Source: Nemertoderma westbladi (taxonomy: Eukaryota; Animalia; Xenacoelomorpha). From it: 64,000 nucleotides of DNA. This document shows, piece by piece, positions 1 through 64,000 of this stretch; position 1 is the first letter of the stretch; each line of letters begins with the position of its first letter. Both the position numbers and the translations under genes were made by a program. The stretch is taken from assembly GCA_032718475.1 (NCBI GenBank), contig JAUCBJ010001113.1:1-64000 (forward strand), given 5' to 3'. A model generated the notes under the pieces. That model was not told the DNA's origin. It did not search any database and saw only the letters and a list, made by a program, of their open reading frames with translations.

Positions 1-3000
1 CCAACCAACCAACCAACCAACCAACCAACCAACCAACCAACCAACCAACCAACCCAACCAACCAAACCAACCAACCAACCAACCAACCAACCAACCAACC
101 AACCAACCACCAACCAACCAACCAAACCAACCAACCAACCAACCAACCAACCAACCAACCAACACAACCAACCAACCAACCCAACCAACCAACCAACCAA
201 CCAACCAACCAACCAACCAACCAACCACCAACCAACCAACCAACCAACCAACCAACCAACCAACCACAACCAACCAACCAACCAACAACCAACCAACCAA
301 CCAACCAACCAACCAACCAACCAACCAACCAACCAACCAACCAACCAACCAACCAACCAACCAACCAACCAACCAACCAACCAACCAACCAACCCAACCA
401 ACCACAACCAACCAACCAACCAACCAACCAACCAACCAACCACCAACCAACCAACCAACCAACCAACCAACCACCAACCAACCAACCAACCAAACCAACC
501 AACCAACCAACCAACCAACCAACCAACCAACCAACCAACCAACCAACCAACCAACCAACCAACCAACCAACCAACCAACCAACCACCAACCAACCAACCA
601 ACCCAACCAACCAACCAACCAACCAACCAACCAACCAACCACCAACCAACCAACCAACCAACCAACCAACCAACCAACCAACCAACCAACCAACCAACCA
701 ACCACCAACCGAACCAACCAACCAACCAACCAACCAACCAACCAACCAACCAACCAACCAACCAACCAACCAACCAACCAACCAACCAACCAACCAACCA
801 ACCAACCAACCAACCAACCAACCAACCACCAACCAACCAACCAACCAACCACCAACCAACCAACCACCCAACCAACCAACCAACCAACCAACCAACCAAC
901 CAACCAACCAACCAACCAACCAACCAACCAACCAACCAACCAACCAACCAACCAACCAACCAACCAACCAACCAACCCAACCAACCAACCAACCAACCAC
1001 CAACCAACCAACCAACCAACCAAACCAACCAACCAACCAACCAACCAACCAACCAACCAACCAACCAACCAACCAACCAACCAACCAACCAACCAACCAA
1101 CCAACCAACCACCAACCAACCAACCAACCAACCAACCAACCAACCAACCAACCAACCACCAACCAACCAACCAACCAACCAACCAACCAACCAACCAAAC
1201 CAACCAACCAACCAACCACCAACCAACCAACCAACCAACCAACCACCAACCAACCAACCAACCAACCAACCAACCAACCAACCACACCAACCAACCAACC
1301 AACCAACCAACCAACCAACCAACCAACCAACCAACCAACCAACCAACAACCAACCAACCAACCAACCAACCAACCCCCAACCACCAACCAACCAACCAAC
1401 AACCAACACCACCAACCAACCAACCAACCAACCAACCAACCAACCAACCAACCACCAACCAACCAACCAACCAACCAACCAACCAACCAACCAACCAACC
1501 AACCCAACCAACCAACCAACCAACCAACCAACCAACCAACCAACCAACCACCAACCAACCACCAACCAACCAACCAACCAACCACCAACCAACCAACCAA
1601 CCAACCAACCAACCAACCAACCAACCAACCAACCAACCAAACCCAACCAACCAACCAACCAACCAACCAACCAACCAACCAACCAACCAACCAACCAACC
1701 AACCAACCAACCACAACCAACCAACCAACCAACCAACCAACCAACCAACCAACCAACCAACCACCAACCAACCAACCAACCAACCAACCAACCAACCAAC
1801 CAACCAACCAACCAACCAACCAACCAACCAACCCAACCAACCAACCAACCAACCAACCAACCAACCAACCAACCAACCAACCAACCAACCAACCAACCAA
1901 CCAACCAACCAACCAACCAACCAACCAACCAACCAACCAACCAACCAACCAACCCAACCAACCAACCAACCAACCAACCAACCAACCAACCAACCAACCA
2001 ACCAACCAACCAACCAACCAACCAACCAACCAACCAACCAACCAACCAACCAACCAACAACCAACCAACCAACCAACCAACCAACCACCAACCAACCAAC
2101 CAACCAACCAACCACCAACCAACCAACCAACCACCAACCAACCAACCACCAACCAACCAACCAACCAACCAACCAACCAACCAACCAACCAACCAACCCA
2201 ACCAACCAACCAACCAACCAACCAACCAACCAACCAACCAACCACCAACCAACCAACCAACCAACCAACCAACCAACCAACCAACCAACCAACCAACCAA
2301 CCAACCAACCAACCAACCAACCAACCAACCAACCAACCAACCAACCAACCAACCAACCAACCAACCAACACCAACCAACCAACCCAACCAACCCAACCAA
2401 ACCAACCAACCAACCAACCAACCACCAACCAACCAACCAACCAACCAACCACCACCAACCAACCAACCAACCAACCAACCAACCAACCACCAACCAACCA
2501 ACCACCAACCAACCAACCAACCAACCAACCAACCAACCAACCCAACCAACCAACCAACCAACCAACCAACCAACCAACCAACCCAACCAACCAACCAACC
2601 AACCAACCAACCAACCCAACCAACCAACCAACCAACCAACCAACCAACCAACCAACCAACCAACCAACCAACCAACCCAACCAACCAACCAACCAACCAA
2701 CCAACCAACCAACCAACCAACCAACCAACCAACCAACCAACCAACCAACCAACCACCAACCAACCAACCAACCAACCAACCAACCAACCAACCAACCAAC
2801 CAACCAACCAACCAACCAACCAACCAACCAACCAACCAACCAACCAACCAACCAACCAACCAACCAACCAACCAACCAACCAACCAACCAACCAACCAAC
2901 CAACCAACCAACCAACCAACCAACCAACCAACCAACCAACCAACCAACCAACCAACCAACCAACCAACCAACCAACCAACCAACCAACCAACCAACCAAC

Positions 3001-6000
3001 CCAACCAACCAACCAACCAACCAACCAACCAACCAACCAACCAACCAACCAACCAACCAACCAACCAACCAACCAACCAACCAACCAACCAACCAACCAA
3101 CCAACCAACCAACCAACCAACCAACCAACCAACCAACCAACCAACCAACCAACCAACCAACCAACCAACCAACCAACCAACCAACCAACCAACCAACCAA
3201 CCAACCAACCAACCAACCAACCAACCAACCAACCAACCAACCAACCAACCAACCAACCAACCAACCAACCAACCAACCAACCAACCAACCAACCAACCAA
3301 CCAACCAACCAACCAACCAACCAACCAACCAACCAACCAACCAACCCAACCAACCAACCAACCAACCAACCAACCAACCAACCAACCAACCAACCAACCA
3401 ACCAACCAACCAACCAACCAACCAACCAACCACCAACCAACCAACCAACCAACCAACCAACCAACCAACCAACCAACCAACCAACCAACCAACCAACCAA
3501 CCAACCAACCAACCAACCAACCAACCAACCAACCAACCAACCAACCAACCAACCAACCAACCAACCACCACCAACCAACCAACCAACCAACCAACCAACC
3601 AACCAACCAACCAACCAACCAACCAACCAACCAACCAACCAACCAACCAACCAACCAACCAACCAACCAACCAACCAACCAACCAACCACCAACCAACCA
3701 ACCAACCAACCAACCAACCAACCAACCAACCAACCAACCAACCAACCAACCAACCAACCAACCAACCAACCAACCAACCAACCAACCAACCAACCAACCA
3801 ACCAACCAACCAACCAACCAACCAACCAACCAACACCAACCAACCAACCAACCAACCAACCAACCAACCAACCAACCAACCAACCAACCAACCAACCAAC
3901 CAACCAACCAACCAACCAACCAACCAACCAACCAACCAACCAACCAACCAACCAACCAACCAACCAACCAACCAACCAACCAACCAACCAACCAACCAAC
4001 CAACCAACCAACCAACCAACCAACCAACCAACCAACCAACCAACCAACCAACCAACCAACCAACCAACCAACCAACCAACCAACCACCAACCAACCAACC
4101 AACCAACCAACCAACCAACCAACCAACCAACCAACCAACCAACCAACCAACCAACCAACCAACCAACCAACCAACCAACCAACCAACCAACCAACCAACC
4201 AACCAACCAACCAACCAACCAACCAACCAACCAACCAACCAACCAACCACCACCAACCAACCAACCAACCAACCAACCAACCAACCAACCAACCAACCAA
4301 CCAACCAACCAACCAACCAACCAACCAACCAACCAACCAACCAACCAACCAACCAACCAACCAACCAACCAACCAACCAACCAACCAACCAACCAACCAA
4401 CCAACCAACCAACCAACCAACCAACCAACCAACCAACCAACCAACCAACCAACCAACCAACCAACCAACCAACCAACCAACCAACCAACCAACCAACCAA
4501 CCACCAACCAACCAACCAACCAACCAACCAACCAACCAACCAACCAACCAACCAACCAACCAACCAACCAACCAACCAACCAACCAACCAACCAACCAAC
4601 CAACCAACCAACCAACCAACCAACCAACCAACCAACCAACCAACCAACCAACCAACCAACCAACCAACCAACCAACCAACCAACCAACCAACCAACCAAC
4701 CAACCAACCAACCAACCAACCAACCAACCAACCAACCAACCAACCAACCAACCAACCAACCAACCAACCAACCAACCAACCAACCAACCAACCAACCAAC
4801 CAACCAACCAACCAACCAACCAACCAACCAACCAACCAACCAACCAACCAACCAACCAACCAACCAACCAACCAACCAACCAACCAACCAACCAACCAAC
4901 CAACCAACCAACCAACCAACCAACCAACCAACCAACCAACCAACCAACCAACCAACCAACCAACCAACCAACCAACCAACCAACCAACCAACCAACCAAC
5001 CAACCAACCAACCAACCAACCAACCAACCAACCAACCAACCAACCAACCAACCAACCAACCAACCAACCAACCAACCAACCAACCAACCAACCAACCAAC
5101 CAACCAACCAACCAACCAACCAACCAACCAACCAACCAACCAACCAACCAACCAACCAACCAACCAACCAACCAACCAACCAACCAACCAACCAACCAAC
5201 CAACCAACCAACCAACCAACCAACCAACCAACCAACCAACCAACCAACCAACCAACCAACCAACCAACCAACCAACCAACCAACCAACCAACCAACCAAC
5301 CAACCAACCAACCAACCAACCAACCAACCAACCAACCAACCAACCAACCAACCAACCAACCAACCAACCAACCAACCAACCAACCAACCAACCAACCAAC
5401 CAACCAACCAACCAACCAACCAACCAACCAACCAACCAACCAACCAACCAACCAACCAACCAACCAACCAACCAACCAACCAACCAACCAACCAACCAAC
5501 CAACCAACCAACCAACCAACCAACCAACCAACCAACCAACCAACCAACCAACCAACCAACCAACCAACCAACCAACCAACCAACCAACCAACCAACCAAC
5601 CAACCAACCAACCAACCAACCAACCAACCAACCAACCAACCAACCAACCAACCAACCAACCAACCAACCAACCAACCAACCAACCAACCAACCAACCAAC
5701 CAACCAACCAACCAACCAACCAACCAACCAACCAACCAACCAACCAACCAACCAACCAACCAACCAACCAACCAACCAACCAACCAACCAACCAACCAAC
5801 CAACCAACCAACCAACCAACCAACCACCAACCAACCAACCAACCAACCAACCAACCAACCAACCAACCAACCAACCAACCAACCAACCAACCAACCAACC
5901 AACCAACCAACCAACCAACCAACCAACCAACCAACCAACCAACCAACCAACCAACCAACCAACCAACCAACCAACCAACCAACCAACCAACCAACCAACC

Positions 6001-7276
6001 AACCAACCAACCAACCAACCAACCAACCAACCAACCAACCAACCAACCAACCAACCAACCAACCAACCAACCAACCAACCAACCAACCAACCAACCAACC
6101 AACCAACCAACCAACCAACCAACCAACCAACCAACCAACCAACCAACCAACCAACCAACCAACCAACCAACCAACCAACCAACCAACCAACCAACCAACC
6201 AACCAACCAACCAACCAACCAACCAACCAACCAACCAACCAACCAACCAACCAACCAACCAACCAACCAACCAACCAACCAACCAACCAACCAACCAACC
6301 AACCAACCAACCAACCAACCAACCAACCAACCAACCAACCAACCAACCAACCAACCAACCAACCAACCAACCAACCAACCAACCAACCAACCAACCAACC
6401 AACCAACCAACCAACCAACCAACCAACCAACCAACCAACCAACCAACCAACCAACCAACCAACCAACCAACCAACCAACCAACCAACCAACCAACCAACC
6501 AACCAACCAACCAACCAACCAACCAACCAACCAACCAACCAACCAACCAACCAACCAACCAACCAACCAACCAACCAACCAACCAACCAACCAACCAACC
6601 AACCAACCAACCAACCAACCAACCAACCAACCAACCAACCAACCAACCAACCAACCAACCAACCAACCAACCAACCAACCAACCAACCAACCAACCAACC
6701 AACCAACCAACCAACCAACCAACCAACCAACCAACCAACCAACCAACCAACCAACCAACCAACCAACCAACCAACCAACCAACCAACCAACCAACCAACC
6801 AACCAACCAACCAACCAACCAACCAACCAACCAACCAACCAACCAACCAACCAACCAACCAACCAACCAACCAACCAACCAACCAACCAACCAACCAACC
6901 AACCAACCAACCAACCAACCAACCAACCAACCAACCAACCAACCAACCAACCAACCAACCAACCAACCAACCAACCAACCAACCAACCAACCAACCAACC
7001 AACCAACCAACCAACCAACCAACCAACCAACCAACCAACCAACCAACCAACCAACCAACCAACCAATCAACCAACCAACCAACCAACCAACCAACCAACC
7101 AACCAACCAACCAACCAACCAACCAACCAACCAACCAACCAACCAATCAACCAACCAACCAACCAACCAACCAACCAACCAACCAACCAACCAACCAACC
7201 AACCAACCAACCAACCAACCAACCAACCAACCAACCAACCAATCAACCAACCAACCAACCAACCAACCAACCAACC
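1..7276 (+). repeat. (AACC)n / (TTGG)n tetranucleotide array, candidate telomere
   Basis: About 1800 units starting at base 1. Frequent 1-nt indels in the first ~4.5 kb, near perfect from 4.5 to 7 kb, AATC variants at 7065, 7145 and 7241 next to the junction. C-rich strand at the 5' end. Confidence 0.97.
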
Positions 7277-9565
7277 GAGTGACCGATGCACAAAATCACC
7301 AGTCTTTACCTACGCCAAGCAGCCCGTGTAGTACCGAGGTTAATTTAACTATAGCGGTATGTATAACAAACACAATTACTGTAGGAACAAACTTGGGGAA
7401 TGAATGTTGCGAATAATCGCATAAACTCTGAATAATAAATATTACGCTACGCGTACAAACTACTCAAACAAAATGCAGACCGAACACTGACAGACTACTA
7501 TCAAGCCTAAACAAACTACGGTATATGCAGACTCCGAAATAATTAGGTAGTATGCGTTCTAACCCAGTAGTACGACTTATTCTTTAGTTGGGGGTTTACC
7601 TTACAGCATTCGCTGCCCCTACTTCCTAACCGTTCTTTATCGGACAGATGATCTACACACGCTGCAATCCGTTCAGACCTAATAACAGCCAGACAACTAT
7701 CCAGCCTACAAATTATCTAAATAAATATTATACGCTACCCGTACAGACTTACACAAACAAAGTACAGACTCAACGATGGCAGACTACTCTCAAGCCTAAC
7801 TAAACTACAGGACATGCAGACTCCGAAATGATTAGGGAGTATGCGCTCTAACCCAGTAGTGCGACTTATTCTTTAGTTGGGGGTTTACCTTACAGCGTTC
7901 GCTGCCCCTACTTCCTAACCGTACTTAATCGGACAGGTGATCTACACACACTGTAATCCGTTCAGACTTAACAGCAATCAGACAACAGCTCAGCCTACAA
8001 ATTGTCTGTACAATCTGATCAGGCTTACACGCCTTCTGTTCAATACTGGCCTACAAACAAATAAAACTTGACAGAAATAAGTAAAAATCTCAATAAAAAA
8101 CCAGGGCTGCAGTCCCTGATTAATTATTAAGGCCTACCGGTATATAACTATCAAAATCGAATAATACTAATGTACTTATACGGGAAGTACCGGTTAGGAC
8201 AGTTAGGCCTACGGACCTACAGAAGTACCGGTTCTGGCAGTTGGACCTACAGACCTACGGCAGTACCGGTTCTGGCAGTTGGGCCTACTGACCTACAGAT
8301 GTACCTTTCAGGTTTACCGGTTGACCGGTACTTTCAACTTTATTGCTTACTGCAATAAAGAAGCTATATCCGTTATTGTTCGCGCTTTCAGACCTTTGGC
8401 AGTTTAACCCGCCAAATTAGGATGTCTTCTAGATAATAAATCGCTTTAGCCTCTAACAAGTATTTGATTCACTACACTAGTTGAAACCAATCTGTGCGCG
8501 ATCATTCACCCGTTGGATATACCCGGGAGATTGATTTCGACAGCTTAATCTTATTGCTATGTAAGCCTAATGTATTATTCGACTGACAGTATTATATAAT
8601 CTCTGACAATATTATTCACCTTCAGGGAATATTAACAGTTCCTTTAGGACGTGGCGCTCTATCTATATAAACAGAGTTATGACTTAAACTACTCACAACG
8701 ATATGGCTTAGTTACAATTCACATATATGGCGCATTCTTTAGGAAATGCTTCGTTATCAGTCTCACTCATACACAATGCTGCACAATACTGCACACTGAT
8801 CTGCCGATCTTCACTGATTTTAGTCACATATAAAAGGAACACGGACCGAATCATGTAGGGTCTATCAAATAACATTAGATTCACTTCAAACCACTCAACA
8901 TAGGTCGCAATCATTTATCTGTAACCCTTCTCTCTTACCTTCGGTATATCAAGAATATTGGGTTTTCGGGGTTATTTGCCGTTATTCCAAATATAATAAT
9001 TCATCAACCATATTATGAAGAACTGAAAGTAAATAGCAGTATAACAATATAAAGTATGCACAGTGTTACACAGTATGCAGTGTATGCAGTACTGCAGTAT
9101 GCAGTATGCAGATAACGGATATATGTCCTTATAATTAAGCCTACTAGTGTAGGACTAAAAACTGAAAACACGGAGGTGCCAAAAGCCGGTTCTTAGGCTC
9201 TGGGCAAAAACATAACACTGAACTACTGAGTTTCTGTATACACCTCCAACACAGAGACAACAAACGCTCTGATTGGTCAACCTGAACAACGAGAGAACAA
9301 AGAAACAAAGAAACGTCGACGTGGCAATATCAGCTGCTAGCCGTCGTCATGGTAGCGACACTGTTTTCAAGAGTATCGAGCTTTTACGTCACGGAATTAC
9401 GGATTATGTCCTCTAAAGTACAAATACAGAAGAAATAGCTTTTATGTCCGCTAAAACACCAGTACAGCAAGGACACGGCCTTTTTATGCCTGGTAAACCA
9501 ACCACAGAGTATTTTACGGGAAAAATAAGGAAAAATAACCGGACAATTCAGCAAAAGCTTTTACA
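7277..9565 (-). mobile_element. Truncated, diverged copy of the BEL/Pao element (5' LTR 8377-9565 plus ~1.1 kb leader), cut by the (AACC)n array
   Basis: Reverse complement aligns to 19789-~21700. Begins TGTAAAAGCTTTTGC, LTR ends GCGCGAACA, and leader homology continues to the repeat junction. Confidence 0.93.
7440..8010. repeat. ~290-bp tandem duplication in the BEL leader
   Basis: Units start TACGCTAC(G/C)CGTACA at ~7443 and ~7731. Only one unit is present in the full-length copy (~21250-21530). Confidence 0.85.
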
Positions 9566-9628
9566 CACTTGACTCTGACTGTAACAAACTTGATATCGAT
9601 ATGTGTGTAGGAATATCGACTTTCATGC

Positions 9629-9660
<32 letters not shown>
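9566..9660 (+). other. Short poly(A)-tailed segment, probable retroposed 3' end
   Basis: A-run of ~26 nt at 9635-9660. Confidence 0.4.
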
Positions 9661-9845
9661 GAAGTTGGTATATTTTGGTACTGTTACCGGTACGTTACAG
9701 TGCAGTTAGTAGGCTGGTAGTACAGCAGTAGCAGTACAGCATATACATACTTTAGTAGTGTACCTGCCCTGGTTGCCTGTCGTTAGGATATCTGATCTTT
9801 ATAAGATATTATATATGTTATTTGGTCTAGATCCTAACATATTTC

Positions 9846-10592
9846 CTAACGAACATAATAAATATAATGAATTGTATCCTTGGCAAATTCTTTATTTATT
9901 ACACTACCATATTTCACGTCATCAGGTATCGCCACGCGACGAAGTAAAGCTAAACCAAAATCATTAATATATTCATTTTCAATTATATTAGTAGTCACGT
10001 ACATGTTCGACTTAGGTTCTGGAATAGAATTGGGTGGTTGAGGACATAAAAATACCATTTGGTAAGCTTTTTCTTCATTTCCGATAATCTTTATTAAATA
10101 ACCCTTTATATTATTTTTCGTCTTCAAAATAATTTTAAAATTTGGATTTAAATTCGCACCGAGATTATTTTCAGTAATTCCAAAATAATAGGCTAATTGT
10201 TGACCTATAAATAACTCTCGTACAGTTTTCCCTAAAATAAATTGCAACCTATTTTGCTGAGTATTTTCAACTATTTGTAATTTATCTTTCAACGCCCCAG
10301 TGTTAAAATAATCTATAATGTCATTGATACTGTAGAACAAGCCGGATGGAAGTGTATCCTCAAAATTTTTTTTCCCTTTTTTTAATAAAATAACATTCTC
10401 TACATTGTTATACATAGACGGTAACGTGGCTAAGTAAAATATACTATTTATACCTACCACCCAGTTTTCGTTTGGATTTATAGGTAAGGCACCATGGAAA
10501 TTGATCTGATAATTACTACCGGTATTACGGGGAAAATTAATTGGACAGGAGTTACTTGGTAGCCTAACATAGAAATCATCCATCACCGCCAC
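9846..10592 (-). pseudogene. Polinton minor capsid (penton-like) protein 2, C-terminally truncated
   Basis: FYVRLPSNS...FPRNTGSNY...W.VGI N-terminus and MYVTTNIIE...LLRRV motif typical of Maverick minor capsid proteins. Confidence 0.75.
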
Positions 10593-11448
10593 CGCGTATT
10601 AACTTAAGTGTTATAACAGTGCGACCACCGTTGAAATTAATTAATTCACCTTGGCCGTCACGTAAAGTAATTAAGATTGTTTTTAGTTTTTTATTCAACA
10701 ATGAGTAATAGCAAATGCTCTCGTATTCGTGATTAATATATTTTCGATTTAATTGTATTAAAGGACAGGTTCTTAAGAGCGGAGCTAAAGCGTCACCAAC
10801 AAAAGAGCTCTCAATAATATTTGTATATATGAAGATTGTATCTTTATTACGAGTAATATTCGTGGGATTTGGAAAATCTAAAATCCCAATTTCCGAAATT
10901 TTTGGTCCACTATAATTTAAAATTAATATCGGCTGTTCTATATTGCTTAATTCATCCACTGTAGTGGTACTGTATATATCCCAATTCGGAATACCTGGAT
11001 GATTGTGATCCAATAACTGTTTTAAGCCTAGAATTTGTATTAAATCACCGTGTAGACTTAATTGTATTTTTTTCAACTTTTTCGGAAATTTAAATTTAAT
11101 TCTAGAATTATTTGTATTAAAAATAAATTCGAAATCTCTTTATTTCGCTTCAGAATTAAACAGTTTATTTATATCATCAATAATGACTTGAATAGAGCTA
11201 TGCATACCAGGAAATAAACTGTATAATTTGGCATCTTTTGCATCTACCCCGATTGACAGCGAGATTTGAGTTTGCAGAGTAATATTACTGTATGTTGCTT
11301 GGTATTGAATCTCGGCAAGCCCAATTTTAGCGTTTGGACCAATATATAATTCTTTGGCTAAATCAACAATAAACTCGCTAGGGTTATTATTGGGGTATGT
11401 GTTTAATGAGCTATCTGAAACTAGAGTGATATATGTATCTACAGCCAT
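10576..11448 (-). pseudogene. Polinton minor capsid (penton-like) protein 1, one in-frame stop
   Basis: ORFs 11140-11448 and 10576-11076 are in the same frame. Motifs YITLVSDSS..YPNN.PSEF, IFIYTNIIESSFVGD..APLLR and ITLRDGQGELINFNGGRTVITL. Confidence 0.8.
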
Positions 11449-11710
11449 TATTATTATTCTTTAAGCTCTCTCTACATGACTCCTTTGTACATACTGTACT
11501 GTATAATGTTAAACTATAGACATCTGTGACCACGTTCATTGCCGCTTCTACAGTATATGCGAGGGATCAATATTTTACTGGCTTTATTTAAAACGAATGG
11601 ACTATAGATATTAACCTTACAGTATAGTATAGTAATATCATTTGAGTTAATATTGATTAATTACGGTCATATGTGACCAAAATGAATTAATATACAGTAT
11701 AAACCTAAAC

Positions 11711-12724
11711 TTATTGAATATGCTGTACCCACGACTGTTTCTTGGATCCAATGAATCGGACTAAATATTCTTTTTTCCCATTGCATACACGTTCTTTAAG
11801 TTTGCCAATATTTTTGTCAATCGGAAGATAAATATTACTACTCGGGTGGACCTTTTGGAGTTCGTATGAATAAAATGAACCATTTATTATAGCACCGGTT
11901 CTGTACTTAATATCGAACATTACCGCTGGTACTCTAACCAATCTGACCCGATGAATAATAAATAATTCACGTGTCCATTGTTCTCGATAGCCTTTAGCAA
12001 AAGCAGTACGCGCAATAGATAATCGTACTGTATCTCCAACTTTAAATTTTATTTTCTTGTGATTAATCTGTCTATATTTCCCATATAATCTATTAATTAA
12101 TTCAGTTTTATTAAATTTATTAACTTCAATGGGCGTCATTTGTATAGTCCTATGAAATGACCTATTATAAGCAAATATAAGCTTCGGTAAAATTTTTATC
12201 CAAACATTATTTCCCCGTTGCGTGAAAATTTTGAACATCTTTGTTTTTAATGTTCTATTGAATCTCTCGACAATAGCCGCCTTATTCACAGAGTACATTA
12301 CGTAATACTGTACACCAATAGTATCTAAATATTTCCTTACAGATTTATTTAGAAACTCGAAACCTTGATCAGTCGCGATTCTGTTTGGTTTACCCTTCTG
12401 GAATATTTTTTGCAATATACTAATAATTTCAATACCTGTTTTTGTCTTCATACCATAGGCAAAAGCAAGCCGGCTAAAGGCATCAATACATGTTAATATA
12501 TAGTTATAATTATTATTTTGTGATTTATATTGCTGCATATCCACCAGATCTATCATATATATATCTTTTAACCCTCCCGTGAATATTTTAGATGTTGGAT
12601 AATGATGTCTACGTGGTGCATGAAGGGAGTATGTCTTTTGCCCGCTCAACCATTTCTGGGCTTGAGCTGGTTTGATGTTTGCGGCTTTTGCTAATTTTGC
12701 GATACTTGCAAAACCCGCAGGCAA
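11711..12724 (-). CDS. Polinton retroviral-like (rve) integrase with C-terminal chromodomain-like remnant
   Basis: DLVDMQ...YILTCIDAFSR, TDQG.EF, KAAIVERFNRTLK (DDE), FAKGY..QWT.ELF, YLVRF.G. Confidence 0.93.
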   Translation of the reverse strand: MPAGFASIAKLAKAANIKPAQAQKWLSGQKTYSLHAPRRHHYPTSKIFTGGLKDIYMIDLVDMQQYKSQNNNYNYILTCIDAFSRLAFAYGMKTKTGIEIISILQKIFQKGKPNRIATDQGFEFLNKSVRKYLDTIGVQYYVMYSVNKAAIVERFNRTLKTKMFKIFTQRGNNVWIKILPKLIFAYNRSFHRTIQMTPIEVNKFNKTELINRLYGKYRQINHKKIKFKVGDTVRLSIARTAFAKGYREQWTRELFIIHRVRLVRVPAVMFDIKYRTGAIINGSFYSYELQKVHPSSNIYLPIDKNIGKLKERVCNGKKEYLVRFIGSKKQSWVQHIQ

Positions 12725-12985
12725 TGAAGGATCTAAATAAATTCTTAACAGTTTTTTGTCTCATCACCGTAAAAACAGCTGAAATTTTTTTATTTTCTTT
12801 GAAGTTGATGTTTTAAAGGGTTTTCTTTTTGTAGTATTTACTCTAGGTATATCTTGAGGTTTTAAATCAGTAGCTAACGGTTTACTCGATACTAAATATA
12901 GTTTTCTAAATGTTACTCCCGTTTTAACCATTATTACCGTCCGCGGATAATTTTTTTCGCAATAGCCGCTCCAGCGGCGGCGGCG

Positions 12986-14284
12986 AGGTGGAAAATTTCT
13001 ACCAGAATCTACAAGCAGCTACTGATGGCGTGGATCAGCATGCATTCTTAACATTCCTGGGGGACTTTAATGCAAGTCTGCATCAATCACCTACATCGCC
13101 CTGGGTCTATAGCAATAGTGTTAACCGAAATTCCGTCCATCTTCAGGATTTTATCTCTGGAAATGGATTATTTTCGGCTGGAACCCAGTTCAAGAAGCGA
13201 ACTGGAAAGCTATGGACTCATAGTGGACCCAGTGGTCACAAGTCCCAGATATACCATATCCTGTTTCGTAGGAAATACAGGAGCTCTATACAAGACTGTA
13301 ATGCATTTACACTACGAGAGACACACTTGCACCATTCTTGTTCATAATTGTTGTTGACTATGTTCTACGCATGTCCTTAGATCATCATAATGATGATGGA
13401 GTGATGATAACTCCACCTACTGGATCCAGAAGTCGATGAAATCCTGCCAAGTACCTAACTGATCTACACTTTGCTGATGACTTAGGAGTACTCTCAGAAA
13501 CACTAGAGGGAGCCCAACGGCTCCTCAGCTCATTAGAATATGCTGCTTCTAGTGTTGGTCTTTTTATTAACTCCAGAAAGACCAAAATTTTGACAGTCAA
13601 CTTTGAAAGTCCTCAGCAAGTCTCTGATCGGATGAGTATAAGCTCAAAAGATGGTATGCTTGAGCATGTGGATGAATTCTGTTACCTGGGATCATGGATC
13701 CGGAAGTCAGATGAGGACCTTCGAATACATAAGGGAAAGGCATGGGCAGCCTTGAATAGGCTTTCCAGGATTTGGAAGTCACCGAGAATTAATCGGAAAC
13801 TTAAGGTCCGGTTATTTAGAGCAGCAGTAGTTCCAGTACTCCTCTATGGGAGTCCGTGCTGGGCTCTAACTGCTGAGGACACCAAATCTCTGGATGGTAC
13901 ATTCACAAGAATGCTACGCCGGGTTCATTGTATCAAGTTCAATGCACACATCTCCATCCAGACACTATATAACATTGGAGGTGTCTCATTGGTTCCCCCA
14001 AGCTTGACAATAGAACAAAATCGCCTCCGCTTTGAAGGACATTGCTTTTGCCGTGAGGAGCAGCCAGTGCATAATCTTGTACTTTGGCAGCCTCATGGAG
14101 TGAATAAGCATGGTGGACAGCCCATGACTTTCTTGCGACGCATCTTAAATGACACTGGCCTAGAAGATGCGGATGATCTAGCAAATGTCATGGGTGATGG
14201 GAGTTGTGGCGGTGCAGTTTTGTCGATAAGCCGGCACAGCATTCTTAAAAATGCAGCTGCATTGCAGCATGCCGATCCTAGTAG
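12986..14284 (+). mobile_element. RTE-group LINE fragment (APE piece plus RT C-terminus, internally deleted, TAG tail)
   Basis: LGDFNA, LWTH, FADDL, YLGSWI, KGKAWAALNRL, LLYGS, RLRFEGHCF. Its 3' part matches 50994-51572. Confidence 0.88.
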
Positions 14285-14860
14285 GCCCATCTGGTTCGGG
14301 TAAATCTACTTTTGGTAGCAACTTAATTAAACACAAGAATGGTTGCTTCAACGAACCCCCCTTGCGAGTATTGTATTGTTATGGGAGCAATCCCCCAACT
14401 ATTCCCGGTATTACTCACCTTTATAAAGGTTTGCCTGAAAATGTAGACAGTTTAGTAAATAGTCGAGATTTATTAATTATAGACAATTTATTAACAGAAA
14501 CCGAGTCCAGTACTCAGTACTGCCTTAACTGTATTGTTTACTAAGGTTGCTCATCATTCCAATATATTTATTTGTTTCATAACGCAAAACATGTTTTACG
14601 GTGGGAAGCATAACCGTACAAGATCAATTAATAGCCTTACCTTAGTATTAATGCAAAATCCTCGATACAGTTTATTGGTTTTAAATTTCGCGAAGCAGAT
14701 GTTACCTGGGCAGACCTAATTTTGAGTAGATTCCTATCAAGATGCGACTATTGAACCATTTTCGCATTTCTTAATTGATTTACAACAGGAAACACCCGAA
14801 CATTTAAGATTTAGATCGGATATATTTCGTAATCATAATTGTTACATTAAAAATTACTTT
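14281..14860 (+). pseudogene. Polinton A32/FtsK-like packaging ATPase (5'-truncated, frameshift and stop)
   Basis: Walker A GPSGSGKST, LYCYG, Walker B LLIID, FTKVAHH.NI..CFITQN, QNPR, and LIDL.QETPEHLRFRSDIF in the downstream sequence. Confidence 0.9.
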
Positions 14861-14933
14861 GACTATAAACGTAGTGATAATAATAATAATAATAATAATA
14901 ATTAATATTCATATTTTGTAAAAATTTTCAATA

Positions 14934-15327
14934 ATGTTGCAACAATGAATAGACTTGTACAGAAATATCGTAACGAATTGAATTTCTACGCAGCGCCACC
15001 CCTCAACAAAGAACTTATTTTATTAACCATACCGCTAGTAACGAATTAATATGCCTCATTGTAAATACTGCATTAAATGTTCTAAAAGGTAACGTACAAT
15101 TGACCACCCATTCATTTAGAAATATTCGTCGTTATAAACAGGTATTAAAATCACTCAACCGCAAAACAAAAAATATGTCAAGTTACAGAAAAAAGTTAAC
15201 CAATCAATCTGGTGGTATACTTCCGTTTCTAATACCCCTACTCGGCATTGGCGCGAAACTCGCTGTGGGGGCTGGTGCCGCCGCCGCTGGAGCGGCTATT
15301 GCGAAAAGAATTAACCATGGACGGTAA
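14934..15327 (+). pseudogene. Polinton small basic core / membrane-lytic-type protein
   Basis: Basic region followed by QSGG-ILPFLIPLLGIGAKLAVGAGAAAAGAAIAKR, located between ATPase and integrase. Confidence 0.6.
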
Positions 15328-16275
15328 TAATACTAATAATGGTTAAAACGGGAGTAACATTTAGAAATTTATATTTAGTATCGAGTAAACTGTTAGCTAC
15401 TGATTTAAAACCTCAAGATATACCTAGAGTAAATACTACAAAAAGAAAACCCAACAAAACATCAACTTCAAAGAAAATAAAAAAATTTCAGCTGTTTTTA
15501 CGGTGATGCCCTTTATAAGAGATTTGAATATACATATTACTTGCGGTTGTTGAAAAGATGCCACGCAAGATGAGACCGATTTTAAGCCGGAGCTTAGACA
15601 AAAAACCATTAAGAATTTATTCAGATCCTTCATCACCTGCGGGGTTTGCAAGTATCACAAAATTAGCAAAAGCGGCAAACATCAAACCATCTCAAGCCCA
15701 GAAATGATTGAGCAGACAAAAGACATACTCCCTTCACGCACCACATAAACATCATTATCCAACATCTAAAATATTTACGGGAGGGTTAAAAGATATATAT
15801 ATATGATAGATCTGGTGGATATGCAGCAATATAAATCCCCAAATAATAATTATAACTATATATTAACATGTATTGACGCCTTTAGCTGGCTTGCTTTTGC
15901 CTACAGTATGAAAACAAAAACAGGTATTGAAATTATTTGTATATTGCAAAAAATATTCCAGAAAGGTAAACCAAACAGAATTGTGACTGATCAAGGATCT
16001 GAGTTTCTAAATAAATCTGTGAGGAAATATTTAGATACTATTGGAGTACGGTATTATGTAATGTACTCTGTGAATAAGGCGGCTATAGTCGAGAGATTCA
16101 ATAGAACATTAAAAACAAAAATTTTCAAAATTTTCACGCAACATGGGAATAATGTTTGGATAAAAATTTTACCGAAGCTTATTTTTGCTTATAATAGGTC
16201 ATTTCATAGGACTATACAAATGACGCCCATTTAAGTTAATAAATTTAATGAAACTGAATTAATTAATAGATTATA

Positions 16276-17810
16276 CAGTCCCAATCCCAATAAACATTAA
16301 CTTGGTCGTTTTGGCGGCCAAAATGACCAAAATCGCCAAAAAAAATGTAGTGTATTCCTATGGGCTACTTGGTCGTTTTGGCGAAGCGATTTAATTCGAC
16401 ACAGTCAAGTCCAGACAGCCCGTCTCCTTGGACATCCATTTGGTTGCTCTGACTAAACTCGCTTTCATTTTTATTATTGACAGATTGTTAACTTACCCGG
16501 AGCTGAGTCGGGCCTTTCAGTTGTAGTAGAGACCACCCACTGAGGCATTGATACAGCACAGGCTAATACGTAACAAGGGAGTTAGTTGAATGCGACTTTG
16601 TTAAAAGGAGGAGTATGTATAATAATCGGATTTTGTGTGTTATTATTAGATAATCACTTCTAACCTTTTCCTTTGTGTAGCTTCAGTTTAGAGTCATTAT
16701 GAAATGGCAACGTGTTCTGTATGAAGGCGTCCTAATTATAGTTTTATAGTTAGAAGCTGGGTCTGTGACAGGGCGAGAGGTAGCTATTAAATAGCGACAC
16801 TCAGTCTCGAACGAGTTCGGTATACTGATGAAATTCAGATTAAGCGGCGCGGCCTATTTCTAGTAGCTGGATCTGAATTCGAGGGCGATAGTAACTGAAA
16901 ACATTATAATATCAGGCTCTGGCTCTGCGCTAACAGTCAACAGAGTTGGCATATTTGGGTGAATTTATGATGATGAAATTATTATTTATCGAGACAGGGG
17001 GGGGGGGGGGGGGGGGGGGAAACTGGACGCAAAACTCGCCTTGGCAAATTAATATCCCGCCTCAATGTTAAATTCTCAATTTAGGGAAAGGAGCAGGTTA
17101 CAGTGGCACGTTATTTTAACCAAAACAATAAATTAAACATAAATGAACATCACAGTTTTATTTTTGAGAGTAATCATCTGTTATTTGCGTCAAATTTCCC
17201 CTGGAGAGTGATGAATTTTTATGGCGTCCAGTCCCCCCCCCCCCCCCCCCCTAACTGTATTTATGAGAGCATTTATATTATAGCGTATTAAACTGCTAAA
17301 TAAAGAAAAATCTATGTAAATACTTTTCTCATATTTTAAAGAATTTTTACAAATTAAATATATGAACTTGTTATTTTTATTACCAATCGAATATAATTAA
17401 AGTAAATAATTAATTATTACGCTGCAAGTGCTAGCACACTGCTTATAACCTAAGTGACAGGTAAAGGTGTGTTAATTATTAGATTAGTAAAAATTATGTA
17501 GAAAATAATAAGTTAGGGCGGGCGCCTCACACTGCACTTTTACAGGCATGTTTACTACTGTGGCGAGTCCAGCCGTTACTACACTGGAGCCTTTCTCTCT
17601 ACCTAAAGGTAGAGAGAACTCTACCTCAGAACTCTACCTCAGCGCCAACATGCTGGGTTTTAACTACAGTCAGCCTGTATTCACTGGCTGTGATTGACAA
17701 GCCAACATGCCTCAGCAGTTCCTTTCATGAATACCACAGTTTTTACTTGGCCATTTTGGCAATTTTGGCCGCCAAAATGACCAAGTTAATGTTTATTGGG
17801 ATTGGGACTG
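16276..17810. mobile_element. Non-autonomous Tc1/mariner-type element (TA TSD)
   Basis: TIR CAGTCCCAATCCCAATAAACATTAACTTGGTC at both ends, TA on both sides. The empty site GATTATATGGG is present in the paralogous integrase (~12080-12090). Confidence 0.93.
16997..17251. mobile_element. Small inverted-repeat element with poly-G/poly-C termini nested in the MITE
   Basis: G-run+AAACTGGACGC ... GCGTCCAGT+C-run. Confidence 0.5.
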
Positions 17811-18441
17811 TATGGGAAATATAGACAGATTAATCACAAGAAAATAAAATTACAAGTTGGAGATATAGTACGATTATCTATTGCTCGTACTGCTTTTGCC
17901 AAAGGCTATCAAGAACAATGGACTCATGAATTATTTATTATTCATTGGGTCAGATTGGATAGAGTACCGGCGGTAATGTTTGATATTAAGGACAGCGCTG
18001 GTGCTATAATAAATGGTTCATTTTATTCATACGAACTCCAAAAGGTCCACCCGAGTAGTAATATTTATCTTCCGATTGACAAAAATATTGGCAAACTTAA
18101 AGACAAATAATGATAGATGTGCGTAATAGGAAAAAAGAATATTTAGTCAGATTCATTGGGTCCAAGAAACAGTCTTTGTTACAGCATATTAAATAAGTTT
18201 AGGTTTATATTGTATATTAATTCATTGCACGAATAATGGTCACATATGCACATAATTAATCAATATTAACTTGAATGATATTACTATACTATACTGTAAG
18301 TCTAATATCTATAGTTCATTCGCTTTAAATATTAATCACTCTCATATACTGTAGAAGCAATGAACGTGACGACAGATGTCTATAATTTAACATTATACAA
18401 GCGTACAAGCGAGTCAAGTAGAGAGCTTAAATAATAATAAT

Positions 18442-18585
18442 AATGGCTATAGATACATATACTTGGTAAATCGAATTCACACAAACTATCCAATAATGGC
18501 GTTTACAAATAATGTGGAAATAAATGAAATAATATTATATAAATGGCTTGTTAATTATTATAAAATAAACCAACAAGCATTGTAA
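18442..18585 (+). pseudogene. Deletion junction fusing the minor capsid start to the protease C-terminus
   Basis: ATGGCTATAGATACATAT matches the minor capsid start at 11448 and runs directly into ACTTGGTAAATCGAATTCACAC...GCATTGTAA, which matches the protease end at 54302-54425. Confidence 0.85.
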
Positions 18586-18619
18586 TTAATCATTTAACTT
18601 GTGTTTATCTCTCCCTGGG

Positions 18620-19079
18620 ACCCCCTGATATTAACTTATCAGCATTAGATAAAGCCCATGTAAACAATTTACGTGACATGACTTCGCATTTGCCGTGGAT
18701 TTACGGGAACATTGAACAAGATGACTTCAAAAAGTACATGAAGAGACATTTAAAATATAAAAAAAATATATATGTATTCGGGTTGATGAAGCTGGCAATA
18801 TTAATTACCGAACTTGATGTTCTCGCTCCAAAATCGATGGAGAAATTGGGAATATATCAACTATATTATAATTATTTAACCCCATGTCCTTTTCACGACA
18901 AATTTTCTACTGTAGAAGATAAATGCGCTTACCACTTAAACAGAAAGGACAACTGCCTGCGGTACTGCACTGCAAAATGGGTCAGAGGGTATGAAATGAA
19001 ACGATTTTTCGTGAGAAAGCGATTAACTGAGACTGAAAATAAACAGAAAGAAATAACTGCAGTGGAAGATGTACAGTAG
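18620..19079 (+). pseudogene. Conserved Polinton ORF (possibly DEDD exonuclease-like), N-terminus deleted
   Basis: Paralog of 53574-54257. HLPW.YGNI, IYVFG.MK, CPFH...C. Confidence 0.6.
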
Positions 19080-19788
19080 GTTTACTCTAAGCATGTAATG
19101 TGATGGGATAATATAATTGTTTTAATGTCAATAAAAATAATAAAAACATTAAAATCTAATTTTTTATATCTCAGTCTGGTGGGCAGGGTTTAGGTTTACA
19201 CCCTCAAACACACACCAACCGGTAGCTAGCCGGCTAGCTAGCTGTTGCATCTGAGTTTAACTACCGGTAGCTGACTTTACACACTGACATATAACAGTGC
19301 TAAACTGCAGAATGACTCCCCTTCTAGACTGACAAAGTACCGCTTTAGCGTTACTAATAATAAAATCAAATAAACTCGACATGTGGTTTGCGAATGTGGC
19401 ATTAGAGTGGCCCACCTAACAATAGGCCTACCGGTACTGTAGCACCCTTGTAACAGTATAGTCAGATAGGGCATGCTGGTTCCTTCGATTTAAGGATTAT
19501 TACACTTGAATGCTTCCAATTTTCTGTTTACAACTTTAATTGGTCTAATCTAGATTATTACTAGGCTACTACTGTCGCATAGGTAAGCCTATACGGCTAT
19601 AGTTAACTTTATGTGGGCCTTTCTCGAATGTGGGGCCAATTTGGTTTACAGTTAACCTTTAGAACTCACAGTCAGACGGTTGTGAATAAAACATTAGGCG
19701 CGCCTTCATTCGGTTAGGCATATAGGCCTAATGACTCCTCAACTGAAAGCCGACTAGCTCAGGGATACAATAGGTGTGGCTAGGTAGC

Positions 19789-20971
19789 TGTAAAGGCTTT
19801 TGCGGAATTAGCTAGTCATTTTCCCCACAAAGTACTCTGTAGGTGTTTTAGCGGAAATAAAAAGCCGTTTCCTTACTGTACCGGTGTTTTAGTGGACATA
19901 AAAAGCCATTTCTTCTGTATGTGTACTTTAGCGGACATAACTGGCGATTTTGTGTCGCAGTGCGCCAGGGTGCTCTTGAATCAGTGTGGTTCCAATGACG
20001 GCATCTGTCGGCTGATGTGTCCACGTGTAACTTTTTCTTTGTTCTTTGTTCGGTTGGCCAATCAGAGCGATTTTCATTTTATTTGTACAGAAACCTCCGG
20101 GAAATCGCGCAATGTATTCTGGTCTTTGTTTACCTTTTTTCCTAAGCCTAGAACATCGGCTGTGGAATTATTCTGTGTTTCAGACTTTAGCCAAACATTA
20201 GAATGGCTTTGATTATAGAAACGTATAACTGTTATCAACTCCACTCAGTCTGCCATACCTGGCATACCAGACTCGCCGTACCTTTCACCGCATTATTTTA
20301 CTGCTATTTACTGTTGGTTATTAATTGTATCAGTTGATGGAATATAATATTTGGAGAATATCGATAAATAATCAGAAACCCCAATCTTCTTGATATACTG
20401 AAGGTTAGAGAGACCGGTTACATATAGCAATTGCGACTTACATTAAAGTGGTTTTGGAGTGAATTTAATGCTATTTCATAGGCCCTACAGGTGTCAGTTG
20501 CTGTTCTCTTTATATGTGACTAAAATTAGTGAAGGTCGGCAGATCGGTGTGCAGCATTGTGCAGTAGTGTGCATGACTGTGACAGATAACAAAGCATCTC
20601 CTAAAGAATGCACTTTATACGTGAATCAATAGCCATCCTGTTGTGTTTAGTGTAAGTCATAACTCTGTTTACATACTTAGAGCGCCACGTCCTAAAGGAA
20701 CTGTTAATATTTCCCGAAAGTGAATAATATTTGTCAGAGATTATATATTAACGATCAATCGAATAATACAGTAGGCCTACACCGCAATAAGGTCAGAGCT
20801 TCCGAATCCAGTCTCCCGGGTAAATCCAGCGGGTGAATGGTCGCGCATAGGCTGGCTTCGGCTAATGTAGTTTAAGTGTATCAAATACTTGTCATAGGCT
20901 AAAGTCGATTTATAACCTAGAGACACCTAAATTTGGCAGGTTAAACTGCTAAAGGTCTAAAAGCGCGAACA
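19789..20971 (+). repeat. 5' LTR (1183 bp)
   Basis: TGTAAAGGC...GCGCGAACA. Roughly 98% identical to the 3' LTR by eye. CCAAT box near 20058. Confidence 0.96.
20224..20235 (+). promoter_or_regulatory. Putative transcript 5' end / self-primer (TATAACTGTTAT)
   Basis: Exact reverse complement of the 12 nt following the LTR. The homologous site in the second copy is 9112-9123. Confidence 0.7.
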
Positions 20972-20983
20972 ATAACAGTTATA
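20972..20983 (+). promoter_or_regulatory. Non-tRNA primer-binding site (ATAACAGTTATA)
   Basis: Immediately follows the LTR-terminal CA, has no TGG, and is complementary to 20224-20235. Confidence 0.75.
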
Positions 20984-22496
20984 GCTTCTGTATTGCAACG
21001 TAGGCAATAAAGCTGAAGTACCGGTCGACTGATAACCAGTAGGCCTGACTGCCTAACCACCCGAACCGGTACTTACAGCAGTATAGGTACATCAGTATTA
21101 TTCGATTTTGATAATTATATACCGGTAGGTCTTGATATTTAATCAGGGAGGGCCCGCCCTGGTTTTTTATTGGGATTTTACTTATTTCTGTCAGTTTTAT
21201 TTATATGTAAGTTAATATTGAGCAGAAGGCGTGTAAGCCTGCTCAGATTGTACAGATAATTTGTAGGCTGGACTGTTGTCTGACTGTTGTTAAGTCTGAA
21301 GAGATTGCAGTGTGTGTAGAGTGTATGTCCGATAAAGTACTAGTTAGGAACGTGGGGGCTTCCAGTGCTGTAAGGTAAATCCCCCCCCCCCCCCCGAAAG
21401 AATAAGTCGTACTACTCGGTTAGAACGCATACTAACTAACCATTTCGGAGTCTGCATGTGCTGTGGTTTATTTAGGCTTGATAGTACTCTGCCAGCGTTT
21501 GGTCTGTATTTTTGTTTATATGTGTTTGTGTGTATTTTTATTATTCAGAGTTTATGCGATTATTCGCAACATTCAAAACCCCAAGTTTATTCCTACAGTA
21601 ATTGTGCTTGTTATACATACCGTTATAGTTAAATTAACCCCGGTACTACATCAGGGCTGTTTGGCGTATGTAAAGACTGGTGATTTTATGCTCTAGTCAT
21701 TCCAGCAGATACCGTGGTTCTTTTAGCTGTACAAGTATTTTTAACTGCTGGTTATTTGTTGTATAAGTACTTGTACCTAATTTAGGGTTTAGTGTACAGT
21801 GCTTTCCGAAGGTAATTAGTGTGTAGGCAGTCTATTTGTGTTGTAAAGTGGTTAATAGGCACGTTGGCTCTGGTAGGCCGCGGTAATTAACTTCTAGGTA
21901 GGAACACTCCGTGTACATAACGTAGTACTTATAGCGCTACGGCTATAAGTCGTCAGACGGTGGTATTTTTCCTATCTGGACAACGCAATATATTTACTAC
22001 TGCTTTATTACTTTCAAATACCATAGTATCCTGTCCGTTGTAATAACCAGAAATTCTAACCCCTTGTTAGGCTGGTTTGTAGACTTCTTGTAAAATTAAC
22101 CCTAAAAATTCGTACGTGTAATTTTTGTGTTTATTTAGAGATTGTAATCTCAACCCGTAATTGTACATAATTTGTAGTAATAAGTAACTTAGGCAAGTAG
22201 AATTATTTGTTTTAGTGTCCAAAACAATAAGTAGCACTTCACTGAGAGCGTACAGCTTCTGTGTAGTGACTCCTTCCCAGAAATAATAACATTTATTTCA
22301 AACATTGACAAAAACCCATTATACGGGTATATATATATTATAAATCAACTCAAACCGATTTATAAAATAGTAGGCCTGTCATACAACAATTAGGTCTTAA
22401 TATCAGTTGGACTACTGCTTAAATAATGGTAATAAAGTCAAGTAAAGTAACTAAGTAACCTTAAAAATTCAGAAATTCAATTATTCTAAAATAATT

Positions 22497-22752
22497 GACA
22501 TACCGGTATTTACAATAGGCTTATTATATTTATTTCTATAAATTTGAGCTGAAATTATATACCGGTATTCTGTAATTAATTCTAGTCTATAATTATACTT
22601 ATATATACAATAAGTGTAAGCTGTATACCGGTATTCACGATAGGCTTATTATATATTTATATATTTGCGCTGAAATTATATACCGGTATTCTGTGACAAA
22701 CCTAGTCTGTAATAATACTTATATATATACTATAAGTGTATACCGGTATTCT
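22497..22752. repeat. ~123-bp tandem repeat with ATACCGGTAT palindromes in the BEL leader
   Basis: Five ATACCGGTAT sites at ~60-bp spacing (about 22500, 22559, 22625, 22680, 22740). Confidence 0.8.
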
Positions 22753-24027
22753 AATATATTGTGTAAACATATCACGTTACACTGAGTAACTATATCGGTA
22801 ATTAATTACTAGGCTAACAGTTGATACTGAATTACTAGACTTGCTTTAACTGTAATATAGATATATAATATAAATATATATATATATATATACAACCATC
22901 TGTGATCCAGATAGGAGTGCTGAACGTTTGAGACCGAAGTTCAACTCACCTCCAACTGTAAGAAAGGTCATCCCTCCAGTAGTAGTATCAGACCCTAGGC
23001 TAGTCCAACACCGTAGGTCTATCATAGGCACTCGGGCTCAAGTCAAGCGGGATCAAGAAGCAGCTGTCAAACAGCAGCAACACCCTAGCCGAGAACTTAT
23101 TTCTCAGCGGCCCGATAGCTCCAGTAGTTCAGATACTGTAGAGCTGACACCCGAGCGCGGAGCCAAGATGGCAGATGCGGTTTATTCGGATCCCCTTCTC
23201 ATTCTTCCTGCAGCCGTGCTCACTAGGTTATTGATTGCGGTGGAAGAACACCAAATCGATTGGGCGAGAAGTAAGCGATCGACCAAGGATAGTTATGCGG
23301 GATCCACAAGGGAGGAACTGAAGTCTATTGTCGAGTTGCAATGGAACTTCCCCGGACCCGGACTCCCGTTTGACTTATCAGAAGCTGCCTGGGAAGACAT
23401 ACACAGGATGGGAGTGACAAAAGACAGAAGTGATCCAGCTGTGTGGAAGAGGTCGGCAGCAGGATATGTGCAGGGATTCTTCAGCTCTTTGGAGCGATTA
23501 GAGGAACAACTGTTTCAACAAACCCAAGGACCTCAAGAGCAGGGAGAGCTGCTTTATCAAGTTCGAGAAAGAATTCTAAGAATCAGACTAATCCTATCGG
23601 CCTTTGAGGAAGCTTCAAAAAGAAGACAAGACACGTCGTTGCAAGTTGCCGTAATGACTTGGTTCCAGCGGTGAGTCTCAAGGTTCAAGGAACGGCCCAG
23701 TGGAAATTTCAGCTGGCTGAGCGCTCCACCCATGGAGAATCAACAGACGCTACCTTTTCTCAAGTGGAAAGCGAAGCGACACCAGAGAAACCGCAGAAGA
23801 GGGACGCTATTGACATCTATCTGTCAGACTATCAACGATTTCTAGGTGATGAAGAGTTGAGGAGACGGCTGACTGGACTTCGCCCTAATAGTGAAGGAGC
23901 CAAGTTTGTTCTGGACGCAATAGATGTGGAAATGCTAGCTGCGAACCAAGCTAAATTTGATGAAAGCATCTGCATCGCTAAGGTTCAAGAAGAACAAGTA
24001 AAGAAAAAACGTATAGAAGACAGAAAG

Positions 24028-24300
24028 ACAGCAGCAGCGGCAGTGGCAGCGGCAGAAGCGGAAAGAAAAGCGGCAGAAGTGGAAAGAAAAGCGGCAGAGG
24101 CAGCGGCAGAGGCAAAAGCGGCAGCTGCAGGAGTAGAAGCGGAAAGAAAAGCAGCAGCGGCAGAGGCAAAAGCAGCAGCGGCAGAGGCAAAAGCGGCAGC
24201 TGCAGCAGTAGAAGCGGAAAGAAAAGCGGCAGCGGCAGAAGCGGAAAGAAAAGCGGCCGAAGCGGAAAGAAAGATAGCAGTGGCAGAAGCAGAACGGAGG
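24028..24300 (+). repeat. Coding repeat (AEAERKA/AEAKAAA), coiled coil in Gag
   Basis: GCAGAAGCGGAAAGAAAA-type tandem units. Confidence 0.85.
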
Positions 24301-27300
24301 GCATCTGAAGAGACAGCCCAACTAGAGTTGGAAAATCTTCAAGAGAGGCAAGACAACTTCAATAAACAGATAACATCTAGTCAGATGCAGCTGATAAGTC
24401 GATCCACCCCCAAGCGACAGGGCTTTACATCATCGGATGAAGGCGATACAACAGATCCTGAAGGCGGAGGAAATAGATCTCGTCTCAGCAGGCGTAGAAG
24501 AATGCCCCACCGTCAGAAATTGCCTGATTTGCCCCCAGCTGTGAGAAGGCAACTAGCTAGCACAGACTTAGGTAGTACAGAACCCACAGACCAACTTATT
24601 AGAGTAGAAAGACTCCCTACTATAGTAGATGAACCTGAAATAATTAGGCCTGTTCTCGAAGCCACCCCTTTGGTGATAGAGACACCTGTACTCCCAGAAC
24701 CTACCTCTAAATTCCCTTTGCACAGCACTAAACTACCTGTGCCCAACAGAACCGCCCCTGAGACAGTTCCTGTCCTGGACTCCGAGCGAAATATCGATGA
24801 TTTGTTGCCCGTTGTCCCTCGTCTACCCGCTACTATGTTGGCGGCTCCCGCTTCGGCGGTCGAATGGGTGGATGAGGGGCGGCGGGGGATGAATCTCCTG
24901 CTCGGACAGATGCTGGAGACTGTTCACCAATTCAAGGGAACAGTAAAGGAAAGTAGGTTAGAGTTGCAAGAAGTGCAGCAGAATATCGCGTTAGAACGCG
25001 ATAAATTAGTAAATATACAAAAGGGTATACCACCACCCCCTGTAACAATGTGTCAACCTGTTAGGTCTGAAGTATTTCATGCGCAAGGTGTGGAGCCTAC
25101 ACGCATCTATACTGCTAGTGAAGTAGAAACTCCTATAGTAAACCCTATTAAGGGTAATTATAAACCTGTTGACAATGATATTCCATATAGACCTGATCAT
25201 AATCCGAGAAATTTATATACCGATAACTCGATATTAAATAACACGATGGCCCAAGAAAGTTTTACGCGTCAAATGGCTAGAACCGAAGCCCGTCAAGCGG
25301 TAAAGGTGGGAGAGATCGTCAAGTTCAATGGAGATGAGATGAAATGGTTACCTTTTAATGAATATTACAAAGATAACATACAGAACTCTGTGCTATCTAA
25401 TGGAGAGAAACTGAGATTCCTCATCGAGTGCTTGGAAGGATCTCCCAAGTTAATGGCGTTAAAGTTTATTGGACATCCAGATGGATTAAGACAAGTTTGG
25501 GATACACTAAACATCAGGTATGGTAATAGGAATAACATAGCTAGGTATTTGTATGCAAAATTGGTAGCGCCCCGAAAGTTCATTAGCAGCGGGATTATAG
25601 AGTTTTCCGATGAGATTCAGGAGATCTGTAGACAATTAGATTGGCTAGGTAAGTCTCATGAATATCAGAGTTCTATGGTTATTGGAGCCGTGGCCTCTAC
25701 TTTACCAAAGGGTGGAGTAGGTACATGCTGGGACAAGAAAGTCTTATATATGATGGAACAACAACGAAGACCATGGCTGATCTCATGTCATTCTTGGATG
25801 GAGAGGTAAAGTTACAGCTCCTAAAGCAGTCCAGAGAGAAGGCACCGGAAAATAAGGTAAGTGAAAAACCCGTTTCTAGGAGAAAGGTAACACCAGTGTG
25901 TTATACAGACGATGGCGAAAGCCAGGCTTCTCAAGAAGAGGATAGCGGGAAAGACACTGAAAGATCTTACTATGTCAACAAAGCGTCTAAAGACGTAAGT
26001 AAATTTAAGTCTCGAACCAATGACAGGAGAGAACAAGTAACAAAAACTCCTCCTACATCTCCTAATAGAGTTCACGGAAGAAAGCCCGAGGAAAGAACGA
26101 GAGTGCACAACGTTACCCAAGGTAAGGTGAGTAACATCAAACCAAAATGTGCGCTGTGCGACGGGCCCCACCGTTTAAGTGTGTGTGATAAATTTTTAAA
26201 GAAATCACTACAAGATAGACGTGAAGTCATGTGGGATAAGCGGTTGTGTTATAATTGCCTCAGACAAGGACACAAACGGCGAACCTGTTACTCCGATGCA
26301 AGGTGTGCAAAGTGTGGCGCGAAACATCATATCTTGTTGCACACTGAATTCGAAAGAAACAGCCCGAGTCAGGTAAGTGAGCCCGAACTACATGTCCAAT
26401 TCAGTGATGTGAACGACACGGACCAAAGTTCTGAGATGGAAGGATTCTATATGGATGAATTCTCCGACGAAAACGAATCCTGTTACCTAATAAATACCGC
26501 AGTGTATCGAGCACTTATGTATGAGAAAGAAACCGATAGTGAGCTCCCCCCAACTGCTCCTGACCAACAACCATTTTGGAAAGCACCAACTTCCAATGTA
26601 GGAATCCGAGAATTTCCCGTAGTGCCGTTGAGAGTCCACGGGCCTAAAAAGAGTTATATAGTGAACGCCCTCCTTGACTCCGGCAGCACAGCAACATTCA
26701 TCAACAAAGAACAAGCCGAAGACATCTTTGCTGGACAACCCAAGTTCCGAACTAAGTTAAACATGTCAGGAATTATGCAGGTTTGGAAATCTACAGTAAT
26801 TGCAGATTGCTATGTAGGTGCGTTGTCCACCCCCCAGGATAAACTAGGAGAACACAGTATAAGGTCAGTAAAAATGGTGGCGATAAAGAACTTCGCTACC
26901 AGCCAAGTGGAACCTTATAACTGGGATGAGGACAATTTCACCCAGCAGCTTAAGATACCTAGATTCAACACAGACTACTCTGGAGTGCAAATACTCATCG
27001 GCCAAAATGCGCATGAGGCGCTTGAGACATTGGAGAAACGTCCTGCTCAACCGCAACCACTACAAACCTATGCGGGAAGAACTAGAGTAGGTTGGTACTT
27101 TACTGGCCCTTCCCGTAGAACTCTCATGGAAAGGTTACCCAAAGAACGGGTCTACCAGGTAAGTGAATGGGAAACGGAGAGCAGTGAGGTAGACGACCCA
27201 ACTGAGGGAACACCATACTCCTCAGATAATGACGATATCCACCAACTCTTCGACGAGGAGAATACCATCGACCTCCTTACGGAAAACGAAACTTGGCAAA

Positions 27301-28339
27301 ACCAAGTGAACCTATGTCAACTCATTTGTCCATCAGGACCAGTCGACTATAACGACGAACTGAATGATGTGATAGATCGCTACAACGCGAAGACTCGGGA
27401 TGAACACGCCGTACGATTCTTTACTCAAGAGGCTGTAGAGCCCAATTCCTACGATAAGGCCCTATCGGTAGAAGAAGAAAGAGCCAAGCAGATACAGGAA
27501 ACAACTACACGTTTTCTTAAAGATCGAGGTAGATATGAAATTGGTCTGCCATTTCGAAAGCGAGAACCTATATTTATAAACAACCGACCCTTGGCGGAGA
27601 AAAGAATTGCGCAACTACATCGACGCCTTACGGCAAATGCTTCAGCTAAGGAAATGTACAAAACTCAGTTGAAGAAATTTATTGACAAGGGATATGCGGA
27701 GCGAGTACCGGAAGAAACACCCATAACTGAGAGAACGTACTATCTAACACATCATTACGTTCCCAAACCCGGTAAACCCAACGAAGTCCGGGTAGTATTT
27801 GACGACTCCGCCCTCTACATGGGCCAATCCCTCAATTCCGAGTTGTTGCCAGGACCCAACTTCCTCCAATCCTTGTTGGGAATGCTCTTAAGATTACGAC
27901 AATATTCAATCACCTTTGCCTCAGATATAGAAGGCATGTTCTTACAAGTTAAGGCGCTGGATAGGGATCGAGACAGCCTACGATTTCTGTGGTGGCCTGA
28001 GGGAGACCTCAACCAGAAACCGGTGGAGTACTGGATGACCATCCAGGCTTTTGGGATCATCTCGAGCCCTTCAAACGCCTGCTCAGTAGTGCGCACCACT
28101 GCTGATGACAACCGGGACGCCTTCTCTAAAGAGGTGATCGACAACATCAAACGGGATATATACATGGACGACAATTTAAAGTCCCTCCCATCAGTGGAAG
28201 AAGCCATTGATGTCGCCAAAGGAACGGTAGAGTGCTTGAAAAGAAGAGAGTTTCTGGAATCGATCCCGGTAGAAGACCGAGGAGTTAAAGATCTAGACCT
28301 AATCAAAGACGATCGTTCGGACTAAACGGATTTGTTTAA

Positions 28340-29050
28340 GGGGGGGGTACACCATTTTGGTCCAAAATATGTCGAATTTTTTTTTATGGTAGATTATAAT
28401 GCACCATTGAATGGTGTTTCGAAATCTGAAAACCGCTATTTAATAGTTCTTTTACTTTTCAAGTTATGTAAATTTCCATTTAGGGAATCCTATTGAAATT
28501 ACTATTACTATGTATAATGAAAGGTCGATTATCTCCAAATATTTTTTTCATGAAATTGTCGACTTCAAAACCCTACTACTTCTACAATTTTTGAGTAATT
28601 AGTCTGAAACTTTCTGTGGGTGTCTAGATAGCCACCCTGCATAAAAGTATCAGGCAACTTTTCGAAATTTTTTGTTAATAAAATTTAATACTATTTATAA
28701 AAAACCTAAAAATTAGCATAAATTTGCAGCGCCACCTAGCGGTGCAGAATTATTTTAAAAAAATTTCGCCTGATAGTTATGTTGCCCCATCTTTGATCTA
28801 TCATATAAACAAACTTTCATGTGATTAGGTTCAAAACTGTAAAAGCCTTAGGGTTTTAAGCGCAACCAAGTTTTTTTTATTGTTAACTAGTATTAACTAA
28901 TATTAAATAGCGGAAAAAAAAACTTTTCTGACCTGGCATGTAGAATAGCATCTTAGGCACCTATATGCCAAATTTTAGCCAAAACCAAACAATTTTGAAA
29001 CGCTGACAGTGATAAATCGAAGAGTTGTCCGAAAATGGTGTACCCCCCCC
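28340..29050. mobile_element. Non-autonomous DNA transposon with TTAA TSD and GG termini (Kolobok-like)
   Basis: TTAA-GGGGGGGGTACACCATTTT ... AAAATGGTGTACCCCCCCC-TTAA. Removal restores TKRICLSIL in pol. Confidence 0.9.
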
Positions 29051-32000
29051 TTAAGTATCCTGAGCACTTATTTCGATCCATTGGGATTTATTAGCCCAGT
29101 TATATTGATTGCTCGGAGTTTAGTACAACAACTGTGGCTTGAAAACCACTCATGGGACGATCAACTTAAGGGAGAACTATTAAAGAAGTGGATGAAATAG
29201 GAAGATTCTCTACCGTCCATCGAGAACTTTATAATCTCCCGTTCATATTTTGGTCATGTTCTCCCTACTTATTCCTATCAACTCCATGTGTTTGGAGACG
29301 CCAGCGATATGGGAATAGGTATAGTAGCCTACCTGAGAGTTGAAACTCCGGATGGAATCAAGGTCGCCTTGGTTACCTCTAAGGCCTTGATAAACAACAA
29401 GTTGAAAGTTCCTCGAGCGGAGTTAAAAGCGGCTCTATACGCTACAGCCATCGGCCGGAATGTAACAGAACAGATCGACTATCCACTGGAGAAAACTGTC
29501 TATTGGACCGATGCGTTGCTCGTGTTGGAGTATATAACCAATGAAGTCTGTCAGTTCAGCGTCTTTGTTACCAACAGAGTAGCCATTATACTTAGTCGCA
29601 CGAAGATAGATCAATTGAGACATTGCCCCGGAACGATTAATCCACCCGACATCGCCTCCAGGGGAGCAACTCCACAAGAACTGATAGATACTCCAGACTG
29701 GTTAGGTGGACCCGACTTCCTAAGCAAAGCAGAGGATGAATGGCCTCCTCATCTTACTACGGCGGAGATTAGACAGGCCAAGGGAGCGGAGAAAGTCAAA
29801 CCTAAAACTCGGGCGAGTAAATCGAAGTTATTTAAACCCGTGGTAGATCTGTCTGTACTACACACTTCCGGAGAAGACGCTTTGGATCCGAAACCCACAG
29901 CCACAAATAAGTCTGTTGTGGAAATCAGAGAGAGGGATTGGAAATCTGGAATACCAGACGTCTCGCAAGGACTCTCACCTCTCCTGCAGAGAGCGATACA
30001 TCATTATAGTTCCTGGAATCGGCTCTGTAAGGCCGTTACATATTTAAAGCGATGTTTTCATCATCACTACTCCAGGACGAAGACCACTAGTGATACCGCT
30101 CCACTGACATCTGCGCAGGTCCATGTTGTTAAAGATCTTCCCAAATACAATATATCCGACAGGTTTCTGAAGGAGAAGATCAGTTACCAGGAGCATGAAG
30201 AAACCAATAAGCAGATACTGAGACTCCTGCAATGCTATGAGGATTCCGATAAGTATTTCCTGTTGTTGAGAAATCCACAGATGCGCTTAAGGGATCGTTT
30301 CTCTAGCACAATGATAGATGGGTTAATACGTGTTGGAGGAAGACTAACTAATGCTCCATTATCCTTTGACACTAAGTTTCCCATACTCATTAGAAATCTT
30401 GAAATACAAATCAAGATGATTGTAGATATTCACAGTAAGCTTTATCATGCTGGTAGAGAACGAGTTCTTAGCGAAATTCGAACTCGCTATTATTTTTATA
30501 AACCCCATAGAGCTCTGAACCAAGTTCTTAGGAACTGCATACCCTGTAGGAAAGCATTCAGTAGGCCTTTAACACAGCGAGAGGCAGAATTACCTAGGGA
30601 ACGAGTAAGCTTCTATGAACCACCCTTTACTAATACCGGTGTGGATTTATTTGGCCCTATTGAAGTATATCGTGCTAGGACTATAGTCAAGAGATGGTGT
30701 GTCATCTTTGTCTGTATGACTTGTAGAGCTATCCATCTCGATATGGTGAACGATTTATCTACCAATAGCTTCATATTGAGCTTACGCCGACAGATCTCTC
30801 GCTTTGGAACTAGTAACACGATGAGATCTGATAAGGGAACGAACTTCATTGGTGCCAACAATGAAATCAAGGCTTACATCAAAGATTGGAACCAAAGACA
30901 GGTGGACGATCAGCTAAGGGTAACAGCGTCTAGCTGGACCTTCAACGCCGCCGACGCCCCTTGGTGGGGAGGAAGTTGGGAGAGATTAATCAGGAGCGTG
31001 AAGACAGCATTTCACTTTATAGAGCCGTGCCGCACGTATCTCACCGACGAACTTTTGCGGACGTTAATGGAGGAAATCGCCGCCTATCTCAACGAGAGAC
31101 CGCTTATGCCAGTCTCATCGAGTCCCAATTCCCTGGAAGCGCTAACACCCGCGCACTTCCTACTGAAGAAACATGTAGCCATGCTCCCACGATCGGAAAT
31201 CACGGACGGAGACGAATACTGCCGGCAAACTTGGCAACTTATGCAGTTGTTATCCCGTCGTTTCGCTGACCATTTCGAAAAACATTATCTGCCTACGCTA
31301 CAACTTCGAACTAAGTGGTTTGCGCAGCAAGAAAACGTCAGCGCTGGAGACATGGTCCTTATTGTAGATTCAGATCTTCCACGTAAGCGGTGGCAGACAG
31401 GTCGTATCATCGAGACTCATATCTTGGATGATGGTTTGGTGCGATCGGTAGAACTCGTCGTCATGCGATGTAACTTTAAGAAACCGGGAATTGTCTTCGA
31501 GACACAGCAGCTCAATCGCCCAGTTGGTCGTTTATGTTTACTGGAAAGAGACAGAGAACTCTCCGGAAACTATGGAAGGCAAGATACTCTTCCCACGACC
31601 ACCTCCCTAATCCAACAAACATCTAGGGACTCCCCAACGTGACAGCGTCTGGAGTGGGGGTGTGACTATATTATTTTAAGTTTGTTTTTATTATTTTATA
31701 TTTATGTATGTATTATTATGTAATTTTATTATAATCGTTTTCTTTAATTTTATTTAGTAGAATGTTATTTTAGCGATTATTTAGTAGATTAGTGCAATAT
31801 ATATTAGTCTTATTATTTAATTACTTATATATTATATATTTAGTGCGACAGCGAGAAATAATTCTTTTTCTCTTTCCTTACTGTCCGTATCATATTATAA
31901 ATACGTGACTACAGTAAGATGAAATATCCGTACTTATTAAAGTACAATAAAGCTCCTACTATATTTAAGTATTATTGGTAAGTAGAGTATTGGGAATGCA

Positions 32001-32194
32001 AAGTTCAGATCCTCGTGTCTCAACTAAACCAAGCTCTGGGTAGACCTTGGAAACGACTTGCCTCTTCTCACTGACATTGCTTCTTGCGATATTGCTCTCA
32101 TACCGTATATTAAATAATACATATATAGTAGCGTGATGTCCCTTTAACAGTAGCGTACAACGCAAATAAATCTGTTAAACCCTTTGACCATCTG

Positions 32195-32550
32195 TAATTC
32201 TAGTTGATTAAGATATCGCGGCACCCACCGATATACTTGAAAGACAAAATTCTAGAATCAGTGGTTAACGTCCCCAGACATGTTCTGGAATAAACCGGTG
32301 CCCATCTTAAATATTAACTATTAATATTTACAAAATCTGTCAAATAGATACAATAGAGTAACTACTTACAAGTTAACTCTAAAAGTCTATAAATTAAAAT
32401 CCGTAAAATTTTAGATCCTTTAAAATTCTAGTCTATTAAGATATCGTAGCACTTACCAATACTCTTAAAAGGACAAATTTCCTAGAATTCAGGATCCTAG
32501 TTCCCAGACATTCTCTGGAATAAAATTGTGTCTATTTAATTTTAAATAAT
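32195..32550. repeat. ~228-bp-period degenerate direct repeat in the BEL 3' non-coding region
   Basis: AATTCTAGT..ATTAAGATATCG..GCAC...CCCAGACAT..TCTGGAATAAA at ~32196 and ~32424. Confidence 0.75.
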
Positions 32551-33347
32551 AAAATTTATGGGAATAAATTTAAATTCATATCTTTTAATGAATTTGATAA
32601 ATTGTCATTTTTATACAATTTATAATATTCCCAAAATTCCATTAATTAATAGATCATGGGAGCGGAGATTCACCCTATTAAGTATATTAGTGTGCAAGAA
32701 TCTCCAATATATTGTCAATAGCCGATAAAATTCATAAAATCATGTATAAAGAGGAATATTGACAATTAAAGAATTACTATTAAATAGCATCCCAGATCTG
32801 TATGCATGAGAATTACCCTAATTCTACTGCTAGCTTTCCATAATGTCACCATGGCAACAACCACGCTAGAATTAGAAGTGAGTTAAAAGAACAATAGAAA
32901 GCTTGCCCCATTGAATAGCATAAGGAATAAATAGCACACTGCTAGTATCCCAGGATATATAATAATAACGTGGCATTCTGGAAGGCACTTGACTAAAGGA
33001 CAAATGGCCCGAATGTGTGCGGTTTGTGACAGTTGTGTGGAATTTGTGCGTTTATAGGTGAATGTTACTACTAAAGTGTGTTTACAGTAGCGAGTCGCAA
33101 TTGTGAAAGTAGCCCTAACTCTGCAGTAATAACCTGAAGTAAATCTTATCCCTTGGGACGGACAGTGGAGTGACTCGCGCTGGTTGTTATTGTCGTTGTG
33201 CAGCTACTATGTTGGCGATAAGCACAGCGGCGACAGTACATCAGCGCTGAGGATCTTGCGCTGTCCGGGGGCCGTGAGGGGTAGGCAGCGACGCCCGCTA
33301 GCCTAATTATAAACTCATTATAATATTGATAAACTCATATAGCAGCT

Positions 33348-34898
33348 ATGACTGAGTTGATAGAAGATAATCTTGATATCAGGGAGCGATATACTCTACA
33401 TTTACAAGCGTTTGTTGATAGCTTGACATGCGGCGACGCTAGTCCAACTACTACGGAGGACGATGGTCGTTATATCGAACCGCCGATGTCCCAGTAGCAA
33501 CTTACGCGTGAATTGGACTATAGAAAATTCACCGCTTGCTATATGCATCGTAATGGTACATATATGGACTTCTTAACTACTGGCCATCCTATCGATTTAC
33601 ACGATACGGACTATGTCGACACCGAAAGGGAAATGGTACTATTTAAGTTTCCTACCCAGCGGAGTCGGAACGATAAACTGAAAATCGAATGCGAAAATTC
33701 TATTCGAAATCGACCCAAAAGAGAAGATGTTAAAGAACCGGATAAACGCGGTAACTCCAACGTATATTTGGAATTCTTGAGAGAAACATTGTAAAACCAA
33801 ATAAATATCACCCGCGTTTCCCCTACAAGACGTGCGTCTTTGGTATTATTGCGATGAATGCCCAAGACCCAACCAACAAACGGAAAGACATAAACATCCG
33901 CGGAGACGTTGCTTTAAACACGGTTTTACTCGCTATATTTAAGGGAGTTTCGAGCGAAACTTGTTCGATGTATCACCTACGCTCGCTCGACTCAAACGAT
34001 CCTTAAATAAACCTATGATCAGAGTTCCGGAATACTCGGTCGGACCTCCTCATTCCCTAGTTAGACCTCAGACTCTTGATCCTAATAGTATCATGGATAC
34101 TCCCGAACTGTACTCACGGTTCAAAGATCTAGTGTTACCCGAACAGTTAGTCGGTGGCACTCCGGTTGTGGGCTCCCTAGATATTCGCCCATCTTACCTT
34201 GCCGGATTGGGACGCGGACATCTAATATCGCCATTCAACCGCATCATCGTCCCAGTTTAACCCGATACAACCTGTCACCGAGGTGGAGGAGAGAGTTGTA
34301 CGAAACGCGTTGGACACTATTCGTCAAAAGATCGGAAAAGGAACCTACAATTGTTTAGAGATACGTAAATTGCAGCAACTAGTCCAAGCGGTAAACGAAT
34401 TAGCTTTATCTCAGTTTGATCAGGAAATCCAGAATCTATAAGAAGATATCGAACTTGGACGACTCTACTTTCTGCAAGAGTTTGGACAAATGTTTTCAAC
34501 GACAAGCGGAGGAAAATCAGCTCGAGGAGAAGCATATCGATTCCGATAGAGCCCGAGAACGCGAGTTGGAAAGAATCATCAAACCGAGGAAATTTCTCAC
34601 TATACACGGTCCACCTACCGCTCTCGTGCAAATGACCCGTCAGGGACCAGTAAGAGCTGCTGTCTCAAAACGCGCTCTCAAGGTTGTTCGACCTCGTTCC
34701 ACTGAGGTTGATACCGATCAACCAGGTACCTCGACCGGCGGATACACCGACCGTAACCCTAAACCTTCTGATGCAATTGTATTGCACCCTTCACCCAAGG
34801 GTTATAGCCCTCCTAGTAAAGTGGCTCACCCCAAAGAGAAAAGGACTCTTGCTAGCCTCAAAAAACTGCGTAAATGCCGTCCTCGCAAGAAAGACTAA
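33348..34898 (+). pseudogene. Disrupted extra ORF of unknown function between pol and the 3' LTR
   Basis: ATG at 33348. Coding-like composition in AT-rich surroundings, chained ORF pieces 33513-33794, 33961-34260 and 34416-34898, ending ~80 bp before the LTR. Confidence 0.6.
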
Positions 34899-34976
34899 CT
34901 GTTTAGAGTATTTTTATATTTTAGAAACTGTGATTTTTTATATTTTATAGAATTAAATCCCATTTTCTGGGAGCAG

Positions 34977-36164
34977 TGTAAAGGCTTTTGCGGAATTAGC
35001 TAGTCATTTTCCCCGCAAAGTACTCTGTAGGTGTTTTAGCGGACATAAAAAGCCGTTTCCTTACTGTACCGGTGTTTTAGTGGACATAAAAAGCCATTTC
35101 TTCTGTATGTGTACTTTAGCGGGCATAACTGGCGATTTTGTGTCGCAGTGCGCCAGGGTGCTCTTGATGCAGTGTGGTTCCGATGACGGCATCTGTCGGC
35201 TGATGTGTCCACGTGTAACTTTTTCTTTGTTCTTTGTTCGGTTGGCCAATCAGAGCGATTTTCATTTTATTTGTACAGAAACCTCCGGGAAATCGCGCAA
35301 TGCATTCTGGACTTTGTTTACCTTTTTTCCTAAGCCTAGAACATCGGCTGTGGAATTATTCTGTGTTTCAGACTTTAGCCAAACATTAGAACGGCTTTGA
35401 TTATAGAAACATATAACTGTTATCAACTCCTCTCAGTCTGCCATACCTGGCATACCAGACTCGCCGTACCTTTCACCGCATTATTTTACTGCTATTTACT
35501 GTCGGTTATTAATTGTATCAGTTGATGGAATATTGTTATATTTGGAGAATATGGATAAATAATCAGAAAACCCCAATCTTCTTGATATACTGAAGGTTAG
35601 AGAGACCGGTTACATATAGCAATTGCAACTTACATTAAAGTGGTTTTGGAGTGAATTTAATGCTATTTCATAGGCCCTACAGGTGTCAGTTGTTGTTCTC
35701 TTTATATGTGACTAAAATTAGTGAAGGTCGGCAGATCGGTGTGCAGCATTGTGCAGTAGTGTGCATGACTGTGACAGATAACAAAACATCTCCTAAAGAA
35801 TGCACTTTATACGTGAATCAATAGCCATCCTGTTGTGTTTAGTGTAAGTCATAACTCTGTTTACATACTTAGAGCGAAACGTCCTAAAGGAACTGTTAAT
35901 ATTTCCCGAAAGTGAATAATATTTGTCAGAGATTATATATTAACGATCAATCGAATAATACAGTAGGCCTACACCGCAATAAGGTCAGAGCTTCCGAATC
36001 CAGTCTCCCGGGTAAATCCAGCGGGTGAATGGTCGCGCATAGGCTGGCTTCGGCTAATGTAGTTTATGTGTATCAAATACTTGTCATAGGCTAAAGTCGA
36101 TTTATAACCTAGAAGACACCTAAATTTGGCAGGTTAAACTGCTAAAGGTCTAAAAGCGCGAACA
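34977..36164 (+). repeat. 3' LTR (1188 bp)
   Basis: Matches the 5' LTR. Preceded by a short purine-rich GGGAGCAG and followed by TSD GTAGC. Confidence 0.96.
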
Positions 36165-36169
36165 GTAGC

Positions 36170-36405
36170 ACTATAAAATCCCCTCGCACTCTCTGTTACT
36201 AATTTTCAACAGTTCAACATTCACTCTATGTTGTATGGTTTATAGTTAACCTTTAGAACTCACAGTCAGGCGCGCCTTCATTCAACCAGTCATATAAAGG
36301 CTCTACATGGATACAATAGGTGTGGCTAGCAGTATAACTATATAAAGTCCACCGCATTCTCTGTTACTAACATTCAACAGTTTAACATTCACTCTATGTT
36401 GATGG
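36170..36405. repeat. Degenerate tandem repeat that was the BEL target (continues from 19645-19788)
   Basis: GTTAACCTTTAGAACTCACAGTCAG and GGATACAATAGGTGTGGCTAG occur on both sides of the BEL element. Confidence 0.75.
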
Positions 36406-36560
36406 GCCTATATAAAACATAGTTAGTTTATTTATGTGTTCGCTTTTTTAAATTAAATTACATATAAAATAGACAAACAGACTGATAACATTTAATACCG
36501 GTAACATTTAGGCCTACTTTATAAATGAGTGTACTAGTTAGGTACTAGTTAGATATGCTT

Positions 36561-36956
36561 CTATGAAAAATGATGATGGTTATTATTATTACTGGTAGGT
36601 ATAGCAAGTTGAATTTCTTTCCAAGTAGCCTCTGCCGGTCCTGGTATAGTTGCTGCGTTATCTGTTTCCCAATTCTCTTCTTGAGTTGCCGGTATTAATT
36701 CGTTTTGATTACCGGTAACTTCTTCTTCTGATCCTGGATTTATTCTTATATTCAATGAAAAGTTTTTCGTTGTTTCTAACTTAGTTACTCCTTGTTCGTG
36801 ATTTATGATGTTAGTGAATCCGATTTCAAATGTTCTATTGTTATAACTGATTTCCAAATCAGTAACGTTTTCTGATGATACAAAAGTATCTTTGCTATCG
36901 AAATCAAACTTTATGGTGCTTTTCAACGAACGGTTGTTAATAAAAGCAAAAGTCAT
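36561..36956 (-). CDS. Hypothetical Polinton-associated protein
   Basis: Intact 131-aa ORF co-oriented with pPolB and the TBP-like gene; no recognised motif. Confidence 0.4.
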   Translation of the reverse strand: MTFAFINNRSLKSTIKFDFDSKDTFVSSENVTDLEISYNNRTFEIGFTNIINHEQGVTKLETTKNFSLNIRINPGSEEEVTGNQNELIPATQEENWETDNAATIPGPAEATWKEIQLAIPTSNNNNHHHFS

Positions 36957-37643
36957 CTTCTCAGGTTAGTTTAGGCTTATATATATATATATAGTCTAAG
37001 GGTAACAGGCAGGGTGGATACAGTATACCGGTATTTTTTTTTTTCTTATTTTGGTTAACAAAATTATAGTTCACTGTTTGAAAAATTGAGTTTATATATA
37101 TTTTTATAGACGGTCACAGAAGTTCACATTACAAAATTCACATAGTTAACAAAACGTTCAACATAAACTTTTCCCATGCGGATTAGCGATATATGCTCTG
37201 TTCATTATTCTATTATATTCTATTCTATTCTGAATGTAGTGAAATGCATAGCCGATGTTTTAATAATATGTATACGGGCTAGTAACAGATAGGAGGGCTT
37301 CAACTTTGACTATGAATACCAATACATAGCCCTAAACTTTTCTCAACAGGCTTAGCGATGTATAATTTAGCCAGCAATAGTGATGCTCTCTGCACACAGT
37401 CATAAGTAACAGATGTGCTACCGTAGCTCACTCGCGAGCTGTGATGCTTAGCTAGCTACTGTCTCTGGGTATACTAAGCATACTAGGCTGTTACAAGCAG
37501 TCGCTCTGCTGAAGTTAGTTAGTTAGTTCGTTTCCCCAACTAGTTGTTGATTTAAAAAATATTCATAAATTTCTTCTCCCTCAAATTAATATATATTTTA
37601 CAGTAAAAAACCCCCATCACCAAACAACAATAAATGTCACTCT

Positions 37644-38114
37644 CTAATTATATTTTACAGCTAAAAACCCACCAGCAAACAACAATAAATTATTAACCAG
37701 TTTGTTGAATATAGGATAATATATATGAAATTTAATTGGTGAACATATTAATGTACATTTACCGGTATAGAAACAGCAAACAACAACAATATTATTTATT
37801 CTGACTTTACAGTTATTGAACATTTCTGGCTCATATGAAATTTCTAGTTTGACATTATCAAATATAACATAAAACCCGATATTGTTTAAAAGTAACCTAT
37901 AGATTACGGTGTCAATACTAAAAATATAAGTACACAAATTAATAGATTTAAAAATCAAATTAATGTTTGTTTTTTCAAATATATGCTTTTTAACTTTATT
38001 AAAATTATATTTTCTACCAAGAATTGTTATTCGTCCATTTGTAAACATTAATAAGGTTGGACCAAATACCTTATATATAAACTGATTAGGTTTGAGTACA
38101 ATTTTACCTGACAA
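37644..38114 (-). CDS. TATA-binding-protein-like ORF in the Polinton
   Basis: Two TBP-type repeats, TLLMFTNGRITILG and SYEPEMF...VVVCCFYTGKCTL (compare TBP TALIFSSGKMVCTG and SYEPELFPGL...VLLIFVSGKVVL). Confidence 0.7.
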   Translation of the reverse strand: MSGKIVLKPNQFIYKVFGPTLLMFTNGRITILGRKYNFNKVKKHIFEKTNINLIFKSINLCTYIFSIDTVIYRLLLNNIGFYVIFDNVKLEISYEPEMFNNCKVRINNIVVVCCFYTGKCTLICSPIKFHIYYPIFNKLVNNLLLFAGGFLAVKYN

Positions 38115-39805
38115 TCATAGCCAATTACTATATAATTGAAAGTTGAATTACACAAATATTATAAATTATAAAATACAATTTTTAATTTTAATTTCCACCA
38201 CCACCAAAATTAAATTTAGTAAGAATTTTTACATCCCTCCACCAAACACAAGTCTAAAACTTGGATTCAGTACCGGTCTTGGAGGTTGAAATATTTTACC
38301 TGACAATTGATTTTTTAATTCTTTTAAATTAAGTCCATAAATGATCTGCTTACAACTTATATTTTTATTTACTATTTGATAATTCATCATCAACATCATC
38401 ACCTTTTGGTTCTTCATAAATTTGTATATTTGATATTTTTATAGATTTTTTGAGGTTTGTTTTATAGTGCCCCCAAGGAAGTGATTGATTTTAATGATGT
38501 AATTTAGATTGAAATCTGTGTATGTTTTTTTTTTATTTCTTCATTTGAGTTATATGCTTTTAAATATTCTTCATGAGTAATATTCGTTTCCACAACAGCT
38601 CTTGTAATACCTTTTGCTCTGCGAATATTTCTGTTATTCCATTCCAAAATTGAATATAATTTTGGTCTTAAAAATACTGCTTGTTTAATTTCACGTGAGG
38701 CTAGTTCATCTTTACAATAATAAAGTCTCGATTTATTTTTATTACTATAAAGCGGGTGATCCGGAGGGTAATTGGATGTATCTAAAATATTATTTTTAGT
38801 TAATGCTTTTAAAAAATTACTCTGCGATGTATTATAATAACAACCTATTAAAGAGTCTGTATCTGATGCAACAATTTCAATATGACAGTTTAATTCTTTC
38901 TCAATAGGCAGTAATCTATTGTAATACAGTTCATACATATCAAGTTTAGCCAAATCCAACACCACGCTACCAATAAATATAGGCTTATCGAGAGTTACTG
39001 AGTCTTTCACTAATAAATGACCCAATAATGTATTATTGTATATTATAAATTGTTCATGATTAATACGTTTCACCAATTGGTCACATTTATCATTGTTATT
39101 TGTGATGCGAAAGTTACATCGTTCCCGTATCTTTTCTATTGTCTTACCAAATAAAGAGTTATTAAGCAGCTTTGCGACAGCCATTTCAATGTAATTTTTT
39201 GCTAGTCGTCTTTGATTAATATTAAAATCTATGTAATTTTTAAATACAAATTCTTGTTGAAAAGAATATAATTTATGTAGTTTAGTAACAAATAATCCTT
39301 GTTTTATATAAAATTTTAACAGTTTCTAATGTAAATGTTAAAATTCTTTATCAAATTGCGTCAGCACGAGTTTTGGAGTAGATATCTTATATTTACCGGA
39401 GGTGCCTGAAATAATGACTATTAATTTATCACTCCTGACTGTCCGACATATATTCAATCAGATATATTTTAGATAACACAATTACACCGGTAGGCATGAT
39501 ATACCGGTTACAGAGTACTACAGTACTGCAGTACCACGGTACAGCAGTAGACTTTTCTGCACTTACGGTCCGGACAGATTACCATTAGAAACCGTCATTA
39601 CTTACTCTCTTACTTCAAGGCCTCTTAGGTCCAAGGGTGATCTTAACAATCTCCCCCTTTCTGTATTAATTAAGAAGACAATGAGTTAGTAATATATACT
39701 TGAGTTATAAATTAAGTAAGGATTATATAGTTTTAAACTGAAAGTTAATTTAAGTTTCCAGTTGTATATTAATACTGTGAGTCAGGTCAGTTTAGTTTAA
39801 ATAGT

Positions 39806-42800
39806 TTATTCTGTATTTCCACAATCAATCATCTTCAATAGTTTCGTCCGATCTGCCTTACGTTTGGTAAGACAGTCCGCAAGTTGCTCAGCTGTACAGA
39901 CCCACTGCACTTCAACTTCTCTACGATCAACCATTTGTCTCATAATTGCCATATCGATGCGAAGTCGCTTGTCCTCAATTGTGTTACTTGTATGAACAGC
40001 TTGGGCTAAGGATCGATTATCAGTGAAACATACAATGGGTAACTTAATATCTTTCAGGAACTGAAGCACCTTCTTCAAAAATATTGCTGCTTCTACGCCC
40101 TCTATCAATGCTAAAGTTTCAGCAGCTAAAGTTGACTTCACAACCCTCTTGAGCTTCTTTGACTGCCATGACAGGGTAGCATGCTTCTTATTGACATCTG
40201 TAAGAAATATAATATAGCCACCCTGTGACCCACCATCTCTAAGATTTCCAAATGAAGCATCTGCATAGACCTCCAACTGGCAGGTATCAACATCAAGACC
40301 ATTCAAATTACAACGCAATCCACAGTGTTGTAACTTCAACTTTCTAATTATTTTATTAACATTTCGCAAGTCTTCTACAGTTGGATGCTTAGTATGAGTA
40401 CTAAGTTCACAGGAATCATAAGCAATGTCTGGTCTTGTTTGATTGGCTACCCAATTGATAGCACCAATCAAGGATCTAAATTTTGTAATCTCTCCCTTTT
40501 TTAGTGGTCTTTCCTTTGCTCCTTGTGGAATATAAATCTCATCTAGCTCCTTAATGTATTTCTCTTGCTGCAGATATATGCCATATGAAGACTGTTCAAG
40601 GAATAATACCAAGTAACGAAAACTTCCTTTACAAATAGGACCAACTGCAAATGTCTCAATAAATGACTTAATTATTTCTTCTTCAAATTGAGCTGTACCT
40701 GCAAACAAAACATCATCAACATGAATGCAGATAACACCACCAATTGAACTGTTTGGCTGTATCCATTTGAAAAGACCAGGATCCAGCTCACATATGTTTA
40801 CTCCCAATTCTTCCAGTCGACTCTTTACTCTAATATACCATGATCTAGGTGCATCATTAAGACCATAGACTGTTTTTAACAATCTCCACAACTGTCCATC
40901 ACTATCTGCTTCTGGTGGTGGGTTGACAAAAACTTCACGGCTAATATTCTCTCCCTGTAGGAATGCTGACTTAACATCTATGGATTTAATACTCCAACTC
41001 ATCATAGAAGCCAGAGATAATGCTAGACGAATGCTGTCTTTTGAGCAAGTTGGTGAGTCAGTTCTTTCTTCAACTATCTCTTCAAATCCGCGAGCTACTA
41101 ATCGCGCCTTTATGTTTCCATTTTCCTTCTCAGTCAAAACCCATTTGAGAGATATAAAATCTTGACTCTGATTATCGACTTCAACATATACATTATTTAT
41201 ACGCCACATGTTTAATTCATGTCTCTTGGCTTCTGCAACTTTCTCCACTTTATCTAAAGTGATATATGTTGGAATTGTTAAGTTAATTCCCTCCTCCTTA
41301 TCTAAGACCCGATAATCATAGACATTATTTAAATCCATCCATTTAGATGGCCCATCGGAATATTCAAGATTAAAACAATGTTTATATTTTCCGGTCGCCT
41401 TACCAGCACGACTTATTACTGTGGCTGTTACTAATTCTTCATTTTCCTTTTCTCTAAACTGCACTCGATCGCCTGCTAGATGATTAACAAAGAGTTTAAC
41501 ATTTGCCACCTCATTGGTTTGTATAATAGGTTTATTTCTCACATCAGCAACTTCTGAAGTATGTTCTTTACCCCCATTGGACATTATTTCAACTGAGTTT
41601 GGTTCATCCTCACCTATCAGATTATCAACTAAAGGACCAGTCTTGGAATTATCAACAGAACAGTGTAAAGAACCATTGTTGTTATCCGCAATTCTAGCTG
41701 AACGTATTCGTGATGGGTGAACACGAACATATGTGCTACCATGTTTTACCAATATTTGTTGACCATCCTGTCCAATGACAGAACCAGGGCCACGCCACTC
41801 TGGAAATTCTATTCGTTTATAATACACCAATTCACCACTGGTAACCTTATCCCCACTATCTCTTACATTGTGTTTTAGAGCACGGCGTAACCGTTCTGAT
41901 GATTCATTTTTAATGAATTCCTGACGAGCAGCATGCATGGCATTAAGATTGTCTGCAACTACAGTGCTTGTGATGTTACCTTCCAAGGCGGGTAGTTTAT
42001 TATCCTCTACTGTGGGACGCATTGGATTTTTTCCAAAAACTAATTGATTGGGTGAAAACCCATGAACATTAGTTAATGCATTGCGAGCAGCAACTGCCCA
42101 TGCCACTGCCACATCAATTTCACATTTTTCTTGAGCCATTATCTTTTGAACATCTAAGCCAAGAACTGCGTTCTGCCGTTCACACAGACCATTGGACCAT
42201 GGTGATTCAGCAGCAGTAGGTAGAACTCTTATGTTAAAATTTTCAGCAAGATTAATAAATTGCGCATTGTTAAATTCACCTCCATTATCTACAAGAAATT
42301 TCCGAGGATGGCCAAATGTAATTATTCACGATTTAAAAATTCCTTGAATTACTTTGTGAGACTGTTTACTCCAAAGCACACAGGCAGAACGATAACGAGT
42401 AAATGTGTCTACCAAATGTAGAATAATATTGTTATTAATAAACTTCAGATCTAATGCAATAGTGTCATTGAACTCATTACTTATTGGTAGACCAACAACA
42501 GGCCTAGGCGGTGGCTTGTTAAATCTGCGACATATGTCACAACTTTTTTGAATTTCTTCTAACTGATTTGCTAGCCCTTCTGGAACACTTCCAGTCCCCT
42601 TAATTAAACGAACTAATTTATCTGCTGGTGCAAACTGGCGGTGCAACTTTATAGCTACTTTCTTCATTTCATCAGTTGACTTTATTTCACACGAAATGTG
42701 AACTTCCTTTACTAATGCAATAGATATGCAAAAATGCCCTGCAATATTATCAACAGTTGGAATCTTTTGTCCAAACATTATTACTTCATTCTTTCTAAAA

Positions 42801-44206
42801 TCAAGAGCTGCATTTGCCTTAGCTAATGAATGTTTAGAGAGTAATAGAGGAATATTGCATGATACCACTGATGCTTGGACATGAACCCGCTTATTGCCAA
42901 TTAGACAAGGAATCTTCACACATTTGTCAGATATCACGTTTTTCCCATCACCAAACCTAAATAAAGTGCAACTTGGAGTTTCAACAACCTCAGATTTTTC
43001 AATATCGCTGAGACTGTCTAGATATGCCATATACCACAACTGCCCACACACTGATTTGGTACAGCCAGAGTCCAGAATTGCTAACCCAATAGTGTCTTCT
43101 AAATACACATTGGTCTGAGCTGTTAAAACATACACATCATCACTCTCACCAAAATCATCCCCTTCATTAAACATACCTGAAATGTCTCTGTAACTTGTAA
43201 GAAGAACATCAACTTCCTCACTGACTGTCTCCCCTTGACCATCACAGAAGTGGGCGGTTTCATTGTCGTCAACTCCAATCCTCCTCTGAAAGCAATTAGC
43301 TGCATAGTGATAAATACTCCCACACCTTAAACATTTAGTTATATTACCATATCGATCCAGGGGATTTCTTACTGCACCAGAACCCCGACTTTGTCCTCGG
43401 TCAAACTGATATGAAGAACCCCGACCTCTGCCAAGCTGATCTGAAAACTGACCTCGACCAAACTGATCACTATGTCCACTATACTGACCACGGGAATACT
43501 GATTCGGCCTTCGATAATTAAACCCACCAACTCCTCCTCCACGCTGGTAACCTTTAAATCCTCTATCAGTAAAATATACCTCATCTTCACCTATTTCATC
43601 CGAACACACTAAAGCTTCCTGCTTTATATCCAACTCACCTAATCCTGATGAAACCTCACTTCTCTTCCCTGAAATTTTCTTCAAGGTGTCTCGCATACCT
43701 TTGAAACTTAAAACAGGGACAGTTGTCCTTGCAAGTTGTTCTTCTGTGTGTGACAGTCCAGCGCTCTTTAAAAGTCTGAATGCAATCACCCCATCTGGCA
43801 GCTCCATACCATGTTTCCTTACTTTTGAATATAAATTATCAAATTCCACCAGATATTCCTCCATGATTATCCCAACTGGACGTATATACTTCTCAAAATT
43901 CTCATAAGCACAAAATGCCAACAGTTCCTTGTCCTTTAAATATAAATCGTCTAGCTTAGTTATTACTTTCTCTAGTCCGTCTTCACCATTTAATTCAGCA
44001 ATTGGTATATCCACTGTAGCTTCCCTCGCTTTTCCGCTCATTGATAACGCCAACACCGGACCTTGTTTCTTTTTATTTAAATCAGTTACTAAACGCCATA
44101 TTTCTATTTCCTTTTTCCAGTCGTCATAGGAAAGATCTGCACGCATTTTGGGGGGTATTTTATAACTTGCTACACCTGCTGATTTGGCCATTTTGTTGAG
44201 GAACAA
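39806..44206 (-). pseudogene. Copia gag-pol with one in-frame TGA (W codon) in integrase
   Basis: CLRCGSIYHYAANC, ILDSGC, DNGGEF, KARLVARGFEE, YGLNDAPRSW, HVDD, KSTLAAET, QLADCLTK. Both ORF pieces share one frame, stop at 42326-42328. Confidence 0.93.
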
Positions 44207-44211
44207 CCACG

Positions 44212-44222
44212 CTCTGCTACCA
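44212..44222 (-). promoter_or_regulatory. Copia PBS for initiator tRNA-Met
   Basis: TGGTAGCAGAG directly after the 5' LTR, complementary to the tRNAiMet 3' end CUCUGCUACCA. Confidence 0.92.
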
Positions 44223-46028
44223 TGAAATAATGACTATTAATTTATCACTCCTGACTGTCCGACATATATTCAATCAGATATATTTTAGATAACACAATTA
44301 CACCGGTAGGCATGATATACCGGTTACAGAGTACTACAGTACTGCAGTACCACGGTACAGCAGTAGACTTTTCTGCACTTACGGTCCGGACAGATTACCA
44401 TTAGAAACCGTCATTACTTACTCTCTTACTTCAAGGCCTCTTAGGTCCAAGGGTGATCCTAACAGTGCCTCTTTGTGCCAATAAGTTATTAAATTGTTCC
44501 CTCATATAAGGTGAAAGCATTGATTCATTTATACTTAAATGCTCGGGGGCTAACGGTAATTGTAATGTTTGTTCGTGAATAGCTTTGGGGTATTTTAAAT
44601 CACATATTAAAAAATATCCAGTAGATCCGTCATTGTCTAAATCTACCAAGTACTCGGTTAGTTTTTCTGGAATTGCATTCTCTAAATGTTTAATACTTAC
44701 TTCTTTGAATTGTGAGGTGGGTAGTTTTTTACTTAAATTCCCAGAATATAAAGAGTTGAAATCAATATTAAAAATATGGCATTCTTCCTTAGTAGAATCA
44801 TATGTACTTGTTTTGGGTATATTTGATTCTATATAATGCTTACGACAAAATGAAACACCACCCCTAATTTATTTTTCAAAATCTCTATATGTCTGATAAT
44901 CCTTTATTAATTCTATTTTACATTTATTATATTTTAGAGCAGCACAATCATAGGTACATGATGCGATACTACAGTAAAAAACCACTTCCAAATCGTAATT
45001 TTGTTTAAAAACATTCCTAAAATTCTCAAATATATCAGCAAACAAGCAAACATTGAGTTTTAAATAGGCTAAAAGATAATCTTTGAGATACACACAGTCG
45101 AATTCTACCCATGATAATCCAGCAAACCTATAATCTTCAATTGTACATGTTTTTTGACTTAAGTTACTAAAAAAATTATTCATAGATGGCAAACCTGTAT
45201 CATTAAATTTATTTATATCTGTCAAGTACTCGTATGGAAATACTCCTTTCCGATTAATTGTTGAGTTATTCAAGTTTGGGTAAAAATATTTCGTTTCTTG
45301 TAGAGTAATAGGTAAAATTGAGCTATAATCATGACTCGCTACAACCTTTGTTGAACACTCAACTAAATTACTTAGGGAAAAGCTTAAAAATTGATATGTG
45401 TCTAGACACGTAACTCAATTTTTTTAGAAGAGTTTTTAATTGGGATAAATGCACTCAGTGAAATATATCGTTCTGTATTTCTCGGTATAACCTTTATATC
45501 CCAATCCGTGTATTTCTTATCTCTAAATCCGGTTTGTAATATACAATGTATATCGTAGTGATTGGCATTGTGCCCGCAAAGTACATACAGGTATCGTTTC
45601 ATGGATAAACTCCGGTTACACCTATTACAGGCCGCCACGATATATTTACCTGTAATATGTGAATGATGTCTGTTTTTCCCTACATTATTATTTAAAGTAA
45701 CATTACAATAGAAACAAAATTTTGCCTATTCAAAATTTACAAAATCAATATTAGTAAATAATATAGTTTTATGGGTGTATATTTCTGACCAACAACATAA
45801 TTCAGTTAAATCAGTATATAATGAATCTAAGAAATCTTGAATACAATTATTATTATTATTTGACTTTACGAATGTTTTCAAATGACATTTTGGAGGATCA
45901 ATTAATTTACTATTGGGAACAATTAAATAACTTACAGCACCCGGTATATGCTCCTGTATAAATTGATTATTAACTGAGGGTTATAAGATACATTCTATAT
46001 CAAAGTAGGTGACAAACAATGGGGATAT

Positions 46029-46201
46029 GGGGATTTAAATATATCGGTCTACTGTAGGTACAGTTGTAAGTCTATTTACTGCTGTATTTGGCTGATATAT
46101 TTACTGTGTTTGGTGCAGTTTAACTGTTTGTTGTTTAAGTTTTTAAATTTCCCGCGTTTATGTTATTATTTAATACATGGCAGTATTTATGGTTAAAAAA
46201 A
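46029..46201 (+). mobile_element. Short A-tailed retroposed insertion in pPolB
   Basis: Flanked by AATGGGGATA / AATTGGGATA. Removal restores RTLSPLFVTYFDIEC. Confidence 0.6.
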
Positions 46202-46420
46202 AATTGGGATAAGGTTCTATCTAAATTTGTAAAACTAATATGTATTCTTTTTTTATTAGGTAGTTTCTCGCGTTGACTTTTTCCTTGATAACAGGCGAGA
46301 CAGTGTCGTTGGAGAACTTCCTTTTGATAAAAATGCACCAAACACCTTTCACAATATTGTCTATTGTGGATATGAAAAGGCACTTAATACTGGAGCACCA
46401 ATTATAGAAATTAGTCTTAA

Positions 46421-47081
46421 GGGGGGGGGGGGGGGGGGTTTCTGGGGGGGGGGGCATTTTCTGACCAAAAAGTCGAATTTTTGAAACATATCCTATCTGA
46501 TGCAGAATTTCATGCTGAATCCAAATATGGAAACCGTTTTCCAATATCTTGCTTAGTTTAACTAAGTAACTTTGTTCTCTAAGAAAAGAGCTTTCGAATG
46601 AGCCCAAAACGAACTCCGTACGACCACTAAAACTGGAGATTATACATTTTGAAGATCTCCGATGAACGATAAGTCTATTCCGTGTAATCCCGCAAAGACC
46701 ACAGAGTCGCTTATTCGAGTCCCGTCTTCATTCCAGAGACTTGAAATTGTCTTATAAACTGATCAGTAGGTCCAATAATCATAAAAAAATACATTCTCAA
46801 TTAAAATTTAGTGCTCTTTCTCGTGGAGACGTCCAATTAGCACCATTGAGCACAGAAATTTGCAGAAATTGAATGCAAACCCCAAACTTCATCTCCATTA
46901 CCGGTATCGCAATGTAGCGGAGCCAGTATCTTCTATCCCAGATATCTCGAAAACTAAGTAACATATGGGAAAACGGTTTTCATATTTGGATTCAGCATGA
47001 AATTCTGCATCAGATAGGATATGTTTCAGAAATCCGACTTTTTGGTCAGAAAATGCGCTACCCCCCCCCCCCCCCCCCCCC
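46421..47081. mobile_element. MITE with TTAA TSD, poly-G/C termini and ~140-bp TIR (Kolobok-like)
   Basis: CATTTTCTGACCAAAAAGTCG...ATCTGATGCAGAATTTCATGCTGAATCC is inverted at both ends, TTAA on both sides. Confidence 0.9.
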
Positions 47082-47266
47082 TTAAACAACGCACTGAGCC
47101 CTGGATGACCTCGGGTATTCTTAGTAATATCAGAGAAAGAGATAACTATTTGTATAAATTTAGGAAATACCGTGTTTTAGCTGATTATAATAATTACTGC
47201 AAATATAGAAACCTTGTCCAACGGAAAATATAAAAAAGCGAAATCCGAATATTTGTACAACAAAAT

Positions 47267-47578
47267 TGTTGTGTTCATGGCTCGCCCCAATCTTTATACT
47301 GTATTATAAGGCAACATGGGTGAAGGGAATATACTAAGGATATATATACTTACGGCTTTAACGGTACATCCAGACTGCTTATTACTGCAGTACTGCTAGA
47401 TACTGACCCCCTGTACACAGTACAGCTGTATGCGCGAACCACTTATGCAGCACGGCTGCAGCGCAACATGTTTAATGATATTATACTGTAACATTATACG
47501 TGTGCTGGTATTATATTGAACTCAAATATATATATGTTATTTACTTCATAACCTCCGCTCGCACTACGAGACATGACA
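47267..47578. mobile_element. Solo LTR (312 bp), TSD AAAAT
   Basis: TGTTGTGT...ACATGACA with a 5-bp duplication. Removal restores NKISENNDNPKSLW in the LINE. Confidence 0.8.
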
Positions 47579-50447
47579 AAAATAAGTGAGAATAATGATA
47601 ATCCTAAAAGTCTATGGTCTACCCTAAAATCTTTAGGTTATAAAAACCTTAAATCTAAATCGAATATTGTTCTGCAAGATAACGGTGAGCTGATTCATGA
47701 TCATACTCTAGTTAGTAATTTACCACAGGTAATCTCTTGTACAGTAGACTGCGATTTGCTAATGACTACAGTTTGACCTCTGTCTGACAGGTAGGATTTG
47801 AACCAGTCTATAGAACCTACACCCATCAGGCCTAACTTACCAAGCAGAATTTCGTGATCTACAGTATCGAAAGCCTTTTGTAGGTCCAACATTACCATAC
47901 CAGTATATAAACCGCAAGGTAGTATATTAGGTCCTCTGCTTTTTGTATGCTATGTAAATGATATGATAAGTAGTATAGATCCCGATTTTAAACTCATTTT
48001 ATATGCCGACGACAGTGCTCTTATTTTCTCTCATAAAGATCCTATCCATATTTCCCAAAAGTTAAGTGCAGTTCCAGAATCCTGTAATGAGTGGTTGGCT
48101 GATAATAAGCTATCCATTCACTACGGTAAGACTGAAAGTATTTTGTTTGGTTCCAAAAGAAAGTTAAAGAAGGTAACTAAGTTTGAAGTCACTAGTAATG
48201 GACATAAGATTGAAAATAAAAAGGAAGTTAAATATTTAGGCGCCACATTGGATAACTGCTTATCAGGAGAAAGTACAGTGAAAAATATTTTCTCGAAAGT
48301 TAACAGTAGGCTTAGGTTTCTATACAGAAATAAAAATAGTTTAAACACCGACTCCCGCAAGTTACTTTGCCCTTCTTTAATACAGTGTCACATGGACTAT
48401 GCGTGCTCTTCTTGGTATGAAGGCTTAACCAAACAGCTTAAATGTAAATTACAAGTAGCTCAGAATAAAGTAGTACGATTTATTAAAGACTACAAACCTA
48501 GGCACCACCTAACTCCAGATGACTTTTCTGAATCTGGACTACTTAACTTAGATAGTAGAGTTAAGCAGCTACGCCTTAACCATGTGCATAAAGTGTATAA
48601 TGGTAAATGTCCCAATTACCTAAAACAACAATTCAACAGAGTACGCGATACACACTCTTACAGTAGCAGAGCTAGTGCTTCAAACTTCTACCTCCCGAAT
48701 TATAAATCCTTTGAATCTGATACATTCTTTTTTAACGGTATTAAAAATTGGAACGCTCTGCCTAATGAAATTAAAAACCTAGATAATCAACATTCTTTTA
48801 AATCTGCAGTTAAATCTCACCTCCGTGTGCAATGTAAAAATAGGTACAATAGTCCTACAGTAAGTTATTAGTTTATTAAATATTTACTATTTATACTGTA
48901 ATTACGTTTTTAATAAATTGTTCTGTACATTACATCTTTATCGTTGAGTTGGACATTGTTACGCTCTCGGTAAAGTTGTACATGTACATAGTGTAATTAC
49001 GTTTTATATTGGTTTTAGGTTAGCGTAGTGTAATATTGTATTTGTAACCAAGTAACATGAAGGACCCCCTTGGAAATAAGCTGCAAAGCTTTAGGGGTAA
49101 TCCTATATGTTATGTTGGACAATACCTTTATACCGGTACATTGTTTGGTGTATTTGTTATTGTTTTTATATAATGTATAAATAAATCTATATGAAGAGCT
49201 TTCGTATTCAGCAATCGATTCAAGTTAGTTATGCTCACATAATGATTTTGTTTACGCACATTATTATTTTTTACTACAAGTAATATATTTAATAAATCTT
49301 TATCTGGTGTAATTTTACTAAACTGAGGTTGTCTTAATATAGATACGGGGGTCTGTTTGTTGTTGTTATTCCAGCATAATAAATTAATCATATATTTCGA
49401 ATTTTGTTTTTCAAAAAGTTTAATCACTAGCTGCCACTCTGTTGGATAATCATTTTTCCTGTTTTCAAAAATGAAATGACTCATATAATTTTTGTGTGAC
49501 AAAGTACGGTTTTGTTGTTGTTTTTCACTTTGCTACTAAATTTTGCGGTTATAATTTGAAACAATCATTATCAACCGTTTGTATATTTATTGTACTGCGT
49601 TTACTCGATAGAGCCTTAGGTAATTCCATATATCCATGTCCCTTATATAGTAACGACCTAGACTTAGAATCAGCTAATTTAATTTCAACTCTTAATAAAG
49701 ATTTAATACGCCAGCCTGAACCACGTGTGTTAAACAAACATGGCTATTTTTTCTAATATATTTTCAAGTATATACTCAAACCATAGATCAAAACTTTGTG
49801 ATGAATCTACAGTATTAATAGCACCACCGGAAGAATTAAAATAAAAGGTTTCTAATTGCTCACCTTCTGAAAAATGTGTTCTGTACATTAATACATTTAG
49901 ACCTAACCATAGTCTAAGAACATTCATTTCTTTCAATCTGTCCAATATTAACTGAAGAATATTACCTCGAATTTGCGCTAATGCTGTTTCTACATCGGGA
50001 TTATCTCTAGAAGTTGGGAGGTCATGGACATAAATTTCAAGACGATTATCGTGAGCGTCTTGTTCCCGCGTAAAAATTGTTGCGCATGTACCATGAGCCA
50101 CCCTTAATTTTTTTCTAGATATTATATTTTTATGTTGTGGAGATTTACGCTTTCTTGTGTAATAACATTTCAAGTGACAGTCGTGTCGTAAATAATTCTC
50201 ATATATATACTCTTTATTACAGGTAGAACAAGTCAATTGATAAGTGTGAAACTCCATTTCTTTACAGCCCGTAGTTGATTCATGTCGTTTACAAATTTCA
50301 CTGCATGAAGTCGTTACATGACACTTAAAACAAGAATAACCTTCAAAATGCGACTTTAGATGACGTAAATAATTATGTCTAGTTACATTCATATGACAGA
50401 ATGAACAACATATTACTATTTTATCCATGTTGAAGTTTGTTTAGATT

Positions 50448-50993
<546 letters not shown>

Positions 50994-51572
50994 GGTGAGG
51001 ACCTTCGAATACGTAAGGGAAAGGCATGGGCAGCCTTGAATAGGCTTTCCAGGATTTGGAAGTCACCTAGAATTAATCGGAAACTTAAGGTCCGATTATT
51101 TAGAGCAGCAGTAGTTCCAGTACTCCTCTACAGGAGTCCATGCTGGGCTCTAACTGCTGAGGACACCAAATCTCTGGATGGCACATTCACAAGAATGCTA
51201 CGCCGGGTACATTGTGTCAAGTACAATGCACACATCTCCAACCAGACACTATATAACATTGGAGGTTTCTCATTGGTTCCCCCAAGCTTGACACTAGAAC
51301 AAAATCGCCTCCGCTTTGCAGGACATTGCTTTCGCCGTGAGGACCAGCCAGTGCATAATCTTGTACTTTGGCAGCCTCATGGAGTGAATAAGCATGGTGG
51401 ACAGCCCATGACTTTCTTGAGACGCATCTTAAAGGACACTGGCCTTAAAGATGCGGATGATCTAGCAAATGTCATGGGTGATAGGGAGTTGTGGCGGTGC
51501 AATTTTGTTGACAAGCCGGCACAGCATTCTTAAAAATGCAGCTGCAATGCAGCATGCCGATCCTAGTAGTAG
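50994..51572 (+). mobile_element. RTE-group LINE 3' fragment
   Basis: Near-identical to 13710-14284, ends CCTAGTAGTAG. Confidence 0.9.
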
Positions 51573-52487
51573 GCTGTGCACCGCTGTCTTCGGGCGGCTG
51601 TCTGAACCCGCATCAGATTCCGGTTATGGTAGACTCAAAAGTTTCTGATTCTTCCATTCATGGGGATGACTCCGACTCTGACTCCGACACTGACTCATTC
51701 TCAAGTGCGGTTATTACACAAATACCGGCTAGGCGCTCCTGTGACAGACACTCGTCTGCTCCAGGTGGATTCACACCATCGACCTCGGCTTCTCCCCCAT
51801 CCCTTTCAACACTGGATCGGTTGGAGTCGGCGTTTGGTGGTCCCTGGCTTAACACTCCTGGTTCATCGACTGATCTGGCCTGGGAGGCTCGGTACTCCCG
51901 TCTCACTCTCCTTCCGGGACATCAGTACATAGTGCCGGGTGGGAATGTTGGTCGGAAGATCGCCGATTTCTTGGCCCGCAAGCTGGAGTTCCTGACAGAT
52001 GGGATACACCCATCTGCCGGAACGGCCCCTCTGCTTCATCGCAGTCATGTTTCAACGAGACCCAATGGTGAAGAAGAGCGCGGATATCCGGCGCACCCTA
52101 TTGCGTCGGATAGGTATGTGGGAGCGTGAGGAGTTCAACCAGCTGGTGGTCGAATCGGAGCGTTGCAGCATGAAATTCGCCAAGTCCCGAGGATCTGGTG
52201 GTCAAGAGACCCCAGCCCAAGTTTTAATAGAAAAATTCTGGCTGGACAGAACCGGGCTGCCGTCCGCCTCATCACAGACAGGGACAGAGGTGGGATTTTA
52301 GATCCGGATGCCCAGGCTGAGGGACGACCACCTGGGGTTACCATTCGCGATGTCCTCTCGGAGAAACACCCGCCCCAATTGGATGTATCTCTCGATGCGT
52401 TCGAGCCCTGCGACGAGTTGCCCACCTTCGAGGACGTCGACATCACGGGGCAACTCGTCCTCAAGGTAACTCGTGCTCTGTGGGGTG
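51573..52487 (+). mobile_element. CRE-like non-LTR retrotransposon, region upstream of RT
   Basis: Y.VPGGNVGR..ADFLA, ERPLCF..VMFQRD..VKKSADIRR.L.RR..MW, RAAVRLITDRDRGGIL, LSEKHP. Confidence 0.6.
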
Positions 52488-53075
52488 GAACATAGTCAAC
52501 CACAATAATGAACAAGAATGGTGCAAGTGTGTCTCCATGGAGGACGCCCCATAACACTTCAAATGGTTCTGTGTCACCGTCAACAGTAGACACAAATGTA
52601 GTCGAACCATCATATACTGATCTGATTGCTGCAATAATTTCATCAGGAATCCCATATAATGAAAGTATGCTGAACATTCGTGAGCGAGCTAATGACGCAT
52701 CGGAGAACATATGTAGATCCAGATTCGTCATGTCCCCATCCGGGAAAAGAATCAAAGGCCTTGAAGAAGTCAACAAAGATAACAGCCAGATGCCTGTCTT
52801 TCTTTTTTGATAACTCTTCAATTATCCTTCTTAAGTGCCAAAATGGGCTCCATGGTCCCACGACCTTTACGGAACCCATTCTGATTTCCACGGAGCAGTC
52901 TCTCAATGGGATCCCTGATGCGATTTAATAAAATCCTATTGCATAGCTTTGCAGCAATCGAGATCAATGAGATTCCCCGAAAAGAACCATAGAGTGTTAG
53001 GTTGCCCTTCTTGGGAACTGGCACCAATTTATTTGTTTTCATTTCTTGTGGGATTCTTGTTGTTCGGTACATGTC
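52488..53075 (-). mobile_element. RTE-group RT fragment
   Basis: VPVPKKGNL, FRGISL, NQNGFRKGR, FVDFFKAFDS, GVLHGDTLAPFLF. Confidence 0.88.
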
Positions 53076-53573
53076 TACTTATGCCACCTTTCTAACTCTG
53101 TCGTTGCCCTTATTTCGTCCACCCTGTTTGCGACGAATATAGGGTATCTCGTCCTTTCATTATGTAGCCAACCAAGCACTACCATGGAGTCCGTCCAGTA
53201 GTGTGTTTCCACTATGTTGGGAATAGCGTCCATCAAGTAGGCTGTGGCCCTAACTCCTAACGTCGCAGCTGTCAACTCGAGTTTCGGAACCGATGCTGAA
53301 TCTGGCGGTGTCGACTTCGCTTTGCTGAATGCGAGTCTGGGCTTGTGAGCCCCCTCTCGTTGTACTAAGTAGAGTGCCGCTCCGTATGCCTCTAATGACG
53401 CATCGGAGAACATATGTAGATCCAGATTCGTCATGTCCCCATCCGGGAAATAACACGTGTGGCATGCTGTATATTCCCATCTGCTCTAAACTCTCTGTCC
53501 ACTTGCACCACTGCTTGCTGATCTCTTCCGGTACCTCTGTGTCCCACTCGTCCTGCAGTAATTCAAGCAGCAA
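53076..53573 (-). mobile_element. BEL/Pao RNase H fragment of a third family
   Basis: LHMFSDASLEAYGA, SVPKLEL, YWTDSMVVLGW, FVANRV. Confidence 0.88.
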
Positions 53574-54257
53574 TCACCATCTATGTGAAAACTACATTTA
53601 TCTTCTACAGTAGTTAATTTATCGTGGAAGGGACACGGAGATAAATAATTGTAATATAGTCGAAATATTCCCAATTTGTTCATCGATTTTGGAGCGTAAA
53701 CATCAAGTTGGATATTTAATATTGCGGCTTTCATCAACCCGAATACATATATATTATATTTATTTTTTAATTGTCTCTTCATGTACTTTTTAAAGTCATC
53801 TTGCGAAATGTTGCCGTAATCCCAGGGTAAATGCGATGTAATATCGCATAAATTGTTTACGTGGGCTTTATCTAATGCCGATAAGTTAATATCAGGAGGT
53901 CCTTTAATTAAAAACGTCTTTATATCGCGGGGTAGCTCAGTTGGTTGAGAACCGGGCCTGCAATCTAATGGTTGTAGGTTCAGCCCCGCCAGGGTCCACT
54001 CAGCCTTTCATCCACTGGGGTCGATAAAATGAGTACCAGTTAAATAACTGGGAGCAAATCTTGGGATAGGAGTAGCGCCCACCCCTACCCTCGGGTAGCA
54101 GCTATCGAAAGAGGAGCCTTCGGGTCGCCTCCGGCTTCGGCCGACTGTTTGCTTTGTATTTAGAATCGAATATAGCAAATTCTTTAAATACTATCGGATA
54201 TTCCTTATTGTCTATCCTATAATAATATTGAAAATCAACAAAAATAACATTATCCAT
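53574..54257 (-). pseudogene. Conserved Polinton ORF (DEDD exonuclease-like), split by a SINE
   Basis: Manual translation: MDNVIFVDFQYY...VFKEFAIFDS[SINE]KDVFLIKGPP...HLPWDYGNI...IYVFGLMK...CPFH. Confidence 0.6.
53926..54152 (+). mobile_element. tRNA-derived SINE with Nin/Deu-like core
   Basis: A box TAGCTCAGTTGG, B box GGTTCAGCCC, core CCACTCAGCCTTTCATCC...GGGTCGATAAAATGAGTACCAG, approximate TSD CTTTRTAT. Confidence 0.85.
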
Positions 54258-54301
54258 TTTATCGAATAATATTTTTAAATAAACAAAAGTTAAATGATTA
54301 A

Positions 54302-54754
54302 TTACAACGCATGTTGGTTTATTTTATAATAATTAACAAGCCATTTATATAATATTATTTCATTTATTTCTACATTATTTGTAAACGTTCTCATTGGATA
54401 GTTTGTGTGAATTCGATTTACCAAGTAATAAAGACAGTATAACCCGCATGTGGTCCTTCTAGGGTCTTGAAATTGCCTGCGAGTAGTACACCACCTTGCT
54501 GAATTTTTCTCAAGCCATTTCTCAATACATCTGTTTGGATATTTTGGACCAAACGAATTAAATAATTCAGCTTCATTATCTCGTATATATATAGCCACCC
54601 AATGAACACCAGGTAGATGCGCTTTATCAGTATTTACTATTAACCCATAGTCTCTTCGCTTATTATTATCTAATTTAGGTAATTTATTAGATGGAAATGC
54701 CCCCAAATAGTGACCACCCACTGGAAACATATCAAGGTCCTCTGTAGATAACAT
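54302..54754 (-). CDS. Polinton adenain-like cysteine protease
   Basis: NTD....PGVHWVA, FNSFG, QFQ....TCGLYCLYYL. Confidence 0.92.
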   Translation of the reverse strand: MLSTEDLDMFPVGGHYLGAFPSNKLPKLDNNKRRDYGLIVNTDKAHLPGVHWVAIYIRDNEAELFNSFGPKYPNRCIEKWLEKNSARWCTTRRQFQDPRRTTCGLYCLYYLVNRIHTNYPMRTFTNNVEINEIILYKWLVNYYKINQHAL

Positions 54755-54756
54755 AC

Positions 54757-54970
54757 TTAATCGATATGTATTTCTTTCCTGCTATTTAAGCTTAATGATT
54801 GATCATAAATATTAAAAACAATTACATTTATGGTCTCAACCAGCTGATCGGCAAATCTTAATTTTAATTGTCCGTTAGTATATATCGATGGTTGCGGATC
54901 CCTAACATAGCCGTCGGCAGTTAGGTCCCAGGATATGAGAGGGCAATTACCTAAGTAGGTTTCAGTAAGC
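54757..54970 (-). pseudogene. C-terminus of the Polinton major capsid protein
   Basis: Manual translation Y LGNCPLISWDLTADG...GQLKLRFADQLVETINVIVFNIYDQSLSLNSRKEIHID* fits the Maverick MCP C-terminal pattern and lies directly upstream of the protease. Confidence 0.75.
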
Positions 54971-55041
54971 GCTCAGTAAGGTTCAAACAACATATTAATA
55001 TGAAAATAAATTATCTGCAAAGAAAAGAACCCAATACTATA

Positions 55042-55581
55042 TAATTTGACCTTATTAAAAAAATGGAACTTTTGCACACTTATTTGTACAAATGCACTTT
55101 AGCAGATCGTAATGGTGGCTCTTATTTAACAAACTTATGTTTATCCTCTACCGATCTACGATGGTGTATGATCAAGTGTCAGTCGCTAAAAGAGTCAAAA
55201 ATCCAATTTAATAAATCTGGATTTGCGATTTTGGACCATATTCATGGACAATTTTAAGTCACTTTATATTCATAAAAAGTTAAACAAATGTTACGATTAT
55301 AGTTAGAAATCATTCCAAACTACATTTTAATCCAAAAAATAACATTCTACGATGAATAGAACTGGAAATAACAGTGTTTGAAATATCGAAAAAATGTTCA
55401 CTATTTAAGTGCATTTTGCACTAAGTGCACATTTTTTTTTCCCAAGTTTTATCCTATTTCACATACTACAATCTATCCTCTATCCAATGAAAAAAGTTTC
55501 AGATCAAACGGGCCAGTAGAACCGAAGTTATTGCTGTTTAAAAATAGTCACTCGAAAATTTCAAATTCTCTTGGTCACATA
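55042..55581. mobile_element. Possible non-autonomous DNA transposon remnant
   Basis: Weak terminal inversion TTTGACC / GGTCACA; AT-rich non-coding segment between Polinton and BEL sequences. Confidence 0.3.
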
Positions 55582-56577
55582 GTCTAGTGGGGAAGAGGAA
55601 CAACCTCAGGTAATAGTATTAGGATCCCCTACCGCTACTGTAAGGAAGGATTGTACAGCAACCCAACCAGAGGTGAGTGATAGGGAGGGTAGTGTAGCAG
55701 AAGCGAGAGCCCGGAGCCCAGTTTCCAGACCTGTGGGTATGGTAAGTGCCGTGGTCCCAGCGGCTGTTAGGAGTACCCGTAGTTCCCGAAATAATCCTTC
55801 AAGTCCACCAAGTGTGAGTCAGGTAAGCGAAAGAGAACTTGACATCGCGATAAAGAAGAAACTTCTCGCGCATGCCGGACATATAACCCGGACGGCGGAC
55901 AAGGTAAGGAAGATGTTAGCAGACTCAGCGAACATCGGAAGGGAAGGGTTAGTAGAGATTAGAAGAGGATACAACTCAGCGTTATTCAAACAGACGGAGG
56001 AGCTTGCAGTCCTAGCAAAGAAGGCAGTAGAGTCTCAGTCGAGCGACGTGGCGACGAGGATTTACGACAGGGTTTTAGCAGCCTTGTTGGAGCACCGCAC
56101 GTTATCGGAGCGATTCCGACGAGTTAGGACGGATAACTGGCTGCTATGGGCATCACAAGTGCAGGCGACTCAGGTGAGTGACGCAGAGTCGAGAGACTTA
56201 GTGGAGCAGGAAGAAACGCAAGATAAGGAGGAGCGCCATTATCAGAGGGAAGTTACCAGCTGGCTGATGCAGAGTGGAGTGGTGGTACCGGGTCAGGTGC
56301 TACCGACGATGGAGAATATCCAACAGAGAACGTTAACTCCACCCGACGACGCATCTAGAGACAGTGGCGATTCCCAGGTTAGTCAGGGAAAGTTATATGT
56401 GCTAGATCCCTTGTTTCTCACAACTCGGCGGAGGAGAGAAGACGCCGACTGGACGAACAACAGGCGGAAGTTTTGCGTGCATCGGAAGCACGGAAGGAAG
56501 CTGAGCGGGAACGGGAGCGCACACGTAAGTTAGACGCAAAGTTGCGAGAGTTGGAAGACAAAGGTAAGCGTGAGCAA

Positions 56578-56795
56578 GCGGAACGCGAACAGGAAGAACG
56601 AGAACTCCAACTCGAACGCGAACGCGAAGAACGCGAACTCCAACTCGAACGCGAACACGAAGAATGAGAACTCCAACTCGAACGCGAACGTGAAGAACGC
56701 GAACTCCAACTCGAATGCGAACGGGAAGCTAAGGAACGCGAGCAAAGAAGACGCGAACTCCAACTCAAACGCAAGCGCAAGGAGCGCGAACTTGA
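56578..56795 (+). repeat. Coding repeat (ERELQLEREREE)
   Basis: 33-bp units GAACGCGAACTCCAACTCGAACGC. Confidence 0.85.
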
Positions 56796-59700
56796 GAGCG
56801 AGAGGGAGCGACGGGCGTTGTATGAAGAGAAGGCGCGTGTGGAAGAAGAGGGCGCAGCGAGACGAGTGAGGGAAGAAGAAGAACGTAAACTGGCGCAGTT
56901 GGAAAGTGCGAGATTAAACCTAGAGAGCGAGGAACGGACTAGAAAGGCAAATGAAATCGCCGAGAAGGGGATGCGAATGATCGAAGAATGTGGGGCGAGT
57001 GTAGGGACCGAGTTGCGAGAACTGTTCGCACTGCAGAAGGCCGAACAGGAAGCGAGAACTCCAACTATACGCGAGTCGACGACGACCAGAATTCCTAAAC
57101 CCAGTCCAGCTATTACGAGTACTCGGATCGCTAAACCGTTCTCTACATATCGCACACCAGTTGGTATTAGTGCTTCACCTATCGCGCAGAATCCAGCGTA
57201 TCATCGCACCGCACCACTATACATGGAACGTGAGAACGAAAAGTTTAGAGGAGAAACTCCGACGGGCCGAGTATTGGGCGAACCGAACCCGTGGGTTTGG
57301 AATACGCGGACGGAGCGCCGACCCAGTTCGACGGAGAACTTCCGGGTTAAACCGGAAGAGGGATCATATGAGAGACAGCGGATTACTCAGATAGAGCCGA
57401 CTACACAACAGAACCATAGCCAGGAATTTATTACGAGGGATGAGTTAAGTGCTAGTTTAGCGTAAGCTATATCGCCGCACATCCAACCTATAACGGACAT
57501 GCTTAGCAACCTACAGTTAAAGGAAGCAGCCCAGGTAAGTCTAATTCTAATCGTAGCAGGCCTGAGTCAGATAAAGTCCAACCTAGTCAACGAGTACGTA
57601 TATCGGAGGCAACTATACCACATAGACCTCAGGTAAGGACGCCTGTCCCAACTATCCATAATCCCGATTTAGAAAATTCGGCGGAGAAATTTATACAAGA
57701 TGCCTGGGTCAGGGCCTCGGCGCGCAAACCATCGCGAGCGCTAAGGACTGACACAGAATCGAGTGATAAAGAGGAAGACATGAGACGTCAGAAGTCCCGA
57801 AACTATAAGGAAAGAAGGACGGATGCGGAGCAGGTAAGTTTGAACCACCAGGAAAGGACCAGACTTAACAACCCTGCGGAACTAAACCATTTGTTAACCC
57901 GGAACGACGCAACCCTTAGGGACATAGGTAAGTTTGCTGCTAGGCAAGGACTGCCGACGCAACAACCCCAGAAGTTTATGGGTAACCACAAGCACTGGAG
58001 TACGTTCAAAACCTATGTCGACGAGCAGCTAACCAACAGCACCTTTACTCCCAACGAGAAGTTCAACTATTTGCTTCAGATGCTCCATCGAGAACCTAGA
58101 GCCATTGCTGACAACTTCGTCGGCAATGAAAGAGCATTTGAGTTGGCAATGAAGATGCTTAGCGACATCTACGGGAATAAAACCAAGATGGCACAGTCGA
58201 TAGTAGAAGACTTGGGTAAGGGCAGAAAGATTACAACTCCGTTAGAGCTGTTGAACTTAGCGAACGCTATTTCGAATGCATTGGACATCTTGAAGACGGT
58301 GAATCTACCTCATCATGGTGATCACGCCGAAGTTTTGAAGAGTGTAATAAGATGTTTAAACATGCGTTACCGACAGAAATGGCGCAAATTAGAGAATAAG
58401 TTGGAGGGTCAAGGTAAAGTATTGACACTTCAGCATATTCATGACATGATAGCCACAGACGCAGTAGCAGAGATGAAATCAAACTTCTCCGAGGAGAATA
58501 TGAGAGAGTCTAAACCTGTTACCAGTAAGTCTATGGTAAGTTTTGACGATGACAGGACCACTGTGACTTATAACTCAGTAGACAGATATAATTCGAGTAC
58601 CCCAGCCTTTAGATCAGACTCGCGAGTATGGTCAGGTGAGCGGTTAGATAGACCTAGGTTAAAGCAACAGGAGTTGCCGGATGGATTTATAGGTTGCCAA
58701 TACTGTTTACTAAAGGAGGTAAGATCTGACGACCATAAGTTAGATAGTTGCAGATGGTTTAAAGAATTAAATTCGGAACAGAGAAGAGTTCAAGTGCGGA
58801 CGTTGGACACCTGTTGGGCATGTCTTGCGCCAGGTCATGTATGGCGGCAGTGCCCGAACAGCAAGGACGGATGCATGGAATGCGGCAGACTACATCACAA
58901 GTTGCTACATGCGGATTTCCATACCCCAACGGACCGTTACTTACAGCGAAATCCTCACAGGAAGGGGAGCAAAGAACCCGTATCGATAAGGAGGAATACG
59001 TATACCGGCATCCAGGACAATGGTTATCAACCAGGTTCGTCGGACGAGGATGGCGAGTCGAGCGCAAGAGAGGTGACCTGCCAAGGTTTCACCGCGGATA
59101 GTTCATCGACCAGCGCGCGGACGTATTTATCATCGGCCATGTCAGAAACAGTTAGCGTGATTCCGGTGAAACTTACTGGAGATAAGGGATCTAAGCGAAT
59201 ATATATGATGTTGGACACTGCGTCCACATTATCGTATATCGACGAGGAAGTGGCGAGAGCCGTTTCTAGCTACCAGGATGCTGAGGAAATCCAAATAGAG
59301 TTGAAGTCTATGCATGGGGTAGGAGACCTCAAGGGACACAGAATTTCGGTAGAACTAGACTCCCTACTTCTGAGAGACCAACACACTCGACAAGAACGAA
59401 GAGCTTTGCCATTGGACGGATTTAAGTGTCTAGCTAAGAAGGGATTCGGCAGGCAGTTAGGTAAGGTGCCGCCGATGAGTCCCATACCACAGGAGTATTT
59501 TGACAAACTCAGAATACCGAGACACCAGGTAGGTTATAGGAATGTTTCTATGTTGATTGGTGCAGAACAGCTGATCGCACACCAAATATGGGAAACGAGA
59601 CCAGCTGAGCCGCATGTCAATGGACCACATTCCCATAGGACCATACTAGGTTGGTATACAAGAGTACCCATGTCTTATGAGTTTACAGGTGGCGACAAGC

Positions 59701-61935
59701 CAATAGACAGATACGACGAATTACAGCCTATAACTCAACCACCGTTAGTAGAACCACCAGACATAGACGAGTTTAGGAGAACCTGTATTGACCACTATAG
59801 TGACTTTAGCGAGTCGGACGAGGAGTTGATTCCCGATAATGTTAGGTTGTCGGAACCACTTCATAACGACCGGACAGATAGTGAACCCGAGGACTACTGT
59901 TATCAGACCCGTGGGTCTGGTTCAGCGGCCCACGCTACCTATTTGAGTAACGTTTTGACTTATACCGACATAGTGGAGGGTCAAGTGGCTAAATATCGAG
60001 ACCTAGACATTTTCCAATACAGTGAGGAGGAATTACAGAAGGAATTGATACGCCAGGACCTCGAGACAGGAGCTAGAACCATTGAATGGCTGGATAGGGA
60101 CGCAATGGAACCCGGTGGATATGACCTAGCCATGTCCACTGATGAGAAACGGTCACTGGAGATGATGGAAGATACCATACGTCTGCTACCGACTGGACAT
60201 TTTGAAGTTGGAATGTTGTGGCGTTGACAACCTCCTAAGTTGGAGAACAACTACAACTTAGCCTTGAAAAGATTGAACGGAGTAAGGGCCCGGTTGTTGA
60301 AGAATCCGGACATTAGGGAGAAGTATTGCGCCCAGATCAACAACTATTTTGCCAAGGGATTTGCTGGGAAGGTAGAGGACCCTGACTTAGTGACAGACCA
60401 GACTTATTACCTCCCACACCACTATGTGACTCACCCTGACAAGCCAGACAAAGTCCGAGTAGTCAACGACTGCGCAGCAGTCTACAGAGGTATGTCCCTG
60501 AATTCAGAGTTGATGGATGGTCCCAACCTGAAGAACTATTTGATAGGAATACTGTTGCGTTTTAGACAGCGTCGATTCGCATTTACTTGTGACATCGAGG
60601 CGATGTTCCACCAGGTAAGAGCCTGTAAGGCAGACCAGGATAGCCTTCGATTTCTCTGGTACGAGAATGAAGACTTATCCGGCCCAGTGGTTACATACCA
60701 AATGTACGTTAGGATATTTGGCGCCCGCGATAGTCCGAATGGCACACTGTTTGTTCTAAAGAAAACGGCAACAGCCCAGATTGGTAAGTATCCAGTAGAA
60801 GTCATCGAGTCCATCATGAGAAACTTCTATATGGACGACGGATTGGTGTCCAAGGACATGGCGGAACAAGCCACAGAAGTGGCTCACGGCCTGCAAGAGT
60901 GCTTGGCTACAGGGGGTTTTCCTCTAACCAAGTTCACTACGAACTCGGAGGCCCTATTAGAGTCGTTCCCGGTAAAGGATCGCGGGAGCGGAGACATTGA
61001 ATTGGGGGTAGAACCCATCCCCATGGCGCGAGTACTGGGACTCGCTTGGAATCCGAACACAGATAAATTCCAGGTGAGAGTTAGGTTTGAACCCAGTAGC
61101 CCAGACAAGGTTTTGACTAAGAGAATTTGCTTATCGACTGTAAATAGACTATTTGACCCGATGAACTTTATCAGTCCGGTAATATTACAGGCACGAGCGT
61201 GTATGAGGAAAATTTGGTTGTCCGACTTAGAGTGGGACGAACCAATATCTCCTATACATGCGAAGCAGTGGAGAGAGTGGGAGGCCGAGTTGCATCTATT
61301 GAAAAATATAGATGTACCCCGTTCCTACTTTCCGAATCAGCTGGTATTCCCAGCTGATCTCGAACTCCACTTGTTCAGTGACGCAAGTGACACTGGATTT
61401 GGTATGGTAGCCTACCTTCGCCGAGAGGTGAGTCAGGATAAATTTGAGACGGCCTTTGTGACTTCTAGATCAAAGACAATGCCGGTCAAATATATGACTG
61501 TCCCTCGTGCAGAGTTACAGGCGGCTGTAGTTTCAGTCGAGGTAAGTAAGCAGATAACAGAGGAATTAGACACGACATTGACCTTATTCTATTGGACGGA
61601 TGCATCCTTAGTGTTAGTATACATTGCGGCCAACAATATTGCACTAAAGACATTTGTGGCCAACAGACGCGCTCAGATCGTCGACTTTTCGACGAAGGAA
61701 CAATGTAGACATTGTCCGGGAGTGTTGAACCCGGCCGACATAACTTCGAGAGGTGCAATGCCGGCGGAATTCTGTCAGGAAGAGTCGCAGGAGTTTTGGT
61801 TGCATGGACCTGATTTTCTAACGAGGACACAGGAACATTGGCCAGAGCGACTAAAGATAGTGAACAATCCGATGCCTGAAGATGCAGAAGTCAAGGTGGA
61901 GAAAGTCTCTAAGTCGAAGTCTAAAGCCAAACTTA

Positions 61936-61996
61936 AGTCATTGGAGCGGCCTGAAGAGTCATTGGAGCGGCCTGAAGAGTCATTGGAGCGGCCTGG
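61936..61996 (+). repeat. 21-bp x3 tandem repeat (SLERPEE)
   Basis: AGTCATTGGAGCGGCCTGAAG units. Confidence 0.85.
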
Positions 61997-62061
61997 AGAC
62001 CTGTCAGAACAACAGACTTATGTGACTACTAGGTCCGGAAGGGTAAGTTATGACATAAAAC

Positions 62062-63099
62062 GAAGTTAAAGAAGGTAACTAAGTTTGAAGTCACTAGTAA
62101 TGGACATAAGATTGAAAATAAAAAGGAAGTTAAATATTTAGGCGCCACATTGGATAACTGCTTATCAGGAGAAAGTACAGTGAAAAATATTTTCTTGAAA
62201 GTTAACAGTAGGCTTAGGTTTCTATACAGAAATAAAAATAGTTTAAATACCGACTCCCGCAAGTTACTTTGCTCTTCTTTAATACAGTGTCACATGGACT
62301 ATGCGTGCTCTTCTTGGTATGAAGGCTTAACCAAACAGCTTAAATGTAAATTACAAGTAGCTCAGAATAAAGTAGTACGATTTATTAAAGACTACAAACC
62401 TAGGCACCACCTAACTCCAGATGACTTTTCTGAATCTGGACTACTTAACTTAGATAGTAGAGTTAAGCAGCTACGCCTTAACCATGTGCATAAAGTGTAT
62501 AATGGTAAATGTCCCAATTACCTAAAACAAAAATTCAACAGAGTACGCGATACACACTCTTACAGTACCAGAGCTAGTGCTTCAAACTTCTACCTCCCGA
62601 ATTGTAAATCCTTTGAATCTGATACTTTCTTTTTTAACGGCATAAAAAATTGGAACGCTCTGCCTAATGAAATTAAAAACCTAAATAATCAACATTCTTT
62701 TAAATCTGCAGTTAAATCTCATCTCCGTGTGCAATGTAAAAATAGGTACAATAGTCCTACAGTAAGTTATTAGTTTATTAATTATTTACTATTTATACTG
62801 TAATTACGTTTCATAATAAATTGTTCTGTACATTACATCTTTATCGTTGAGTCGGACATTGTCACGCTCTCGGTAAAGTTGTACATGTACATAGTGTAAT
62901 TACGTTTTATATTGGTTTTAGGTTAGCGTAGTGTAATATTGTATTTGTAACCAAGTAACATAAAGGACCCCCTTGGAAATAAGCTGCAAAGCTTTAGGGG
63001 TAATCCTATATGTTATGTTGGACAATACCTTTATACCGGTACATTGTTTGGTGTATTTGTTATTGTTTTTACATAATGTATAAATAAATCTATCTATCT
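62062..63099 (+). mobile_element. 5'-truncated L2-group LINE, same family as 46379-49188
   Basis: Near-identical to 48160-49188, (TCTA)n tail. Confidence 0.93.
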
Positions 63100-64000
63100 A
63101 CCATATCTACCAGAACAAAGTGGTACAAAACGGTTCGGAGTCTCTAAAGAGGAGATTACGTATTGATAACCGAACTGATTGTCAAGAGAAAGTATTGGGA
63201 GACGGGAGTGATCTTGCATATACACCCAGACATGCAAAACATAGTGTGCACAGTCACTGTGAAAATTAGGGGCAAGTGTCCGCACCCAAAGAAGTGTAAA
63301 ACTAATGGTTTACACACCTTGGACCGACCGGTCCAAGATATCGTGTTATTAGAGGAGACACGCATCGAGACTGGAGATTATAATTTGTCTCCTGCCTCAA
63401 AACAGAATTAGTGTTGGACGCAACTCACTTCGTATGCATTCCTCGTATGCAAATACTGGGAAATGCATAGGAGCGGGTTTGTGGTGATTTGCGTTGAGTT
63501 TGTCTGGTGGGTATCAAAACAAAAAATTTATTTTCAAAATTTTGGAAAATTAAGAAAATTTTAAAAAATTAGAAGTGAACCCAAGACAATTCCAGACGCT
63601 GTGTATAGACGCGTTTTAGAATTCGTCTATAGATAAACAGTGCAGTAATTTGAAAAGTCGTGAAGCCTGGAAAATAGCATTGAGAAACCATGGTGATGGC
63701 TATATTACGTAGGAGTGTAAATTGAGTTTAGCAACTTCCACAGATTGGTGCCAACAGTACAACTAAGGTGCTAAAGGTTAGTAGCACCAGGGCGTACGCG
63801 GACCCCACTCAGTAGTTTGCAGTGAAGTGTGATGTTCGATTATCAAACCTGTGGGTTTGGTATAGTCGAGTATTGAGATTATGGTCCTTTCTAACTACTG
63901 TAGTTTAGTACAAGTAATGGGAGTAGTTTGGGCATCAAAAAGTGAGTTGGTCACAGCCAGTTTACCTCCAAAGTTTTTGCGCTATGCATGGGAATAGGTT

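Follow-up and report, generated by a model that had tools for sequence, protein, structure and literature searches.

Element A, a BEL/Pao retrotransposon of 16.4 kb in Nemertoderma westbladi (contig JAUCBJ010001113.1, 19789–36164, plus strand), appears to use a segment of its own RNA, and not a tRNA, as primer for its minus-strand DNA, a reading to which we assign a probability of about 80%. The evidence is drawn from the window, that is, the whole stretch of 64,000 nt analyzed (positions 1 to 64,000 of the contig), which also contains a diverged copy of the same element, termed copy B.

Element A is flanked on both sides by a target-site duplication (GTAGC, 19784–19788 and 36165–36169, plus strand), and its LTRs have TG..CA ends, as is usual in Belpaoviridae. 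The 5′ LTR (19789–20971) measures 1183 nt and the 3′ LTR (34977–36164) 1188 nt, with 20 substitutions and 5 gap columns between them over 1188. A short purine tract (34969–34976) adjoins the 3′ LTR. The coding part, on the plus strand, comprises a 266-codon frame without a Pfam family (22874–23674), a gag-like frame with DUF1759 (23608–25809, E 1.6e-11), a segment with zinc knuckles, an aspartic protease motif and the reverse transcriptase (RT) with its YMDD box (25662–28325), and an RNase H-integrase frame (29201–31642) with Peptidase_A17, Integrase_H2C2 and DUF5641. These Pfam domains are all above their cut-offs and in the expected order, and the gene order gag, PR, RT, RH, IN is that of Belpaoviridae. 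Over most of its length the RT is at most 44% identical to BEL/Pao proteins. Among its matches, 40 of 43 carry the BEL-specific PF05380 or PF03564, and all 67 matches of the RH-IN part carry PF05380 or PF18701 with an identity of 37% or less, so that no close relative is on record. A sequence search of the RT against the PDB gave no significant match. The BEL/Pao identity proposed in the initial annotation is therefore confirmed by DUF1759, Peptidase_A17, DUF5641 and the RT matches.

Element A is a broken copy, with split frames and a 0.7-kb AT-rich insertion interrupting pol (28342–29048). This insertion has 17-nt terminal inverted repeats which begin with a G run, and it is preceded by TTAA. 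The gag contains an Ala/Glu/Arg-rich tandem repeat, likely a coiled coil (23985–24340). Between the integrase and the 3′ LTR, a GC-richer region (33130–34900, plus strand) holds short broken frame pieces with no Pfam match, and may be the decayed remnant of an extra (env-like) gene.

According to the ICTV profile (PMC8742986), Belpaoviridae are 4.2–10 kb long and have a PBS of 18 nt to which host tRNA-Arg or tRNA-Gly binds, in agreement with the earlier statement that BEL/Pao elements are generally described as tRNA-primed. Element A shares with this profile an LTR length within 0.2–1.2 kb, a gag followed by PR-RT-RH-IN, the BEL-specific Pfam domains and the purine tract. It differs in its length (16.4 kb including the insertion) and in its PBS, as judged by the absence of TGG within 188 nt of the LTR. 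Element A is thus BEL/Pao by its proteins and departs from the ICTV profile on the PBS.

Copy B is located on the minus strand. Its 5′ LTR (9565 to 8377) is 1189 nt long and shows ~75% identity to that of element A. The leader that follows (7288–8364) is homologous to about 20984–21690 and contains a 289-nt tandem duplication (7434–8007). It is ended by a low-complexity satellite of 7.3 kb with an (ACCA)n-based unit (1–7280), which truncates copy B. A second BEL/Pao element is found at 55583–63400, with an RT ~42–44% identical to that of element A and sister to it in the RT tree. No recognizable LTR was detected in this element, and it therefore offers no control for PBS pairing. It has a Glu/Arg repeat (56548–56800) similar to the gag repeat of element A, and a fragment of a different element with an RT interrupts it at 62057–63093; the repeat shared by 48155 and 62057 is part of such a different element. 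A Ty1/copia element on the minus strand (39407–44464) has 242-nt LTRs with 99.6% identity; its PBS, adjoining the LTR, is of the ordinary TGG type.

The PBS of element A, ATAACAGTTATA (20972–20983, plus strand), is flush with the end of the 5′ LTR, with neither a spacer nor a TGG, and this sequence occurs only once on the plus strand (20972). Its exact complement, the candidate self-primer, lies within the LTR at 20224–20235 (LTR nt 436–447) and is repeated in the 3′ LTR at 35412–35423. In copy B, the PBS is ATAACGGATATA (8365–8376, minus strand) and its exact complement is located at 9112–9123 (LTR nt 443). The first TGG 3′ of the LTR appears only at offset 188 in A and 273 in B. Two pairs differ between the copies and both changes are compensatory (A-T to T-A and T-A to C-G), so that the 12/12 pairing is kept. 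The chance of both changes being compensatory is P 0.0026 in a simulation given two changes per 12-mer, with only two variants compared. The surroundings of the LTR site are strongly diverged, with an identity of 13/24 in the 24 nt before it and 16/40 in the 40 nt after it. The initial annotation had described this covariation amid diverged sequence and the lack of a tRNA-type PBS; both descriptions stand, and its coordinates for the LTRs, the PBSs and their complements in the two copies are all correct.

Several observations show how far such a pairing could be fortuitous. Dinucleotide shuffles of the LTR produced a PBS match of at least 12 nt in 2 out of 5000 cases for A and 3 out of 5000 for B. 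Cross-matches are poor, that is, 8 nt for the PBS of A in the LTR of B and 5 nt for the PBS of B in the LTR of A. Within 20200–21030, the 12-mer pair is the sole perfect inverted match of at least 10 nt. Inverted matches of 12 nt also arise by chance (5 of the 13994 internal 12-mers of element A have a complement in the LTR, and the window, satellite excluded, holds 15 inverted matches of at least 12 nt at a spacing of 100–1500 nt), and for this reason position and covariation outweigh the length of the match. Past the 12-mer, A and B each allow 7 more bp of duplex, in registers that differ between them, and this extension was left out of the count. A palindromic dimerisation site was considered for the nearly palindromic 12-mer of A and was rejected because copy B breaks the palindrome.

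The family of element A is abundant, with 8436, 2514, 59, and 109 contigs of four sequencing runs covering 911 nt. These contigs lack the length needed to connect the PBS with the LTR site, and the covariation rests on copies A and B. A pattern scan of metagenome, genome, and viral contigs found no further copies. Among the 40 variants listed out of 276, with rarer variants outside this scope, none falls within 20224–20235 or 20972–20983. In a separate survey of a 63-nt stretch, in which only the central position 20979 was listed (the other positions probably being too close to the ends of the stretch), the B-type letter at PBS position 8 (T>A) made up 75%, 70%, and 76% of the contig depth (36, 27, and 21 contigs; three runs, two samples), with no contig from X5. 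Both letters are therefore common in the runs, and the PBS sequence is not fixed at this position.

Upstream of the candidate primer, by ~165 nt, a motif which we take to be CCAAT-box-like (20058–20063, plus strand) is kept in A and B. The lack of a TATA box at ~30 nt upstream of 20224 was counted against self-priming; the candidate primer itself begins with TATA. Downstream of it, a candidate splice-donor-like site is kept in both copies (GTTAGA at 20404–20409 in A and GTAAGA at 8933–8938 in B), followed by conserved YAG acceptor candidates at 20529, 20680, and 20737. The first coding ATG (23168) is preceded by 15 further ATGs from 20224 onwards. Taken together with the donor-like site and the YAG candidates, they make a spliced mRNA from element A plausible. 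A splice-junction primer was also sought in A and B, and neither copy has a junction complement of at least 10 nt.

The folding of the LTR end and leader predicts two sets of helices around the PBS. The first set, similar to a U5-IR, lies just upstream of the PBS and pairs 20841–20846 with 20963–20968 and 20848–20853 with 20954–20959, the latter helix with one compensatory and two G-U-type changes. The second set joins U5 to the leader, pairing 20775–20780 with 21000–21005 (one compensatory change) and 20784–20789 with 20991–20996. A terminal U5 hairpin of 8 pairs is predicted at 20932–20953, with two G-U swaps between A and B, and an outer U5-leader stem (20757–20769 with 21095–21107) has 13 nt in A, of which 11 pairs are kept in B. 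Folds in which the PBS was held unpaired gave the same helix core in both copies. In unconstrained folds, the probability of the PBS being unpaired was 0.76 in A and 0.66 in B against regional means of 0.38 and 0.34, and only 7 of 380 windows (A) and 14 of 450 (B) were more open. These helices are thus predicted to leave the PBS mostly single-stranded, in a topology like that of the Tf1 pretzel.

Comparison of the two copies gives a mixed picture of this fold. For 39 helix pairs, chosen after both folds had been seen, 32 are unchanged, four have one-sided and three two-sided changes, and none is broken. In the unbiased test, the fold of A placed on B had 8 of 81 pairs broken against 16.4 expected (P 0.0006) and five two-sided changes (P 0.023), of which three remain among the 64 confident pairs (P 0.18). 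The fold of B placed on A is unsupported: 20 of its 83 pairs break, where 17.0 would be expected (P 0.92), so that the covariation supports the leader fold in one direction only. Nested folding from 20224 with a short leader gave the primer:PBS duplex a probability near 1 in B and 0 in A, and with a longer leader 0 in both. The duplex crosses the U5-leader helices and nested folding is unable to hold both; as a pseudoknot, a value of 0 is expected for it, which gives no positive evidence.

Further BEL elements were obtained through an RT alignment, which yielded 12 loci (L001–L012) in host-like contigs inside GTDB prokaryote genomes or bins, probably host DNA binned with symbionts. The same alignment gave no relatives of element A among viral contigs. 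The LTR end could be placed in six of the 12 loci, in L006 only approximately since the contig end cuts its 3′ LTR. Four of these six (L004, L005, L006, and L008) have a self-complementary PBS of 11 nt at an offset of 0–2, which complements, with 3 + 8 nt, the joint that splicing within the LTR would form from a canonical donor, GT(A/G)AG, and a YAG acceptor. The regions concerned are L004:1000–1782, L005:1000–1874, L006:1563–3215, and L008:1483–1859. None of 300 shuffled PBSs did as well in each of L004, L005, and L008, L006 being outside this test. The four PBSs are all different, each one matches its own LTR, and none shares ATAAC. Between L004 and L005 the last three exon bases are different, with matching changes in the PBSs. 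As for the remaining two, L012 (4290–4700) has ATAAC right after an LTR ending in CG, a 12-nt splice-junction complement at offset 8 and a split LTR complement of 5 nt and ~9 nt, ~18 nt apart, and L011 has a TGG at offset 4 and no self-complement.

The RT tree (a quick IQ-TREE of 81 BEL rows, drawn by midpoint with no outgroup or bootstrap and leaving out L010 and L011) places element A in a group of 46 rows (SH-aLRT 95) inside a group of 52 (SH-aLRT 100). The group of 46 holds the four loci with splice-joint PBSs and named matches from marine invertebrates; the named insect matches fall outside. The primer type is established for only five or six of these 46 rows. The four loci resemble element A in their RT clade, in the lack of a tRNA PBS and in a PBS complementary to LTR-derived RNA. 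They differ in that their primer consists of 3 nt of one exon and 8 nt of the next, close to the LTR's 3′ end, whereas that of element A is formed by 12 contiguous nt.

In the mechanism that we propose, the full-length RNA of element A would start at or upstream of 20224, and the U5-IR and U5-leader helices, as predicted by folding, would close a multiloop with the PBS mostly single-stranded. Nucleotides 20224–20235 would then pair with the PBS ~750 nt downstream, forming a pseudoknot across the U5-leader helices, as the complementarity and its covariation suggest. By analogy to Tf1, the RT/RNase H would cut after 20235 and the freed 3′ end would be extended into U5. Plus-strand synthesis would finally copy the retained primer into a new PBS; such copying couples the PBS with the LTR site and would explain the compensatory changes. 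The span between primer and PBS is long and was counted against self-priming. The transcription start at about 20224 put forward earlier is compatible with this mechanism but not strictly required by it, since the self-primers of the BEL relatives are internal to the transcript and a start further upstream would also fit.

The initial annotation had inferred self-priming, acquired either convergently or by LTR capture. The first part is retained here, but capture is disfavored because self-complementary PBSs, with other sequences, are present in four more BEL elements of this RT clade. Self-priming is probably a trait of a wider BEL clade, and not captured from Tf1/sushi elements. In its full extent, our reading would be that a large BEL/Pao clade, mostly of marine invertebrates, swapped tRNA priming for self-priming independently of Tf1/sushi and in two forms: a contiguous primer which converged on the pretzel fold and ATAAC, as in element A, and a primer assembled by host splicing, as in the four relatives. 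We consider this scenario slightly better than an even bet.

An unlikely alternative is that a host RNA primes the element, such as half of a tRNA cleaved close to its anticodon loop, the LTR site being a co-evolving anti-PBS switch that masks the PBS. The A-type complement can indeed be read, in a pattern which we presume to be of this kind, as five stem bases followed by an Asn-like anticodon loop. tRNAs nearly always have U33, but the B-type sequence has C at this would-be position, and two PBS variants would require two matching host RNAs. Half-tRNA primers exist in Ty1/copia (PMC6317226, in its available part) and the ICTV profile (PMC8742986) gives tRNA priming for Belpaoviridae. On the contrary, the element contains no tRNA-like sequence (ARAGORN, 0 genes; Rfam, no tRNA match at E ≤ 1), and the four BEL relatives have four different PBSs, each fitting its own LTR.

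Even less probable is a purely structural role of the duplex, as a leader helix for packaging, splicing, or translation control, with another primer in use. The leader does have other conserved long-range stems, including the 13-nt stem 20757/21095, and U5-IR-like helices reportedly also occur in tRNA-primed retroviruses, as is said to follow from work by Lin and Levin in 1998. Nevertheless, in both A and B the end of the duplex coincides exactly with the first base after the LTR, which is where the 3′ end of a primer is required, and no alternative primer site is present. It is very improbable, and the least likely of the three alternatives, that the LTR site is a promoter element of the DNA (a TATA-like or Myb-like motif), upstream of the start and hence absent from the RNA, with a match that is accidental or stems from an old inverted duplication. 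The site begins with TATA and the A-type 12-mer is nearly palindromic; a TATA-like word (20214) and the initiator-like TCAGTC (20245) of A are spaced as in a core promoter. However, B lacks TCAGTC at the corresponding place, C makes up 81% of X1 depth at 20214, and positions 20245, 20246, and 20248 are changed in one X5 contig. Those words of A, which would put the start 3′ of the LTR site, are thus kept neither in B nor in most family contigs. Moreover, the two compensatory changes are not explained by a motif or a palindrome, and the palindrome is broken in B. Self-priming by the LTR segment would account for both changes.

To our knowledge, self-priming has been demonstrated experimentally only in a yeast element unrelated to BEL/Pao. 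In Tf1, the RNA pairs with the PBS through its first 11 bases, and the RNase H cut falls between bases 11 and 12 (PMC7175516, available part). Its PBS begins with ATAAC, as the initial annotation had stated, and ~50% of its cDNA retains the copied PBS (both from the available part of PMC11042837), the latter fitting the copying of the primer into a new PBS in element A. The Tf1 pretzel consists of a central primer:PBS duplex and two more duplexes, in which PBS-adjacent sequence pairs with the LTR downstream of the primer (S. osmophilus preprint 10.1101/2022.12.06.519325, in part). Beyond Tf1, the accessible text of PMC6317226 gives self-priming for the Tf1/sushi group, for Tcn1 (Ty3/gypsy) and for TAR/Houba/Osr-1 (Ty1/copia), predicted in Tcn1 and TAR/Houba/Osr-1 from an LTR-PBS complementarity of at least 10 nt. 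The available main text of the BEL/Pao survey PMC3118150 makes no mention of a primer, PBS, tRNA, or priming, and in the available parts of PMC4600332, PMC6934838, PMC3601003, PMC5443660, and PMC5341516 self-priming is given only for Tf1-type or chromovirus elements. No published self-priming BEL/Pao was found in the sources accessible to our literature search, whose scope excluded most subscription journals and Repbase.

If correct, the present reading would add the third superfamily of LTR retrotransposons to those with tRNA-independent priming, in conflict with the ICTV description of the family. That a fungal gypsy and an animal BEL element have this fold and the first five PBS letters in common would suggest that primer making by RT/RNase H is under a shared constraint. 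The case also bears on which of self-priming and tRNA priming is the older, a question taken up in the available part of PMC3601003, and annotation pipelines demanding a tRNA PBS would overlook or downgrade such elements.

Compared with the known systems, element A probably works like Tf1. As in Tf1 and Tf2 of S. pombe, Tj1 of S. japonicus and the Tf1/sushi group, the PBS adjoining its LTR complements 11–12 nt of that same LTR. The two flanking duplexes of the Tf1 pretzel are predicted in A and B too, with covariation supporting them in one direction only, and the ATAAC start of the PBS is common to Tf1 and element A, either by chance or by constraint. Element A is not a member of the group: Tf1/sushi elements are Ty3/gypsy chromoviruses with a chromodomain, whereas element A, of metazoan BEL type, has BEL/Pao proteins and no chromodomain match. 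It also differs in the distance of ~750 nt between primer and PBS, in an LTR of 1.18 kb, and its priming is read from sequence alone, whereas that of Tf1 is experimentally shown. The complementarity of at least 10 nt used for the plant TAR/Houba/Osr-1 and for Tcn1 is found in element A as well, in another superfamily and other hosts; for those elements the available part of PMC6317226 has no covariation or pretzel test. Self-priming is already known in Ty3/gypsy and predicted in Ty1/copia; the predicted U5-IR and U5-leader helices around the PBS are what the present analysis adds.
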